NCBI GenBank assembly: GCA_934502885.1
Contig: CAKSUT010000010.1
Coordinates: forward strand, 19,307-83,306
Reading direction: 5' to 3'
Source of the DNA: an uncultured Eubacteriales bacterium
Lineage (GTDB): Bacteria > Bacillota > Clostridia > Oscillospirales > CAG-382
Length of the DNA: 64,000 bases
In this document: piece after piece, positions 1-64,000 of the stretch
Numbering within the stretch: position 1 is the first letter of the stretch
Layout of the letters: each line of letters starts with the position of its first letter
Program-made: the position numbers and the translations under genes
Notes under the pieces: model-generated
What the model saw: the letters and a program-made list of their open reading frames with translations, nothing else
Database searches by the model: none
What the model was told of the DNA's origin: nothing

Positions 1-271
1 GCGATACACGGGTAACACGCCCGTCCTCGAGACTCTTTTCACGAGAGATCATGCCCTTTTCCGCGAGGCGGTTCGCTGTCTTCGTCATCTGCTGCTTCGA
101 TACCTTCATGCGCGCCGCAAGCTCTTTCATCGTCAGCGAACCGTAGTTTTCAAGCAAGCAAAGCGCATTCGTCTGCATAGACGAAAGTCCCGCCTCACCC
201 ATTCCGCTGTTTGCGCCGCGGAAACTGTCGCGAAACGGCTTCATTAACTTCTCGTTTGCGTATACTATCAT
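1..271 (-). CDS. MarR-family transcriptional regulator (N-terminal part; 3' end runs off the window)
   Basis: Not in the ORF track because it is edge-truncated. Reverse-strand translation from the ATG at 271-269 gives MIVYANEKLMKPFRDSFRGANSGMGEAGLSSMQTNALCLLENYGSLTMKELAARMKVSKQQMTKTANRLAEKGMISREKSLEDGRVTRV, a winged-HTH pattern typical of MarR. Confidence 0.7.
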   Translation of the reverse strand, partial: MIVYANEKLMKPFRDSFRGANSGMGEAGLSSMQTNALCLLENYGSLTMKELAARMKVSKQQMTKTANRLAEKGMISREKSLEDGRVTRVS

Positions 272-354
272 CTTGAGTACATCAAGCTCTACCTGTCTCT
301 TTACATCTGCTGTCATTTCTGATTCTCCTCTCTGTTGTTTTTTGCCGGCGTCCT

Positions 355-560
355 GCCCTTTCCGTTGCGAAGCACACTTCACACTTTGCCAAGCACACAT
401 CACGTTTTGCGAAGCACACATCCCACTCGGCTGTCGTTCTCGCTCCGTGGAAAACCGCCAAAAGATAAGCACCGTACAATTATTGAAGAAAAGCGACTTA
501 GGGAGCTTTTCAACACCAATTCTCCATTTTCCACTTTCCATTTTCAATTATTAAAGCTGT
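355..560 (+). repeat. Hairpin-chain repeat array R0 (3'-terminal modules only, forward orientation)
   Basis: Contains GCGAAGCACAC repeats, then CACCGTACAATTATTGAAGAAAAGCG..GCTTTTCAAC, then ATTCTCC/ATTTTCC heptamers. The order matches 58200-58376 and 55640-55816. Confidence 0.7.
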
Positions 561-571
561 TCTTTTCAAAC

Positions 572-602
572 AAAAAAGGGCGTGTTCACCGAAGGCACTC
601 CC
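572..602 (-). terminator. Rho-independent terminator downstream of rplQ
   Basis: On the minus strand GGGAGTG-CCTTCGGTGAA-CACGCCC forms a stem with one mismatch and is followed by TTTTTTG. Confidence 0.6.
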
Positions 603-672
603 GTACCCACGGCAAACACACCCCATTGTGCGTTCACATATTAACTATGTCAACAGTCGAACCGAAAGCGAA

Positions 673-1017
673 TTACTTTACAAGCTCGATTATAGCCATC
701 TCGGCGCCGTCGCCCTTTCTGGGACCGGTCTTGAGAACTCTTGTGTAACCGCCGTTTCTCTCTGCGTAAGCGGGTGCTATTTCGTCAAAAAGCTTCTTGA
801 CAACATCTTCCTTTGTGATGAATGCAAGTGCCTGACGGCGAGAAGCAAGAGTGTTTTTCTTGCCGAGTGTGATCATTTTATCTGCGAGTGCTCTGACTTC
901 CTTTGCTCTGTAAACGGTTGTTTCCATTTTGCCGTTTTCAAGAAGGAAGGTAACAAGTCCTCTGAGCATTGCATTTCTGTGCGCAGTCGGACGACCGAGC
1001 TTTCTTGTTCCTGCCAT
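673..1017 (-). CDS. rplQ: 50S ribosomal protein L17
   Basis: 114-aa ORF starting [21 protein letters not shown]. It is the last gene of the alpha operon, after rpoA. Confidence 0.97.
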
Positions 1018-1056
1018 TGGTTTTTCCCTCCTTGTAGTGGTTTGCGAAGAAGTAAA

Positions 1057-2010
1057 TTATTCTTCCGACGACTTGAGCTTGAGTCCCAAATCGTGAAGCT
1101 TCTTGATAACTTCCTCGAGAGATTTCTTTCCGAGGTTTCTGACCTTGATCATATCTTCCTCAGTCTTGTTGACCAAATCCTCAACAGTGTCTATGCCTGC
1201 TCTCTTCAAGCAATTAAAGGAACGAACAGACATGTCAAGCTCCTCAATGGTCATCTCAAGAACTTTTTCCTTAATGGTTTCCTGACGCTCAACCATGATA
1301 TCCGCCTTCTTCGCTTCGTCCGAAAGGTCTACGAAGAGGCTGAGATGTTCATTGAGAATCTTGGCCGCAAGAGATATTGCCTCTTTAGCGGAGATAGTGC
1401 CGTCTGTCTTTACCTCAAGTGTGAGCTTGTCGTAGTCGGTGATGTTGCCGACACGGGTGTTCTCAACGGTGTAGTTGGCGGTATACACGGGTGTGTATAT
1501 CGAATCGGTGTAGATAACGCCGATTACGGGGTTTGCGGCGGCGAGCTTGTTCTTCTCGCTCGATACATAACCTCTGCCGTGACCGAAGGTGAGCTCCATT
1601 CTGAGGGTTTCGCCGTCAGCAACATATGCTATGTGATGATCCTTGTTGAGAATCTCTATATCGGCGTCGCTCTTGATGTCGCCTGCCGTGACTTCGCATT
1701 CGCCGTGCGCCTCGATGGTGACGGTCTTTGTCGTCTCGGCGAAAAGCTTTGCCGTGATACCCTTGATGTTGAGGATTATCTCGGGGACGTCCTCCTTGAC
1801 GCCGGGGGCCGTTGAGATCTCGTGGAGAACTCCGTCGATCTTAACGCTCGTTACCGCAACGCCGGGCAAAGAACTGAGAAGCACTCTGCGAAGCGAGTTG
1901 CCGAGAGTCATGCCGTAGCCTCTCTCAAGAGGCTCGATAACGAACTTGCCCTGCGAACCGTCGGGACTTATCTCCACTGTCGCTATGTTCGGTCTTTCTA
2001 TTTCGATCAT
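1057..2010 (-). CDS. rpoA: DNA-directed RNA polymerase subunit alpha
   Basis: 317-aa ORF starting MIEIERPNI, with [20 protein letters not shown] and a C-terminal [13 protein letters not shown] HhH domain. Confidence 0.97.
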
Positions 2011-2158
2011 TTAACAAAAACCCTCCTTGCACTGTACCGCCGTCACGAAGCGAAAAGGCTCTGTGACAAATGACGGTATGAATATTCTTCTTGCTGTGTA
2101 TGCCCATTCCGACGGTCGTACCCGTAAGCATCCCGCACGGAATGCGGCGAGGATTTTC

Positions 2159-2791
2159 TTACTTGGAGTACAACTCGACGATGAGGTGTTCCTCGATCGG
2201 GAAGTCGATGTCCTCTCTCTTGGGGAGAGTGTTTACGGTAGCCGTAACGTTTTCCTTATCGACGGTGAGCCAAGCGGGAGCCTGTCTGTTGGAGAGGTTC
2301 TCAACGAGAGTCTTGAACTTCTCGGACTTCTTGCTTGTGTCCTTTACGGTAACAACGTCGCCTGCGTTAAGAATGATCGAGGGGATGTCGGCCTTCTTGC
2401 CGTTTACGAGGAAGTGACCGTGAACAACAAGCTGTCTTGCGTCGCGTCTGCTTTCGCCCATACCCATTCTGTATACGACATTGTCAAGGCGGCGCTCGAT
2501 GAGAGTGAGGAGGTTTTCACCGGTCATACCCTCTTTTGCGTCTGCCTTCTTGAAGTAGTTCGCAAACTGCTTCTCCTGGATGCCGTAGTATCTCTTTGCC
2601 TTCTGCTTTTCACGGAGCTGGAGTCCGTATTCGCTTATCTTCTTGCGAGCCGCACCGTGCTGACCGGGAGTCTTCTGCTCTCCGCGTCTTGCAATTGCGC
2701 ACTTGGAAGTGAAGCAACGGTCGCCCTTACCAAAAAGCTTTTCGCCTTCTCTGCGGCAGAGTCTGCACGCAGGGCCTGTATATTTAGCCAT
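2159..2791 (-). CDS. rpsD: 30S ribosomal protein S4
   Basis: 210-aa ORF starting [20 protein letters not shown], with [10 protein letters not shown]. Confidence 0.97.
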
Positions 2792-2838
2792 TTTCGTATC
2801 CTCCTTTTATGGTTTACAATGTAACAGTCTCTCCGGGA

Positions 2839-3240
2839 TCAAACGCGTCTTCTCTTGGGAGGACGGCAGCCGTTGTGCGGGATAGGTGTTACATCCTTGA
2901 TGAGGGTGATGTCAAGACCTGCGGTCTGGAGAGCTCTTATTGCGGATTCTCTGCCCTGACCGGGACCCTTAACGAATACCTCAACGGACTTGAGTCCGTG
3001 TTCCATAGCTGCCTTTGCCGCCGTTTCGGCTGCTGTCTGTGCAGCGTAGGGAGTGGATTTTCTTGAGCCTCTGAAGCCCATTTCGCCGGCGGACGCCCAT
3101 GCGAGGGTGTTGCCGTTTACGTCTGTAAGTGTAACTATAGTGTTGTTAAAGGACGACAGGATGTGAGCCGAACCCTTTTCAATGTTCTTACGCTCACGAC
3201 GTCTCTTTGTAGCTACTTTCTTTACTCCTGCTTTAGCCAT
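2839..3240 (-). CDS. rpsK: 30S ribosomal protein S11
   Basis: 133-aa ORF with [18 protein letters not shown] and [18 protein letters not shown]. Confidence 0.97.
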
Positions 3241-3262
3241 TGACGTTAGTCACTCCTTCCGA

Positions 3263-3631
3263 TTACTTCTTCTTGTTCGCGATGGTCTTTGCCGGACCCT
3301 TGCGAGTTCTTGCGTTGGTCTTGGAACGCTGACCTCTTACGGGAAGACCCTTACGGTGTCTCTGTCCTCTGTAGCAGTCAATTTCTACAAGACGCTTGAT
3401 GTTGAGAGCGATTTCTCTTCTGAGGTCGCCTTCAACGGTATATTCGTGTTCGATTGCTTCACGAAGCTTTGCTACGTCGTCCTCTGTAAGATCCTTAACT
3501 CTTGTGTCGGGGTTGATACCGGTCTTCTTAAGAACCTCATTGGAACGTGTGCGGCCGATTCCGAAAACGTATGTCAAGCCTATCTCGACACGCTTCTCTC
3601 TCGGAAGATCTACACCTGCTATACGAGCCAT
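3263..3631 (-). CDS. rpsM: 30S ribosomal protein S13
   Basis: 122-aa ORF starting [21 protein letters not shown]. Confidence 0.97.
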
Positions 3632-3663
3632 TTATAATGCACCTCTTTCCGTAATAATGGGGC

Positions 3664-3777
3664 TTAGCCCTGCTTTTGCTTATGCTTGGGGTTTTCGCAG
3701 ATAACCATAACCTTGCCGTGTCTCTTGATTATCTTGCACTTCTCGCATATTTTCTTTACTGAAGGCTTAACTTTCAT
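3664..3777 (-). CDS. rpmJ: 50S ribosomal protein L36 (Zn-binding type)
   Basis: Below the ORF-track size cut-off. My translation is [37 protein letters not shown] (37 aa), between infA and rpsM. Confidence 0.9.
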
Positions 3778-3812
3778 TTACATATACCTCCTGTTCTTGT
3801 CGGCGAAATACC

Positions 3813-4031
3813 TTACTTCGCCCTCCATGTGATTCTGCCCTTTGTGAGGTCGTAGACGGAAACGTCAACCTTGACCTTGTCTCCGGGGAGAATCTTGATA
3901 AAATTCATACGAAGCTTTCCTGAGATGTGAGCGGTTATTACGTGCTCGTTGGAAAGCTTTACTTTAAAGGTTGCGTTTGGCAGAGCTTCAAGTACGATGC
4001 CCTCAAACTCAATAACGTCATCCTTTGCCAG
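3813..4031 (-). CDS. infA: Translation initiation factor IF-1 (apparent CTG start)
   Basis: My translation is (M)[71 protein letters not shown] (72 aa). No in-frame ATG, GTG or TTG follows the upstream TGA. GGAGG lies 7 nt upstream of the CTG. Confidence 0.88.
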
Positions 4032-4064
4032 AACAATCCCTCCAAATCAAATTACACGGTGTGT

Positions 4065-4814
4065 TTAATCGAGCTTTGTGAGTATCACGGGACCGTCCGC
4101 CGTTATTGCGACGGTGTTCTCGTAGTGAGCGGAAAGTCCGCCGTCGAGGGTCTTGACCGTCCATTCGTCGTCAAGCACCTTCACCTTTTCCGTGCCCGTG
4201 TTTATCATAGGCTCAATGGCGATTACCATTCCCTCGCACAGGCGGACGCCTCTGCCGGCTCTGCCGTAGTTGGGGACGTCGGGATCCTCGTGGAGTGCGT
4301 GACCCACGCCGTGACCGACGTATTCGCGCACTATCGAAAATCCGTAGGAAGTGACGACCTCTTCTATTGCCGCGGAGATATCTCCTATGCGGTTGCCGGG
4401 AACAGCCTTAGCCATGCCGGCATAGAAGCCTTCACGCGCCGCTTTTTCAAGAAGCACCGCTTCGTCGCTTACCTTGCCGCAGAAGAAGGTTCTCGCACTG
4501 TCGCCGTGCCAGCCGTCGAAGTAAGCTCCGACGTCCACGCTCACGATGTCGCCCTCTTTGTAGGGTGTGTGATCGGGAATGCCGTGGATAACCGTGTCGT
4601 TCACCGAGATGCACGCGCTTCCGGGGAAGCCGCCGTAGCCCAAGAACGAGGGTCTCGCACCGTGACTTTCGATGTATCTTCTCACTGCCGCGTCGGTTTG
4701 CAGCGGCGTTGCGCCGGGACGGATGTGTTCACGTGCCGCTTCGAGAGCTCCTGCCGTTATCCGTCCGGCTGCCTTCATTTTTTCAATGTTTTCACTTGAC
4801 TTAAGCTTTATCAT
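4065..4814 (-). CDS. map: Type I methionine aminopeptidase
   Basis: 249-aa ORF with GICHGIP-like VIHGIP, DIVSVDVGA, VGHGVG and HYENTV motifs. It sits in the canonical position between adk and infA. Confidence 0.95.
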   Translation of the reverse strand: MIKLKSSENIEKMKAAGRITAGALEAAREHIRPGATPLQTDAAVRRYIESHGARPSFLGYGGFPGSACISVNDTVIHGIPDHTPYKEGDIVSVDVGAYFDGWHGDSARTFFCGKVSDEAVLLEKAAREGFYAGMAKAVPGNRIGDISAAIEEVVTSYGFSIVREYVGHGVGHALHEDPDVPNYGRAGRGVRLCEGMVIAIEPMINTGTEKVKVLDDEWTVKTLDGGLSAHYENTVAITADGPVILTKLD

Positions 4815-4826
4815 ACCGTGTGCCTT

Positions 4827-5465
4827 TCAATCGGAAACGCCTAATGCCGCAAGAGTAAGCTTCGTGGTGTCGGCAAGCTCCTCCTGACCGACGACCGTCT
4901 TGAGAATACCCTTCTTGGCATAGAAATCTCTCAAAGGCTCTGTTTCGGAATGGTAGGTATCGAGACGCGACTTCACAACCTCGGGAGCGTCGTCCTTGCG
5001 TGTTGTGAGAGCTTCGCCGCAGATATCGCATATGCCTTCCTTTTTGGGAGCCTTATACACGATGTGGTATGTAGCTCCGCATTTGGTGCAGGTGCGTCTG
5101 CCGCTCATTCTCTTGATTATCTTTTCGTCGGGAACCTCAAGCTCCAGAACAATGTCGATTGCAACTCCCATACGGTCGAGTGCCTCGGCCTGAGGGACTG
5201 TTCTGGGAAAACCGTCGAGGATAAAACCGTTTTTGCAGTCGTCCTCTGCGATTCTCTCGCGGATAATGCCGATGACAACCTCGTCGGGGACAAGCTCGCC
5301 CTTTTCGATTTTGTCCTTAGCGGCAATACCCATGGGTGTGCCGTCCTTGACGGCTTTTCTTATGATTGCGCCGGTAGACACGGCGGGAATGCCGAGCTTT
5401 TCGCTGACTATCTCCGCCTGAGTACCTTTACCTGCGCCGGGTGCTCCAAAAAATACAAGCTTCAT
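4827..5465 (-). CDS. adk: Adenylate kinase (Zn-lid type)
   Basis: 212-aa ORF with a GAPGAGKGTQ P-loop and a CTKCG..CDICG lid. Confidence 0.97.
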   Translation of the reverse strand: MKLVFFGAPGAGKGTQAEIVSEKLGIPAVSTGAIIRKAVKDGTPMGIAAKDKIEKGELVPDEVVIGIIRERIAEDDCKNGFILDGFPRTVPQAEALDRMGVAIDIVLELEVPDEKIIKRMSGRRTCTKCGATYHIVYKAPKKEGICDICGEALTTRKDDAPEVVKSRLDTYHSETEPLRDFYAKKGILKTVVGQEELADTTKLTLAALGVSD

Positions 5466-5490
5466 GTTTAGTTCCTTTCAGTTACCGTTA

Positions 5491-6786
5491 TCAGTCAAGA
5501 AAGCCCTTATAGTGACGCATTGTGAGTTTGGAGTCGATCTCCTGAACGACCTCGAGGATTACGCCTACAACGATGATTGTGGACGAACCGCTGAAGGTAA
5601 GGACACCGAAGTTCGGGTTGATCGCGGATACTGCGATAGGAAGCACTGCGATAACGCCGAGGATAAGCGAACCGATAAGAGTTACTCTGTTGAGTATCTT
5701 AACGATGTAATCCGTTGTGGGCTTGCCGGGGCGGATACCGGGGATAACGCCGCCGTTAGCCTTAAGGTTGTTGGAAACCTCGATCGGGTTGAACGAGATT
5801 GCAACATAGAAGAAAGCGAACGCAACGATGAGTATGAACATCAATACCGCATAGAACACTCTGTTTGTTACGAAGTTGTAGAAGCCCGTTTGCTGGAAGT
5901 TCGGAACGAACATTGCGATTGTCTGCGGAAGAGTTACGATAGAGCTTGCGAAGATGATAGGCATAACGCCTGTCATGTTGAGCTTTATCGGAAGATGCGT
6001 GCTGTGTCCGCCGTAGAGTTTTCTGCCGACCTGACGCTTAGCGTACTGAACGGGAATTCTTCTTTCGGAATCCGTGAGGAAGATAACCGCATATACGATA
6101 GCGAGAGCGATTACGGCGAGAATAATAAGAGCGAAGATGCCGATAACCTCGTAGCCCTGACCGAACGCGGAGAGAATCTGCGGAACGAGGCTTGCAAGGA
6201 TGTTGGTAAGAAGTATAATGGAAATACCGTTGCCGATACCGTGGTCGTTTATCTTTTCACCGAGCCACATGATGAGCGACGCACCTGCGCAGTAGCAAGC
6301 GATTATAACGATTGCCGGGAAGAAGCCCTTGCCTGCGTCTGTGAGGAAGCCCGTGCCGCCGGTGAAGTTCTGACCGTATCTCAGGTAGGTGTAGTAACCG
6401 TAAGCCGTGAGAAGGGAGAGAGCGACGGTTGTGTATCTTGTGATCTGGGTGAGCTTCTTTCTGCCTTCTTCGCCCTGCTTTGCGAGGTTTTCAAGGGGAG
6501 GAAGTGCAACTGTGAGAAGCTGGATAACGATGGATGCGGTGATGTAGGGTGAAATGGAGAGCGCAAAGAGCGTTGCTCTCGAGAATGCGTCACCCGAAAG
6601 AAGGTTGAAGTACTGGAACATTGACTGAGAACCGAGCTGGGAGAAGGTCTGAGCCAAAGCAGCTCCGTCAACATAAGGAATCGGGATCTGCGCACCTATG
6701 CGGTAAAGCACAATGATGAAAATGGTGAAGAGCATACCCTTTCTGAGTTCAGCGTCTTTCCATGCGTTCTTCAATGACTGCAGCAC
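5491..6786 (-). CDS. secY: Preprotein translocase subunit SecY
   Basis: 431-aa polytopic membrane ORF located between rplO and adk. Confidence 0.97.
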   Translation of the reverse strand: MLQSLKNAWKDAELRKGMLFTIFIIVLYRIGAQIPIPYVDGAALAQTFSQLGSQSMFQYFNLLSGDAFSRATLFALSISPYITASIVIQLLTVALPPLENLAKQGEEGRKKLTQITRYTTVALSLLTAYGYYTYLRYGQNFTGGTGFLTDAGKGFFPAIVIIACYCAGASLIMWLGEKINDHGIGNGISIILLTNILASLVPQILSAFGQGYEVIGIFALIILAVIALAIVYAVIFLTDSERRIPVQYAKRQVGRKLYGGHSTHLPIKLNMTGVMPIIFASSIVTLPQTIAMFVPNFQQTGFYNFVTNRVFYAVLMFILIVAFAFFYVAISFNPIEVSNNLKANGGVIPGIRPGKPTTDYIVKILNRVTLIGSLILGVIAVLPIAVSAINPNFGVLTFSGSSTIIVVGVILEVVQEIDSKLTMRHYKGFLD

Positions 6787-6787
6787 T

Positions 6788-7231
6788 TCAAATCACCTCT
6801 GCCTTTCCGCCTGCGGCTTCGATTTTCTCCTTGGCAGCTGCCGAGAAGACAGTCGCTTGCACGGTAAGCTTCTTGGTGATTTCGCCGTTGCCGAGAATCT
6901 TTATACCGTCGCCGATCTTCTTTACGAGACCTGCCGCAACGAGTGCCTCAGCGTTTACGACCGCGCCTGCCTCGAACTTATCGAGTGCGGAAACGTTGAC
7001 TATCGCATACTCCTTCTTGAACATATCGTTTGTGAAGCCTCTCTTGGGGAGTCTTCTGTAAAGCGGAATCTGACCGCCTTCAAAGCCGGGACGTACACCG
7101 CCGCCGCTTCTTGCGTTTTGACCTTTGTGACCTCTGCCGCCTGTCTTACCGTTGCCGGAGCCGGGACCTCTGCCCTTTCTCCAAGCCTTTTCCGAAGAAC
7201 CTGCAGCGGGTGAAAGCTCATGAAGTTTCAT
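6788..7231 (-). CDS. rplO: 50S ribosomal protein L15
   Basis: 147-aa ORF starting [12 protein letters not shown], with [23 protein letters not shown]. Confidence 0.97.
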
Positions 7232-7233
7232 GA

Positions 7234-7413
7234 TTATACCTCCTCTGCTTCTATCAAATAGGTGATAGCCTTGATCTTGCCCTCTGTTGCTTCGTTCTTG
7301 GGCTGAACGGTGACATCACCGATCTTGCGAAGTCCCAAGGAATTCGCAGTTGCTATATGACCCTTATTGCGGCCTATAAGGCTCTTTACAAGAGTAATCT
7401 TAACCTGTGCCAT
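7234..7413 (-). CDS. rpmD: 50S ribosomal protein L30
   Basis: Below the ORF-track cut-off. My translation is [59 protein letters not shown] (59 aa). Confidence 0.9.
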
Positions 7414-7431
7414 TATCTGCGACCTCCTTTA

Positions 7432-7935
7432 TTACTTTCTCATATCTTCAACGGCCTTGCCTCTGATCTTTGCGACCTCTTCTGCGCTTCTGAGCGCGCG
7501 GAGACCCTCAAAGGTAGCCTTGACGACGTTGATCTTGTTGTTCGAGCGAAGGCTCTTTGCACGGATATCTCTGATACCTGCAAGGTCGAGTACCGCACGA
7601 ACCGTACCGCCGGCGATGACACCGGTACCTTCGGGAGCGGGCTTGAGGAGAACTCTTGCCGCACCGAACTCGCCGATGATTTCGTGAGGAATGGAAGTTC
7701 CCTTGAGGGAAACCTCGATCATGTTCTTCTTTGCGTCCTCGATTGCCTTTCTGATTGCTTCGGGAACTTCGGCAGACTTGCCGAGACCGTAGCCGACGTG
7801 ACCGTTCTGGTCGCCGACGACAACTACTGCCGCAAAGCGCATGATACGACCGCCCTTAACGGTCTTGGAAACTCGTCTTGTGACAACGACTGTTTCTTTA
7901 AGATCAAGTGTTGCGGGATCTATATTGAAAGCCAT
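7432..7935 (-). CDS. rpsE: 30S ribosomal protein S5
   Basis: 167-aa ORF with [25 protein letters not shown]. Confidence 0.97.
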
Positions 7936-7950
7936 TTGTTTATCCTCCTC

Positions 7951-8310
7951 TTAGAATTTCAAGCCGGCTTCGTGAGCACCCTCTGCGAGAGCCTTTACAC
8001 GACCGTGGTAGAGATAACCGCCTCTGTCAAATACGACTTCGGTGATTCCCTTATCGATAGCGCGCTTAGCTGCGAGCGCGCCGACCTTCTTTGCGTCTTC
8101 GATATTGCCGCCGGCTACACCGAATTCCTTCTCGGTGGAGGAAGCACTTGCAAGTGTCTTTCCGCAGGTGTCGTCGATTATCTGTGCGTAAATGTTGTTC
8201 AGCGAGCGGTAAACGCAGAGGCGGGGTCTTGCTGCCGTGCCGGATACCTTGGCGCGAACTCTCTTATGTCTCTTTAAACGCTTGAGATTGCTGTCTTCTC
8301 TTGATACCAT
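7951..8310 (-). CDS. rplR: 50S ribosomal protein L18
   Basis: 119-aa ORF with [20 protein letters not shown] and [26 protein letters not shown]. Confidence 0.97.
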
Positions 8311-8332
8311 AATTTTGCACTCCCCTTCCTAA

Positions 8333-8869
8333 TTATTTACCGGCCTTGCCGGACTTACGTCTGATGTGTTCGTCAACATACTTGATACCCTTGCCGAGGT
8401 ACGGTTCCGGAGGTCTCTTGCCTCTGAGTTCGGAAGCGACCTGACCGACTCTCTGCTTGTCGGGTCCCGATACGATGACCTTGTTTGCGTCGGGTACGTC
8501 GAAGGTGATGCCGGGTTCCTCTTCCATAATCACCTTATGGGAGTAACCGAGATCCATAACGAGCTGCTTGCCCTGCTTCTGCGCACGGTAGCCGACGCCG
8601 TTGATCTCAAGCTCCTTCTTGTAGCCCTCGGTAACGCCCGTTACCATGTTGGCTATAAGGCTTCTTGTGAGACCGTGAAGAGCCTTGTGTCTCTTCTCTT
8701 CGCTGGGTCTCTCGACGATAATGTGGCCGTTCTCGACCTTGATTATCATCTCGTGGTTGAACTCCTGTGTGAGTGTGCCCTTAGGACCCTTTACGGTGAG
8801 GACAGCTCCGTCGAGCTTTACGTCAACGCCTGCGGGGATTGCAACGGGCATTCTGCCTATTCTTGACAT
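8333..8869 (-). CDS. rplF: 50S ribosomal protein L6
   Basis: The ORF-track frame is 8333..8911. The likely start is the internal MSRIGRMPVAIPAGV at 8869, which follows an RBS. Confidence 0.95.
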   Translation of the reverse strand: MSRIGRMPVAIPAGVDVKLDGAVLTVKGPKGTLTQEFNHEMIIKVENGHIIVERPSEEKRHKALHGLTRSLIANMVTGVTEGYKKELEINGVGYRAQKQGKQLVMDLGYSHKVIMEEEPGITFDVPDANKVIVSGPDKQRVGQVASELRGKRPPEPYLGKGIKYVDEHIRRKSGKAGK

Positions 8870-8999
8870 AATGTTTCTCCTTTTATATTTATTGCGGTCT
8901 TGCCGCTGCACGCCTTTTCTGTCAATTCCGACGTGCCTTGCCCAAACGCACCGAAAGTCTCAAAGCTCGGTGCAGGCGGAAGGTGAACCGGTTAACCGA

Positions 9000-9398
9000 T
9001 TACCAAACGAACGCAAGTACTTCGCCGCCGATGTGTGCGCGTCTTGCCTTCTTGTCTGTCATGATACCCTTGGATGTGGAGATGATAGCGATACCGAGAC
9101 CCTTCATTACCACAGGCATATCCTCGCAGTTTGTGTAGATACGAAGACCGGGCTTGGAAACACGGCGAAGACCCTGGATTACCTTGGACTTGCCGGGACC
9201 GTACTTGAGAATTATTCTGATGATTCCCTGCTTACCGTCTTCGATTATCTGAAAATCGCTGATATATCCTTCTTCCTTGAGGATGTCGGCAATTGCCTTC
9301 TTTACTCCGGACGCAGGAATATCAACAGTTTCGTGCTTGGACGAGTTAGCATTGCGGATACGAGTGAGCATATCTGCTATAACGTCTGTTATCTGCAT
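9000..9398 (-). CDS. rpsH: 30S ribosomal protein S8
   Basis: 132-aa ORF starting [18 protein letters not shown]. Confidence 0.97.
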
Positions 9399-9446
9399 GA
9401 AATGTGACCTCCTTGATGAGTTTTTTTAGTCTTCTGCAAACTTCGC

Positions 9447-9632
9447 TTACCAGCTTGCCTTTCTTACGCCGGGAATCTCACCCTTGTAAGCAAGGTTTCT
9501 GAAGCAGATACGGCAGATGCCGTACTTTCTCAGATAAGCATGGGGGCGGCCGCAGATCTTGCATCTGTTATATTCGCGAGTGGAGAACTTCTGCTCTCTC
9601 TGCTGCTTTAAAATCATAGCCTTCTTTGCCAT
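9447..9632 (-). CDS. rpsN: 30S ribosomal protein S14, type Z (Zn-binding, 61 aa)
   Basis: Starts [45 protein letters not shown], which includes CxxC...CxxC. Confidence 0.96.
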
Positions 9633-9650
9633 CTTGTTTCTCCCCCTTTA

Positions 9651-10190
9651 TTACTTTGCGAACGGAGCGCCCATGAGAGTAAGAAGCTCTCTTGCCTGCT
9701 CGTCGTTTGTTGCCGTCGTTACGAAAACAATGTCCATACCGCGGATCTTGTCTATCTTGTCGTACTCGATTTCAGGGAATATAAGCTGCTCCTTGAGTCC
9801 GAGGGAGTAGTTGCCTCTGCCGTCGAACGCATCGGGGTTTATACCCTTGAAGTCACGTACTCTGGGGAGTGCGAGGTTGAAGAGTCTGTCCATGAACTCA
9901 TACATTCTCTCGCCTCTGAGAGTTACCTTTGCACCGATCTTCATGCCCTGGCGGAGCTTGAAGTTTGCAACGGACTTCTTTGCTACGGTCGCAACCGCCT
10001 TCTGTCCGGTGATGATGCCGAGGTCGTTTATGATGTTGTCGATAACCTTGGAGTTATCCTTTGCCTCGCCGGCGCCCACGTTTACGACGATCTTGTCGAT
10101 CTTCGGGATCTGCATGGGGCTCTTGAACTCGAACTTCTTCATGAGAGCGGGGGCAACATCGTTCTTGTAAATTTCACCAAGTCTTGACAT
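9651..10190 (-). CDS. rplE: 50S ribosomal protein L5
   Basis: 179-aa ORF starting [12 protein letters not shown], in the canonical spc-operon position. Confidence 0.97.
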
Positions 10191-10210
10191 TTTTCGTTAC
10201 CTCCCTGTCA

Positions 10211-10552
10211 TTAAAGCTCTTCGCCGCATTTGGTGCAAACACGGATCTTTTTGCCGTTATCGAGGATCTTGTGACCGATCTTAACGCCCTTGTCGCACTT
10301 CGGGCAAACGATCATAGCCTTGCACGCATAGAATGCGCCTTCAGCCTCGATAATGCCGCCTGTCTCGCCCTGTCTTCTGGGCTTAACGTGCTTCTTTACC
10401 ATGTTTACGCCTTCAACGATTATCTTGCCTTCTCCGGGGGCAACCTCAAGAACCTTGCCCTTCTTGCCCTTATCGTCGCCGGAGATTATTACTACTGTGT
10501 CGTCCTTGCGAACGTGTACCTTCTTCTCGTATTTTGTCAATATCTTAGCCAT
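10211..10552 (-). CDS. rplX: 50S ribosomal protein L24 (with C-terminal CxxC..CxxC)
   Basis: 113-aa ORF with the KOW motif VRKDDTVVIISGDDKGKKGKVL and a CPKC..CTKC tail. Confidence 0.96.
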   Translation of the reverse strand: MAKILTKYEKKVHVRKDDTVVIISGDDKGKKGKVLEVAPGEGKIIVEGVNMVKKHVKPRRQGETGGIIEAEGAFYACKAMIVCPKCDKGVKIGHKILDNGKKIRVCTKCGEEL

Positions 10553-10567
10553 CGTTAAGCTCCCTTC

Positions 10568-10936
10568 TTAAAGTACTTCCGGAGCCAAGGAAAGTATCTT
10601 GAGATAGTTCTTTTCGCGAAGCTCACGAGCTATCGGTCCAAAGATACGGGTTCCTCTCGGGTTCTGATCGTCTTTTATGATTACGGCTGCGTTTTCATCA
10701 AACTTGATGTAGCTGCCGTCCGCACGGCGAAGGCTCTGAACCGTTCTTACGACTACTGCCTTAACTACGTCACCCTTCTTTACAACTCCGCCGGGTGTTG
10801 CCTTTTTGACAGTTGCCACTACTACGTCGCCTATTCTGGCGTATCTTCTGCCTGTTCCGCCGAGCACACGTATGCACATTAACTCTTTGGCGCCGGTGTT
10901 ATCGGCAACCTTCATATATGACTGCTGCTGAAGCAT
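10568..10936 (-). CDS. rplN: 50S ribosomal protein L14
   Basis: 122-aa ORF starting [27 protein letters not shown]. Confidence 0.97.
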
Positions 10937-10974
10937 TGTGTGTCCTCCTTACGTATTCCGTTTCTTTCGGCTTA

Positions 10975-11229
10975 TTACTTAGCCTTCTCGATGATCCTTA
11001 CAAGACGCCAGTTCTTATCCTTGGAAAGGGGTCTTGTTTCCATGATCTCGACCTTGTCGCCGATTCCGCACTCGTTCTTTTCATCATGAGCCTTGAACTT
11101 AACGGTTCTCTTGATGACCTTCTTATAAAGCGGGTGCTTAACGTTATCTGCAATGGCGACCACTATTGTCTTGTCCATCTTGTCGCTTACGACAAGTCCG
11201 ACTCTTGTCTTTCTGAGGGCTCTTTCCAT
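10975..11229 (-). CDS. rpsQ: 30S ribosomal protein S17
   Basis: 84-aa ORF with [16 protein letters not shown] and [25 protein letters not shown]. Confidence 0.96.
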
Positions 11230-11251
11230 TTCGATTTACTCCTTTCCCGCC

Positions 11252-11446
11252 TTATGCCTGCTTTTCCTTTTCGGTGATTACCGTAAGGATCTTGGCTATT
11301 GTCTTCTTAGCCTCAACTATCTTCTGAGGATTGTCGAGCTGGTTTATAGCGTGCTGAAAACGGAGATTGAACAGTTCTTTCTTCTGTTCCTTCAAAAGCT
11401 CTGTAAGTTCAGCGGAAGTTTTCTCTCTGATTTCCGTTATTTTCAT
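11252..11446 (-). CDS. rpmC: 50S ribosomal protein L29
   Basis: 64-aa ORF starting MKITEIREKTSAELTELLKEQKKELFNLRFQ. Confidence 0.95.
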   Translation of the reverse strand: MKITEIREKTSAELTELLKEQKKELFNLRFQHAINQLDNPQKIVEAKKTIAKILTVITEKEKQA

Positions 11447-11451
11447 AAAGC

Positions 11452-11871
11452 TTATGCCTCCTCTTCTTCTTTCTTGACAAACTTACACTTGATAGGGAGC
11501 TTGTGAGCCGCAAGACGCATAGCTTCTCTTGCTATGTCCTCGGTAACGCCCTCCATCTCAAACATAACTCTGCCGGGCTTTACAACCGCTACCCAATACT
11601 CGGGAGAACCTTTACCGGAACCCATTCGGGTTTCAGCCGGCTTCTCGGTTACAGGCTTGTCGGGGAATATCTTTATCCATACCTGACCGCCTCTCTTGAT
11701 GTAACGGGTCATGGCGATACGGGCTGCTTCTATCTGGTTGGAGGTGATCCATGCGGGCTCAAGAGCTACGAGACCGTAATCGCCGTTGGAAACGGTGTTG
11801 CCTCTCATTGCCTTACCCTTAAGTCTGCCTCTCTGTACTCTTCTGTACTTTACTCTCTTAGGCATCAACAT
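11452..11871 (-). CDS. rplP: 50S ribosomal protein L16
   Basis: 139-aa ORF starting [19 protein letters not shown]. Confidence 0.97.
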
Positions 11872-11873
11872 GA

Positions 11874-12548
11874 TTATTCAGCTCCTCCTTCCGTCTTCTT
11901 TCTCTCGGTTCTCTTTACAGTCGGAAGAACCTCTCCTCTGTAGATCCAAACCTTAACGCCTATCTTACCGTAGGTGGTGTTTGCTTCATAGAAACCGTAC
12001 TGAATGTCCGCACGGATTGTCTGAAGCGGAATTGTGCCCTCGTGGTAGGTCTCGGTTCTTGCGATTTCCGCACCGTTGAGACGGCCGGAGCACTGAACCT
12101 TGATACCCTTTGCACCGAGCTTCATGGTTCTGCCGATTGCCTGCTTCATAGCGCGGCGGAACGCGATTCTCTTTTCGAGCTGGCTGCAAATGTTCTCTGC
12201 AACGAGCTGTGCGTCGAGGTCGGGGTATTTAACTTCTTCTACCTTTATTCTTACGGGCGCGCCGACAAACTTCTCTACTTCTGCCGAGAGCTTCTTGAGC
12301 TCTTCGCCGTTCTTTCCGATTATCGTGCCGGGCTTTGCACAGTGAATGATGATACGGAGTCCGCTGCCGTTTCTCTCGATTTCGATTGTGGGAACACCGT
12401 TGTCCTTGAGTTTGTTCTTGAGCCATGTTCTGAGCTTGTAGTCAGCAACAAGGGTATCGCCGAAAACTTCGTCTTTAACAAACCATCTGGAGTTCCAGCC
12501 TTTTATAACGCCCACACGGAGTCCGTGAGGATTAACTTTCTGTCCCAT
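11874..12548 (-). CDS. rpsC: 30S ribosomal protein S3
   Basis: 224-aa ORF starting [22 protein letters not shown]. Confidence 0.97.
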
Positions 12549-12603
12549 AGTCCGTAAATTGCCTCCTTACAATGAGATGCGTCTTGCGACGCTTCTAAGT
12601 TTT

Positions 12604-12939
12604 TTATTCTTTTTCCGCAACTGCGAGGGTGATGTGAGAGCTTCTCTTGAGTATTCTGAAAGCTCTGCCCTGCGCGCGGGGCATGATTCTCTTCGCAGTT
12701 CTGCCGGGTGTTACAAAGCACTCGGAAACGTAAAGCTTTGTTACGTCCATGTGATTGTTGTTTTCGGCATTTGCGATAGCAGACTTAAGGAGCTTGAGTA
12801 CGGGCTCGCTTGCTGCCTTTCTCGTATTCATGAGAATACCTGCTGCGGTTGCAACGTCTTTATTTCTTATAAGGTCGAGAACGATCGTTACCTTTCTGGG
12901 GGAAATTCTCAGATCCTTCAAATATGCCTTTGCTTCCAT
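12604..12939 (-). CDS. rplV: 50S ribosomal protein L22
   Basis: The ORF-track frame is 12604..12963. The likely start is MEAKAYLKDLRISPRK at 12939, preceded by GGAGGAAATAACGAAC. Confidence 0.95.
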   Translation of the reverse strand: MEAKAYLKDLRISPRKVTIVLDLIRNKDVATAAGILMNTRKAASEPVLKLLKSAIANAENNNHMDVTKLYVSECFVTPGRTAKRIMPRAQGRAFRILKRSSHITLAVAEKE

Positions 12940-13012
12940 GTTCGTTATTTCCTCCTTTCGCAAAGATACACCTTGCGGCGTTCGGGGTCTTTGCGTTTAT
13001 AGCGGTTGGTTA

Positions 13013-13288
13013 TTACTTGTTTGTGGTCTTGGATCCGGCGTGACCCTTGAATGTTCTTGTGGGTGCAAACTCACCGAGCTTGTGACCTACCATATCTTCG
13101 GTTACATAAACCGGAACGTGCTTTCTTCCGTCATGAACGGCGATTGTGTGACCGACGAACTGGGGGAATATCGTGGAAGCTCTTGACCAAGTCTTCAAAA
13201 CCTTCTTCTCGCCCTTCTCGTTCATTTCGCTGATTCTTTTGAAGAGCTTTTCCTCGACGAAAGGACCTTTCTTCACGCTTCTGCTCAT
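13013..13288 (-). CDS. rpsS: 30S ribosomal protein S19
   Basis: 91-aa ORF starting [15 protein letters not shown], with [23 protein letters not shown]. Confidence 0.97.
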
Positions 13289-13345
13289 TTATATGCCTCC
13301 TTCCCAAAAGCATTGGGTTTATCAATGTATCGGGTAGCTTAAAGA

Positions 13346-14179
13346 TTATTTGTCGTTTCTGCGTTTAACGATGAACTTGTTCGTTCTCGCCTTCTTGTTA
13401 CGGGTCTTGTAACCCATAGTGGGCTTACCCCAAGGAGAAACAGGGGAGGGACGTCCGACAGGGGACTTACCTTCACCGCCGCCGTGAGGGTGATCGCACG
13501 GGTTCATTACCGAACCTCTTACGGTAGGACGGATACCCATGTGACGCTTCTTACCCGCTTTACCGATCTTGATGTTCTCGTGCTCAAGGTTGCCTACCTG
13601 ACCGATTGTGGCCTTGCAGTTAAGAGCTACGAGTCTTACTTCGCCGGAGGGAAGTCTTACCTGAGCCATGCCGTTTTCCTTAGCCATGAGCTGAGCAACC
13701 GCACCTGCGCTTCTTACGAGCTGACCGCCCTTGCCGGGGTGAAGCTCGATGTTGTGGATAAGAGCACCGACGGGAATGTCGTTGATTGCAAGCACGTTTC
13801 CGGGCTTGATGTCAGCTGCCGCACCGTTGAGGACAACGTCGCCGACCTTGAGTCCTGCGGGCGCTATGCTGTAGGTCTTTTCGCCGGTCTCGTACTGCAT
13901 GAGTGCGATGTAAGCGGTTCTGTTGGGGTCGTACTCAATTGCGAGAACGGTTGCGGGAACATCGAGGATGTTCTTCTTGAAGTCGATGATTCTGTACTTC
14001 TTTCTGTTGCCGCCGCCCTGATGGCGAACTGTTATCTTACCTGTATTGTTACGTCCGGCGTTCTTCTTAAGCACCGTGATAAGGCTTCTTTCGGGGTTTC
14101 TCTTTGTGATTTCCTCAAAGCCGGGTACTGTCATATTTCTTCTGGCCGGAGTTGTAGGTTTAAATTTCTTGACTGCCAT
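13346..14179 (-). CDS. rplB: 50S ribosomal protein L2
   Basis: The ORF-track frame is 13346..14227. The likely start is [18 protein letters not shown] at 14179. Confidence 0.96.
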
Positions 14180-14292
14180 AATAACTCCATTTCTCGGCAG
14201 CTTCTTTTGTGACGAAGCATTTATCAATCAGTGGATGCACCGCTGCCGTAGGCACATCTTGCCTCGCCTTATCCGAAGGTTTTCGGCTTTGA

Positions 14293-14586
14293 TTACATCA
14301 TGCTGTCGAAGAACTCGATTGTCTTCGAACCTGCTGTAAGCTTTACTATTGCCTTTTTCCACTCGGAAGTTGAACCCATATGATAACCGACTCTCTTGGG
14401 CTTGGACTTCATAACGATTGTGTTGACCTTTTCAACATCCACCTTAAAAAGCTCCTCAACCGCCTTCTTGATTTCGGGCTTGCTTGCGGACTTCTCGACC
14501 TCGAAGGTATAAACCTTGCCGCCGAGTCTTTCCATGCTCGCTTCGGTTATAATCGGGCGGATAATTACGTCATGTGCAGTTTTCAT
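14293..14586 (-). CDS. rplW: 50S ribosomal protein L23
   Basis: 97-aa ORF starting [15 protein letters not shown], between rplD and rplB. Confidence 0.95.
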
Positions 14587-15209
14587 TATGCGTATACCTC
14601 CTCGATTATTGCGACAGCCTCTTTTGCAACGATAAACTTGTCATACTTGAGTATGTCGTATGCGTTGAGGGTGCCGGGAATAGCGGTCTTTACGCCGGGG
14701 ATGTTCTTTGCGGAAGCAACCACCTTTGCGTCGGCTGCGGGAAGAACGATGAGCGCCTTCTTGTCTGCGCCGAGTGCCTTGAGCATAGCCGCTATCTTCT
14801 TGGTCTTGTACTCTTCTGTTGCTATGTTGTCGATAACGATGAGGTTACCGTCGAGAACCTTGGAGGTAAGAGCCGACTTGAGAGCGATTCTCTTAACCTT
14901 CTTGTTCATTGTGATCTTCCAGGTGCGGGGCTTCGGTCCGAGTGCGATACCGCCGTGCGTCCACTGAGGAGAACGGGTCGAACCCTGTCTTGCGCGGCCT
15001 GTGCCCTTCTGCTTCCAGGGCTTTCTGCCGCCGCCGGAAACTTCGCTTCTGGTCTTGGTACTCTGTGTACCCTGTCTCTGATTCAAAAGATAAGCTCTGA
15101 TAACCGAATGAAGGACAGCCTCGTTGACTTCGCAGCCGAATATACCCTCTGCAAGCTCAACGTCGCCCTTGACGTTACCGGCCATATCGTACATTTTTAC
15201 TGTAGGCAT
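14586..15209 (-). CDS. rplD: 50S ribosomal protein L4
   Basis: 207-aa ORF with [25 protein letters not shown]. Confidence 0.97.
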
Positions 15210-15226
15210 CTGTTTCCCTCCTTATC

Positions 15227-15856
15227 TCACTTTACCGTCGAGCGAATGAACACGATGCTTCCTCTGGGACCGGGAACGGCACCCTTGATTGCAACGAGGT
15301 TCTTCTCTGCGTCGATCTTTGCCACGGTGAGGTTGAGTATTGTTACCTGCTCGTGACCGTACTGTCCTGCCATCTTCTTGTTCTTGTAAACTCTGGAAGG
15401 TGTGGAGTTTGCACCCATTGAACCGACCTGACGATGAACGGGGCCCGTACCGTGAGTCATTCTGAGTCTGTGGTGATTCCATCTCTTGATAGCGCCCGAG
15501 AAACCGTGACCCTTGGTGATGCCCGTAACATCAACCTTTTCGCCGGCTTCAAAGCTCTCAGCCTTTACAACGTCGCCGACGTTCATGTCAGCGGCACCGT
15601 CGAGTCTGAACTCCTTGAGGTGCTTCTTGAAGGGGACGTTTGCCTTAGCGAGGTGACCCTTTTCAGGCTTTGTCAGCTTTCTTTCGATGATGTCCTCGAA
15701 ACCGAGCTGAACTGCGCTGTAACCGTCATTCTCAACCGTCTTCTTCTGAACGACGGGGCAGGGACCTGCTTCGATTACGGTTACCGGTATAACATTGCCG
15801 ACCTCGTCAAAGATCTGAGTCATACCGAGTTTCTTTCCGATAATACCTTTTTTCAT
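15227..15856 (-). CDS. rplC: 50S ribosomal protein L3
   Basis: 209-aa ORF starting MKKGIIGKKLGMTQIFDE. Confidence 0.97.
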   Translation of the reverse strand: MKKGIIGKKLGMTQIFDEVGNVIPVTVIEAGPCPVVQKKTVENDGYSAVQLGFEDIIERKLTKPEKGHLAKANVPFKKHLKEFRLDGAADMNVGDVVKAESFEAGEKVDVTGITKGHGFSGAIKRWNHHRLRMTHGTGPVHRQVGSMGANSTPSRVYKNKKMAGQYGHEQVTILNLTVAKIDAEKNLVAIKGAVPGPRGSIVFIRSTVK

Positions 15857-16036
15857 GTTTTTTCCTCCTGTAGGTTATTGGTTGACACGCCCATGTCCTT
15901 TGCCCGAGGATTTCCGAGCCGGACAACGCATCAACGTGACCCGGTTATTGCGCCGCACGGGTTAAATGCGGCATTTATTTCAATCTCTCCGCCGTCCGGG
16001 CAACCCGCCGGGACCTTGGAAAAACCAAAATGCGAA

Positions 16037-16348
16037 TTACATCTTGACTTCGATATCAACGCCTGCGGGGAGCTCGATGCTCATGAGAGCGTCGATTGTC
16101 TTCTGGCTCGGCTTAATGATGTCGATAAGTCTCTTGTGTGTACGGAACTCAAACTGCTCTCTGGAGTCCTTGTACTTGTGAACGGCACGAAGGATCGTAA
16201 CGATTTCCTTTTCGGTAGGGAGCGGAATGGGACCGGACACCTTTGCGCCGCCTCTCTTTGCGGCAGCCACGATCTTCTCGGAAGCCTGGTCGATGAGAGT
16301 GTGATCGTAAGCCTTGAGTCTGATTCTGATTTTTTCGTTTGCAGCCAT
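16037..16348 (-). CDS. rpsJ: 30S ribosomal protein S10
   Basis: The ORF-track frame is 16037..16447. The likely start is [16 protein letters not shown] at 16348, preceded by AAAGGAGG. Confidence 0.96.
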
Positions 16349-16449
16349 TTTTTCTGCCTCCTTTAAAAATTTTGCTCTTCGACGTTCTTCGGATCTCCCG
16401 AACAAGGCTTGATATAATAAAGTCGAAGAAAGATTTAAATGCGACACAG

Positions 16450-16959
16450 AAAATTCTGAACACTCAGCCGGGCGTTTCTTAAAACACCCGAAAGAAAACC
16501 GAAGCTTCTTTCCTCGTTACGCATGAATAAAATGTTCACACGGTAGTGACGGGAAAGAACTCCGGGAATGAGCTTCGTAAATCCCCAGCATTTTAACGAC
16601 GCCGCACAAAGCGCATAGCGCAGCGGTCCTTCGCACAGTATTACAGGCGCATCGGCGCACGCACCGACCGTCCCCGAAGGAACTGTTTGGCTGGGATTCA
16701 AAGCCGATCGCACGGCAGAGTCGCGGTGTTGCAGAGGCTCGCTTGAAAGAACCCCGCACCGAAACACCAATCCGTCCGTTTTGCGGCTCAGTATTTGCTG
16801 TCGCCCGGTTATCGGACATACTCCACGGAAATTACCGTCCAAAGGACGCAACCTCCCGCTTCATCGCACATCAAGCCTGGATATTGTACCACATCTCGCT
16901 TCTCAAAGCAACGGTATGCGGAGAATCTTTTGTAAACTTTTGGTGAACGAAGATAAAGT
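16450..16959. other. Unassigned ORF-free, hairpin-rich region upstream of the S10 operon (candidate leader or structured RNA; identity unknown)
   Basis: No protein-like ORF in any frame. There are many local GC-rich inverted repeats, for example CGTCCTTTGGACG, GCGCTATGCGC and GGTGTT..AACACC. It has no match to the repeat family found elsewhere in the window. Confidence 0.25.
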
Positions 16960-17789
16960 TATGTCGTTCCTTCGGAACGAGTGAAGTGCAAGCTGCGCTT
17001 GCGTGAAGTGACGGCTTCGCCGTCGTGATGTGTTGCTTCGCAACGTTGGGGTGGAAAAGCTGCGCTTTTCTTCATTAATTGTATGGTGCTGATTTATAGG
17101 CTGTGCGATGACGGGAAAGAAAGGCAGAATTCATAATGCATAATGCATAATTCATAATTCATAATTCATAATTCATAATTGACGTTGAAAAGCTTCGCTT
17201 TTCTTCAATATTTGAATGGTGCTTATCGTTTGCCGCTTTCCTACGGTGCGATATACATAACCGTGCGTGCGGTTCATGCTACAAAGTGCCATGGAGAGAT
17301 GCTAACCTCGAGCTTTGCACTCTCAATAAAGCTTGATTTTCACCGAATCCCCCATAAGTAAGCACAAATCTCAAGCTTCGCACCACCCAAGAACCTTATC
17401 TTCGTAAAATTTTATCGTGTGCGAAGTGTGCTGAGCACGCAATAAATTTTGCGAACGGTGTTGCCCCGAATTACAGTCCCAACAGAGTCTGATGCGAAGT
17501 AAATCTAAGTCGGTCGCTTGAATTTATGGCGACCGACTTGCGTACTATATTCGATTAGATGAGTCTTTGCTTCCCTTCGACGGAGGCTTAGCCGATGTCG
17601 AACGGTACTTTCTCCAATATATCGAGAACTTCCCATTTCAAAACGCAGTTTTGAAATCGATAAAGTTCTTTTGGCGAAAGCCGCTTTGCGGCGTCGCACG
17701 TTTCTTTCAAGAAAAGGACATATCCTCGCGTTCTTTGGTTCTTTCTTTCAAGAAAAGGACACCATCGTAATCTACGCCCGTCGGAGACC
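16960..17789 (-). repeat. Hairpin-chain repeat array R2 (near full length, reverse orientation; leader/M1 end faces the glucokinase stop)
   Basis: Reverse complement of the 57436-58376 module order. M1-type palindromes at 17698-17721 and 17748-17772, M2 at 17635-17657, M5 at 17507-17539, a heptamer tract at 17128-17180, and the terminal CCCGTCGGAGACC at 17777-17789. Confidence 0.85.
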
Positions 17790-17804
17790 TTTCGTATGCC
17801 TCGC

Positions 17805-18752
17805 TTAAAAACCGAGCATAGCGGCGCCGATGATTCCGGCGTCGTTGCCGAGTGCGGCGATTCTTATTTCGGTCTTCTTTGTGCCGTTTCTCGTGTACTG
17901 CTCTTCGTCTATATACTTCTCGAGCGGTGCGGTGAGGTACTCCTTCTCGTTGCAGATACCGCCGCCGATAACGAGAACCTCCGGCTGGAAGATGTTGATC
18001 ATGTTTACGATACCGGAAGCGAGGTAGCGAATATACTCATCAACAACCTCAGCACCGGCCTTGTCGCCGGCTCTCATTGCATTGAACGCCGTTCTGCCGC
18101 TGACCTTGCCCTCTTTTTCGACCATTTTGTGCATTATTGTGTCCTTGTCCGCCGCAAGCTTGTCCTTTGTCATGTTGATAAGACCCGTAGCAGAGCTGTA
18201 AGCCTCCCAGCAGCCCTTTCTGCCGCAGGAGCACTGACGGCCGCCAACCTCGATTACAGTGTGACCGAGTTCGCCGCCGGCGTAGTTGAAGCCGGAGTAT
18301 ACCTTTTTGTCTATGATGATGCCGCCGCCGAGACCGGTTCCGAGGGTGATCATGAGGGAGTCGTTGCAGCCCTTGGAGGCACCCATTTCAGCCTCGCCCT
18401 TAGCCGCCGCATTCGCGTCGTTCTCAACGAGTACCTTCTTTATACCCGAAAACTCTGTGAGCTTTGCGGCGATGGGGTAGTTGAGGAAGGGAAGATTGTT
18501 TGCGTATACGACATAGCCGCTGTCGTGGTCGACTGTGCCGGGAGTTGCGATTCCGGCGTACTCGACGTCGCCTACGGCAATGCCCACCTCCTTGATGAGG
18601 TCGAGGCAAAGAGCCGCCATATCCTTTATGATTTCGTCGGGTTCTCTGTCGGCTTTTGTGGGAACACTGCCCTTCTTGAGAATTTTACCGTTTTCGTTTA
18701 CAAGACCTACCGCGATATTTGTACCGCCGAGGTCAACGCCTATATAATACAT
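17805..18752 (-). CDS. glcK: ROK-family glucokinase
   Basis: The ORF-track frame is 17805..18839. The likely start is MYYIGVDLGGTNIAVG at 18752. It has the ROK CxCGxxGCxE signature (CSCGRKGCWEAY). Confidence 0.9.
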   Translation of the reverse strand: MYYIGVDLGGTNIAVGLVNENGKILKKGSVPTKADREPDEIIKDMAALCLDLIKEVGIAVGDVEYAGIATPGTVDHDSGYVVYANNLPFLNYPIAAKLTEFSGIKKVLVENDANAAAKGEAEMGASKGCNDSLMITLGTGLGGGIIIDKKVYSGFNYAGGELGHTVIEVGGRQCSCGRKGCWEAYSSATGLINMTKDKLAADKDTIMHKMVEKEGKVSGRTAFNAMRAGDKAGAEVVDEYIRYLASGIVNMINIFQPEVLVIGGGICNEKEYLTAPLEKYIDEEQYTRNGTKKTEIRIAALGNDAGIIGAAMLGF

Positions 18753-18935
18753 AGCTGTACCTTTCCTTTCGCTTTTTGCACCACTGCGCATATTTTTCCA
18801 ACCACCTATGATTATATTCCCACTTGCACCTTTTGTCAAGCGACGACGCCAACAATTTACATTTTATTAAGAAACGCAAAGCAGACGCAGGGGGGACGGC
18901 GGCGGTTTACACGGGCGAGTAACCGTCCCCCGCGC

Positions 18936-18968
18936 AAAACGGAGAGCCCGAGGGCTCTCCGTTTTTCT
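18936..18968 (-). terminator. Terminator downstream of dnaJ (bidirectional-looking)
   Basis: ACGGAGAGCCC-GA-GGGCTCTCCGT (18939-18962) is flanked by an A-run and a T-run. A second GC hairpin, GGGGGACGG..CCGTCCCCC, lies at 18891-18930. Confidence 0.7.
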
Positions 18969-18994
18969 TATTTCATTTTACGCAAGAGGTTCCT

Positions 18995-20149
18995 TCACAA
19001 GTTGCCGAACTTTGAGAACGCCTCTCTGACCTTCTCGCCGAAGCTCTTTTTACGGAGGTTGTTCTTCTCTCCGCAGGTCGAGTCGAACTCACGCAGAAGC
19101 TCCTTCTGCTTCTCCGAAAGATTCTTCGGCACTTCGACTATGACTCTGAACACAAGGTCGCCTCTGCTCTTGCCGCCGATGTACTGTATACCCTTGTTTT
19201 TGAGCGTGTACGCCGTGCCGGACTGCGTTCCCTCGGGAATCGTGTACTCGTAGTCGCCCTCAAGAGTCGGAACTTTTATCTTCGCACCGAGTGCCGCCTC
19301 GGTGAAGGTTATAGGCACTTCGCAGTAAATGTTCTGTCCGTCCCTCTCGAATACGCTGTGCGGCTTGACGCTTACCTCAACGTAAAGGTCGCCCGCAGGA
19401 CCGCCGTTTCTGCCCATGTCTCCGGCGGATTGAACCCTAAGTCTCTGTCCGTCGTCAATACCGGCCGGAATGTTGACCGTCTCGGTCTTCTGACGCGTCA
19501 CCATACCGCTTCCGCGGCAGGTCTTGCACGGATTCTTGATTATCTTGCCCGTTCCGCCGCACGCCGAACAGGGACGCGTGGACTGCATCATGCCGAGTAT
19601 CGTCCTCTGCTGGGTACGTATCTGTCCTGTGCCGCCGCAGGTTGTGCAGGTTTCGGGGGACGTACCCTTTTCCGCACCCGTACCGCCGCAGGTGTCGCAG
19701 CGTTCAACCCGGCTGTACTTGATGTCCTTCTTGCAGCCGAACACCGCTTCCTCGAATGTCACCGTTATCCTCACCGCACGGTCGTTTCCTCTCGTGGGGG
19801 AGTTTCTGTTCGACCTTGTCTGCGTGCCGCCGAAGAACGACGAGAATATATCCGAAGCGTCGCCGAAGTCAAAGCCGCCGAAGCCGCCGTAACCGCCGCC
19901 GAAACCTCCTGCCGCATTCGGATCGACGCCTGCATGACCGTATGCGTCGTACTTCGCCTTTTTGTCGGCGTCGGAGAGTACGCTGTACGCCTCGTTTATC
20001 TCCTTGAACTTCTCCTCGGCTTCCTTGTTTCCGGGGTTAAGGTCGGGGTGATACTGCTTTCCGAGCTTACGGAAAGCTTTCTTTATTTCGTCGGTGCTCG
20101 CTCCCTTTTGAAGTCCGAGCACCTCATAGTAATCTCTTTTCTCTGCCAT
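18995..20149 (-). CDS. dnaJ: Molecular chaperone DnaJ
   Basis: The ORF-track frame is 18995..20200. The likely start is [13 protein letters not shown] at 20149. It has a J-domain HPD, a G/F region and four CxxCxGxG repeats. Confidence 0.96.
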
Positions 20150-20216
20150 AACTCCTCGATTCGGCGACGGCGGCGCACGAAGATTTTCCCCCGTGCGCAC
20201 AACCGTTTACCGCATA

Positions 20217-22094
<1,878 letters not shown>

Positions 22095-22141
22095 TTATAT
22101 ATCAACAATGCGCTCCGTGCAAAAATGCACTCGGTGCTTTG

Positions 22142-22717
22142 TCAATTTACCACTTTAACCATTGAATGTCTTATTACTTTATTTCCTATTTTATATCCCT
22201 TGAGGAACACCTCGGAAATTTCGTTCTCGCCCTTGTCGCCGTCCTCGTCGTGCATTATTGCATTGTGAAGATCCGGGTCGAAGGTTTCGCCGGCAGCGGG
22301 GATTTCCTCGACTCCGAGCTTTCCGAGAACCTCACGGAACTGCTTTTCTATCATGCGCACGCCCTCGGCAAGAGGGGAGGTGTCGTCGGAAGACGCCGCA
22401 AGCGAACGCTCGAGATTGTCAAGCACGGGGAGAATCCTTTCCACGGTGTCCGACACGGCGTCGGAATAAATGGCGTCCTTTTCGCTTTGGGTGCGCTTTC
22501 TGTAGTTGTCGTACTCGGCGAGAAGACGAAGATGCCTGTCGTCCTTTTCGGTTATCTCGGACTTGAGCTTTTCTATCTCCTTGTCCTTTTCCTCGGCGGC
22601 CTTTGCGGATTTTTTGCATTCACGCTCCTCGCCGTCCTTTTTGCCCTTGCAGGACTTCTTCGGCTTCTCGGTTTCTTCCTCGCCGATATTTTCGTTCTTT
22701 TTTTCTTCGTTATTCAT
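22142..22717 (-). CDS. grpE: Nucleotide exchange factor GrpE
   Basis: 191-aa ORF with a charged N-terminus and LRLLAEYDNYRKRTQ, between hrcA and dnaK. Confidence 0.95.
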   Translation of the reverse strand: MNNEEKKNENIGEEETEKPKKSCKGKKDGEERECKKSAKAAEEKDKEIEKLKSEITEKDDRHLRLLAEYDNYRKRTQSEKDAIYSDAVSDTVERILPVLDNLERSLAASSDDTSPLAEGVRMIEKQFREVLGKLGVEEIPAAGETFDPDLHNAIMHDEDGDKGENEISEVFLKGYKIGNKVIRHSMVKVVN

Positions 22718-23862
22718 CTGTCTTCGCTCCTTGTCGTATTGTCGCCGGCGTTCTCATTCGCTTTCGGCTCCGGGAGAGGCTTCGGCGGTTCTTTTACACC
22801 TGCCGACGGTGTTTCTCCGAGTTCCTCGGCAAAGTATTTAAGGCTCGAGACCACTTTTTTGTAGTCCATACGTCTCGGTCCTATGACGCCTATCACGGCA
22901 TTTGCGCCGCCTATCGGCACTGAGCAGAACACAATCGAGGTGTCCTTGAGCGCCGGGTTTTTCGATTCGTCGCCGATGTAAATGTGAACTCCGTGTTCGG
23001 TCTCCGCGCCGCTTTCGTCGTTATCAGTTCCCGTTTCGGGAGATGAGATAAGCTCACGAAGTCCGGTTTGTCTCTCGATAACCTCCATAAGCGATTTCAC
23101 GCTTCCGACATCGGAAAATTCGGGGTATTCCAAGAGGTTGGTCACGCCCTCGACCCTGACGTCGTCACTGCCGCCGCTCTTTGACGCATCGTAAGCGGTT
23201 CTGATTATCGGACTTGCGAGTGAACGGAGTCTGCCGAGAGCTTCTTCGACCGCAAATACCGTTTCGATTTTCACGCCGTCAAGCGGAATGCCGACAAGGT
23301 TATCGTTGAGAGCGGTCTTGATTTTCTCCATATCCTTCTCGGAAATCGGCACTCCCGAGGGGACAATGCCTGTTCTGACCTCACCGGAATCGGTTATCAT
23401 AACAAGCAGGAAGCTGTTCTGCGAAACGCACACGGCGTCGAAACGTACTATTGCCGTGCATCCGGGCTTTGCCGCAAGCGACACCGACGCATATCTTGTG
23501 ATACCGGACATAATCTTTCCGGCACGCTCGATAAGTCTCTCGGTCTCGGCGGTTTTGAACTTTGTGAGGTCGTTTAAGAGTGCCAGCTCCTCCATGTTGA
23601 GGCGGTAGTCCTCCATGAGCTTTTCGACGTAAAACCTATATCCGGCGGTGGACGGGATGCGTCCTGCGGACGTGTGCGGCTTGTCGAGGTAGCCCATTTC
23701 CTCAAGCTCGCTCATCTCGTTTCTGACGGTCGCAGGTGAGAGTGAAAGACCGCCGTGCTGTGTCAGATACTTTGACCCGACCGGCTCTCCCGAGTCGATG
23801 TACTCGTCGATTATCATTTTCAGTATCTGCTTTTTTCTGTCGCTGAGCTCCACGGCGTTCAC
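22714..23862 (-). CDS. hrcA: Heat-inducible transcription repressor HrcA
   Basis: 382-aa ORF with LSDRKKQILKMIIDEYIDSGEPVGSKYL. The GTG at 23862 overlaps the GGAGG, so the GTG at 23853 (MELSDRKK) is a plausible alternative start. Confidence 0.94.
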   Translation of the reverse strand: MNAVELSDRKKQILKMIIDEYIDSGEPVGSKYLTQHGGLSLSPATVRNEMSELEEMGYLDKPHTSAGRIPSTAGYRFYVEKLMEDYRLNMEELALLNDLTKFKTAETERLIERAGKIMSGITRYASVSLAAKPGCTAIVRFDAVCVSQNSFLLVMITDSGEVRTGIVPSGVPISEKDMEKIKTALNDNLVGIPLDGVKIETVFAVEEALGRLRSLASPIIRTAYDASKSGGSDDVRVEGVTNLLEYPEFSDVGSVKSLMEVIERQTGLRELISSPETGTDNDESGAETEHGVHIYIGDESKNPALKDTSIVFCSVPIGGANAVIGVIGPRRMDYKKVVSSLKYFAEELGETPSAGVKEPPKPLPEPKANENAGDNTTRSEDR

Positions 23863-23883
23863 CTCCGTTTTTTTTATCTTGTT

Positions 23884-23910
23884 TTAGCACTCGTACCGCT
23901 CGAGTGCTAA
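23884..23910. promoter_or_regulatory. CIRCE operator (HrcA binding site)
   Basis: A perfect TTAGCACTC-N9-GAGTGCTAA inverted repeat lies immediately upstream of hrcA. Confidence 0.95.
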
Positions 23911-23917
23911 TGTGATA

Positions 23918-23946
23918 ACTTTACCACATTCTTTTACTTTTGTCAA
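23918..23946 (-). promoter_or_regulatory. Sigma-A type promoter of the hrcA operon
   Basis: On the minus strand, TTGACA (23946-23941), a 17-nt spacer, then TAAAGT (23923-23918). The CIRCE element starts 7 nt downstream. Confidence 0.7.
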
Positions 23947-24027
23947 GAGGTTTGCAAAGGAAATGTGTTAATTTTTTGTGAACGAGGCTCTTTTTCCTGA
24001 AAAGAACACCGCCGTAATCCTCAACCG

Positions 24028-24061
24028 CAAAAAAGAAGCACGGTTTCCGCCGTGCTTCTTT
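24028..24061 (-). terminator. Rho-independent terminator downstream of rpoC
   Basis: GAAGCACGG-loop-CCGTGCTTC (24035-24058), followed by TTTTTT on the minus strand. Confidence 0.8.
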
Positions 24062-24075
24062 TATAAATTCCGATC

Positions 24076-27000
24076 TTATTCTTCGGGGATAATATCGTCG
24101 CCGGAGTCGCCGCCGGAGACGTCGCCCGACTCGCCCTCATCGTCAACGACGCTGTCGAACGCTTTCTCGTCCGCACCTGCAAAGGTCTCCGCGTGAGCCG
24201 CCGGAAGCTCCGGAACTTCGTCGTCGGGATTGTCAATGACAATCGGGTTGCCCTCTTTGTCGTTGATCTCGATGTCGCGGTAACAATGCATACCCGTACC
24301 TGCCGGGATAAGCTTACCGATAATGACGTTCTCCTTAAGACCTATAAGCGGATCGACCTTGCCCTCGATTGCGGCCTCGGTGAGTACCTTTGTGGTCTCC
24401 TGGAAGGACGCCGCCGAGAGGAACGACTCGGTTGAAAGGGACGCCTTGGTGATACCGAGAAGCACGGGGGAGTATTCCGCCTTGCGGAGCGTTGTCTCGC
24501 CTGCCGCTATTCTCGCCTCGATTTCGTTGTTCTTCTCGTTGAATTTTATGAGATCCACAAGTGAACCAACGAGAAGGTTGGTGTCGCCGGCATTCTCTAC
24601 CTTGACCTTACGCGTCATCTGACGTGTGATAACTTCGATATGCTTGTCGTTGATTTCAACACCCTGGAGACGGTATACCTTCTGGATTTCCTTTATGATA
24701 TACTCGTATACGGCATTGAGTCCGTTTATTCTTACTATGTCCGCAGGACTCATGAAGCCCTCGGTGAGAGACTGTCCTCTCGTGACGAAGGAACCTTCCT
24801 CGACGAGAAGTCTCTGTATTCTCTGAACGGGATATACCTTCTCCTCGCCCGTTGCGTCGTTTGTGACCTTGACCTGACGGGTCTTTTTGCTGTCGTCGAT
24901 GGAAACCATACCGTCGAGATCCGAGACAACCGCAGTCTTCTTCGGACGTCTTGCCTCGAACAGCTCTTCAACTCGGGGAAGACCCTGGGTGATGTCGCCG
25001 CCGGCGATACCGCCCGTGTGGAACGTTCTCATCGTAAGCTGTGTACCCGGCTCACCGATGGACTGCGCGGCAATGATACCGACCGACTCACCGATGTTTA
25101 CGGGGGTGCCCGACGCAAGGTCGGCACCGTAGCAGTGTACGCAGACACCGTGCTTTGCACGGCAGTTGAGCGTGGAACGGATGTGTACTCTCTCGACGCC
25201 TGCCGCAATTATCTTCTCAACCTGCGCCTCTTTCATCATTACGTCCGCCCCGACGAGAACCTCGCCGGTTGCCGGGTCGACAACCTCTTCGACGGTGTAT
25301 CTGCCGAGAAGTCTGTCCGCAAGCGGCTCGATAAGCTCGTTGCCCTCCTTGACGGCGTATACCCAAAGTCCCTCGGTGTCGCCGCAGTTGACCTCGCGGA
25401 TAATAACGTCCTGCGATACGTCAACGAGACGTCTTGTAAGGTAACCGGAGTCTGCTGTACGGAGAGCCGTATCGGCAAGACCTTTACGTGCGCCTCGTGC
25501 GGCTATGAAGTACTCCAAGATGTTAAGGCCTTCACGGAAGTTTGCCTTGATAGGAAGCTCGATCGTCTGACCGGACGTGGACGCCATAAGTCCGCGCATT
25601 CCGGCAAGCTGACGAATCTGCTTGATAGAGCCTCGCGCACCGGAGTCCGCCATCATCTTGATGTTGTTGTATCTGTCGAGGTTCTTTGTAAGAGCCTTGG
25701 TAACTTCGTTGGTCGCTTCTTCCCAAATCTTGATAACGCTCTTTCTGCGCTCCTCCTCGGAGAAGCGGCCTCTTGCGAACGCCTTTGCGATAAGCTCTAT
25801 CTGCTTCTCGCTCTCCGCAATGATTATCTTCTTCTGCGGAGGTACGGTCATATCCGATACGGAGATCGTGATAGAGCCTCTTGTGGAGAACTTGTAGCCG
25901 AGAGCCTTTATGTCGTCAAGAACAACGGCGGTTCTGTCTATGCCGTGGTACTTAATGCAGCGGTCAACTATCTGCCCGAGCTCGTCCTTGGTTACGACGA
26001 AGTTTATTTCGAGGTCGAATTCGTTGTCCTCGTTTCTCTCGATGAAGTGAAGATCCTGCGGAATCGGACGGTTGAAGATAAGTCTGCCGAGTGTGGCGTC
26101 GATTATCTTCGAGCGCACCGTGCCGTCTGCGTCGGTCTTCGTCACGCGGACCTTAATGGGCGCATGGAGTCCGAGTTCGCCGTTGGCGTAAGCCATCATT
26201 GCCTCGTCGAAATCTCTGAAGCACGAACCCTCGCCGGGTTCGCCGGGCTTGTCGAGAGTGAGGTAGAACGAACCGAGAACCATATCCTGCGAAGGAACGG
26301 TTACGGCGCGTCCGTTAACCGGCTTCAAGAGGTTGTTTGCGGAAAGCATGAGGAAACGCGACTCGATCTGCGCCTCCGCGGAAAGCGGAACGTGAACAGG
26401 CATCTGGTCGCCGTCGAAGTCGGCGTTGAACGCCGTACAAACGAGAGGATGAAGCTTTATCGCGCGTCCCTCGACGAGTATCGGCTCGAATGCCTGAATG
26501 GAAAGTCTGTGAAGCGTGGGCGCACGGTTGAGCAGAACGGGATGTTCCTTGATGACGACTTCGAGTGCGTCCCAAACGTCCGCGTTTACCTTTTCGACCT
26601 TCTTCTTTGCGTCCTTTATGTTAGCCGCCTTGCCGGTATCGGAGAGTCGCTTCATTACAAACGGCTTGAACAGCTCGAGAGCCATCTCCTTGGGAAGACC
26701 GCACTGGAATATCTTAAGATCCGGTCCTACGACGATAACCGAACGTCCGGAGTAGTCAACACGCTTGCCGAGAAGGTTCTGACGGAAGCGTCCCTGCTTG
26801 CCTCGGAGCATTTCGGAAAGAGACTTGAGCGCTCTGTTTGAGGGACCCGTGACGGGACGTCCTCTTCTGCCGTTGTCGATAAGCGCGTCAACGGCCTCCT
26901 GGAGCATTCTCTTTTCGTTTCTGATAATGATGTCGGGCGCGGAGAGGTCAATGAGCTTCTTGAGACGGTTGTTTCTGTTGATAACACGTCTGTAAAGGTC

Positions 27001-27786
27001 GTTGATATCGCTCGTCGCGAAACGGCCGCCGTCGAGCTGAACGAGAGGACGGAGGTCCGGCGGAATAACCGGAACGACGTCGAGAATCATCCACTCGGGC
27101 TTGTTGCCGGAAACTCTGAACGCCTCCACAACCTCGAGTCTCTTTACTATTCTCACACGCTTCTGGCTTGTGGAGGGAGTTCTTTCGAGCTCCTCCTTAA
27201 GCTCTGCGGCAAGCGTCTCGCAGTCTATCTCGGAGAGAAGGGTTTTTATCGCCTCCGCTCCCATGCCTGCCTTGAACTCCTTGCCGTATCTCTCGCAGCA
27301 TTCACGGTACTCACTCTCTGTGAGAAGCTGGAACTTCTTGAGGTGAGTAATCTGCTCTCTGCCGGGGTCTGTGACGATATACTGTGCGAAATAGAGTACC
27401 TTTTCAAGCACCTTGGGCGTTACGTCGAGGAGAAGACCCATTCTCGAGGGAATTGCTCTGAAATACCAGATGTGGGAAACGGGAGCCGCAAGATCTATGT
27501 GACCCATTCTCTCGCGTCTTACCTTGTTTGTGGTAATTTCAACGCCGCACTTTTCGCATATCTTGCCCTTGTATCTTACTCTCTTGTACTTACCGCAGTG
27601 GCATTCGAGATCCTTTGTCGGTCCGAATATTCTCTCGCAGTAAAGTCCGTCCCTCTCGGGCTTGAGGGTTCTGTAGTTTATGGTTTCCGCCTTGGTAACT
27701 TCTCCGTAGGACCATTCTCTTATCTTGTCCGGGGAGGCGAGACCGATTTTAATGGCGTCAAATTCGTTGTGTTCGCTTTGTACCAT
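24076..27786 (-). CDS. rpoC: DNA-directed RNA polymerase subunit beta-prime
   Basis: 1236-aa ORF with the NADFDGD catalytic motif and an acidic C-terminal tail. Confidence 0.98.
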
Positions 27787-27838
27787 CTATATATGCCGCT
27801 CCTTTACTGTATTTTTGGGCATGAGTGAGTTGCACCAC

Positions 27839-30800
27839 TCATTTTTCGTCCGAATCTTTCTTGATGGAATCGAGGAGAGCTTCGATGGCGTCCGCATCCG
27901 CGTCGTCGTCGGCGTCGGCGTCCTCATCGATATCATCGATATCGTCTGTTTCCTCATCATTGTCGGACTTTTCGTCGGTCTCGGCGTCTTCGCCTTCGTC
28001 CTCGTCATCCTTTATGAAGTCGGTGACGTCGTTTATAACGCCCTCCTCTCCGCCTTCGGTCATGACGAAGTTTCTGATTCCGCCGGTTTCCTCAACGGTG
28101 CTTTCCTTGAGCTTGATTTCGTTGCCGTCCGCGTCGAGAACGCTTATGTCAAGCGCAAGCGACTGAAGCTCTCTTACAAGCACCTTGAAGGACTCGGGAA
28201 CACCCGGAGTCGGGATATTTTCGCCCTTGACTATCGCCTCGTAGCACTTTACACGGCCGATAACGTCGTCGGACTTGACGGTGAGTATTTCCTGAAGCGT
28301 GTAAGCCGCGCCGTATGCCTCGAGAGCCCAAACCTCCATTTCTCCGAAACGCTGACCGCCGAACTGGGCTTTACCGCCGAGAGGCTGCTGCGTAACCATG
28401 GAGTAAGGACCGGTGGAACGTGCGTGGATCTTATCATCGACAAGGTGATGAAGCTTGAGGTAGTACATGATGCCGACGGTAACGGGGTTGTCGAACTGCT
28501 CGCCGGTACGTCCGTCATAGAGAACGGTCTTTCCGTCGGGGCGCATTCCGGCGTCCTCGAGGCACTTTGCGATGTCCTCCTCGTTTGCGCCGTCGAATAC
28601 GGGGGTCATAATCATCCAGCCGAGCTTCTTTGCGGCGATACCGAGATGAACCTCAAGCACCTGACCGATGTTCATTCGGGAAGGAACGCCCAGAGGGTTA
28701 AGCACGATATCGAGAGGAGTGCCGTCGGGGAGGAAGGGCATATCTTCGGGAGGAAGTATTCTCGAAACGACACCCTTGTTACCGTGACGGCCCGCCATCT
28801 TGTCGCCGACGGAGATCTTTCTCTTCTGTGCGATGTATACTCTTACGACCTTGTTTACTCCGGGCGGAAGCTCGTCGGAGTTGTCCTTCGAGTATTCCTT
28901 GACGTCAACGACAATGCCGCTTTCGCCGTGGGGGAGTCTGAGGGAGGTGTCTCTTACCTCGCGCGCCTTTTCGCCGAATATTGCGCGCAAAAGTCTTTCC
29001 TCGGCGGTAAGCTCGGTTTCGCCCTTGGGAGTTACCTTACCCACAAGTATATCGCCCGAGTGAACCTCCGCACCCTTGCATACTATACCCTCGAGTGTGA
29101 GGTTCTTGAGGCTGTCCTCGCCCATGTTGGGGATTTCGCGTGTGATTTCCTCCGGTCCGAGCTTGGTGTCCCGCGCTTCGTGGGAGTATTCCTCTATATG
29201 GATTGACGTATAAACGTCGTTTCTTACAAGCTTTTCGTTAAGGAGAACGGCGTCCTCGTAGTTGTAGCCCTCCCATGTCATAAAGCCGATGAGAGCGTTC
29301 TTTCCGAGTGCGATTTCTCCGTCCTTGGTAGCCGGACCGTCAGCGATAACGTCGCCCTTCTTGACGGCGTCTCCGAGGGAAACAATAGGTCTCTGGTTTA
29401 CGCAGGTACCCTGGTTGGATCTCTTGAACTTGATGAGATGATACGTATGAGCGACCTCAGCGTCGTCGGTGATTGTGATGTCGTCCGCGGTAACACGGGT
29501 GACAACGCCGTCTTCTCTTGCGCAGACAACGACACCCGAATCGACCGCCGCCTTGTATTCCATACCGGTTGCGACGATAGGAGCCTCCGTTACCATAAGC
29601 GGAACCGCCTGCTTCTGCATGTTTGAACCCATGAGCGCACGGGAGTTGTCGTCGTTTTCGAGGAACGGGATGCACGCCGTTGCGACGGATACCACCATCT
29701 TCGGCGAGACGTCCATGTAGTCTACTCTGGAAACGTCAACCTCGGTGATTTCCTCTCTGTTTCTGACGGTGATTCGCTTATTGAGGAAGTAGCCGTCCTT
29801 GTCGATAGGCTCGTTCGCCTGAGCGACGATGAACTGATCTTCCATGTCGGCCGTCATGTAGATGACTTCCTCGGTAACTCTGCCGGTAGCCTTATCGACC
29901 TTGCGGTAGGGTGCTTCGATGAAGCCGAACTTGTTTATCTTGGCGAAGGTCGAGAGATACGAGATAAGTCCGATGTTAGGACCTTCAGGCGTCTCGATAG
30001 GACACATTCTGCCGTAATGCGTGTAGTGAACGTCTCGAACCTCAAAAGACGCACGGTCTCTCGAAAGACCGCCCGGACCGAGTGCGGAAAGACGTCTCTT
30101 GTGCGTAAGCTCCGCGAGGGGGTTGTTCTGATCCATGAACTGGGAAAGAGGAGACGAACCGAAGAACTCCTTGATGGCGGAGACGATGGGGCGGATATTG
30201 ATGAGGTTCTGCACCTTCATGTTGTCGGAGTCCTGGAGAGTCATTCTCTCCTTGACAATCTTATCCATGCGCGCAAAGCCGATTCTGAGCTGGTTCTGGA
30301 GAAGCTCGCCGACCGAACGGAGTCTTCTGTTTCCGAGGTGGTCGATGTCGTCGGTCACGCCGCAGCTGTGCGTGAGGCAGAGCAGGTAGTTTACGGAAGC
30401 ATAGATATCCTCTCTTGTGATGTGCTTAGGAATAAGCTCGTCGCGGCGTGCGTTGAACGCTTCTATGAACTCTTCGCAGCTCGAGGTGTTTGCGAGTATA
30501 TCGGCGACGACGTCAACGTTTACTCTTTCCTCAAGCTCGAGACTCGAAAGGTCGTAGTCCTCGGGAATAACGCCGAGCTTGTCGAGGTATGCCGACTTGT
30601 TGCCGAACACCTTGAACTCAACGGGGTTGTTGAGCTCCTGCGACATGAGGTAAACTTCGTTGACGCCTGCGTCCTCAATCTTCTGAGCGTCGTCCTTCGA
30701 GAGGAACTTGCCTGCCTCGAAGAGAAGCTCGCCGGTGAGCGGAGCGACGACGTCACGGGTTATCTGGAAGCCCTCGATACGCTTTGCGAGAGCGAGCTTT

Positions 30801-31654
30801 TTGTTGAACTTGTAGCGTCCGACTGCGGAGATGTCGTATCTCTTGGGGTCGAAGAAGAAGTTGTGAATGAGAACCTCTGCGCTTTCGACGAGAACGGGGT
30901 CGCCGGGACGAAGCTTTCTGTAGATTTCCTTGAGAGCCTCTTCACGCTCGGTGGTGAGGTTCTTTTCGGCTTCCGACTCGGTGATATCCTTCTTGAGAGT
31001 CTCGACTATCTTGGGGCTGTCGCCGAACATATCGATAATCTCGCGGCTTGTGCCGACGCCGAGAGCCTTGAGAAGAATGGTGACGGGGAGCTTTCTGTTC
31101 TTGTCTATTCTTACGTAGAAAACGTCGTTTGCGTCGGTTTCGTACTCAAGCCACGCGCCTCTGTAGGGGATAATGGTGGCGGTATAAACCTTCTTGTCGG
31201 TCTTGTCTATCATCGAATCGTAATAGATACCGGGCGAACGGACGAGCTGGGAAACTATAACTCTCTCCGCACCGTTGATAACGAAGGTGCCGGTTTCGGT
31301 CATGATGGGGAAATCGCCCATGAAGACCTCGGAGTCGCTGATTTCTCCGGTCTGTCTGTTGGTGAGACGCACCTTTACCTTAAGGGGAGCGGCGTAGTTG
31401 GCGTCTCTCTCCTTGCACTCCTCGACGGAGTACTTGGGGGTGTCCTCGAGTTTGTAGTCGATGAATTCGATATTGAGGTTGCCGGAATAGTCCACGAGCG
31501 GGGAAACATCCCTCAGCACCTCCGGGAGTCCTTCGTTCACAAACCACTTGTAGGACTCTGTCTGCACCTCGATGAGGTTCGGCATATCGATAAGCTCGTG
31601 AATCTTAGAGAAGCTCTGTCTTGTCGTTCTGCCGAGTTTTACCGGTTTCACCAT
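27839..31654 (-). CDS. rpoB: DNA-directed RNA polymerase subunit beta
   Basis: The ORF-track frame is 27839..31831. The likely start is [15 protein letters not shown] at 31654. It has a long acidic C-terminal tail. Confidence 0.97.
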
Positions 31655-31814
31655 GTTTGCAATCACTCTCCTTAATGTTTTGACACGTCTGTGTTCCGGA
31701 TACGCAAATATACATGATATATAATAAAGGTAAAGTTTTTTCGGCCGCGGCACGCTCGTGCACGTCCGCCTTGTGTTCACTGTGCGGTGCTTTGCGGTTG
31801 TTTCCGTACAAATC

Positions 31815-31842
31815 CGCGCACAAGTGTGCACACTTGTGCGCG
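31815..31842. promoter_or_regulatory. Perfect 28-bp palindrome in the rpoB upstream region (function unknown)
   Basis: CGCGCACAAGTGTG|CACACTTGTGCGCG, about 160 nt upstream of the rpoB start. A direct repeat TTTCACGCGGTTT x2 lies nearby at about 31913-31946. Confidence 0.3.
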
Positions 31843-32143
31843 CTTTCGCTTTGACTTTCCTGCGTCTTGGCGCGCCTGACGCGTCTTAACGCACCGGTCC
31901 ATGCGATTATGCGTTTCACGCGGTTTACACATTTCACGCGGTTTTTGCACAACTTCAAAGCACGGCTTTTTGTGACGTCCGAAAATATTTACATTTCATG
32001 TCAAATATGTTTGCAATTGAAAACGACGTTTTCACCCCAAAAATGGGGATATTAGTGCATTGTAATTCAATGTATACTTATACCACAAATCATCCCAAAT
32101 GTCAATAGTTTTCCTGTTTGTTTACCGAATGTTTACAAAAGTA

Positions 32144-32825
32144 CGGCGTGGGGACGATGGGTCTCCGACGGCTTCTTTTCTTGTAAGAAAAGAAGCAAAA
32201 GAACTTTATCGATTTCAAAGCTAACGCTTTGAAATGAAAAGTCTTTTGTTTAATTTGGGGATAGTGCCGCGTTCGGTGCGCATATATGCGCACCATATGT
32301 GCAAGCGACCGAACGAGATGAGGCAGACTCATCTAATCGAATACAGTACAGCGACCCGACGCCATATATGCAAGCGTCGGGTCGTGATTTTTTTGCATCA
32401 GACTTTGTGGGGACTAAACTTTTTGCGCTCGTCCGTTCGCAAAATTTATTGCGTGCTTCGCACACGATTAAATTTTACGAAGACGAGGTTCTTGGGTGGT
32501 GCGTGATTTGGGGTTAGCGCTTTCTCATTGGTGTTGTGTGGAGGCGTCGCAGACGCGAGAGAAATTGCGAAGCAGTTTACTCTCGAGTTGGCTCTGCCAA
32601 CTCCGGAGGCATCCCCTGTGTAACCGGTTGCAGAGCAACCTATGGAGCTGTCACGACGTAGTCGTCAGACTGAGGGGCTGTCGAGATAGAGTAACCAACA
32701 CACGGTTATGTATATCTCCCCATAGAACCGCAACAACCGACAAGCACCGTACAATCAACGAAGAAAGAAACCCGGCGACAGTGAAGAAGCTTTTTTGCGC
32801 GTCCCTTTACGACGTGATGTGATGT
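32144..32825 (+). repeat. Hairpin-chain repeat array R3 (forward)
   Basis: G-rich leader plus GGTCTCCGACGG, M1 variant GCTTCTTTTCTTGTAAGAAAAGAAGC (32171-32196), M2 (32212-32235), two M5-type hairpins, GAGAAATTGCGAAGCAGTTTACTCTC and CTGAGGGGCTGTC. Confidence 0.85.
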
Positions 32826-32972
32826 TTTTTTATTCAAACAACGGCTGTCTGCCATAACGATATCACATAAACATAATTTTCACATCACAGCAACGGAAGT
32901 TATTCTCCGCAAAAGCTGATACAATATACCTAAACCGAAAACACAGATTTATGAATCGGAAAGGATTGTAGA

Positions 32973-35900
32973 ATGAAATCGGTAAAAGCTTTGGCAGACA
33001 AAAAATGCTTGTGTAAAGGTATGCGCAAAAGACTTGCGGCGTTTATTACGGTTGCCGCTATGATTGTTTCGGCGTTTTCCGCCGAAGGGTTCACATTTGC
33101 CGCCGATGACGAAAGCAACGCTCCGACCCTGGCAGTCGTAGATTACTACGCGGAAAATCTTGCCGCCGCAGGAGCGTACAATTTCGAGCTTCGTCCGCAG
33201 TTCGGCGACAAAGTTCCTTTCGGCAAAGGCAGAAATTACGACTGCTACTATCCGCAGGGGTGCGGACAGCAGAGACCTGAGGTGTATGTGTGGGAATCCG
33301 CTGCAATTTCCGTCGCAGACCCGTTTTTGAAAATTGTACCCAAGAAGCCGAGAGTGTCGTTTACTTTCGATACTTTCAAGCAGAATATGTATTTCGACTA
33401 CGGAAAACCGTATTTTACACTCGTTTTGAAAGCAAATAAGACGTTCAACAGCTACATTACCGTGAAAACGCTTAACTCGGCTTATCAGAAAAAGTGGTAC
33501 GTTAAATTCACCGGCGGATGGCAGAAGATTATACTGGACTTCGCCGAGGTTGACGGCTGGATGAAAAAAGACGAAAACGGCGAATATGTGCCGTCCGATG
33601 TCACGCCTTTCGGCGACAAAATCAACAAGCTCTACGGCGGAATGGCGTTCGAGCTCCCCGGAAGCAGCTCTTGCTCGGAGCTTCTTGTCGATTATATTGC
33701 AATGTTCCCGACTTTAGAGGGAGCGGAGAGCTTTGAAAGTATCGGTTCGGTTGAGGTCAAGGACACGGCAGTGGGACTTCTCACCGACGAAAAAGAGCCG
33801 CCCATGCCCGAGGTCGCGCAGTACAAGCAGAAGCTTGACGCCGCAGGGGCATACAACTTTGAGCTTCGTCCGCAGTTCGGAAATAAGATTCCGTTCGGCA
33901 GAGGCAGAAATTACGACTGCTACTATCCTCAGGGCAGCGAGCATACAAGACCTGAAATTTATCCGTGGGGAAGTGCGGAAGTCGAGGTTTCCGATAAGTT
34001 CGTCAAGATTGTACCGAAGCTGAAAAATGTAAGCATCACTTTCGATACCTTCCCGACATCGTTTCTCATGGACTACTCAAAGCCGTATTTTACGATGGTT
34101 CTGAAGACCGACCGCGCATTTGAGGGAACAATCCGCATAAAAACGCTCGACGCCAAGTATCAAAAGACCTGGAACGTAACCTTCACCGGCGACTGGCAAA
34201 AGATTATTCTCGATTTTGCCGACACAAACGGCTGGGAACAAAAGGGTGACGACGGACTCTATATTCCCGTTGCCGTGACTCCGTTCTGCGCCGAGATAAA
34301 CAAGCTGTACGGCGGCTTCGCTTTTGCCGTTCCCGGAACGGAGAAGTGTTCCGAGTACCTTTTCGACTACATTGCGATGTTCCCGACCCTCGACGCCGCT
34401 GAAAAATTTGACGGCATAGGTATAACCGATGTTAAAAATACCTCCATCGGAACGGTCGGAGAATTGAAGCTGTCGATTCTTTCGGCAAAGTACAGAGACC
34501 TTATCGTTTTCATGCGAGGCTACAGCGACGGTACGTTCAGACCGAATATGGCGATGACAAGAGCCGAGGTGTGTGCGGCAATTGCCCGTCTTATGGCAAC
34601 GGAACAGAAGATTGCCGAAACGAAAACGTCCGCTTATCCCGACATCAAGGACACTGACTGGTACGCAAGCTACGTGGCGTTTCTCGAAAAAGAGGGCGTG
34701 CTTGACGAGTTTACGGGCGAATTTCATCCGAACAACAGCATAACAAGAGCGGAATTCGTAGGCTTGCTGTTTGCCGCACGCGGGTTTGTCGAGGCGGTAA
34801 ATACCCCGGACGGCTTTTCCGATGTCGGAGAGACGACGAAATTCGCAAAAGCAATATATGCGGCAAGCAGTGCCGGCGTCGTCAGCGGCTATGCCGACGG
34901 CACATTCAAGCCCGACAAGGCACTCAGCCGTGCGGAAATTGCGGTTATTTTGTCGAGGCTTCTCGATATAAAGCCTATGAAAGACGAAAAACAGATGTTC
35001 AGCGACCTTGATAAATCATTCTGGGGGTACGGAGAAATCATGGCAGTTATAATTCCAAATTCACTTAAAATCGACACCGAGAAGACAAAAACGGTTCTCG
35101 CCGAGGTTGATGAAAAAGCAAAAGCACTCAAAAAGAGCATTACCGAAACAAAGACTGAGGTAGTAGTTAAGGGTACAAAGTACTATGTCGCCGCAGACGG
35201 CAACGACGCAAACGACGGCAAGAGTCCCGAAAAAGCATGGAAGTCTATCGCAAAGGTTTCAGAGACTGCATTTGAAAACGGCGACGGAGTTTTCTTCAAG
35301 AGGGGCGATACTTTCAGAGTCAACAGCAGACTCCTTCTCAAGAACGGCGTTACGTACTCCGCATACGGCGACGGCGCAAAGCCCATAATCACTGCGTCGC
35401 CGGAAAACGTCGCAAATCCCGACAAGTGGGAGCTTTACGACGCCGCAAACAATATCTGGTGCCTTAAGGAAAAGGTGCTTGACCAAGGTACGCTTATCTT
35501 CGACGACAGCGAATATGCGATAAAGCTCATACCGTCGTTCAAGGGCGGAAAGTTCGTAAACGACGCCGGGGAAGAGTTCAAGCCGTCCGCCGAGCTTAAA
35601 AACGACCTCGAAATGTTCTGCGAAACAAACGAAAACCTCAAAGCAAACGGCGTTCCGAACGTCACCGTAAGCAAAGGCAAGCTCTACTTAAAGTGCGACA
35701 GAGGAAATCCCGGCAGCGTGTTCAAATCCATAGAGCTTATGCCTCCGACGAACATAATGGTGGCAGGCACGGAGGATTATATGCTCACCGACGTTACGAT
35801 AGACAACCTCAGCTTAAAGTACACGGGCGCTCACGGCATACACGCACAGAGAGGAACGAACTATCACATTCAGAACTGTGAGTTCCGCTTTATCGGCGGC

Positions 35901-36566
35901 GGTATTCAGAGCTATGATGTCTATGCGAACAATATCGGCGCCGCAGTGCGCTACGGCAACGGCGTCGAGATCGGCGACTGCGACGGCTACTATATACAGA
36001 ACTGCTACTTCTCCGACATTTACGACACGGCAATGACCTTCCAGTCGCGCGACGGCCGCAACGACCGTACCATAAAAGACATTTACTTCGAGGGCAACCT
36101 GATTGAGAACTGCGTGTACTCGGTTGAGTGCTTCTGGGGCAGTGCCAAGACTGAGGGTGTTGACAGATACGTCGAGAATTTCTTTATCAGAAACAACATC
36201 ATGCGCAACGCCGGAAGCGGCTTCGGAAGCACGCGTCCCAATAAGCAGGAGGTTGCGCACATCAAGACGTGGAACGCTTACAACAAGGTCAAGGACAAGT
36301 CGTTTATCATTGAAAACAACATTTTCGACCGCAGCTCTTACATGATGTTCCACACCTGCGTAAGAGACGCCGAAAACCTCGATTCCGTACCGGTGTTCAG
36401 AAACAACACGTTTATACAGTACATTTCCTCCGACGACAACACCGCCTCCCTCGGCAAGTTCGGCAAAATAACCGTTGCACAGCCGTACAATGCGGATATT
36501 CCCACAACGCTGAAAATGTTCGGTATCTCCGAAGAGAACGGCAATGAGTTCCTGTTTGCGGAGTAA
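32973..36566 (+). CDS. Secreted cell-surface protein with 2x N-terminal ~230-aa repeat, 3 SLH motifs and a C-terminal right-handed parallel beta-helix domain (paralog 1)
   Basis: 1197-aa ORF. Signal-like MRKRLAAFITVAAMIVSAFSAEG gives an alternative start at 33021. SLH motifs GYSDGTFRPNMAMTRAE, FHPNNSITRAEF and GYADGTFKPDKALSRAE. The beta-helix region has repeated NC.F..IGGG, GNG.E and N.I.N-type turns. Confidence 0.85.
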   Translation: MKSVKALADKKCLCKGMRKRLAAFITVAAMIVSAFSAEGFTFAADDESNAPTLAVVDYYAENLAAAGAYNFELRPQFGDKVPFGKGRNYDCYYPQGCGQQRPEVYVWESAAISVADPFLKIVPKKPRVSFTFDTFKQNMYFDYGKPYFTLVLKANKTFNSYITVKTLNSAYQKKWYVKFTGGWQKIILDFAEVDGWMKKDENGEYVPSDVTPFGDKINKLYGGMAFELPGSSSCSELLVDYIAMFPTLEGAESFESIGSVEVKDTAVGLLTDEKEPPMPEVAQYKQKLDAAGAYNFELRPQFGNKIPFGRGRNYDCYYPQGSEHTRPEIYPWGSAEVEVSDKFVKIVPKLKNVSITFDTFPTSFLMDYSKPYFTMVLKTDRAFEGTIRIKTLDAKYQKTWNVTFTGDWQKIILDFADTNGWEQKGDDGLYIPVAVTPFCAEINKLYGGFAFAVPGTEKCSEYLFDYIAMFPTLDAAEKFDGIGITDVKNTSIGTVGELKLSILSAKYRDLIVFMRGYSDGTFRPNMAMTRAEVCAAIARLMATEQKIAETKTSAYPDIKDTDWYASYVAFLEKEGVLDEFTGEFHPNNSITRAEFVGLLFAARGFVEAVNTPDGFSDVGETTKFAKAIYAASSAGVVSGYADGTFKPDKALSRAEIAVILSRLLDIKPMKDEKQMFSDLDKSFWGYGEIMAVIIPNSLKIDTEKTKTVLAEVDEKAKALKKSITETKTEVVVKGTKYYVAADGNDANDGKSPEKAWKSIAKVSETAFENGDGVFFKRGDTFRVNSRLLLKNGVTYSAYGDGAKPIITASPENVANPDKWELYDAANNIWCLKEKVLDQGTLIFDDSEYAIKLIPSFKGGKFVNDAGEEFKPSAELKNDLEMFCETNENLKANGVPNVTVSKGKLYLKCDRGNPGSVFKSIELMPPTNIMVAGTEDYMLTDVTIDNLSLKYTGAHGIHAQRGTNYHIQNCEFRFIGGGIQSYDVYANNIGAAVRYGNGVEIGDCDGYYIQNCYFSDIYDTAMTFQSRDGRNDRTIKDIYFEGNLIENCVYSVECFWGSAKTEGVDRYVENFFIRNNIMRNAGSGFGSTRPNKQEVAHIKTWNAYNKVKDKSFIIENNIFDRSSYMMFHTCVRDAENLDSVPVFRNNTFIQYISSDDNTASLGKFGKITVAQPYNADIPTTLKMFGISEENGNEFLFAE

Positions 36567-36583
36567 TTGAATAGTCGAGAAAG

Positions 36584-36618
36584 AACCGCTCTCCGTAAAA
36601 AGAGGGCGGTTTTGTGTT
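36584..36618 (+). terminator. Rho-independent terminator after SLH paralog 1
   Basis: ACCGCTCTC-CGTAAAAA-GAGGGCGGT followed by TTTGTGTTG. It is duplicated after paralog 2. Confidence 0.75.
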
Positions 36619-36698
36619 GTCAATATGAGAGTGTCACAGGTTGCATACCGTTACAAACTTCGCGCTGTGCGGCTTTCCGTCCCGGGCCGTACAATGCT

Positions 36699-36825
36699 GC
36701 GTCGCAACTCGAAGTATCATGCGACATTTCACATCAAGCGAAGCGAGATATTCCATACGCTGAAAGCGTATTTACGCATTCCGTTAGGAATGCATTTCAC
36801 GCTTTGCGCCGTGCCTTGCAAAATC
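36699..36825 (+). repeat. Hairpin-chain repeat fragment R4
   Basis: TCATGCGACATTTCACATCAAGCGAAGCGAGATATT..CATTCCGTTAGGAATGCATTTCACG matches 63465-63570. Confidence 0.7.
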
Positions 36826-36917
36826 CCACCCTATTTTAAAAAAATACACCATAGATTTTTATGGAAAAGACGTGTATAATAGTGACGAAAACACAACCGA
36901 CGAAAGGAAATACTGCA

Positions 36918-39758
36918 ATGATGAAGAAAATTCTTGCAGCGGTGCTTCTTGCCACCATCGCTCTCACCGGTGTTCCGACTTTTACCGCGTTCTCGGCAGA
37001 TGAAACAATGCCCGAGGTCGAATACTACAAGGAACGGCTCTCCGACGCCTTTGTTTATGAACTGCGTCCCGAAAAGGGGGACGAAATACCGTTCGGCAAG
37101 GGAAGGTACATCGACTGCTACTACCCAAGAGGCTGCGGTCAGGATCGCCCGGAGTTTTACACATGGGGAAGCGGAAAAATAGGTGTCGAGGGGCACTACG
37201 TCAAGTTTTCCCCCGGAAAGAGCGACGAGATGTCTGTGACATTTGACACCTCGCCGAAGAGCTATTACATGGACTACTCAAAGCCGTTTTTCACCTTTGC
37301 CGTAAAGGCGGACAATGCGTTCGACGGATTTATCACGTTCAGAACTCTCGACGGAAAGTATATGAAAACCTGGAGCGTCAATTTCACGGGAAAGTGGCAG
37401 AAGGTGATTCTCGACTTCTCCGATAAGAACGGCTGGACATTAAAGAACGCCGACGGAGAATACACACCCGTCTACGCAACGCCTTTCAGCAATGAGGTAA
37501 ACTCTCTTTTCGGCGGTCATGCGATGAGGCTTGCCGGCACGGAGAAGTGTTCGGAGTATCTTTTCGACTACATGGCGATGTTTTCAACTCTTGAGGAGGC
37601 TCAAAACTTCACGGGTCTTGCCGATATCGAAAGCACTTCCGTTCCCGAAGCCGTGGTTGTGCGGTCGGTTCTTGACGCAAAGTCGAGAAAGCCAATTGTA
37701 TTCATGAGCGGCTACCCCGACGGCACATTCAAGCCGAACAAGGGCATGACGAGAGCGGAGGCGTGTACGGTTCTTGCGCGTCTTATGGGCAGTGAGACGG
37801 AGATTTCCGAAAGAGTTTCAAGCGGTGCCGCCTCACGTTTTACCGACATTAAGCCCGACGCATGGTATTACAGGTACATAGCGTTTCTCGACGGCAACGG
37901 AGTCCTCAGTGATTTCGACGGCGAGTTTTGCCCGAACGCCCCGATAACCCGTGCGGAATTTGTGGGAATGCTTCTTGCGGCAAAGGGATTTTCCGAAACA
38001 GTACCGACGGGAACATTTACCGATGTGAAAGAGGATACGCCGTTTTCGTCCGCAATATATTCGGCAAGCAGTGCCGGCGTCGTCAGCGGCTATGCCGACG
38101 GCACATTCAAGCCCGACAAGGCACTCAGCCGTGCGGAAATTGCGGTTATTTTGTCGAGGCTTCTCGATATAAAGCCTATGAAAGACGAAAAACAGATGTT
38201 CAGCGACCTTGATAAATCATTCTGGGGGTACGGAGAAATCATGGCAGTTATAATTCCAAATTCACTTAAAATCGACACCGAGAAGACAAAAACGGTTCTC
38301 GCCGAGGTTGATGAAAAAGCAAAAGCACTCAAAAAGAGCATTACCGAAACAAAGACTGAGGTAGTAGTTAAGGGTACAAAGTACTATGTCGCCGCAGACG
38401 GCAACGACGCAAACGACGGCAAGAGTCCCGAAAAAGCATGGAAGTCTATCGCAAAGGTTTCAGAGACCGCATTTGAAAACGGCGACGGCGTATTCTTCAA
38501 GAGAGGCGATACCTTCAGAGTCAACGGCAGACTCCTTCTCAAGAACGGCGTTACGTACTCCGCATACGGCGAGGGCGAAAAGCCGATAATCACGGCGTCT
38601 CCCGAAAACGGTGCAAATCCCGACAAGTGGGAGCTTTACGACGAAGAAAACAAGGTCTGGCGTTACACAACGAAGATGAAAGACCAGGGAACTCTCGTGT
38701 TCGACGGCGGAAAGGTATGTGCGGCAAAGCTCACTCCGGATTTTAAAGGCGGAAAGTTTATCGACAACTCCGGGAACGCATTCACCTCGGCGAATATGAA
38801 GAACGATCTTGAGCTTTTCTGCGACACGGTTGACGGAGTGACATCGTATCCGAACCCCCGAACCACTCTCGGCTACATTTACTTAAGGTGCGAAAGCGGA
38901 AATCCGGGCGAGGTGTTCGAGTCGATAGAATTCATGCCGTCCGACCACATAATGAAAGCGGGTACGGCCGACGACAGGCTTCGCAGCGTTACGATAGACA
39001 ATCTGGATGTGCGTTACGGCGGTGCTCACGGAATACATTGCAGTGCGGCGTCGGATTACACGGTGCAGAACTGTGTTTTCGAGTACATCGGCGGCGGTGT
39101 GCAGAGCTACACGCTGACAAGCACGGCAGGACGTCCCGTGAGATACGGCAATGCGGTTGAGCTGGGAACGTGCGACGGATTCACGGTAAAGAACTGCTAC
39201 ATAAACGAAATCTACGACGCCGGACTTACCTTCCAGACGGGCAGCGGAGCGGTTGACGAGTGCGTAAAAAATGTGACCTTTGAGGGCAACCTCATCGAAA
39301 ACTGCACGTATTCCGTAGAGTGCTTCATGGGCAAACCGAAGACCGAGGGAGCGGACAAGCACATCGAGAATTTCCTTGTGAAGGACAACATCATGCGTTT
39401 TGCCGGCTGCGGCTTCGGAAACACACGCCCCGACAAGGCAAATGTTGCGCACATCAAGACATGGAACAACTACAACAAGGTAAAGGACAGAAGCTTTGTA
39501 ATTGAGGGCAACACCTTTGACCGCAGTACGTACATGATGTTCCACATAGGCGTAAACGACGAGGCGAACCTCGATTCCATGCCGATAATGAGAAACAACC
39601 TTTTCGTGCAGACGCTGACGACAAGCGAAAACTCCGCCTCTCTCGGCATTTTCGGCGTCGGAACCGACAGAAAGCCATACGATGCAAGCATTCCGAATTT
39701 CCTCAAGGAGTTCGCTGTTCTCGAGTCGGACGGCAACGTATTTCTGTTTGCGGAGTAA
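36918..39758 (+). CDS. Secreted SLH-domain / beta-helix surface protein (paralog 2; one N-terminal repeat)
   Basis: The ORF-track frame is 36861..39758. The likely start is MMKKILAAVLLATIALTG at 36918, after GAAAGGAAA. The architecture matches paralog 1, and it shares a 406-bp identical tract with it. Confidence 0.85.
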   Translation: MMKKILAAVLLATIALTGVPTFTAFSADETMPEVEYYKERLSDAFVYELRPEKGDEIPFGKGRYIDCYYPRGCGQDRPEFYTWGSGKIGVEGHYVKFSPGKSDEMSVTFDTSPKSYYMDYSKPFFTFAVKADNAFDGFITFRTLDGKYMKTWSVNFTGKWQKVILDFSDKNGWTLKNADGEYTPVYATPFSNEVNSLFGGHAMRLAGTEKCSEYLFDYMAMFSTLEEAQNFTGLADIESTSVPEAVVVRSVLDAKSRKPIVFMSGYPDGTFKPNKGMTRAEACTVLARLMGSETEISERVSSGAASRFTDIKPDAWYYRYIAFLDGNGVLSDFDGEFCPNAPITRAEFVGMLLAAKGFSETVPTGTFTDVKEDTPFSSAIYSASSAGVVSGYADGTFKPDKALSRAEIAVILSRLLDIKPMKDEKQMFSDLDKSFWGYGEIMAVIIPNSLKIDTEKTKTVLAEVDEKAKALKKSITETKTEVVVKGTKYYVAADGNDANDGKSPEKAWKSIAKVSETAFENGDGVFFKRGDTFRVNGRLLLKNGVTYSAYGEGEKPIITASPENGANPDKWELYDEENKVWRYTTKMKDQGTLVFDGGKVCAAKLTPDFKGGKFIDNSGNAFTSANMKNDLELFCDTVDGVTSYPNPRTTLGYIYLRCESGNPGEVFESIEFMPSDHIMKAGTADDRLRSVTIDNLDVRYGGAHGIHCSAASDYTVQNCVFEYIGGGVQSYTLTSTAGRPVRYGNAVELGTCDGFTVKNCYINEIYDAGLTFQTGSGAVDECVKNVTFEGNLIENCTYSVECFMGKPKTEGADKHIENFLVKDNIMRFAGCGFGNTRPDKANVAHIKTWNNYNKVKDRSFVIEGNTFDRSTYMMFHIGVNDEANLDSMPIMRNNLFVQTLTTSENSASLGIFGVGTDRKPYDASIPNFLKEFAVLESDGNVFLFAE

Positions 39759-39776
39759 TTGAAAAAGAATAAAAAG

Positions 39777-39812
39777 AACCGCTCTCCGTAAAAAGAGGGC
39801 GGTTTCGTGTTG
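39777..39812 (+). terminator. Rho-independent terminator after SLH paralog 2
   Basis: Same hairpin as 36584-36618, followed by TTTCGTGTTG. Confidence 0.75.
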
Positions 39813-39879
39813 TCAATATGAGAGTGTCACAGGTTGCATACCGTTACAAACTTCGCGCTGTGCGACTTTCCGTCCCGGG

Positions 39880-39963
39880 ATGTACAATGCGGACATTCCC
39901 GCGACGCTGAAAGTGTTCGGCATCTCCGAAGAGAACGGCAACGTATTCCTGTTTGCGGAGTAA
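39880..39963 (+). pseudogene. Relic 3' end of a further SLH/beta-helix paralog
   Basis: Translates to MYNADIPATLKVFGISEENGNVFLFAE*. Paralog 1 ends PYNADIPTTLKMFGISEENGNEFLFAE*. It is preceded by the same about 68-bp post-terminator junction seen at 36624-36690. Confidence 0.75.
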
Positions 39964-39999
39964 GCGCGGCATTTCCCTTGAAATTTAATAAAATATATG

Positions 40000-40028
40000 T
40001 AGATAAGATACCGAAAGTGTGGTATAAT
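40000..40028 (+). promoter_or_regulatory. Extended -10 promoter upstream of ychF
   Basis: TGGTATAAT (40020-40028) with a weak -35 TAGATA 17 nt upstream. Confidence 0.5.
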
Positions 40029-40086
40029 CTGCAAGGACGGTTTCGCGAACGGAACCATGAAGGAAAGTATTCAAGGAGATGCAAAT

Positions 40087-41181
40087 ATGAAATTAGGTAT
40101 AGTCGGACTGCCGAATGTCGGCAAAAGCACGCTTTTCAACGCGATAACAAACGCGGGCGCCGAGGCGGCGAACTACCCGTTCTGCACGATTGACCCGAAC
40201 GTCGGCATTGCGCCCGTTCCCGACAAGAGACTCGACGTTCTCGCCGAGATGTACAACCCCGAGAAGTACACGCCGGCGGTGATTGAATTTGTTGACATTG
40301 CGGGTCTTGTCAAGGGTGCGTCGCACGGAGAGGGTCTCGGCAACAAGTTTTTGTCGCACATTCGCGAGGTTGACGCCATTGTACACGTTGTCCGCTGTTT
40401 TGAAAATTCCGACATTATTCATGTCAACGGCAAGGTTGACCCGGCGAGCGACGTTGAGACGATAAATCTTGAGCTTGTGTATTCCGACATTGAAATTCTC
40501 GAGCGCAGGCTCGACCGTGCAAAGAAGACTCTCAAAGGAGACAAGTCCGCGCAGCGTGAAATTGACCTTATAGAGAAGCTTCTTGCGGCTCTCAACGAGG
40601 GCAAAAGTGCGAGAACTCTCGACTTTACCGAAAGTGAGCGTGAGCTTCTTGCGGACATACCGCTTCTGAGCCTCAAGCCGGTAATTTACGCCGCGAACAT
40701 AGACGAAGAGAACATAGCCGCCGACCCCATGGAGAATCCGCACTACGTTGCGCTCAAGAAGATTGCCGACGCGGAGCATTCCGAGATAATTGTAATCTGC
40801 GCCGAAATCGAGGCGGAGATAGCGCAGCTTGAGCCGGAGGAGAGAAAGGAATTTCTCGCCGACCTCGGACTTTCCGAGTCGGGACTCGACCGTCTTGTCA
40901 AGGCAGGCTACAAGCTTCTCGGTCTTATCAGCTACCTCACTGCAGGACCTAAAGAGGTTCGCGCGTGGACGATCGAAGAGGGTACAAAAGCTCCTCAGGC
41001 GGCAGGAAAGATTCACTCCGACTTCGAGAAAGGCTTCATCAGAGCGGAGGTCATTGCGTTCGACGACCTCGTCGCCTGCGGCTCGGTCAACGCCGCCAAG
41101 GACAAGGGTCTCATGCGAAGCGAGGGTAAAGACTACGTCATTAAGGACGGCGACGTCGTCCTCTTCAGATTTAACGTGTGA
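40087..41181 (+). CDS. ychF: Ribosome-binding ATPase YchF (Obg family)
   Basis: The ORF-track frame is 40057..41181. The likely start is [19 protein letters not shown] at 40087, after AAGGAG. Confidence 0.95.
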
Positions 41182-41657
41182 CGAGGGGACGAGGGGGCTA
41201 CGAAGGCGAAGATTACGAGGGTGTCCTTTTCTTGAAAGAAAAGGACCAAAAGAACTTTGTCGATTTCAAAACTGCGTTTTGAAATGGGAAGTCTTTTGTA
41301 TAATTTTGAGGTTATACCGCACGACGTCGTCAAAAGGCGGACTCCGTCGTGAAGTGAGCAAGGACTCATCTAATCGAACAGAATACGCAAGTCGGCGACC
41401 ATATATTCAAGTCGCCGACTTGCGTATTTTCTCGGATTATGGTGCTGATTTGACAGTCCCTCAGTCACGGCAAGCCGTGACAGCTCCATAGGTTGCTCTG
41501 CAACCGGTTACACAGGGGAGCCTCGTGAGCGGCTCCGCCCGCTCACTCCAAGACACCCATCCTGCAAAGCGTAAGCTTTGCTTTTGAAGTTCTTTTGGTC
41601 CTTTTCTTTCAAGAAAAGGACACCATCGTAATCTACGCCCGTCGGTCAATCCTTTTG
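41182..41657. mobile_element. Hairpin-chain repeat R5: MITE-like copy bounded by 48-nt terminal inverted repeats, filling the convergent ychF / SLH-3 spacer
   Basis: The left TIR (41210-41257) and right TIR (41587-41634) are reverse complements with one mismatch (AGATTACGA[G/T]GGTGTCCTTTTCTTGAAAGAAAAGGACCAAAAGAACTT). The interior is M2, M3, M5 and the GACAGTCCCTCAGTC modules. No ORF. Confidence 0.7.
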
Positions 41658-44588
41658 TCAGCCGTCGATGACAAGGAATTCCGAGCCATTGTCTCCGAGT
41701 GCTTCGAGCCTGTCGCGGATATCGGCGGAGGCAAGGAAGACCTGACCGTTTCTTCCGGCAAATACCGGAAGTCCCCTTCCCTGAACGAAAATGTTGTCGG
41801 TGTATACCGCAAGACTTCCCCCGTCGTTGCCTGCGGTGATAAGCCTGTCGGGCGAACGGTCAAGTATGTTGCTCCGAACGACGTAATTCTTCGTCGCTTT
41901 CGTCATGCCGCCGTTCCTTATGAGCGCCGCAAGACCGGTGTCGGGACGGAAATCAAAGCCGAAGCCGCCGCAGGTGCGGAGCAGGTTGTTCTCAATCGTG
42001 ATGTCCTCGTGAACAGAACCTGCCGTCTCGTCCGCTCCGACGAAAATCTCAATGCCGTAAACGCACCTCTCGGCAACGTTGCCGCGGTAAACGATGTTTC
42101 TGTCCTCTACCTTGTCCGTTTTAGCCGACTGATGCGTCATCGCCGCATCGTAAATGTCGTGCATATAGCAGTTTTCAACCGTGAAATCAACCGCTTCACC
42201 GTAAATCTGAACCGCGTTGCCGTAGGCGGTCGGCCATGTCCTGCCGTTGTAGCCGGCGTCGAACTGCACAGAGCCGCCGATGAAGTAAAACTCGCAGTTG
42301 CGGACGGTAAGTCCGTGCGCCGACGCCGCACCTATTCCGTGAGAACCGGTGTAGGCAAGCGTGAGTCCGTCAATCGTCACGTTCTCCGACGTGCCGCCGA
42401 ACGTGAATATGTGTCCTTTCTCGGCAAACTCAATATCGCCGTAAATCTCACCCGGGTTGCCCTTTTCGCACCTGAGATATACCTTGCCCGACTTGTCGTG
42501 TACAAACGAAAGATCGTCGGTGAGATTCTTGTAACTGTCAAACGAGCGCTTCTTTCTTGCGTCGAGGTGCTTTCCGTCCTTCTCGGTCGTGACGTAAACC
42601 TTGCGTGCCGCCGTGCCGTCGAGGACTATGTTTCCGACGTCCTCGGAGACGCTTTCCGCATACTCCCAGATTCCGTCTGCGTCGGTCTTTTTCCAGAGAG
42701 AGGCGTCCGCACTGTTCTTGCCCCAGCCGAAAATATTCGGCTTCGCACCGTCGCCGTATGCGGAGTAGGTCACGCCGCTCTTCGCCAATATGTGTCCTCG
42801 GAATGTGTCGCCTCTTCTGAAAAGTACGGCGTCGCCGGAGGCTATTTCCGCAGAGTTCGCCTTGGAGAGCGTCTTCCATGCGGTCGCTTCGGTGAGTCCG
42901 TCAGCACTGTCGTCGCCGTCGGCACTGATATAATACTTCTTTCCCGTTACGGAAACCTCGGATTTTGCCGCTCTTATTTCGGCAATGCGCTTTTCCGTCA
43001 CAAGGTCAATACCCTCGAGAGAAGCACTCGGAGTGAGTGTGGGAAGCGCCGTGCGAAGCTCCTTTATGTACTCCGACGCATTCTTTGCGTTCTCGGAGAG
43101 TGCAAATGTCTTTGTGTCCATATTTACGCTCCATACCTGCTTGCCGTCAACAGTTTCCGACGACGAAGCGGCGATAATATTGTTCTTTGCCCAGTGGGTC
43201 GAAATGTCGGAGAATTTGTTCGCAAAGTCCGCACCGTCAACTGTCTTTCTGCCGAGAAAGCGGTCGATTATCGTCACAAACTCCGCTCTCGTTATCGTGC
43301 CGTCGGGGCGGAAAGTGCCGTCGCTGTAGCCGTTTACGATGCCGGCCGAAGTAAGCGAATATATTTCGGCTCTGCCGGTTTCACGCTTTACGTCGGAAAA
43401 GTCCGCAATGCGGTACGCCGCAAAATCGCCTATACCGTAAATGAGTCTGCAAACCTCTTCACGTGTTATCGGCTGTGTCGGGAACACCTTGCCGCCGCGC
43501 ACGAACGACTCGAGAAGTCCGAGGTTTTCCAGAAGAGCGATGCTGTCGTGATACCATGCGCCGCTCTCTACGTCTGAAAGCTCGCTTGTGAATTTTTCGG
43601 TGCCGTCGGTCACAATGAGACGTGAGATTATCGCCATAGCCTCGGCACGTGTTATTGTGTTCTGCGGACGGAAAGTACCGTCGGAATAGCCGTTGATGAA
43701 TGCGCCGTCGGACTTTACGGTTATCTTACTTTCCTCCGCAAGGGTCGGATCATACGGCTTTACCGTGTCAAACGCCGTAAACCAGCTCTCTTTTGCGTCG
43801 GCATACCGTGAAACGTCAAGCACACGCTCACCCTCGACGTTGCCTTCGTAGTCTTCGCCTCGGCAAGCACCCACCGTGCCGCCCGTGATTGTGACGTATG
43901 AATTGCCCTTGACGTTCTTGTCCGTGACGCCGGAGCCGTTGTTGCAGCCGCCGTTTACCGTGGCTACCGTGCCGCCTTTTACCGTGATGTTGGTATTGCC
44001 GAGAACGTTTCCGTTGCGGCTTCCGCCGCAGATGAGGGTGTATGTTCCGCTGTATACAACGATATTCGTGTCGCCCGGAACCTCATAACCGCCGTCGCCG
44101 CCGCCTCGAATGCAAAGGTCGGTTGTGACCTCGTCGTCTTTGCGCACGACGGAAATTCCGCTGCCCATTATGAGTCTGTGTCCTCTGGCGTTTATGAAAC
44201 GGTAGCTTGAGGGGAGCAGGAGTGTTATGTGCTCTATTCTGAGGTCGCCGCCGATGTGGAGCGAGCTTTCAAGCTCAAAGACCGAGTCGTCGCCGAGACC
44301 TGTTATCGTGATTCCGCCCATATCGCCGCCGTCGGAAACCCACTTTATTCCGTCGGGATTCGACGCCTTATCGACGACAACCACCGTGCCGCCCTGCGTA
44401 CCGAGCAGTTCAAAGGCTTTGTCAAAAGTCGCGACAGGACTTTCGGCGGAGAGCCCGTCGTTTGAGTCACTGCCGTTTGCATCGATATAAACGATGTCTG
44501 CGTCGGTTTCGTCTGCGGCAAAGGCAAACGGCGTCAATGTGATGAGTAATGCGAGCAAAAGCGCCGCAATGCGGAGTTTTCTTTTCAC
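41658..44588 (-). CDS. Secreted SLH-domain surface protein with N-terminal beta-solenoid-like domain and C-terminal beta-helix domain (paralog 3)
   Basis: 976-aa ORF with a GTG start after GAAAGGGG, the signal peptide MKRKLRIAALLLALLITLTPFAFA, three SLH motifs, and a C-terminal domain homologous to paralogs 1, 2 and 4 (KKYYISADGDDSADG..FRRGDTFRG). Confidence 0.85.
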   Translation of the reverse strand: MKRKLRIAALLLALLITLTPFAFAADETDADIVYIDANGSDSNDGLSAESPVATFDKAFELLGTQGGTVVVVDKASNPDGIKWVSDGGDMGGITITGLGDDSVFELESSLHIGGDLRIEHITLLLPSSYRFINARGHRLIMGSGISVVRKDDEVTTDLCIRGGGDGGYEVPGDTNIVVYSGTYTLICGGSRNGNVLGNTNITVKGGTVATVNGGCNNGSGVTDKNVKGNSYVTITGGTVGACRGEDYEGNVEGERVLDVSRYADAKESWFTAFDTVKPYDPTLAEESKITVKSDGAFINGYSDGTFRPQNTITRAEAMAIISRLIVTDGTEKFTSELSDVESGAWYHDSIALLENLGLLESFVRGGKVFPTQPITREEVCRLIYGIGDFAAYRIADFSDVKRETGRAEIYSLTSAGIVNGYSDGTFRPDGTITRAEFVTIIDRFLGRKTVDGADFANKFSDISTHWAKNNIIAASSSETVDGKQVWSVNMDTKTFALSENAKNASEYIKELRTALPTLTPSASLEGIDLVTEKRIAEIRAAKSEVSVTGKKYYISADGDDSADGLTEATAWKTLSKANSAEIASGDAVLFRRGDTFRGHILAKSGVTYSAYGDGAKPNIFGWGKNSADASLWKKTDADGIWEYAESVSEDVGNIVLDGTAARKVYVTTEKDGKHLDARKKRSFDSYKNLTDDLSFVHDKSGKVYLRCEKGNPGEIYGDIEFAEKGHIFTFGGTSENVTIDGLTLAYTGSHGIGAASAHGLTVRNCEFYFIGGSVQFDAGYNGRTWPTAYGNAVQIYGEAVDFTVENCYMHDIYDAAMTHQSAKTDKVEDRNIVYRGNVAERCVYGIEIFVGADETAGSVHEDITIENNLLRTCGGFGFDFRPDTGLAALIRNGGMTKATKNYVVRSNILDRSPDRLITAGNDGGSLAVYTDNIFVQGRGLPVFAGRNGQVFLASADIRDRLEALGDNGSEFLVIDG

Positions 44589-44628
44589 TTGTGATACCCC
44601 TTTCGGTGTGAAATTTCATATTACACTC

Positions 44629-44658
44629 ATTTTACACCGGCATATGCATACATGTCAA
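44629..44658 (-). promoter_or_regulatory. Sigma-A type promoter of SLH paralog 3
   Basis: On the minus strand, TTGACA (44658-44653), an 18-nt spacer, then TAAAAT (44634-44629). Confidence 0.55.
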
Positions 44659-44736
44659 GGGAGAATGCGCACAAAAAACAGGAGAAAATAAACATCGCTT
44701 TGCCCACGCCGAAGCGCCAAAACCCGGGTGGCTGAC

Positions 44737-44787
44737 GTTACGAGGATGTCTCCGCCCGTCGGAGACCCTTCGTTCCCTCGCCTGTCA
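44737..44787 (-). repeat. Solo leader module of the repeat family, abutting the MFS stop codon
   Basis: The minus strand reads TGACAGGCGAGGGAACGAAGGGTCTCCGACGGGCGGAGAC. Its first 13 nt are identical to 57436-57448. Hairpin GTCTCCG..CGGAGAC at 44748-44766. Confidence 0.6.
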
Positions 44788-46014
44788 GCGGCGGGAGGCT
44801 TTTACGACGACGGAGGAGACGACGCCGACGAATGCGATAAGCGCCCAGATAACGGCGACACCGCCCCAGCCGAAAGGCTTAACCGCAACCGCGAAGAGTA
44901 CGTTCGCCGCGGAGGCGAAGAAATAACCGCTGAAATCGAGTACTCCGTTCGCCGTCGAAACAACGCCGCTCTTTCCGAGACTCGGTATGTAGATTGTCCA
45001 GACAAGCGACGACATGAGACTTATACTCATGAGCGCAAGCGTCAGAAGCACAACATTGGCGCAGCTGTTCCCGAAAATCGCCGCAAGAAGAAAGAACGCC
45101 GCCGACGTAAAAGAGCATACGCCTGCCATCTTCACTCCGTCCTCTCGGAAAAGCCGTATGAGCGCAAGCGACAAAAACGGCATGAACGCACGTATGAACG
45201 CTATAACCGAAAAAATCATCTTCGAGGTGTTCGCTTCGTAGGCAAGGCGCTCGGTGAGATAGGTCGGAAGCCAGAAGTTTATCGACGCCGACGATACCTC
45301 AACTATTACGCTTATTATCATGTAGAAAATAAAGTCGTCCTGCTTGAATACCTTCGCAAATCCGCCGAAAAGCGACGTCTTTTCCTCGGTGCGTACCGTG
45401 CGCTTTATCGCGCCGCGCGCCTCAAGCCGCGAAAGCAGAATAAACGCCGCGACTCCTATCGCCGCCGACAGAATGCCTGCCGCAATAAACGTCCTCTTCC
45501 ATTCGCCGGTCGCCATCGAAATGACGCTCGCTATGAGCGGTCCCGCAAAGCCGGCAAAAGACAGAAATACGTTGCAGATTCTCGCGTGCATATGCTCCAT
45601 GTTCTCCGATATCGTCTTGACAAGAGGTCCGCGGAGCATGGAAAGCGAAAAGCCCATAACCGCAAAAAGAAGGTATCCGAGAACCGCCGACGTCGCGAAC
45701 GGAAACGCGCACGACGCACCTCCGCAAAGCGCAAGTCCCGAAAGCACCATGTACTTCGACGCAACCTTGTCGCCTATGCGCCCGTTTATCAGCTGACCGG
45801 CGGCGTACATAATCATGTACGTCGAGGAAAGCGATCCTAAAAATTCCTTCCCGTAAAGTCCCGTCTCAAGCATCTCCGGCGTGGAAACGCTCAGAATGTG
45901 CCTCATAAAATAACTCGTTATGTATGAAAAGATGCATATCGCACCTATCTCGAACGACCTCGCCGCGCCGCTCTTATTCGCCGAGGCCGCCGTATCCGCC
46001 GTATCCGCCTGCAT
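44785..46014 (-). CDS. MFS transporter
   Basis: 409-aa ORF with about 12 hydrophobic segments and an MFS-like loop G.L.DR-type motif (GRIGDKV). Confidence 0.8.
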   Translation of the reverse strand: MQADTADTAASANKSGAARSFEIGAICIFSYITSYFMRHILSVSTPEMLETGLYGKEFLGSLSSTYMIMYAAGQLINGRIGDKVASKYMVLSGLALCGGASCAFPFATSAVLGYLLFAVMGFSLSMLRGPLVKTISENMEHMHARICNVFLSFAGFAGPLIASVISMATGEWKRTFIAAGILSAAIGVAAFILLSRLEARGAIKRTVRTEEKTSLFGGFAKVFKQDDFIFYMIISVIVEVSSASINFWLPTYLTERLAYEANTSKMIFSVIAFIRAFMPFLSLALIRLFREDGVKMAGVCSFTSAAFFLLAAIFGNSCANVVLLTLALMSISLMSSLVWTIYIPSLGKSGVVSTANGVLDFSGYFFASAANVLFAVAVKPFGWGGVAVIWALIAFVGVVSSVVVKASRR

Positions 46015-46813
46015 TGTTTATACTCCTTTTGTATCTTTCGTCAGCGGTTCTTCCGCAGTATACCTTGCCGCCTATCTCCGCGAAGTGGCGCCGCAGCTCC
46101 TCCGAAAGTCCGCTGTCGCTTATGAATGTGAAATTCGCGCTCGCGCTGCCGATTCTGTACATCGCGCTCTTGCCGAATTTTGTGTTGTCCGCCAAAACAA
46201 AAACCTTGTCCGCGGACTTTATCATCTGCCGTTCCGTGAGAAGCGTCACGTCCGAGAAGTTGAAAATCTCAAGCTCGTTCGACACCGCGCACGGGAAAAT
46301 GAATACCTTCTGCATATGTATGCTCTCGAGAATCTGCACGGTGAGCGCACCGTCGAAAGCGTTCTCCTCTGCCTTGTATTCGCCGCCGAGAAGTATAGCC
46401 GTAAATTTCGCAAAGCCGCACAGTGCCTTGAAAACGTCAAGCGACTGCGTGGCAACCGTGAGCCGCGTGAAGCGCGCCTTCAGCGCCTCGGCGAAAGCAA
46501 CCGCCGTGCTTCCGACGTCGATTCCTATTATGTCGCCCTCGCGCACGAACTCCGCCGCCTTTTCGGAAAGCTCCTTTTTAAGCTCGGTGTTTTCGTTCTT
46601 TCTCGTTTCGAGACTGCTTTGCAGCTCCATGCTGCGCTTCGCTATCGCACCTCCGTGCACCCTCACCAGAAGACCCTCCGCCTCCATGTGGTTGAGGTCG
46701 CGTCGTATCGTTTCGGGAGTCACTCCGAGCATCTCCGCAAGCTTCACTCTCGAAACCGCTCCGTCCTTCATCAAAAGGTTCATTATTCTGTCGTATCTTT
46801 CGTTTGCAAGCAT
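45974..46813 (-). CDS. DeoR-family transcriptional regulator
   Basis: The ORF-track frame is 45974..46855. The likely start is MLANERYDRIMNLL at 46813, after GGAGGAAAAG. It has an HTH (VSRVKLAEMLGVTPETIRRDL) and a DeoR C-terminal sugar-binding fold. The 3' end overlaps the MFS start by 41 nt. Confidence 0.85.
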   Translation of the reverse strand: MLANERYDRIMNLLMKDGAVSRVKLAEMLGVTPETIRRDLNHMEAEGLLVRVHGGAIAKRSMELQSSLETRKNENTELKKELSEKAAEFVREGDIIGIDVGSTAVAFAEALKARFTRLTVATQSLDVFKALCGFAKFTAILLGGEYKAEENAFDGALTVQILESIHMQKVFIFPCAVSNELEIFNFSDVTLLTERQMIKSADKVFVLADNTKFGKSAMYRIGSASANFTFISDSGLSEELRRHFAEIGGKVYCGRTADERYKRSINNAGGYGGYGGLGE

Positions 46814-46984
46814 CTTTTCCTCCGATTCTGTCATGCTGTTGCTTTTTCGTATCATTCAGTCATTTTTTGCAAAATGAACCACACTCTGATTTTACAACAT
46901 TTTGACAAAAATGTCAATATATTTTTATGCTGAAAAATGCCGCTTTTTTATCATATTTTGTACTTTTGTGTTCGTAAAGAGAGT

Positions 46985-48690
46985 TTTATATAATTGAGAA
47001 TGGAGAATTGAGAATTGATGTCGAAAAACGCTGAAGCGTTTTTCGGCAATTGAGAATTGAAAGTGGAGAATGGAGAATTGATGTTGAAAAACGCTGAAGC
47101 GTTTTTCTTCATTAAAAAATTATATGGTGCGTATTTTGAGGCTGTGCGATAAAGGGAAAGCGGATTTTTGACGAGGGTATGGGTGTTTGAGGTAATACGA
47201 TTATTCCGAACCTCGTTGGTGTGTTGTAGGGAACGGGCTTGCTCGTTCCGAAAACCTCAGACAATTGCCAACATCGGATAATGCGCACTTGCAATAATCT
47301 TTTGCCGGTTTTCTACATGGTGACATACATAACCGTGCGTGCGGTTCTTGCGGACGGAGCAATCTACGCAGATGCTTCGCATCCTGTGTGTCCCTACGAT
47401 ACACCATGGAGAAAGTGCAAATCTCAAGCTTCGCACTACCCAAGAACCTTATCTTTGCGGAATTTAAACGTGGCGGCTTTTTCGTCGCTTTAAATTCCGC
47501 AAACGGTGTTTCCCACAAATTACTGTCCCAACAAAGCCTGATGCCAATGTTCCATTCGACCGAGACTTCGTCGAGGTTGAACGGAATATCCTCTGATACG
47601 CACAGTCCGCTTCATCTAAGTCGGCGACTTGCGTTTATGGTCGCCGACTTCGGCAGTGCCTTTAAATATAGTGCTTGTCCGACAGTCCCTCAGTCTGACG
47701 ACTACGTCGTGACAGCTCCGGAGGTTTCTTTGCAACCGGTTGCACAGGGGATGCCTCCGGAGTTGGCAGAGCCAACTCGAGAGTAAATTGCTTCGCAATT
47801 TCTCTCGCGACTTTGTCGCCTCCAATACACCCAAGAGGAAGTGCCAATCTCAAGCTTCGCACTACCCAAGAACCTTATCTTTGCGGAATTTAAACGTGGC
47901 GGTTTTTTCGTCGCTTTAAATTCCGCAAACGGTGTTTCCCACAAATTACTGTCCCAACAAAGCCTGATGCCAATGTTCCATTCGACCGAGACTTCGTCGA
48001 GGTTGAACGGAATATCCTCTGATACGCACAGTCCGCTTCATCTAAGTCGGCGACTTGCGTTTATGGTCGCCGACTTCGGCAGTGCCTTTAAATATAGTGC
48101 TTGTCCGACAGTCCCTCAGTCTGACGACTACGTCGTGACAGCTCCGGAGGTTTCTTTGCAACCGGTTACACAGGGGATGCCTCCAATGCTGTCCCCGAGA
48201 GAAAGAGCTTATCCGACAGTCCCTCAGTCAGCTTCGCTGACAGCTCCCCTTACACAGGGGAGCCTCGGCGTCTGCGACGCCTCCAATACACCCAAGAGCA
48301 AGTGCAAACCTCAAAATTCGCACAAACCAAAAAGCTCATCTTTCCGTAATTTGTCGTCGAACGAAGTGAGGTACAAATTTCGGGAACGGGAGAAGGTAAA
48401 AATTACATTCCCCGCAAAGCCTGAAGCCAACCTCATCTTCGACCGAGACTTCGTCGAGGTTGAACGGAATATCCTCTGATACGCACAGTCCGCCCCATCT
48501 AAGTCGGCGACTTGCGTTTATGGTCGCCGGCTTCGGTATATCCTCCGATTACACAAAAGACTTTTCATTTCAAAGCGATAGCTTTGAAATCGATAAAGTT
48601 CTTTTGGTACTTTTCTTTCAAGAAAAGTACACCCCCGTAAGCCCCTGCGGCGAGCAGCCCCCGTAACCTTCGCCGTCAGTGCCCCTCCGT
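46985..48690 (-). repeat. Hairpin-chain repeat array R6 (reverse orientation, about 1.7 kb, internally amplified)
   Basis: Starts with GAGAATG/GAGAATT heptamers and GAAAAACGCTGAAGCGTTTTTC hairpins. It ends with M2 (48567-48590), M1 GTACTTTTCTTTCAAGAAAAGTAC (48607-48630) and the C-rich complement of the leader. Confidence 0.85.
47415..48184. repeat. Tandem direct duplication (period 426 bp) inside R6, with a third diverged copy at about 48297-48540
   Basis: 47415-47758 and 47841-48184 are near identical, with about 3 mismatches by eye. This also shows as duplicated ORF-track peptides (MWETPFAEFKATKKPPRLNSAKIRFLGSAKLEI twice). Confidence 0.85.
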
Positions 48691-48944
48691 TAACACAATT
48701 TTGCGATTTTACAACATGATTTTGCTGTGCGGCGAAATTGACCGTATGTATAATATCACAAATTTTCAAGGAAAAAATGATGACTGAAAATGCAAAAACG
48801 TCCGCGCATTATGCAAAAGCGTCCCCCTGATTGTGCAGATGATACAAGCGAGGGTGATTATTTTTGTGCGTTGCGACGAAAATTCCGTTTGTGCAACCTG
48901 CCAAATAACAGTGTATACCCAAAGCAGAATTTTTGGCAAAGTAC

Positions 48945-48973
48945 TTTACATTTTTATTGTCCCGTGGTATAAT
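48945..48973 (+). promoter_or_regulatory. Strong sigma-A type promoter upstream of SLH paralog 4
   Basis: TTTACA (48945-48950), a 17-nt spacer, then TATAAT (48968-48973) with a TG extension (TGGTATAAT). Confidence 0.6.
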
Positions 48974-49051
48974 GCTATTGTAATGTTGCTCTGCGGAAAG
49001 GCTGCGGAGTAAAAATTACCGAAAGCAAACAGCTTTTATACCAATGAAAGG

Positions 49052-52000
49052 ATGGTAACACAAAACATGACAAGAAGAATCGTAAGCCTCCTCCTCTGCG
49101 TCCTCATGGCTCTCGGCTCGTTCGGCGTTTTCGCATTCGCCGCCGCCGACGACCTTGTGCTTGACTACGCAGACAATTTCTGCAGAGGCAACGTAGACAG
49201 ACACACTCTCTGCGTAACCGACATAAACGCCGAAAAGGACGGCAAGAAAGTTGTTAAGGTAACTCCTAACCCCGAAGGCGAGGGCGGAAGCCTCGGCATC
49301 AACCTCGACGCCTACGGACTCGACGGCAAGAAGATCGACCTCATCAAGTACAGATACGTCGTTATCGAGTACTACTACGAGACCCCCGAACAGCGTGCGA
49401 ACGGCCCCATGTTCTTCAACATGATGGGCAAGACCTCTCCGTTCTCCGGTCATGTCGGCGCATTCGCCAACGAAAAGCTCGAAGCCAATAAGTGGGCAAA
49501 GGCTACCTTTAATGTAGGCGACCTTGTCAAGGCAAAGCTCAAGGCGGACTATGACCCCAGCGCTCCCTACCTCTCGCAGGTTCATATTTACCCCTACGGT
49601 CAGGGCGTCAAGCCGACCGCTCTCACGGCAAACGATATCATGTATATCTCCACCATCACCTTCACCGCCGACAACCCCAACCCCGACCGTGAGTACAACC
49701 TCGCCTTTAACAAGGGCGGCAACGGCGTCGAGGGTGAGGATATTAAGCTCACCGCAAAGGGCGGCGAAGAGGTAACCATCCCCGAGTGTACCTATAAGTT
49801 CGGCAACAACGAATTTGCAGGCTGGTTTGCAGGCTCCAATACCTCCAAGCTCTATCAGCCCGGCGACAAGTACACAATGCCCGAGCACGACCTCGGCTTC
49901 ACCGCAATGTGGAAGATGAAGGTCGAAACTCCCGACGTAAAGTGCCTCCACTATCCCGATTACTACAACGGCGTCGTTGACGGAAGCAAGTTCGACGTTG
50001 TCCTCGAAGCCGGCAAGGCAACCGTCGGCGGTCTCGAAACCATCCGCTTCGTACCCAACCCCAATTCCGAAAAGCCCGATTACTTCGGCTTCGACGGCTG
50101 GAGCTACGGCGGCGCGCAGATCGACCTTTCGCAGTATAAGTACGCCGCAATCGTGTACTACTTCGGCACAAAGAACGACTACGGCGAAATCAGACCCGTT
50201 ATGCGAATACTCAAGAGCTCCGGCAATACCGTAACAAAGTCTCTCATGACCGAGGGTACACCTCTCGAATACGGCAAGTGGAGCTACTCGCTCTTCGACC
50301 TCAACGAGCAGGCACAGTACCTCACAGAGACTCCGAACCTTGTTCAGATGCACATTCTCCCGATAGGTGAAAAGCGCAAGGTAACAGAGCTTTCGGCCGA
50401 CGACGAGGTTTGCCTTTCCAAGATTGTGTTCATGAAGAACAAGCCCGATCCCAAGCTCTTCGCGGTACACACCGCATTCATCTCCGGCTACAGCGACGGC
50501 ACCTTCAAGCCCGACAAGACAATGACCCGTGCCGAGGCATGCACAATAATCACACGTCTTCTCACAAGCGAGAACACAATTAAGGGTAAGTATGAGTCGA
50601 AGTTTACCGACGTCGCTAAGGGCGAATGGTACTACGACAACATAGCATACCTCGAAAACAAGGGTATACTCGCCTCCTACTCCGGCACGTTCGAGCCTAA
50701 CAAGAACATCACACGGGCGGAGTTTGCGGAGCTTGTTTACAACATGGGACTCGCAAAGGACACCGGCAAGACCGTGACCTTCTCCGACGTTCCCGAAACG
50801 CACCCCAAGTATAAGGCGGTAATGGCGGCGGCATCGGCAGGTATCGTAGGCGGCTACGCAGACGGCACTTTCCTCCCCGACAGAACAATCACCCGTGCGC
50901 AGGTTGTTAAGGTAATCAACAATGCATACGGCAAGAAGGTTGCGAAGACGAAGGAAATCGCTCTCTTTGACGACACTCCTCTCTACACCGACCTTGCAGG
51001 CACGCACTGGGCATATACGGACATTATGGAAGCATCGATTAACCACGGCACCTGCGAGCAGGACGACAAAGGCGAGATTTGGTTCTTCGCAATAACCCCC
51101 GACGCAAAGCTTGACTACGCCTCCGGCAACGCAAAGGTAGCTGAGCTTGACAAGCTTGAAGCCGAGAGAATCGCCGAGATAAGAGCGACCAAGGACGAGC
51201 TTGCGGACAAGGTTACGGGTACCAAGTACTACGTTTCCTCCTCCACGGGCAACGACGACAACGACGGCAAGACTCCCGAAACCGCATGGAAGACAACCGC
51301 AAAGGTAAGCGGCGTTGCGTTCAAGAAGGGCGACGGCGTATTCTTCAAGAGAGGCGATATTTTCAGAGGCGGTCTCACAACGCGCGAATACACCTCCTAC
51401 GGCGCATACGGCGAAGGTGCGAAGCCGATAATCATGCTCAGCCCCGAGAACGGTGCGGGCGAAGAGAAGTGGACTCTCGTTGAGGGTACAACCGATATTT
51501 ACAAGTACCACATCGAGATGAACGACCTCGGCGGTGTTGTCTGCATGGACAAGGACGGCAAGGTTGTAAACTTCATGGAAAAGGTTTGCCTCTACAACGA
51601 CGCGAACGGCTACTACGACAACGCAAAGTCCTACAAGCACTACAAGGAAATTCTCGATTACATAAAGGAGCTTCCTGCCGAGAGCGGCGACGTTTGCGTA
51701 AACGGCAAGGTTTCCACAGACGTACTGAGATACAAGAGCGACATATACGTAAGATGCGCCGCAGGCAACCCGGGCAAGGTTTACGCCTCCATTGAGTTTA
51801 TAAACGGCGGAAGTGCGGTAATCTCCGGCAGAAGCAACGTAAATATAGACAACCTCGCACTCTTCTACGGATCACGCCACGGTATCGGTGCCGGCACGGT
51901 TCAGAATCTTGTTATCACGAACTGCGAGATAGGCTATATCGGCGGCGGCTACCAGAATTACGGCGGCACGACGATAGTGCGTTACGGCAACGGTATTGAA

Positions 52001-52579
52001 GTATACGGCGGCTGCGACAATTTTGTGATAGACAACTGCTATGTATATCAGTGCTACGACGCAGGCATCACGAATCAGCTCCAGAAGGGCGGCAGCGAGA
52101 ACTACACCGAGCAGAACGTAAAGTTCACGAACAATGTTCTCGTAGACAGCTGCTACAACATCGAGTACTTCATGGGCGTGAGCGACACGGGTCTTGCGAC
52201 GAGACTTCTCAAGAACATCGAGTATTCCGGCAACCTTATCCGCCGTGCAGGCTTCGGCTGGGGCAGAGGTGCAAACCCCTCCAATGCGGCTAACATCAAG
52301 GGTTGGGATCACTACAATATGTCCGAGAACTTCGTCATCAAGAACAACGTATTCGACCGTTCCAAGGGCGTGCTTCTCCACATCGGCGCAGGCACAATGG
52401 GATGGCTTCCGGCTCTCGAGGGCAACACCTACATTGAGCATCAGGGCAGAAACCTCGCTCAGTACGGTCAGAACCCCACGACGACCTTCAAGTACAACAC
52501 CGTAACCGAGGGTACTATCAAGGACACCTTCGGCGAAAAGAACCCCTCCGTTTACTTCCTCGAACCCGAAAAAAACTGA
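49052..52579 (+). CDS. Secreted SLH-domain / beta-helix surface protein (paralog 4) with distinct N-terminal CBM-like repeats and a Listeria-Bacteroides (Flg_new-type) repeat
   Basis: 1175-aa ORF with a signal peptide (alternative start MTRRIVSLLLCVLMALGSFGVFAFAAADD at 49067). It has the YNLAFNKGGNGVEGE..FAGWF..FTAMW repeat, three SLH motifs, and a C-terminal domain homologous to paralogs 1-3. Confidence 0.85.
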   Translation: MVTQNMTRRIVSLLLCVLMALGSFGVFAFAAADDLVLDYADNFCRGNVDRHTLCVTDINAEKDGKKVVKVTPNPEGEGGSLGINLDAYGLDGKKIDLIKYRYVVIEYYYETPEQRANGPMFFNMMGKTSPFSGHVGAFANEKLEANKWAKATFNVGDLVKAKLKADYDPSAPYLSQVHIYPYGQGVKPTALTANDIMYISTITFTADNPNPDREYNLAFNKGGNGVEGEDIKLTAKGGEEVTIPECTYKFGNNEFAGWFAGSNTSKLYQPGDKYTMPEHDLGFTAMWKMKVETPDVKCLHYPDYYNGVVDGSKFDVVLEAGKATVGGLETIRFVPNPNSEKPDYFGFDGWSYGGAQIDLSQYKYAAIVYYFGTKNDYGEIRPVMRILKSSGNTVTKSLMTEGTPLEYGKWSYSLFDLNEQAQYLTETPNLVQMHILPIGEKRKVTELSADDEVCLSKIVFMKNKPDPKLFAVHTAFISGYSDGTFKPDKTMTRAEACTIITRLLTSENTIKGKYESKFTDVAKGEWYYDNIAYLENKGILASYSGTFEPNKNITRAEFAELVYNMGLAKDTGKTVTFSDVPETHPKYKAVMAAASAGIVGGYADGTFLPDRTITRAQVVKVINNAYGKKVAKTKEIALFDDTPLYTDLAGTHWAYTDIMEASINHGTCEQDDKGEIWFFAITPDAKLDYASGNAKVAELDKLEAERIAEIRATKDELADKVTGTKYYVSSSTGNDDNDGKTPETAWKTTAKVSGVAFKKGDGVFFKRGDIFRGGLTTREYTSYGAYGEGAKPIIMLSPENGAGEEKWTLVEGTTDIYKYHIEMNDLGGVVCMDKDGKVVNFMEKVCLYNDANGYYDNAKSYKHYKEILDYIKELPAESGDVCVNGKVSTDVLRYKSDIYVRCAAGNPGKVYASIEFINGGSAVISGRSNVNIDNLALFYGSRHGIGAGTVQNLVITNCEIGYIGGGYQNYGGTTIVRYGNGIEVYGGCDNFVIDNCYVYQCYDAGITNQLQKGGSENYTEQNVKFTNNVLVDSCYNIEYFMGVSDTGLATRLLKNIEYSGNLIRRAGFGWGRGANPSNAANIKGWDHYNMSENFVIKNNVFDRSKGVLLHIGAGTMGWLPALEGNTYIEHQGRNLAQYGQNPTTTFKYNTVTEGTIKDTFGEKNPSVYFLEPEKN

Positions 52580-52593
52580 AAATAACAGTCTAT

Positions 52594-52631
52594 CCTCCCG
52601 AGCCGTCTGCGGCGGCTCGGGAGGATTTTTG
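52594..52631 (+). terminator. Rho-independent terminator after SLH paralog 4
   Basis: CCTCCCGAGCC-GTCTGCGGC-GGCTCGGGAGG followed by ATTTTTG. Confidence 0.85.
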
Positions 52632-52634
52632 TGC

Positions 52635-53313
52635 GGGCGAGGGTCACGGGAGGTCTCCGACGGGCGTAGATTACGATGGTGTCCTTTTCTTGAAAGAAAA
52701 GGACCAAAAGAACTTCAAAAGCAAAGCTTACGCTTTGCAGGATGGGTGTCTTGGAGTGAGCGGGCGTAGCCGCCAGAGAAATTGCGAAGCAATTTACTCT
52801 CGAGTTGACCGTGTCAACTCCGGTGGCTCTGCCAACTCCGGAGGCATCCCCTGTGTAACCGGTTGCAGAGCAACCTATGGAGCTGGCACGACGAAGTCGT
52901 CGGACTGAGGGGCTGTCAAATCAGCACCATAATCCAAGAAAATACCGCGTTCGGTGCGCATATATGCGCGCCATAAACGCAAGTCGCCGAACGAAATGGG
53001 GCAAGGACTCATCTAATCGAATAGAATACGAAAGTCGGTCGCCATAAATTCAAGCGACCGACTTCGGTATTATCTCAGATAAGCACTGTCCAAAGGCTTC
53101 CCTTCGACCGAGGCGTTGCCGAGGTTGTTGTGCAGCAAGCTGCACGAAAGTAAATGCTTCGCAAGCTCGCATTTCTTTCCGCGTCCTACATAAGCTTAGA
53201 CTTAATCCTGCAAAACGCAGTTTTGAAATCGATAAAGTTCTTTAGCGAAAGCAACAAAGTTGCGTCGCCTGAAAGCAACTTTGTTGCGTCGCACGTTTCT
53301 TTCAAGAAAAGTA
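52635..53313. mobile_element. Hairpin-chain repeat R7: second copy bounded by inverted M1 ends, in a convergent spacer
   Basis: The left end CCGACGGGCGTAGATTACGATGGTGTCCTTTTCTTGAAAGAAAAGGACCAAAAGAACTT (M1 at 52681-52704) is the reverse complement of the R5 right end. A degenerate inverted M1 lies at 53293-53313. The interior is collinear with the reverse complement of R5 plus extra modules. Confidence 0.7.
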
Positions 53314-54564
53314 CATTCCCATCCCCTCGCACGCCTCGTTTCTGAGTCTCATGAGGGTAAGTCTGTTGCGGACGAGTGGGGAGTACTCGCAGATAAGGGG
53401 AAGCTTTTCGGACGGCACGCCGATGTCCTCAAGCGAGGACTTCATGCCGAGCCTTGAGCAGAGCGGCAAAAGCTCTGCGACGGTCGGTATTTCACCGACA
53501 ACCTCGCGGATTTCACTCCATTTGCTTTCAATAAGCTCTGCCGTAATACCGGCGCAGGCGTCGCTTTTGTTCTCGGTGATGATAGCCTCGGCAAGTCTTT
53601 CGCCGAAAAACGCGGCAATGTAATCGTCGCCGGGACGGCGGCAGTCGTGCCACTTGGGGCTTGTTTCGGAAAGTCCGTGATAAACCTTCGACGCAATGAG
53701 CGTGCCGACGCCGACCTTTTCTCCGTGAAGTGCGTCCGAGCTTGCGCCGAGACCGTCCGGGCGCATCTCGATGAGGTGCGATATGTGGTGTTCCGCGCCC
53801 GACGCACAGCGTGAGTTGCCGAGAAGCTGCATTGCGAGTCCCGAAAGGACAAGACCGTACATGAGCTTTTCGTAAGCGTGGGTTTCGCCTTTTGCAAGGT
53901 CTTCCGCAGCGGCGGTGACTTCTTTTGCGGCGTCAAGGGTCATGCGGTAAATGCTTTCGCAGAGGTATTCGCCGGTGAGAATATTGCCTATCCGCCACTC
54001 GGCAAGGGCTATGTATTTGCCTATCATGTCTCCGACTCCGGAGGCGGTGAGCCTTGCCGGGGCTTTCGAGATGATGTCAAGCTCCGCGACCACTATTTTC
54101 GGCGACACGGCGGTGAAGGTTTTTTTGAAGCCGTACCACGTCATTGCGGCGACCGACGAGCAGAAGCCGTCAACCGACGCCGCGGTCGGGCAGGAGGCGA
54201 ACGGAATGCCGAGTTTATACGCGGAATAGCGCGTGATGTCATGCACCGTCCCCGAGCCTACGGCGACAAGGTAGTCCGTGTCCTTCGGTATTCTTTCGAG
54301 AGCCATGGCGACTCCGTGTTCGTCGGCGTGGAGTCCGTCCGGCGGCAGGATTATCTCGCAGTCGGCTTTCGGTCTGCGGTCCTCCGCGGCGCGGTACGTG
54401 TTCTCGTCGTATATTGCCGCCGACTTTCCGTGAAGTCCGTGTTCTTTTGCGTAATCGGCGAAGCCGCGCATTGCTCCGCTCTCTATTACGCAGAATTCGG
54501 TCGTCATTGTGTGTTCGCGGCCGCACGCGCACGCACCGCTTAATCTCTTGCTGTCTGTTATCAT
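53302..54564 (-). CDS. AraM-like glycerol-1-phosphate dehydrogenase (iron-containing ADH / DHQS-like superfamily)
   Basis: 420-aa ORF with VAVGSGTVHDITRY, TAASVDGF, GVGDMIGK and HHISH..HGEKVG metal and NAD motifs, as in the G1PDH/AraM family. AAGGAG RBS. Confidence 0.75.
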   Translation of the reverse strand: MITDSKRLSGACACGREHTMTTEFCVIESGAMRGFADYAKEHGLHGKSAAIYDENTYRAAEDRRPKADCEIILPPDGLHADEHGVAMALERIPKDTDYLVAVGSGTVHDITRYSAYKLGIPFASCPTAASVDGFCSSVAAMTWYGFKKTFTAVSPKIVVAELDIISKAPARLTASGVGDMIGKYIALAEWRIGNILTGEYLCESIYRMTLDAAKEVTAAAEDLAKGETHAYEKLMYGLVLSGLAMQLLGNSRCASGAEHHISHLIEMRPDGLGASSDALHGEKVGVGTLIASKVYHGLSETSPKWHDCRRPGDDYIAAFFGERLAEAIITENKSDACAGITAELIESKWSEIREVVGEIPTVAELLPLCSRLGMKSSLEDIGVPSEKLPLICEYSPLVRNRLTLMRLRNEACEGMGMYFS

Positions 54565-54602
54565 TTTTTATCACTCCTTAATTGGTTTACGAAAGTGTTC
54601 TT

Positions 54603-55816
54603 TTACGATGGGTCTCCGACGCCTTCTTTTCTTGAAAGAAAAGAAGCAAAAGAACTTTTGCCGATTTCAAGGCTATCGCCTTGAAATGAAAAGTCTTTTG
54701 TATTGTTTGGAGAAATACCGCACGACATCGTCAACGACTCCGTCGTGAAATGGGCAAGACTCATCTTATCCGAGGTCGGAGCGTTCAACCTCGACGAGGT
54801 CTCGGTCGAAGGTGAGGTTGGCATCAGATTTTGTGGGGAATGTATCCGAACTTCTCCCGTTCGCAAAATTTATTGCGTGCTCAGCACACTTCGCACACGA
54901 TAAAATTTTACGAAGATATGGCTTTTGGGTGGTGTGCGTGATTGAAATGCGTACTTGCTCACGGATGTATTAGAGTGAGTCGGCGAAGCCGCTCACGAGG
55001 CTCCCCTGTGTAAGGGGAGCTGGCGGTGAAACCGCCTGAGGGGCTGTCGGATAAGCACTCTCTCAATGGTGTAGCATAGCAACTGCGAAGCTGACTGAGG
55101 GACTGTCGGATAAGCATTCTCTCCATGGCATTTTGTAGGGACACACAGGATGCGAAGCATCTGCGTAGATTGCTCCGTCCGCAAGAACCAAACGCACGGT
55201 TATGTATACCGCACCGTAGAAATGCGGCAAACGATTATTGCAAATGCGTATTATCCGATGTCGGCGGTTATCGGAGATTTCGGAACGAGCAAGCCCGTTC
55301 CCTACAAAATGTCAAAGAGGTTTGCAATAAAATCGTATTATCGCAAACATCAAAAAACTCGGATAAAAACTATAATCAACAGCCCCTCAGTCAGCTTCGC
55401 TGACAGCTCCCCTTGCACAGGGGAGCCTCGGCGACGAGGTCGCCTCCAATAATACCATGGAGATAGTACGAATTCTGAAAATCTCACCCCCAACACCCTC
55501 GGCGAAAATCCGGCATTCCGTTATCGCACACCCTCAAACTCCGCACCATTCAAATATTGAAGAAAAGCGAAGCTTTTCAACGTCAATTATGCATTATGCA
55601 TTATGAATTATGAATTCTGCCTTTCTTTCCCTTTGCCGCACACCCTCAAAGTCCGCACCATACAATTATTGAAGAAAAGCGCAGCTTTTCTACCTTTTCT
55701 CTTCACTCTTCACTCTTCACTCTTCTCTCTTAACTTGAAAAGCTCCGCTTTTCAACACCAATTTTCCATTCTCCACTTTCAATTCTCAATTCTTGAAAAG
55801 CGAAGCTTTGCTTTGC
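54603..55816 (+). repeat. Hairpin-chain repeat array R8 (forward, about 1.2 kb) between araD and the AraM-like gene
   Basis: GGTCTCCGACG, M1 variant CTTCTTTTCTTGAAAGAAAAGAAG (54623-54646), M2 variant ATTTCAAGGCTATCGCCTTGAAAT (54664-54687), then M3 through the heptamer tracts (55584-55617, 55698-55730). The terminal GAAAAGCGAAGCTTTG overlaps the araD 3' end. Confidence 0.85.
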
Positions 55817-56493
55817 CCATAGTACGCATTCTTGCCGTGCTTACGCAGCCAGTGACGGTCAAGAAGCTCGGGCTGAAAATCGGCGCGCGGATTAAGGGTT
55901 AGAGTGTGAAGTGCCATCATCGCAACCTCTTCGAGGACTATCGCATTCTCGACCGACTTCTTCGCGTTCGCTCCCCAGCAGAACGGACCGTGCGAGTGAA
56001 CGAGAGCCGCCGGGACTTCAAGCACCGTTTTTTCGTCGAAAAGCTCCGCTATCACCTTGCCCGTTTCCGCTTCGTAGTCGCCTTTTATCTCCGCCGCCGT
56101 CATTTTTCGCGTACACGGAACTTCACCGTAAAATGCGTCCGCGTGGGTTGTGCCGAGGGGCGGAATGCCTCTGCCTGCCTGCGCAAAGACCGTTGCGAAC
56201 CGCGAATGCGTATGCGTTATGCCGCCGATTTCGGGGAAAGCGCGGTAAAGGTACACGTGCGTTGGCGCGTCCGACGAGGGGTTAAGCTCTCCCTCGACGA
56301 CCTTTCCGTTTTCGTCGATTATCACGATATCCGACGGACGCAGTGCGTCGTAATCGACTCCGGAGGGCTTTATTGCGATGAGTCCGGTTTCGCGGTCGCG
56401 CTCGGACACATTGCCCCATGTAAGGGTTATAAGTCCGTTTGTTTTAAGCGAAATATTCGCTTCGTACACTCTTTCTTTGAGTTCAGATAACAT
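55786..56493 (-). CDS. araD: L-ribulose-5-phosphate 4-epimerase (class II aldolase fold)
   Basis: 235-aa ORF with ITLTWGNVS, IKPSGVDY, PSSDAPTHVYLY, GGITHTHS, GTTHADAFYG and HGKNAYYGQ, collinear with AraD. Confidence 0.88.
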   Translation of the reverse strand: MLSELKERVYEANISLKTNGLITLTWGNVSERDRETGLIAIKPSGVDYDALRPSDIVIIDENGKVVEGELNPSSDAPTHVYLYRAFPEIGGITHTHSRFATVFAQAGRGIPPLGTTHADAFYGEVPCTRKMTAAEIKGDYEAETGKVIAELFDEKTVLEVPAALVHSHGPFCWGANAKKSVENAIVLEEVAMMALHTLTLNPRADFQPELLDRHWLRKHGKNAYYGQSKASLFKN

Positions 56494-56694
56494 TTTTTCT
56501 TTTCCGCCTCACTTTTTTTGCTTCGGCTGTTGACATTTCGTCCGCCGTCTGATATAATTATACCGTATTCTCATATTATTGCAATACTCGGCGCAAAAGG
56601 CGGTAAATGCGCAATGTTTTTCGTAAAACGCGCAAATTTTACCGTGAAATGAGCAGGACTGCGTTATGCGGCAAAGAAAGGGGAGCGGTATGTT

Positions 56695-57438
56695 TTGGAA
56701 AAGAAACGGCTGACCGACAGGCAGAATGAGATACTCGATCTTATCAACGACCACAGTTTTCTCACGGTGGCGAAGATAGCGGAGCTGACGTACACCTCGG
56801 AGTCGAGTGTGCGCAGGGATCTTGCGCGGCTCGAGAGTCTTTACTGCATACGGCGCACCCACGGCGGAGCGTGTGCGCTTGACGATGTGAACCGTCCGGC
56901 GAAGCTTGACGACCGCATGAACAAGAACACGCTTGCGAAGCGAGTGATAGCAAAAAAAGCCGCCGCTATGTTAAGCGACGGGCAGAGCATAATGCTTGAC
57001 AGTTCGACGACTGCCGGTTTTCTGATTCCGCACATAGCGAAGCTTCGCGACGTGACGGTATTCACGAACAACATGATAACAGCCGTGAACGCGGTGAATT
57101 TTTCGATAGACACGCACTGTCTCGGCGGTCATGCGATAGGCGGCAACGCCGTGCTTTCGGGCGAGGACACATATGCGGCGATAAGCCGTTTGCGGCCCGA
57201 CATACTGTTTTTCTCGTCGCAGAGCATAGACCGCGACGGTCTCATAACCGACCCGACGCCCGAGGAGAACTATGCGCGGCGGCTCATGCTCGAGAGTGCG
57301 CGCAAGCGTGTGTTCTTATGCGACAGCGGCAAATTCGGTTCGCGCTCGCTCTACGTGCTGACCTCGGCGGAAGACCTCGATGCGTGCGTCTTCGACACAC
57401 CTTGGGACGACTTCCGCGGCAAGTGCGAGGTGAAATGA
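56695..57438 (+). CDS. DeoR-family transcriptional regulator (TTG start), divergent from araD
   Basis: 247-aa ORF with the HTH LTVAKIAELTYTSESSVRRDLARLE and a DeoR C-terminal domain. GGGGAG RBS. Confidence 0.85.
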   Translation: MEKKRLTDRQNEILDLINDHSFLTVAKIAELTYTSESSVRRDLARLESLYCIRRTHGGACALDDVNRPAKLDDRMNKNTLAKRVIAKKAAAMLSDGQSIMLDSSTTAGFLIPHIAKLRDVTVFTNNMITAVNAVNFSIDTHCLGGHAIGGNAVLSGEDTYAAISRLRPDILFFSSQSIDRDGLITDPTPEENYARRLMLESARKRVFLCDSGKFGSRSLYVLTSAEDLDACVFDTPWDDFRGKCEVK

Positions 57439-58376
57439 CAGGCGAGGGCTTACGAAGGTACGGGGGGACGGGAGTGTCCTTTTCTTGAAAGAAAAGGACC
57501 AAAAGACGCAGGGTTATGTACTTTTCTTGAAAGAAAAGTACCAAAAGAACTTTATCGATTTCAAAGCTATCGCTTTGAAATGGAAAAGTCCTCGATATAT
57601 TAGAGAAAGTACCGCATTCGGTCGCCATAAATTCAAGCGACCGAATGAGATGAGGCAGGACTCATCTTATCCGAGGTCGGAGCGTTTAAGCTCGGCAACG
57701 CCTCGCTCAAAGGGAACATTGGCATCAGGCTTTGTGGGGACTGTAATCCGGGGCAACACCGTTTGCGGAATTTAAAGCGACGAAAAAGCCGCCACGTTTA
57801 AATTCCGCAAAGATGAGGTTTTTGGGCGGTGCGAAGCTTGAGATTGGCACTTCCTCTTGGGTGTTTCATGGAGGAGGCGAAGCCGCCAGAGAAATTGCGA
57901 AGCAATTTACTCTCGAGTTGGCTCTGCCAACTCCGGAGGCATCCCCTTGTGTAACCGGTTGCAAAGCAACCTCTGGAGCTGGCGGTGAAACCGCCTGAGG
58001 GGCTGTCGGATAAGCACTTTCTCAATGATGTAGCAGAAAAATTAAACAATCCCTCAGTCAGCTTCGCTGACAGCTCCCTTTACACAAGGGAGCCTCGGCG
58101 ACGGAGTCGCCTCCAATAATACCATGGAGGTAATACAAATTTCGCACAACCACAAACACCAATACCCTCGGCAAAAATCCGGCATTCCGTCAACGGCACA
58201 ACCTCTGACTCGCACCATACAAATTATTGAAGAAAAACGGCGCAAGGCGTTTTTCTACCACTTCTCTTCACTCTTCACTCTTCACTCTTCTCTCTTAACT
58301 TGAAAAGCTCCGCTTTTCAACCCCAATTCTCCATTTTCCATTCTCAATTCTCAATTTTTGAAAAGCGCAGCTTTCG
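57436..58376 (+). repeat. Hairpin-chain repeat array R9 (forward; used here as the reference copy)
   Basis: Fills the whole DeoR-HAD spacer, from the stop codon to about 35 nt before the HAD start. Module list is given in the findings. Confidence 0.9.
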
Positions 58377-58412
58377 TAAAGGTCGAACATCACTTTTACA
58401 TCGGAGGTAATT

Positions 58413-59210
58413 ATGAATCTCAAAGAAAAGAAGCTGTTCTTACTCGACATGGACGGCACGATATATCTTGACAACGAGCTTTTCGACGGCACTGTGGATT
58501 TTCTTTCCAAGGTGCGCGGACGCGGCGGAAAGTACGTATTTATGACAAACAACTCGTCGAAGAGTGTGGACAAATACATCGGGAAGCTTGCGTCTCTCGG
58601 CATAGCGTCGGACGCCTTGGACTTTCTGACGTCGGTTGACGCGACGATTGCGTTTTTGAAGCCAAAGAATTACAGGAAGATTTACGCTCTCGGCACGGAG
58701 TCGTTCCGCGAACAGCTTTTGTCTGCCGGGCTTCCGGCGGTTGATTGTTTCGAGGGACGCGGAGAGGACATCGACTGTTTATGCATGGGCTTTGACACGG
58801 AGCTTTCCTTCCGCAAGCTTGAGGACGCCTGCATACTGCTCATGGGGCGGCCGGAGGTTGACTACATAGCGACGAACCCGGATCTTGTTTGTCCGACGTG
58901 GTACGGTTACGTCCCCGACTGCGGTTCGGTGAGCATAATGCTTGAGAACGCGACGAAACGCAAGCCGCGGTTTATCGGCAAGCCCGAGCCGGAAATGGCG
59001 TTATCGGCTATGGCGAAGTTCGGCTTCACGCCGGAGGAAACGGTTGTTGTGGGCGACCGCCTCTACACCGACATTGCCTGCGGAGTGAACGCCGGTATCG
59101 GCACGGCGTTTGTCCTGAGCGGCGAGGGTACGCTTGCCGACATCGAAAAGTACGGCGTTACTCCCGACCGCGTCTACAAAAACATACGCGAAATGGCGGA
59201 TGAGCTGTGA
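58413..59210 (+). CDS. HAD-IIA family sugar-phosphate phosphatase (NagD-like)
   Basis: 265-aa ORF with the LLDMDGTIY motif I, TNNSS motif II and GDRLYTDI motif IV. Confidence 0.85.
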   Translation: MNLKEKKLFLLDMDGTIYLDNELFDGTVDFLSKVRGRGGKYVFMTNNSSKSVDKYIGKLASLGIASDALDFLTSVDATIAFLKPKNYRKIYALGTESFREQLLSAGLPAVDCFEGRGEDIDCLCMGFDTELSFRKLEDACILLMGRPEVDYIATNPDLVCPTWYGYVPDCGSVSIMLENATKRKPRFIGKPEPEMALSAMAKFGFTPEETVVVGDRLYTDIACGVNAGIGTAFVLSGEGTLADIEKYGVTPDRVYKNIREMADEL

Positions 59211-59218
59211 AAACTACA

Positions 59219-61610
<2,392 letters not shown>

Positions 61611-61880
61611 TTATATTATACGTCCGCCCGTTTGTCAAGACCTTCGGATTTTTATTTACACAATGACTCAAAATGCTTTAACAACGCACCCGATTTGTAA
61701 ACCGCCGTTTACTGTTCGCGACGAAATTCACGTGAGAACCACCGTAATTAACAATCGCCTATGAGGTTAGTTTTTTGCAACAAGAAGTTAGTTTTCACCA
61801 TTGAATAAGAGGGCGGTATGTGGTATAATACAAATGAGAAATTGTAGGCTTTGACCGCACACAAGGAGATAGATAATACC

Positions 61881-62849
61881 ATGTCAAAAAAATTTGAAAA
61901 GAACGCCCGTGTTTGCTTCGTCGGCGACAGCATAACGGCAAACGGCGGATACATTGCCAAGGTTTTCGACTACTACCGCACAAATCTTCCCGAGCTTGGC
62001 GTTAAAATGTACAACTGCGGCGTCGGCGGAGACTCGGCAAGGGGAGCGTTTAACCGCCTCGACGAGGACGTATTTGAAAAGTTCAACCCCACCGAAATTG
62101 TTCTCATGTTCGGTATGAACGACTGCGGCTATCCGCACTTTGCCGACACGGACGTCGAGAAGCGCGACAGAGACACCCTTGAAAAGCGCAAGGTTCATCT
62201 TGACTCAATGTACAAGCTCTGCGAAGCATTCAAGGCGCACGGACTTCCCGTCACCCTCTGCTCACCCACACCCTACGACGAGTCGTCGCCGCTTCTGAAC
62301 GAGACGAACTACATCGGAGTCCGTGACGAGCTTACGACCTACTTCAAGCTTTACGCCGAGGCGCTTTCCGACTTTACGTTCAAGAACAAGGTCGATTACA
62401 TAACGCCCCTCACGGCGCTTGAGAAAGAGCTTGCCGAGAAGAGACTGCCGTCCTTCATAAACCCCGACCGTATTCATCCGAATGCGATGGGTCACGACGG
62501 CATGGCGGCGATTTTCCTCAAGAGTCAGGGCTTTGATGTCACGCTTCCCACCGTCGAGAGTCTTGCCGCAGGCAAAGAGGTGCTTCCTCCGCTCTCCGCA
62601 ATTAACGCCGAGCGCAAAAAAAACGAGGAAGCACTCAGGGGATGGCTTGCGTTTATTGATTTTCTGTTCTCGCAAAATCTCAAAGGCAAGTCCGACGAAG
62701 AGCATATCGTTTACTGGACGCAGAAGCTTGCCGAAACTCCCGAGAGTGACCCTCAGCACGCGCGCATAGCAAACTACCTCGAAATCAAACCCAACGAAAA
62801 GGCGTACCTCAAAAAGCTTGTCGAGCTTACCGACGAAATGGTGAAGTAA
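61881..62849 (+). CDS. SGNH/GDSL-family hydrolase
   Basis: The ORF-track frame is 61851..62849. The likely start is MSKKFEKNARVCFVGDSIT at 61881, after AAGGAG. It has GDS block I, a GxND block (FGMNDCG) and DRIHPN block V. Confidence 0.8.
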   Translation: MSKKFEKNARVCFVGDSITANGGYIAKVFDYYRTNLPELGVKMYNCGVGGDSARGAFNRLDEDVFEKFNPTEIVLMFGMNDCGYPHFADTDVEKRDRDTLEKRKVHLDSMYKLCEAFKAHGLPVTLCSPTPYDESSPLLNETNYIGVRDELTTYFKLYAEALSDFTFKNKVDYITPLTALEKELAEKRLPSFINPDRIHPNAMGHDGMAAIFLKSQGFDVTLPTVESLAAGKEVLPPLSAINAERKKNEEALRGWLAFIDFLFSQNLKGKSDEEHIVYWTQKLAETPESDPQHARIANYLEIKPNEKAYLKKLVELTDEMVK

Positions 62850-62850
62850 T

Positions 62851-63669
62851 CGACGCAGGGAGCTTACGGGGGCTGACGCCGCAGAACGACTGACAATTGA
62901 CGATTGACGATTGACGATTACGGAGCTGCTCGCCGCAGGGGCGTCTGCGACACGTTACTTTCTTAAAAGAAAGTAACCAAAGAACTTTATCGATTTCAAA
63001 GCTATCGCTTTGAAATGAAAAGTCCTTTACGCAGTTTGGAGAAAGCACCGTTCAACCTCGGCAACGCCTCGGTCGAAGGGGAGCAAGGACTCATCTAACC
63101 GAATACAGTACGGCGACCCGACGCCATATATGCAAGCGTCGGGTCGTGATTTTTTTGGCTTCAGGCTCTGTTGGGACTGTATCCGGACTTCTCCCATTCG
63201 CAAAATTTATTGCGTGCTTCGCACACGATAAAATTTTGCGAAGATGAGGTTTTTGGGTGGTGCGTTGTTTGAAGTTAGCACTTTCTTATGGGTGTTGTCC
63301 GGAGGTAGCGGAGCTACCGAGGCGCCCCTGTGTAAGGGGAGCTGGCGGCTTTGCCGCCTGAGGGGCTGTCAATATGTGATTATGTATACCTCCCCGCAGA
63401 ACCGCAACAATCGGTAAGCACCATACAATCAATGCAGAAAACCGCCTTTCGGCGGTTTTCGACCCTAACGTCGCGACACGAAGTGTCATGCGACATTTCA
63501 CATCGAGCGAAGCGAGATATTTCACGCATTCCGTTAGGAATGCATTTCACGTGTTCCGCAAGGAATACCTTTCACTTGAAAAGCAAAGCTTTGCCACAAG
63601 CTTTGCTTTTCTTCCTCTTCTCTTCACTTTTCCCTCTTCTCTCTTCACTTGAAAAGCTCCGCTTTTCAC
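62851..63669 (+). repeat. Hairpin-chain repeat array R11 (forward), in the convergent SGNH / SpoIIE spacer
   Basis: Leader with GACGATT heptamers (62893-62921), M1 variant GTTACTTTCTTAAAAGAAAGTAAC (62954-62977), M2 (62993-63016) and M5 CGACCCGACGC..GCGTCGGGTCG. The terminal TGAAAAGCTCCGCTTTTCA overlaps the SpoIIE stop. Confidence 0.85.
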
Positions 63670-64000
63670 CTCACCCTCACCGCCACGACCGACATATCGT
63701 CGTCGTGAATGCCGAGAGAGCGCGCCTTGGCGAGGATAGCTGACGCGAGCTTTGAGATATCCTCGTTCACGTTGAAGCCGAGAATCTCGGCAAGCCACGG
63801 CGTATTGTCAAAGTTTTCGGTAATACCGTCCGAGAGCAAGAGAATAACGTCGCCCGAGTGGAGAGAAAAGGACGTGTTCTCGGCGGAAAACGCGCCGATT
63901 ATACCTGCCGGCGGCGTTTCGGAGGATATCTTGTAGAGCTTCGCCGACCTGACGACGTATGCCGGCGCGGCGCCTGCCTTGATGAACGACGCCTTTGAAT
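63666..64000 (-). CDS. SpoIIE-like PP2C-type phosphatase, C-terminal part (5' end outside the window)
   Basis: Not in the ORF track because it is edge-truncated. My translation is SKASFIKAGAAPAYVVRSAKLYKISSETPPAGIIGAFSAENTSFSLHSGDVILLLSDGITENF..LGIHDDDMSVVAVRVR*. The pattern matches the SpoIIE/PP2C C-terminus (FIK.G, SDGI, DDM[ST]VV). Confidence 0.7.
   Translation of the reverse strand, partial: SKASFIKAGAAPAYVVRSAKLYKISSETPPAGIIGAFSAENTSFSLHSGDVILLLSDGITENFDNTPWLAEILGFNVNEDISKLASAILAKARSLGIHDDDMSVVAVRVR

Follow-up and report, generated by a model that had tools for sequence, protein, structure and literature searches.

The window, by which we mean the whole 64,000-nucleotide stretch of DNA analysed here, is a chromosomal stretch of an uncultured, Clostridia-like or Oscillospirales-like gut bacterium. 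Its genes include the S10/spc ribosomal operon, grpE-dnaK-dnaJ, rpoB/rpoC and several genes coding for SLH-domain proteins, and the sole Rfam match in the window at the gathering score is an S10-Clostridia leader (16801-16873, minus strand). Exact copies of YchF and RpsJ were found in human-gut metagenome assemblies only (Hadza and other samples), and the closest named relatives of YchF, with 84% identity, are designated 'Ruminococcaceae/Oscillospiraceae bacterium'. The segment 41223-41423, for which an earlier note on this DNA had described hairpins with paired changes in their stems, sits inside a 476-nt spacer with convergent genes on either side, namely ychF (stop codon 41179-41181) and a gene coding for a 976-aa SLH/beta-helix protein (stop at 41658). 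The spacer holds an alpha arm of modules after ychF and, opposite to it, a beta arm after the convergent gene; because the two arms face each other, the two M1 copies of the spacer form an inverted repeat of about 53 nt. The features of the spacer are the following:

41185-41222, plus strand: M0, G-rich repeats of the TACGRGGG type reaching from the ychF stop codon to M1, read directly
41223-41246, plus strand: M1, hairpin GTCCTTTTCTT-GA-AAGAAAAGGAC with 11-bp arms and a 2-nt non-palindromic centre
41247-41262, plus strand: conserved linker CAAAAGAACTTTGTCG
41263-41285, plus strand: M2, hairpin ATTTCAAAAC-TGC-GTTTTGAAAT
41320-41351, plus strand: cassette hairpin (slot A), CACGAC..GTCGTG around a small inner hairpin; other copies carry alternative hairpin cassettes in this slot
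41363-41378, plus strand: conserved single-stranded linker GACTCATCTAATCGA (family D15)
41386-41424, plus strand: M5, hairpin CGCAAGTCGGCGAC-CATATATTCAA-GTCGCCGACTTGCG, with a T-rich tail at 41425-41433
41440-41597, minus strand: beta arm, running leftwards from the M1 at 41621 and the reverse complement of 52700-52930, with a hairpin GCAAAGC-TTAC-GCTTTGC (41564-41581) and a CCCTCAG..CAGCTCC module (about 41455-41530)
41598-41621, minus strand: second M1, inverted, which with M0 and the linker makes up the ~53-nt inverted repeat against 41205-41258

The spacer is one of nine intergenic regions of the window that are full of chains of hairpin modules in a recurrent order. These arrays are 0.4-2 kb long, occur in intergenic DNA only and account for 7.5 of the 64 kb (~12%) of the window and for 23% of the related contig L029, and perfect hairpins are 5.7 times denser in them than in coding sequence. 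A typical array begins with M0 (G-rich TACGGGGG repeats, also present 5' of M1 at 52640, 57440, 59215, 62850 and, on the minus strand, 17790), followed by M1, the linker CAAAAGAAC and either an alpha or a beta arm. The alpha arm is composed of M2, a cassette hairpin, GACTCATCT, a second cassette (e.g. M5), GGCATCAG..GGGACT, a long hairpin and the end AAGATGAGGTT, and the beta arm is a different module set; past the arms lie A-tract/hairpin/T-tract units, heptamer tandem repeats and tandem units of ACTTCAC plus a 15-nt hairpin. Modules are found in both orientations inside one array. When eleven alpha arms were folded jointly with RNAalifold, local hairpins only were recovered, because the cassettes do not align. 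A possible long-range pairing between CTCATCT and AGATGAG was spotted by eye. The other arrays of the window are:

16960-17790, minus strand: M1 (hybrid), M1 (insertion type), M2, M5, terminator-like hairpins and Gut-1-like units, downstream of a ROK kinase gene and upstream of the S10 operon promoter
32150-32800, plus strand: CTTC-type M1, M2 and the M5 variant CGACCCGACGC followed by T7
46990-48640, minus strand: long array with an internal 426-nt tandem duplication and a GTAC-type M1 at 48607-48630
52663-53310, no single strand: beta arm (plus) opposite an alpha-like arm (minus) between convergent genes, with M1 at 52681 (plus) and an insertion-type M1 at 53296-53309 (minus)
54605-55790, plus strand: CTTC-type M1 and M2 with a GGC stem, beginning about 40 nt from the start codon of a divergent Fe-ADH gene
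57465-58365, plus strand: two M1 copies in tandem (GTCC, GTAC), M2 and an M5-like cassette in slot A
59264-59950, plus strand: GTTC-type M1, with tandem ACTTCAC-plus-hairpin units at the end
62943-63670, plus strand: GTTAC-type M1, with a Gut-1-like stretch on the opposite strand (63478-63552)

Neither M1 nor M2 has the form of an intrinsic terminator, a G+C-rich hairpin with a U/T tract right behind it: M1 precedes CAAAAGAAC and M2 precedes GAAAAGTC, and a T7 tail was found only on the M5 variant at 32351 and 63107. A scan for terminator-like sites returned 22, as compared with 16.2 expected.

Every copy of M1, M2 and M5 listed in the earlier note was found at its position. The M1 core, TTTCTTGAAAGAAA, occurred 13 times in 64 kb with at most one mismatch, compared with 0.07 occurrences expected, and none of 100 shuffles reached 13. 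M1 is an 11-2-11 palindrome with a non-palindromic GA centre, and its outer four to five pairs vary (GTCC, GTAC, CTTC, GTTC or GTTAC), with the complement opposite each. Among 18 distinct M1 haplotypes collected from the window and from contigs of the same lineage, with imperfect ones kept in, 91.9% of the cells were paired versus 79.2% after shuffling (0 of 500 shuffles as high), and 7 of 11 pairs had changed on both sides. Pairing was stronger still in 18 distinct copies of M5 (98.0% versus 72.2% shuffled, 4 cells unpaired), in which 8 of 11 pairs had changed on both sides and none on one side. In the lineage M2 varies at only two pairs, one switched from A-T to G-C and the other from G-C to A-T, each with compensation, in agreement with the paired switching described for this module.

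The paired switching of the outer M1 arms likewise holds for the copies on which it had been based, but three further copies in the window break the rule. At 17701-17714 and 53296-53309 (both on the minus strand) the 5' arm is kept (GTCC and GTAC, respectively) and an inserted hairpin, CGTGCGACGC..CTTTCGC, stands in place of the 3' arm, and the copy at 17742-17755 (minus strand) is a mismatched hybrid, GTCCT/GAAC. For M5, the stem pairing was borne out; the proposed loop consensus, CATA[TA]AT[TG]CAA, misses the copies at 47617, 48044 and 48501, which have the loop CATAAACGCAA. Mismatched M5 stems also exist, namely GGCGTC/GCCGCC (T.C), CGACGC/GCGCCG (A.C) and the copy at 48522 (C.A), some of them at more than one locus. 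Mismatched intermediates, which had been named as a point to check, are not rare: 6 of the 18 M1 and 4 of the 18 M5 haplotypes of the lineage are imperfect. The inner part of the M5 stem varies independently of the outer part, and the M1 copies of the window fall into five or six arm types, each with its own flanks. The few clonally copied subfamilies that the earlier note had set against selection on the hairpin are therefore what the window contains; they are not what the wider M1 family contains.

To follow M1 beyond this lineage, a metagenome collection was searched with a pattern in which the core and AAAGAAC were fixed and both arms were left free; AAAGAAC is the part of the linker CAAAAGAACTTTGTCG prescribed by this pattern, and TTT came next in nearly all matches. 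At least 120 metagenome contigs carried M1 with its 3' linker, where about one would be expected by chance on a rough estimate of the collection size. By record name they include human-gut assemblies and Ga-numbered JGI contigs, the latter taken as peat, soil and termite gut from their names alone. The matches listed comprised 92 distinct M1 copies, in which the four pairs outside the core were 82-100% paired, the outer stem took all four Watson-Crick types at three positions, and the covariation score was 0.405, as against 0.117 for shuffled and at most 0.156 for slid partners. These independent copies back, with more force than the window on its own, the earlier statement that the paired changes reflect constraint on, or repair toward, the hairpin and not decay, and the view that the constraint acts on the hairpin itself is supported by them. 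The second hairpin, after the linker, covaries as well (GCGAAAC, GCAAAAC, GGGAAAC, GGGAAGC, GCAAAGC). In the other gut contigs a stop codon precedes the M1-M2 unit and an intrinsic terminator follows it; in Ga-numbered contigs, M1 copies stand head-to-head or form inverted pairs with a spacing of about 50 nt. Copies from outside the lineage have unrelated sequences 5' of M1.

Gut Clostridia-like contigs share an identical M1 core with at least one contig that has Alphaproteobacteria as nearest named homologues, the Ga-numbered contig L087, on which an RND pump is about 60% identical to its nearest named relatives. Judged from the homologues on this one contig and from contig names, the core appears to be common to different phyla. 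A diverged form of M1, CGCCCCTGTGCGGGGCG followed by CCTACTTTTCTTTGC-CGCC-GCAAAGAAAAGTAGG-CAAAAGAA, recurs 38 to 40 times or more per replicon in several Paraburkholderia records; three Ralstonia records have one copy apiece, and in one case the form makes up the ends of a 620-bp inverted-repeat element. Other parts of the array were traced less widely. The CCCTCAG-hairpin-CAGCTCC module alone, in up to about 13 copies per contig, was found in 31 IMG/VR stretches without M1, M2 or M5. The M1-M2 linker hit one related MAG (CAKSCN01) among genome contigs, the other 16 loci being chance matches; the linker plus M2 pattern gave no matches in JGI metagenomes, and the alpha-arm linker GGCATCAG..TGT.GGGA gave chance matches only in viral contigs. 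Blasting the whole array returned nothing from plasmids and, from phages, only one module of 45-65 nt, and nothing relevant was found when the M1 string and its variants were looked up in full-text literature. When 2075 ORFs neighbouring M1 were clustered, no gene family stood beside M1 in more than five loci; as no gene family recurs next to it, M1 is not the end of an autonomous element. No transposase, recombinase or other mobilising enzyme was found near M1 or in the lineage loci (~250 kb).

Comparison of strains revealed extensive turnover of the arrays. Between strains with flanks about 100% identical, the arrays are hypervariable. At one orthologous site, upstream of rpsJ, the 620 nt nearest the gene are practically identical in seven strains, and beyond them little of the array is shared: some modules have been exchanged for others, one hairpin is an addition, and elsewhere a hairpin has given way to one with an unrelated stem between identical linkers (e.g. 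GACGGC-GAA-GCCGTC versus GTTTTGC-AAA-GCAAAAC). Hairpin cassettes recur unchanged at other loci and in either of the two alpha-arm slots. Arrays were absent from the closest other species available (L028, YchF 89% identical) and from L033; no empty site was present in 82 orthologous comparisons and no target-site duplication at array ends. Apart from the hybrid in the window (W17749, GTCCT/GAAC), hybrid hairpins were found in L034 (GCCGC/GTTGC, in one strain of the rpsJ comparison) and L085 (GTTCT/AGAAG), and in the orthologous pair L113 and L146 one M1 is severed precisely behind TTTCTTGA and continues into a complete second M1. The breakpoints of the hybrids and of this pair fall at hairpin centres. 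Many of the 'paired switches' in this genome are thus probably swaps of whole cassettes by recombination and not new double substitutions.

Such exchanges can also be read without any selection on the hairpins, the palindromes being kept by intrastrand template switching or quasipalindrome correction, followed by gene conversion, a mechanism established for quasipalindromes in general. The strict Watson-Crick pairing, equal on both strands, is what this mutational upkeep would produce, as is the replacement of whole hairpins between identical flanks over very short evolutionary distances, and the hybrid hairpins testify to frequent recombination. It leaves unexplained why loops and loop-proximal pairs are constant and distal pairs variable, why G-N-A triloops with a C-G closing pair are preferred, why the 14-nt M1 core and its 3' linker are present in apparently different phyla and why mismatched variants persist and are copied; we regard it as improbable. 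The breakpoints at the M1 centre in the hybrids and in L113/L146, together with the 11-2-11 palindrome around a non-palindromic 2-nt centre, would in turn suit a duplex site bound by a dimeric protein, either a recombinase whose 2-bp crossover would be the GA centre or a regulator. Under such a model the half-site should be conserved, yet the outer 4-6 bp take all four pair types and are still complementary; the copy number is far too high for an operator, and no recombinase gene recurs nearby. Among the three forms in which the hairpin had been proposed to act (RNA, single-stranded DNA or a dimeric protein site), the dimeric double-strand site fits worst because the arms vary freely, and its chance of being correct is in our estimate very slight.

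The two remaining forms are single-stranded DNA and RNA. Among the distinct array hairpins of at least 8 bp, 50 were perfect and 11 contained one mismatch (2 G.T, 4 A.C, 5 other), and the outer M1 stem contained 4 G.T and 4 A.C in 291 cells. Pairing is almost purely Watson-Crick, with an excess of wobble pairs on neither strand. The region 41205-41640 folded as RNA to -223.2 and -225.8 kcal/mol on the two strands (z about -16.5) and as DNA with a z-score of -17.2. Triloop hairpins in the arrays are enriched for the loops GNA/TNC (43 of 79, 54%, compared with 23 of 157, 15%, outside; Fisher p=5e-10), almost all closed by C-G, with C-GNA-G or its complement accounting for 41 of the 79 distinct triloop hairpins. 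The d(GCGNAGC) mini-hairpin of Hirao and co-workers is extraordinarily stable as DNA and much weaker in its RNA form; its natural roles known so far lie at single-strand replication or transcription starts and not in dispersed repeats (PMC13037366). Many array hairpins end in this C-GNA-G triloop or its complement; M1 (centre GA, loop TGAA) and M5 (11-nt loop) are without such a loop.

M1 is nevertheless placed with respect to genes in a way that argues against a DNA repeat and speaks for an RNA-level function, in which the modules would be structured parts of 3' UTRs or independent non-coding RNAs whose stems covary through selection on the RNA hairpin. In the lineage, M1 lies in sense orientation just downstream of a gene in 15 cases as against 4 others, and among the matches listed the metagenome copies are co-directional with the upstream gene by 43 to 22 (p=0.0125), often with the stop codon 5-20 nt before the core. 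Where the M1-M2 unit precedes an intrinsic terminator, as in the other gut contigs, it must be part of the transcript and might work as RNA, for instance by blocking 3' exonucleases, by marking a processing site, by stalling the terminating ribosome or by binding a protein. The M5 variant at 32351/63107 is terminator-like through its T7 tail, the alpha arm keeps its architecture and its length (283-309 nt) while its helices vary, a few U.G pairs are present in the extended M2 helix when the element strand is read, and a conserved A.C mismatch in one cassette would become G.U on the complementary strand.

A further link to RNA is the Gut-1 motif (RF01706), of which the window contains matches of 34.7-36.8 bits, below the gathering score of 50 bits, at 16979-17051 (plus), 63478-63552 (minus) and 36721-36802 (minus). 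Gut-1, a motif from human-gut metagenomes only and without known function, was rated as certainly RNA (Weinberg et al. 2010, PMC2864571). Its tandem units of GUGAAAU plus a hairpin with a CUUCG loop resemble stretches of the arrays, and the flanks of the published Gut-1 alignment contain heptamer repeats and further such units. The module is distinct from M1, M2 and M5: the matches overlap none of the three and lie on the strand opposite M1, and M1, M2 and M5 had no Rfam match at E values up to 10.

Against an RNA-level function stand the near absence of wobble pairs with no strand asymmetry, the equal folding of both strands, the roughly one third of M1 copies that face away from a divergent gene, the position of Gut-1-like units on the strand opposite M1 of the same array, the presence of both module orientations within one array, the hypervariability of the arrays in near-identical strains and their absence from close relatives, and the preference for a C(GNA)G triloop that stabilises DNA and not RNA. 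A structured cis-acting RNA would be marked by G.U exceeding A.C on one strand and by a fixed orientation; we found no such excess, and the orientation to the gene is biased, not fixed. We consider the RNA explanation, as a role in 3' UTRs, the main rival, possible but rather unlikely. The scarcity of wobble pairs makes single-stranded DNA somewhat more probable than RNA, and the evidence as a whole leans towards DNA.

Among known DNA repeats, the arrays most resemble the REP/BIME sequences and REPINs of Proteobacteria, which are mobilised by RAYT tyrosine transposases. As in these families, the units are short, extragenic, imperfect palindromes of high copy number that lie mostly just after genes, they are combined into mosaics with fixed linkers and units in both orientations, M1 forms inverted doublets (41205-41640, 52663-53310 and the Ga-numbered contigs taken as peat), stem changes are compensated and the expansion is lineage-specific. 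Unlike in REP/BIME, there is no GTAG-type 5' head, the constant flank lying 3' (CAAAGAAC), the chains are far longer (up to 2 kb) with many hairpin types and interchangeable cassettes, and the M1 core is apparently shared across phyla; REP sequences are normally species-specific. No RAYT or Y1_Tnp gene was present in the gene tables of the lineage loci examined (~250 kb). Because the GTAG-type head is absent and neither a RAYT nor another enzyme was found, we class the arrays as a variant of REP/BIME and not as a member. With BOX of Streptococcus pneumoniae and the Correia/ERIC-type MITEs they share a modular build of intergenic stem-loops near gene ends with possible terminator- or promoter-like signals; unlike these, no terminal inverted repeat with target duplication bounds a unit, the modules are shuffled and not in a fixed A-B-C order, and there is no sequence similarity. 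A MITE would have terminal inverted repeats, a length below ~600 bp and a duplication; inverted M1 ends were found only at 41205-41640 and 52663-53310, the other nine arrays having one M1 end only. Integron attC sites are similar in being recombination sites, located after a stop codon, whose folded single-strand structure is kept while the sequence varies, but the arrays have no R/L boxes (RYYYAAC/GTTRRRY), no integrase and no gene cassettes between the sites, and attC was considered and dropped as an identity for M1. No partner gene of the IS200/IS605 TnpA/TnpB type was seen in the lineage loci examined. Three further candidates were dropped: a SECIS element (stop codons of all three kinds are present), a serine-invertase hix-like or XerS dif-like site (the likeness is a short low-complexity stretch and the arms vary) and a CodY box.

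With moderate confidence we interpret M1, M2 and M5 as building blocks of a mosaic family of palindromic DNA repeats in intergenic regions, REP/BIME- or BOX-like, which would fold as a single strand and be shuffled by recombination, and we give about an even chance to a role at the level of DNA in which the folded single strand is used in copying, moving or recombining the modules. In each module the loop, the base pairs next to it and a flanking linker such as CAAAGAAC would be constant and presumably read by a protein, and the distal stem would be free in sequence provided that its two arms pair, being needed only for folding of the single strand. The covariation, the distribution, the scarcity of wobble pairs, the hybrid hairpins, the variability between strains and the orientation bias are observations; a single-stranded DNA form, mobility and a cognate enzyme we infer. 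The folded strand would be DNA, extruded or exposed in replication, transposition or recombination, and would serve the machinery, whichever it is, by which modules are copied or moved. Within this lineage they would have been piled into chains of 0.4-2 kb, mostly at the 3' ends of genes, and continually reshuffled by recombination with breakpoints at hairpin centres and short linkers, so that most of the paired switches in the window would be exchanges within a standing pool of complementary variants, a pool presumably built over the far longer history of compensated change that is visible in the wider M1 family. On the other side of the balance for a DNA repeat are the missing enzyme, empty site and target-site duplication, the bias of M1 towards downstream, co-directional positions and the exact 14-nt core in apparently different phyla, which is atypical of REP families. 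More tentatively, and with some doubt, M1, its 3' linker and the second hairpin may together constitute an undescribed hairpin element crossing phyla, with a conserved trans-acting factor that reads the folded single strand by stop codons.

The unusual parts of this system are the apparent cross-phylum M1 core, which would set it apart from REP-like repeats, and the cassette-like diversity in a gut lineage. The arrays provide a concrete context for the orphan Gut-1 motif and explain the poor assembly of the genomes of this gut lineage, whose contigs break at arrays. Covariation taken as proof of functional RNA is a known pitfall, and the arrays are a test case for telling DNA- from RNA-level causes of 'compensatory' covariation. 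If the hairpins are recognised by copying or recombining machinery, they would form a natural and very diverse set of substrates, and the constant loop and linker beside a free stem may offer a handle for finding that machinery. If M1 does belong to an element that crosses phyla, Gut-1 would be one module of such arrays and not a free-standing small RNA, and this gut bacterium would represent an extreme state, in which cassettes are exchanged among dozens of slots and arrays vary from strain to strain.

A module with the layout CCCTCAG-(variable hairpin)-CAGCTCC-CCT..AGGGGAGC was found in the window at these sites:
48215-48311, CCCTCAG-hairpin-CAGCTCC module
55378-55474, the same module
58045-58141, the same module
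59666-59762, the same module
It was also present in 31 IMG/VR stretches (loci L044-L074), with as many as roughly 13 copies on one contig, without M1, M2 or M5, the intergenic hairpin modules with variable yet complementary stems. In these stretches, the first hairpin of the module varied while complementarity was kept (92 Watson-Crick pairs, one G.T and one A.C), and its loops were TNC. TTGAAAAGC-nnn-GCTTTTCAA-type hairpins were flanked by tandem repeats of heptamers (AATTATG/CATTATG, GAGAATT/GAGAATG, CTCTTCA, GACGATT), a layout kept across the following window sites, with the heptamer sequence itself varying by site:
17135-17180, tandem heptamer repeats
46990-47095, tandem heptamer repeats
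55585-55615, tandem heptamer repeats
55695-55730, tandem heptamer repeats
58265-58295, tandem heptamer repeats
62895-62920, tandem heptamer repeats
63600-63640, tandem heptamer repeats
One of the arrays (intergenic chains of hairpin modules) contained a 426-nt tandem duplication (47393-48118, copies 97-100% identical), with 48400-48536 holding a third copy that had diverged further.

In L113, a metagenome contig orthologous to L146 (1085-1180 in L113, 91.6% identical upstream), an M1 hairpin was cut exactly after TTTCTTGA and followed by another M1, complete and differing in its arms, whereas L146 carried one M1 only; the locus was rearranged, with the break falling at the hairpin centre. Downstream of alaS, one of two strains with identical YchF (P0002) carried a GTCC-type M1 (named after its outer 5' stem arm) and a beta-like arm, the other a GTTC-type M1 and an alpha arm (L029 14446 vs L030 11822); whole arrays are swapped between very close strains.

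A diverged, multicopy M1 form occurred at 38 to at least 40 places each in several Paraburkholderia records, and the following element was found on plasmid 1 of P. caribensis (NZ_CP013104.1):
L206 8930-9560, 620-bp element
Its inverted ends exceeded 110 nt, and both contained a CGCCCC..GGGGCG hairpin and an M1-like hairpin as well as CAAAAGAA.

The adjoining SLH-protein genes 32973-36566 and 36861-39758 shared common stretches that were 90-94% identical, and the second was followed by a copy of the 3' end of the first:
34815-35114 and 38016-38315, similar stretches
36485-36566 and 39882-39963, similar stretches
Together, these similarities suggest a recent duplication or gene conversion.

Approximately 450 nt separated the rpsJ start (16348) from the S10-Clostridia leader (16801-16873) that lay upstream of it; the interval was:
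16349-16800, minus strand, stretch between leader and rpsJ
This stretch, nearly identical among seven strains and containing neither array modules nor an Rfam match, could represent a conserved leader of unusual length.

Three sites matched the orphan Rfam motif Gut-1 (RF01706) with 34.7-36.8 bits, all below its gathering score of 50 bits:
16979-17051, plus strand, sub-threshold Gut-1 match
36721-36802, minus strand, sub-threshold Gut-1 match
63478-63552, minus strand, sub-threshold Gut-1 match
All three were tandem units of GTGAAAT or GTGAAGT plus a hairpin, within or adjoining arrays, and the stem differed from hairpin to hairpin. Gut-1 may belong to such repeat arrays as one of their modules and not be an independent small RNA.

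Follow-up and report, generated by a model that had tools for sequence, protein, structure and literature searches.

The DeoR-HAD spacer

What fills the 0.94-kb spacer between the DeoR and HAD genes (57436-58376), and how did related sequence come to stand between so many neighbouring genes? The DNA examined here is a 64,000-nt stretch (the window) from an uncultured human-gut member of the Clostridia. The spacer is occupied from end to end by a plus-strand array of hairpins, used here as the reference, in which a leader, a head, allele slots and a tail follow one another. The G-rich leader (CAGGCGAGGGCTTACGAAGGTACGGGGGG..., 57439-57475) begins at the DeoR stop codon. It is followed by the head (57476-57581), which consists of two copies of the palindrome M1 (57476-57499 and 57518-57541), the linker CAAAAGAACTTTATCG and the palindrome M2 (57558-57581). 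Slot 1 is filled by the hairpin allele ATTCGGTCGC-(11 nt)-GCGACCGAAT (57616-57646); other alleles stand there in paralogous arrays and in the orthologous array of a sister species. A 67-nt block (57648-57714) that is 100% identical in the sister-species orthologue precedes the D-stem slot, which carries allele V1 (57762-57811; 15-bp perfect arms with 20 nt between them). A second block of this kind (76 nt, 57810-57885) is the longest identical run in a 3.6-kb syntenic region.

The minihairpin run at 57886-58155 is missing as a whole segment from the sister-species orthologue. Its members include AAATTGC-GAA-GCAATTT, GAGTTGGC-TCT-GCCAACTC, GGTTGC-AAA-GCAACC, GGCGGT-GAA-ACCGCC, GTCAGC-TTC-GCTGAC, GCTCCCTT-TACAC-AAGGGAGC and GGCGAC-GGA-GTCGCC, and it also contains an inverted doublet (57975-58006 / 58046-58077). 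The tail includes a terminator-like A-tract/stem/T-tract hairpin (AGAAAAACG...CGTTTTTCT, 58231-58256) and, at 58264-58376, (CTCTTCA)x5 and (CAATTCT)x4.7 heptamer tracts that alternate with TTGAAAAGC-NNN-GCTTTTCAA hairpins. Perfect short-loop hairpins with a stem of at least 6 bp number 12 in the reference array, compared to 1.1 +/- 1.1 in 200 dinucleotide shuffles (maximum 5).

Related arrays in the window

A first-pass annotation of the window had described more than 15 hairpins in this spacer, given their coordinates, and proposed that the same modules recur in either orientation in at least 11 intergenic regions covering about 13% of the sequence. This description holds. All of the hairpin coordinates were confirmed, the 12 perfect hairpins plus long-loop stems exceed 15, and BLASTN of 57436-58376 against the window gave collinear homologous pieces, on both strands, at the copies that it had listed. 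Following self-BLAST of the window, with the paralogues of an SLH gene set aside, family sequence amounted to 7.8 kb (12.3% of the window) in approximately 12 related non-coding arrays. These occupy most of the gaps between operons; all of the sizeable window ORFs tested are housekeeping genes. Hairpins of the type counted above occur at 9.4 per kb in the arrays versus 1.5 per kb in coding DNA, an approximately 6-fold difference, and the 22-mer AAGAACTTTATCGATTTCAAAG is found 8 times with up to three mismatches (0 expected by chance).

From the left end of the window, a plus-strand tail-type fragment (440-560; BLASTN piece 440-555) lies between rplQ and the following minus-strand gene, and a full minus-strand array (16957-17804) extends from the ROK stop codon to the S10-operon promoter. 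The divergent spacer between rpoB and an SLH-protein gene holds a plus-strand array (32145-32830; BLASTN piece 32145-32766). A short plus-strand tail-type fragment between two SLH paralogues (36699-36825), also reported in the first pass, matches family members at other loci. Two heads face each other in the convergent YchF/SLH-protein spacer (41182-41657; BLASTN piece 41182-41645). The solo leader reported at 44737-44787 is real: it stands directly after the stop codon of an MFS transporter gene, reads TGA-CAGGCGAGGG on the minus strand, and has a junction identical to that at the DeoR stop codon. The longest array (46992-48674, minus strand) contains a 426-bp tandem duplication (47409-48184, 1.8 copies, 98% identical). 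Two more facing heads are found in the convergent spacer between an SLH-protein gene and Fe-ADH (52637-53316), where a genuine terminator (52592-52626) precedes the left head. The plus-strand array at 54603-55809 is antisense to both of its neighbours (Fe-ADH and aldolase) and has a 52-nt inverted doublet with its units 331 nt apart (54996-55047 / 55379-55430). Two further plus-strand arrays lie in convergent spacers, one after HAD and facing CTP synthase (59233-59945) and one after a GDSL lipase gene and facing SpoIIE (62918-63668).

The first-pass view of the family as non-coding and as matching no named family is supported. Array ORFs have no Pfam match and are broken by frame-shifting indels between copies. 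The longest of them has only 31 similar clusters in a 5.8-billion-cluster protein database, all of which are array ORFs without domains. Small conserved peptides within the 100%-identical blocks were also considered and rejected, as indels interrupt the ATG frames in both the paralogues and the orthologue. At the gathering threshold, Rfam identified only the S10 leader in the whole window, and a search of the reference copy at E <= 5 produced only chance miRNA-like matches. The Rfam, plasmid and phage searches and the literature offer no explanation for the family, and no description of it was found in the literature. Remnants of group II introns were rejected because there is no Rfam match and the GAGAAATTGC-GAA-GCAATTT(A)CTCTC hairpin lacks domain V features.

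A polar chain of slots

The arrays are polar chains in which a leader, a head, allele slots separated by conserved linkers and a tail stand in this order. The fixed module order with deletions and duplications that had been proposed is right, with the refinement that the order is one of slots, each filled by one of several discrete hairpin alleles. Consensus folding (RNAalifold on MAFFT alignments) missed the variable stems, the arms of which were misaligned, and each copy was instead folded alignment-free. The leaders of 22 heads consist of tandem (N)TTACGRGG-type units that begin 0-10 nt past a stop codon or immediately follow a native terminator; in most of them TTACG precedes the first hairpin by 8 nt. 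A G-quadruplex function for the leader was rejected, as the entire window contains only two canonical G4 motifs, both in the leader after HAD.

The head is the best-conserved portion among paralogous arrays. M1 exists in at least five stem variants, each perfectly complementary, and changes in M2 are compensated. In many copies, a TGnTAnAAT-like box after M2 may possibly represent an internal promoter of the head; this box is just 14 nt from TTGAAA, and a promoter scan makes no call there. Beyond the head, the ATTCGGTCGC...GCGACCGAAT hairpin type is found in slot 1 or in slot 2, depending on the copy. At least six discrete D-stem alleles recur over loci and genomes, along with chimeric recombinants in which the arms no longer pair. 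Tails consist of GAAAAGC-NNN-GCTTTTC hairpins alternating with heptamer tracts. The heptamer unit varies by tract (CTCTTCA, CAATTCT, AATTATG, ATTATGC or ACGATTG) and such tracts are placed in the tail and sometimes in the leader. Overall, 147 distinct hairpins were identified, with unrelated stems and without a common flanking tetranucleotide. Most are single, and only one module forms inverted doublets (39-331 nt apart).

Array variation in strains and sister species

The sister species is 62.5% identical to the window at 4-fold degenerate sites (37% neutral divergence). The same four spacers are occupied by arrays in both species, and the identical 67- and 76-nt blocks of the reference array outrun any identical run in the flanking genes. 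Exact matches of 40-76 nt connect arrays of the two species, non-orthologous arrays included. Sister-species arrays have 6-21% of their 25-mers in common with window arrays, and window arrays share 9-29% with one another (the tail-type spacer at 316-672 has none in common with the other window arrays). The module pool is thus nearly identical in the two species, from which we infer that copying outpaces point mutation and that the two sister species also exchange modules. Because the long exact matches also join non-orthologous arrays, this identity is a property of the allele pool rather than of the locus.

The differences observed comprise one replaced tract, an indel of a 29-nt hairpin, a deletion of 270 bp and the 426-bp duplication. 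The replaced tract was identified within one species: contigs L128 and L129, elsewhere 99.7% identical, differ over approximately 330 nt in a gene-conversion-like manner, with the slot-2 hairpin and D-stem alleles swapped and the 29-nt hairpin added. The 270-bp deletion is in the sister-species orthologue of the reference array and its end points lie within similar hairpins. Present arrays change in three ways: through tandem duplication, through the loss of sequence between similar hairpins and through non-reciprocal replacement, in which a tract is overwritten with sequence of another array. Synteny breaks coincide with arrays in contigs L002 and L011. The conserved linkers would supply homology for tract exchange, and exchange of this kind would generate combinatorial mosaics in which stems seem to covary without stepwise compensatory mutation. 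The apparent covariation of the stems is indeed mostly the recombinational swapping of discrete hairpin alleles.

On balance, we think it probable that the DeoR-HAD spacer belongs to a family of non-coding mosaic hairpin arrays that is specific to the clade, and that these arrays are selfish or near-neutral and are spread by recombination. Such arrays would have filled nearly every inter-operon spacer. Candidate routes for their arrival in new spacers are an enzyme that works strand-specifically on hairpins of single-stranded DNA (HUH / Y1, as in REP, REPIN and IS200/IS605) and plain recombination; no transposase, copying enzyme or master element was identified in approximately 180 kb of clade sequence. 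For the host, the likeliest consequences would be that gene 3' ends are insulated and capped by hairpins, that rearrangements are promoted and that assemblies are broken. The four shared spacers and the 100%-identical blocks could also reflect purifying selection on a host function, which is considered below.

Hairpins of probable DNA type

The hairpins themselves have features of structures that fold as DNA. Among 109 distinct hairpins with 901 Watson-Crick pairs, internal G:T mismatches (15) are no more common than A:C mismatches (14), with no excess of wobble pairs. Triloops are found in 177 of 298 hairpins, and on the oriented top strand GAA loops outnumber TTC loops by 59 to 4. When only distinct stems are counted, the figures are 20 to 3, and 34 to 11 for GNA versus its complement TNC. 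Of 45 distinct tetraloops, only four are GNRA and only one is UNCG. The heptamer GCGAAGC occurs 50 times in the window (18.4 +/- 4.7 expected), and 33 of these occurrences fall within the 12% of the sequence made up of arrays, a 13-fold enrichment. DNA minihairpins of the GCGNAGC type greatly exceed their RNA counterparts in stability (PMC13037366), and perfect Watson-Crick palindromes with C-GAA-G-type triloop caps would be extraordinarily stable DNA minihairpins. Both strands of the arrays fold equally well, yet the loops are strand-asymmetric. Judging from these sequence statistics, the hairpins appear to be of DNA type, folding in the single-stranded DNA of one strand. Inheritance from one ancestral hairpin by tandem duplication, instead of selection, could partly account for the asymmetry.

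These observations allow a reading that we regard as possible although unlikely: that the arrays are a new class of genome component, built of self-homogenising cassettes of single-stranded DNA minihairpins that are copied among hundreds of landing pads in intergenic DNA, and from one sister species to another, at a rate above that of point mutation. The driver of such a cassette system would be strand-specific: an enzyme for single-stranded DNA hairpins, of the HUH type or another, or else a bias in uptake or recombination. Arrays anchored at gene 3' ends could then insulate transcription units.

Distribution and the search for a mobile element

The family is restricted to a tiny clade. Contig L140, followed up from a weak match to an array ORF as a candidate for a more divergent relative, carries ordinary members at 77-85% identity, and in the next relative (HAD protein 82% identical) the spacers on one 3.5-kb contig are compact and contain no family sequence. 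In the plasmid and phage collections, the only match is a single 56-nt module. Carriage by a phage or plasmid vector was rejected on the basis of searches in which two family-specific patterns had no match in IMG/VR and two further long arrays had no match in PLSDB. The 48 metagenome and 68 viral matches to the degenerate 22-mer AAAGAACTTTRYCGATTTCAAR nearly all correspond to one unrelated gut-phage coding sequence (..KKNFADFKWHW..), and the remainder are in unrelated coding contexts with nothing else in common with the family. A match to JAGGVT01 in a genome scan is a chance 23-mer. The sole module with relatives beyond the clade is the right-hand doublet unit of the reference array (58048-58104); in Vescimonas fastidiosa, the doublet-forming module is found in a spacer, and the sequence of that spacer has at least 37 matching places in an 861-kb replicon.

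This last module is part of the case for classical clusters of non-autonomous transposons (MITE, PATE or REPIN) that are mobilised in trans by, for example, an HUH / Y1 protein (RAYT, IS200/IS605), an origin that we consider unlikely. Its inverted doublets are REPIN-like, the hairpins are strand-specific and of DNA type, the alleles of a sub-family are near-identical over loci and species as expected for recently copied elements, and TTACG is present in each leader shortly before the first hairpin. However, when array ends were compared no terminal inverted repeats were found, and the gene junctions examined showed the tandem G-rich leader with no target-site duplication noticed. The first-pass report that the window contains no transposase stands, and neither RAYT, TnpA nor TnpB was found in the window or in the approximately 180 kb of clade contigs, nor was a right-end counterpart. 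Array orientation tracks local gene direction, not replication direction. Furthermore, the differences between strains and species are replaced tracts, duplications and deletions, and clean presence or absence of unit-length copies was not seen among them.

Possible transcription and RNA structure

The arrays might instead be structured RNAs, either co-transcribed 3' UTR or intercistronic chains that act in termination or protect the upstream mRNA, or independent long non-coding RNAs. Heads or leaders lie within 0-100 nt after the stop codon or terminator of a co-oriented gene in 19 of 24 cases, although in convergent and divergent spacers the orientation bias is largely forced by geometry and the informative co-directional spacers stand at only 6 to 1. 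Canonical promoters were found outside the arrays. No promoter could be recognised for HAD itself, so read-through transcription of the DeoR-HAD array is probable. Folding energies are very strong, linkers are kept while stems vary as in real RNA families, and the tail holds a terminator-like hairpin. Pneumococcal BOX elements provide a precedent, being transcribed and affecting co-transcribed genes (PMC3049150).

Despite these points, an RNA function appears improbable. G·U pairs are not in excess over A·C, GNRA and UNCG loops are nearly missing while C-GAA-G triloops prevail, and the reference array folds as well on the bottom strand as on the top (z-scores -7.7 and -8.3, respectively). Terminator-like sites are not enriched (22 versus 16.2 +/- 3.4 expected), the array at 54603-55809 is antisense to both neighbours, and Rfam contains no match. 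Alleles are also freely swapped at a single locus, with pairing lost in some recombinants.

Possible host selection, and assembly quality

REP/BIME elements bind gyrase and IHF, and the arrays could similarly be DNA elements maintained by purifying selection, such as insulators or sites for extrusion or for the binding of nucleoid, topoisomerase or priming proteins. Hairpins of the GCGAAGC type are known to serve in recognition both at single-strand initiation sites and in phage N4 promoters (PMC13037366). The occupation of the same spacers in both species and the 67- and 76-nt blocks, conserved despite 37% neutral divergence, are in keeping with this explanation. We nevertheless judge it decidedly improbable: long exact matches also join non-orthologous arrays, alleles are replaceable at a locus, whole segments can be deleted, the family is limited to a tiny clade, and the contig from the next relative lacks it.

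The weakest alternative, that the arrays are assembly artefacts or mere low-complexity similarity (both raised in the first-pass annotation as ways in which the family might prove spurious), can be dismissed as extremely improbable: many public contigs terminate within arrays and one MAG contig has an altered gene order across an array, but independent contigs reproduce the arrays (over 5,979 nt that take in three arrays, L001 of an independent assembly matches the window at 100% identity; four more, which carry the HAD gene with the edges of the arrays on either side, match it at 99.6-100%), sister-species arrays from two projects are 99.7% identical save for one replaced tract, and the alignments are long, collinear and specific, with key motifs expected zero times by chance.

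Comparison with known repeat families

The resemblance to BIME/REP clusters, BOX and Correia-type elements noted in the first pass points to the right neighbourhood, and the family is best read as an undescribed, clade-restricted variant of mosaic intergenic repeats that is denser than, and built differently from, REP/BIME, BOX and NIME. Like REP, BIME and REPIN sequences, the arrays are extragenic, hairpin-forming mosaics of a few unit types with fixed linkers that cluster after gene 3' ends and in convergent spacers, keep their consensus between related species and act as recombination substrates; one module also forms inverted doublets. Unlike REP/BIME, they have neither a single 20-40-nt consensus nor a conserved 5' GTAG. 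Dozens of distinct hairpins are instead arranged in a fixed polar order over 0.5-1.7 kb, with C-GAA-G triloops, G-rich leaders and heptamer tracts, and coverage is 12% compared to about 1%. The REPIN/RAYT system also includes a RAYT gene flanked by the repeats; no RAYT was seen in the window or the approximately 180 kb of clade contigs.

Pneumococcal BOX elements are modular (boxA-boxB(n)-boxC) with a variable number of modules and strong secondary structure. They are limited to the species and its closest relative, seem to be parasitic with slow transposition, and give rise to spurious ORFs (PMC3049150). Together with RUP and SPRITE, BOX thus shares with the family a Firmicute host, modular and structured sequence, a narrow range and spurious ORFs. 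Compared by architecture only, the arrays described here differ in having many more module types, discrete slot alleles, greater length and density, and a DNA-type triloop signature rather than RNA structure. Nothing in the literature consulted or the searched libraries connects BOX with this family.

In NIMEs, RS blocks are flanked by dRS3, and these short conserved repeats are recombination points; the elements reach high density in a naturally recombining commensal. NIME and Correia sequences resemble the family as intergenic mosaics of interchangeable blocks between short conserved repeats, but the present arrays have neither a dRS3-like 20-mer nor a 26-bp terminal inverted repeat or TA duplication, and, in contrast to NIMEs, the blocks are hairpins themselves and polar order is kept. 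Cyanobacterial STRRs are likewise intergenic tandem heptamers with a unit that differs by tract, plus nested small hairpin repeats; these belong to another phylum, have other sequences, and lack the defined places that heptamers take up here in a larger ordered array. A further parallel is the d(GCGAAGC) minihairpin, with an identical heptamer core and, likewise confined to one strand, a GNA triloop with a C·G closing pair (PMC13037366). The known cases are single functional hairpins at phage and plasmid origins and promoters, whereas here there are hundreds of arrayed chromosomal copies.

Implications for the clade

If the window is representative, more than one-tenth of the genome of this gut bacterium would consist of one non-coding repeat system, and coverage of 12% is far above the levels of REP, BOX and Correia elements. 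The arrays mark rearrangement sites between strains and probably contribute to the breaking of the clade's public assemblies into 1-10-kb contigs that end next to genes. They also provide a clean natural case of stem "covariation" that arises through the swapping of whole alleles, a caution for covariation-based RNA discovery. The one-strand C-GAA-G signature and the cross-species allele pool point to single-stranded DNA and recombination biology that is undescribed for Firmicute chromosomal repeats. Vescimonas fastidiosa is cultured and, with its relatives of one module, may offer an experimental handle.

Hairpin arrays in the intergenic regions

The spacer between a DeoR regulator gene (56695-57438, + strand) and a HAD-IIA hydrolase gene (58413-59210, + strand) is occupied by a single chain of short hairpins (57436-58376), referred to here as the reference array. 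The first-pass annotation had claimed that copies of this chain recur elsewhere in the window, and BLASTN with the reference spacer recovered collinear homologous pieces, partly duplicated or deleted, from nine other spacers in both orientations. A small fragment (36699-36825) and a solo leader (44737-44787) on its list are likewise real, the long-loop stems that it described are present in the reference copy, and the finding as a whole is both genuine and well described. By self-BLAST, family sequence makes up 7.8 kb or 12.3% of the window, a figure that leaves out four SLH / beta-helix gene paralogues.

The hairpin content of the arrays is far above chance. The reference copy contains 12 perfect short-loop hairpins (stems ≥6 bp), compared with 1.1 ± 1.1 in shuffled sequences, and has folding z-scores of -8.3 and -7.7 for its two strands. 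Hairpins of this kind occur at 9.4/kb in the arrays versus 1.5/kb in coding DNA.

Alignments of 9 to 22 copies and a junction table show that the arrays are polar and have four parts: leader, head, slots and tail. The leader starts 0-10 nt past a stop codon or directly past a genuine terminator (such as that at 52592-52626) and comprises one to five tandem G-rich (N)TTACGRGG-type units, with a GTCTCCGACGGGCG hairpin in some copies and GACGATT heptamers in some. The head, which is the best-conserved part among paralogues, consists of the M1 palindrome, the linker CAAAAGAACTTTATCG and the M2 palindrome. Each slot is then occupied by a single hairpin allele out of several discrete ones, set between conserved linkers (GACTCATCT; GGCATCAG.CTTTGT.GGGAC; CCGTTCGC; GAAGATGAGGTT). 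For the long-armed D-stem slot (57762-57811 in the reference array), six or more alleles exist, each with a distinct pair of long complementary arms, and identical D-stem alleles are found again at different loci and in different genomes. In the tail, GAAAAGC-NNN-GCTTTTC hairpins alternate with tandem heptamers whose unit varies between tracts; one terminator-like hairpin lies here (58231-58256). Many heads also carry a TGnTAnAAT-like box approximately 14 nt past TTGAAA and followed by GGAG (57585-57600 and equivalent post-M2 positions elsewhere; for example, TGTATAAT at 41298-41305). This box, which the promoter scan did not call, might act as an internal promoter directed into the array.

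Position, polarity and neighbouring genes

Of 24 heads or leaders examined, 19 are found a short way downstream of a gene with the same orientation, and five point towards the 5' end of a divergent gene. Three convergent spacers contain a facing pair of heads; two such spacers belong to the window and the third to L002, a contig from a close strain. Much of this orientation bias is forced by geometry. Co-directional spacers are the only informative class, and the 6 to 1 head orientation found there is no more than suggestive.

Across the window's right half, 10 of the 13 spacers contain family sequence. The three array-free spacers are all short, and two of them, those covered by the promoter scan, carry perfect TTGACA-17-TATAAT promoters. 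Perfect or near-perfect promoters of this type, at 56530-56558 (+), 61610-61638 (minus) and 61801-61829 (+), occupy the only two array-free divergent spacers, and compact promoter regions appear to exclude arrays. Where arrays and promoters share a spacer, the arrays end first: the extended -10 promoter TGGTACAAT of the S10 operon (approximately 16884-16892, minus) is located between an array tail and the S10-Clostridia ribosomal-protein leader upstream of that operon (16801-16873, minus; Rfam RF03136, 47 bits). As the promoter scan detected no promoter belonging to HAD itself, transcription from DeoR probably continues through the reference array.

Within 20 kb lie the genes for four large SLH-domain / beta-helix paralogues (32973-36566, 36861-39758, 41658-44588 on the minus strand and 49052-52579), which are probably S-layer-anchored proteins of the cell surface, and arrays flank every one of these genes. 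Further SLH genes adjoin arrays in two other contigs (L132 and L135).

Relation to known repeat families

Like REP/BIME, BOX and NIME elements, the family is non-coding, hairpin-rich and modular, serves as a recombination substrate, is tolerated only between transcription units and is restricted to a narrow clade; for BOX, the comparison covered architecture only. It differs from all three in its ordered polar architecture, allele slots, one-strand C-GAA-G minihairpins, G-rich leaders, heptamer tracts, density and an allele pool common to two species. The REP consensus is absent and there is no Rfam model for the family, which belongs to none of the known families tested. The family is of interest mainly for how densely it occurs, for its DNA-hairpin signature and for the way that recombination reshapes it.

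We favour, with moderate confidence, the reading that the arrays are selfish or near-neutral DNA, now spreading and becoming homogenised through recombination from one array to another. Clusters of classical transposons mobilised in trans are an unlikely alternative: comparison of the array ends revealed no terminal inverted repeats, and no target duplications were noticed at the junctions read.

Probable DNA-type hairpins

A functional structured RNA would be in keeping with the strong folding and the probable transcription of the reference array, yet we consider it rather improbable. The stems are almost perfectly Watson-Crick paired: among 901 pairs in 109 distinct hairpins, internal mismatches comprise 15 G:T and 14 A:C, and the wobble tolerance that RNA helices would be expected to show is thus not evident. 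Triloops predominate among the loops, which display strong strand asymmetry with the arrays oriented (GAA 59 versus TTC 4). The asymmetry persists among distinct stems only (GAA 20 versus TTC 3, 14 with the exact GCGAAGC core; GNA loops 34 versus 11 for the complement), and only 5 of 45 tetraloops are GNRA or UNCG. The window contains 50 copies of GCGAAGC (18.4 ± 4.7 expected), 33 of these within arrays. The d(GCGNAGC) sequence is a classic, extraordinarily stable DNA minihairpin whose RNA version is much weaker (PMC13037366). Based on the Watson-Crick stems, the loop asymmetry, the GCGAAGC enrichment and this stability as DNA, we infer an adaptation of the hairpins to the single-stranded DNA state of one strand. 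If the arrays are selfish or near-neutral, an enzyme for single-stranded DNA hairpins may underlie both their first colonisation of spacers and their strand specificity, while present spread and homogenisation would proceed through inter-array recombination.

Changes within and between arrays

Within the longest array, a 426-bp module block is tandemly duplicated (47409-48184; 1.8 copies, 98% identical), which shows recent local expansion. The same stretch is also the one most at risk of assembly collapse. Deletion is seen in a sister species that shares the gene order and carries long arrays in the four corresponding spacers (HAD protein 93% identical; 4-fold degenerate sites 62.5% identical): in its orthologue of the reference array, the segment 57886-58155 is missing, with end points in similar GGCG..GCC hairpins. 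Two assemblies of this species are identical over Fe-ADH and the array head and 99.7% identical further on, but differ by a tract of approximately 330 nt, where other alleles replace the slot-2 hairpin and the D-stem and a 29-nt hairpin is added. Gene conversion between arrays would give such a pattern. Furthermore, two copies combine the D-stem 5' arm of one allele with the 3' arm of another, and pairing is lost. As duplication, deletion, tract replacement and chimeric D-stems are all observed, "compensatory" stem variation arises mainly from entire hairpin alleles being swapped.

Close strains differ in gene order across arrays (L002, L011). In L002, the HAD gene region is 99.6% identical, but a hexapeptide acetyltransferase follows HAD in place of CTP synthase and the post-HAD spacer (1259-1636 versus window 59211-59972) is only 377 bp, with two facing heads. 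In L011 (CAKSCN010000074.1), a contig of a closely related MAG, YchF has the opposite orientation to that in window 36819-41181 and is found immediately upstream of the second SLH gene. Arrays lie at both break points, and the altered order reflects either genuine rearrangement or sequences wrongly joined across repeats.

The two species have alleles in common. Over a 3.6-kb syntenic region, the longest identical runs (76 and 67 nt) are both in the spacer, compared with at most 38 nt in the genes, and exact 40-56-nt matches also connect non-orthologous arrays. Between 6 and 21% of 25-mers from sister-species arrays are found in 8 kb of window arrays, about half the within-genome value, while only approximately 2% would be expected for genes at ~85% identity (0.85^25). 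This would follow if every allele were very strongly constrained, if the species exchanged modules, or if modules were recopied from conserved master copies. Constraint of this kind would suit a host-selected DNA element, which we nevertheless think distinctly unlikely; copying and exchange are favoured over locus-specific function because alleles at a given locus are replaceable.

Source organism and distribution

The S10-Clostridia leader, SpoIIE and SLH proteins place the organism in Clostridia. Exact copies of the HAD protein were found on ENA and Logan human-gut contigs, Hadza samples among them, and most of these contigs terminate inside arrays a few hundred bases from the gene. With arrays recurring across separate assemblies, an artefact is extremely improbable. 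In 185,579 GTDB representative genomes, a family motif matched one species only, the uncultured Eubacteriales MAG CAKSCN01 (Hadza), which is 92-98% identical to the window in overlapping parts. The longest array-internal ORF resembles only 31 of 5.8 billion protein clusters, all without domains and all derived from ENA or NCBI assemblies. In other contigs of the clade, 17% of 102 kb is family sequence, a biased sample because these contigs were reached through repeats. On the one 3.5-kb contig of the next relative (HAD 82% identical), the spacers are compact and family sequence is absent.

Rfam, PLSDB, INPHARED and IMG/VR lack the family apart from relatives of one 56-nt module (58048-58104). 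A widespread human-gut phage family (L012-L127, 40-88-kb contigs from JGI metagenomes and IMG/VR) was rejected, as its conserved coding stretch ..LKKNFADFKWHW.. fits a degenerate family motif purely by chance. The 56-nt module matches three unannotated faecal "Bacteriophage sp." contigs and has 86% identity to an intergenic hairpin chain of Vescimonas fastidiosa MM35, only a distant relative (DnaK 72% identical). That chain (L137 3498-4167, L139; NZ_AP023416.1) fills a GC-rich spacer after hemW, and sequence from this spacer is matched at 37 or more sites across the 861-kb replicon. In a 50-kb sample of that replicon, 1.7% consists of repeats. Because this "plasmid" encodes dnaK, groEL, ftsH and EF-G, it is a chromid or a piece of chromosome.
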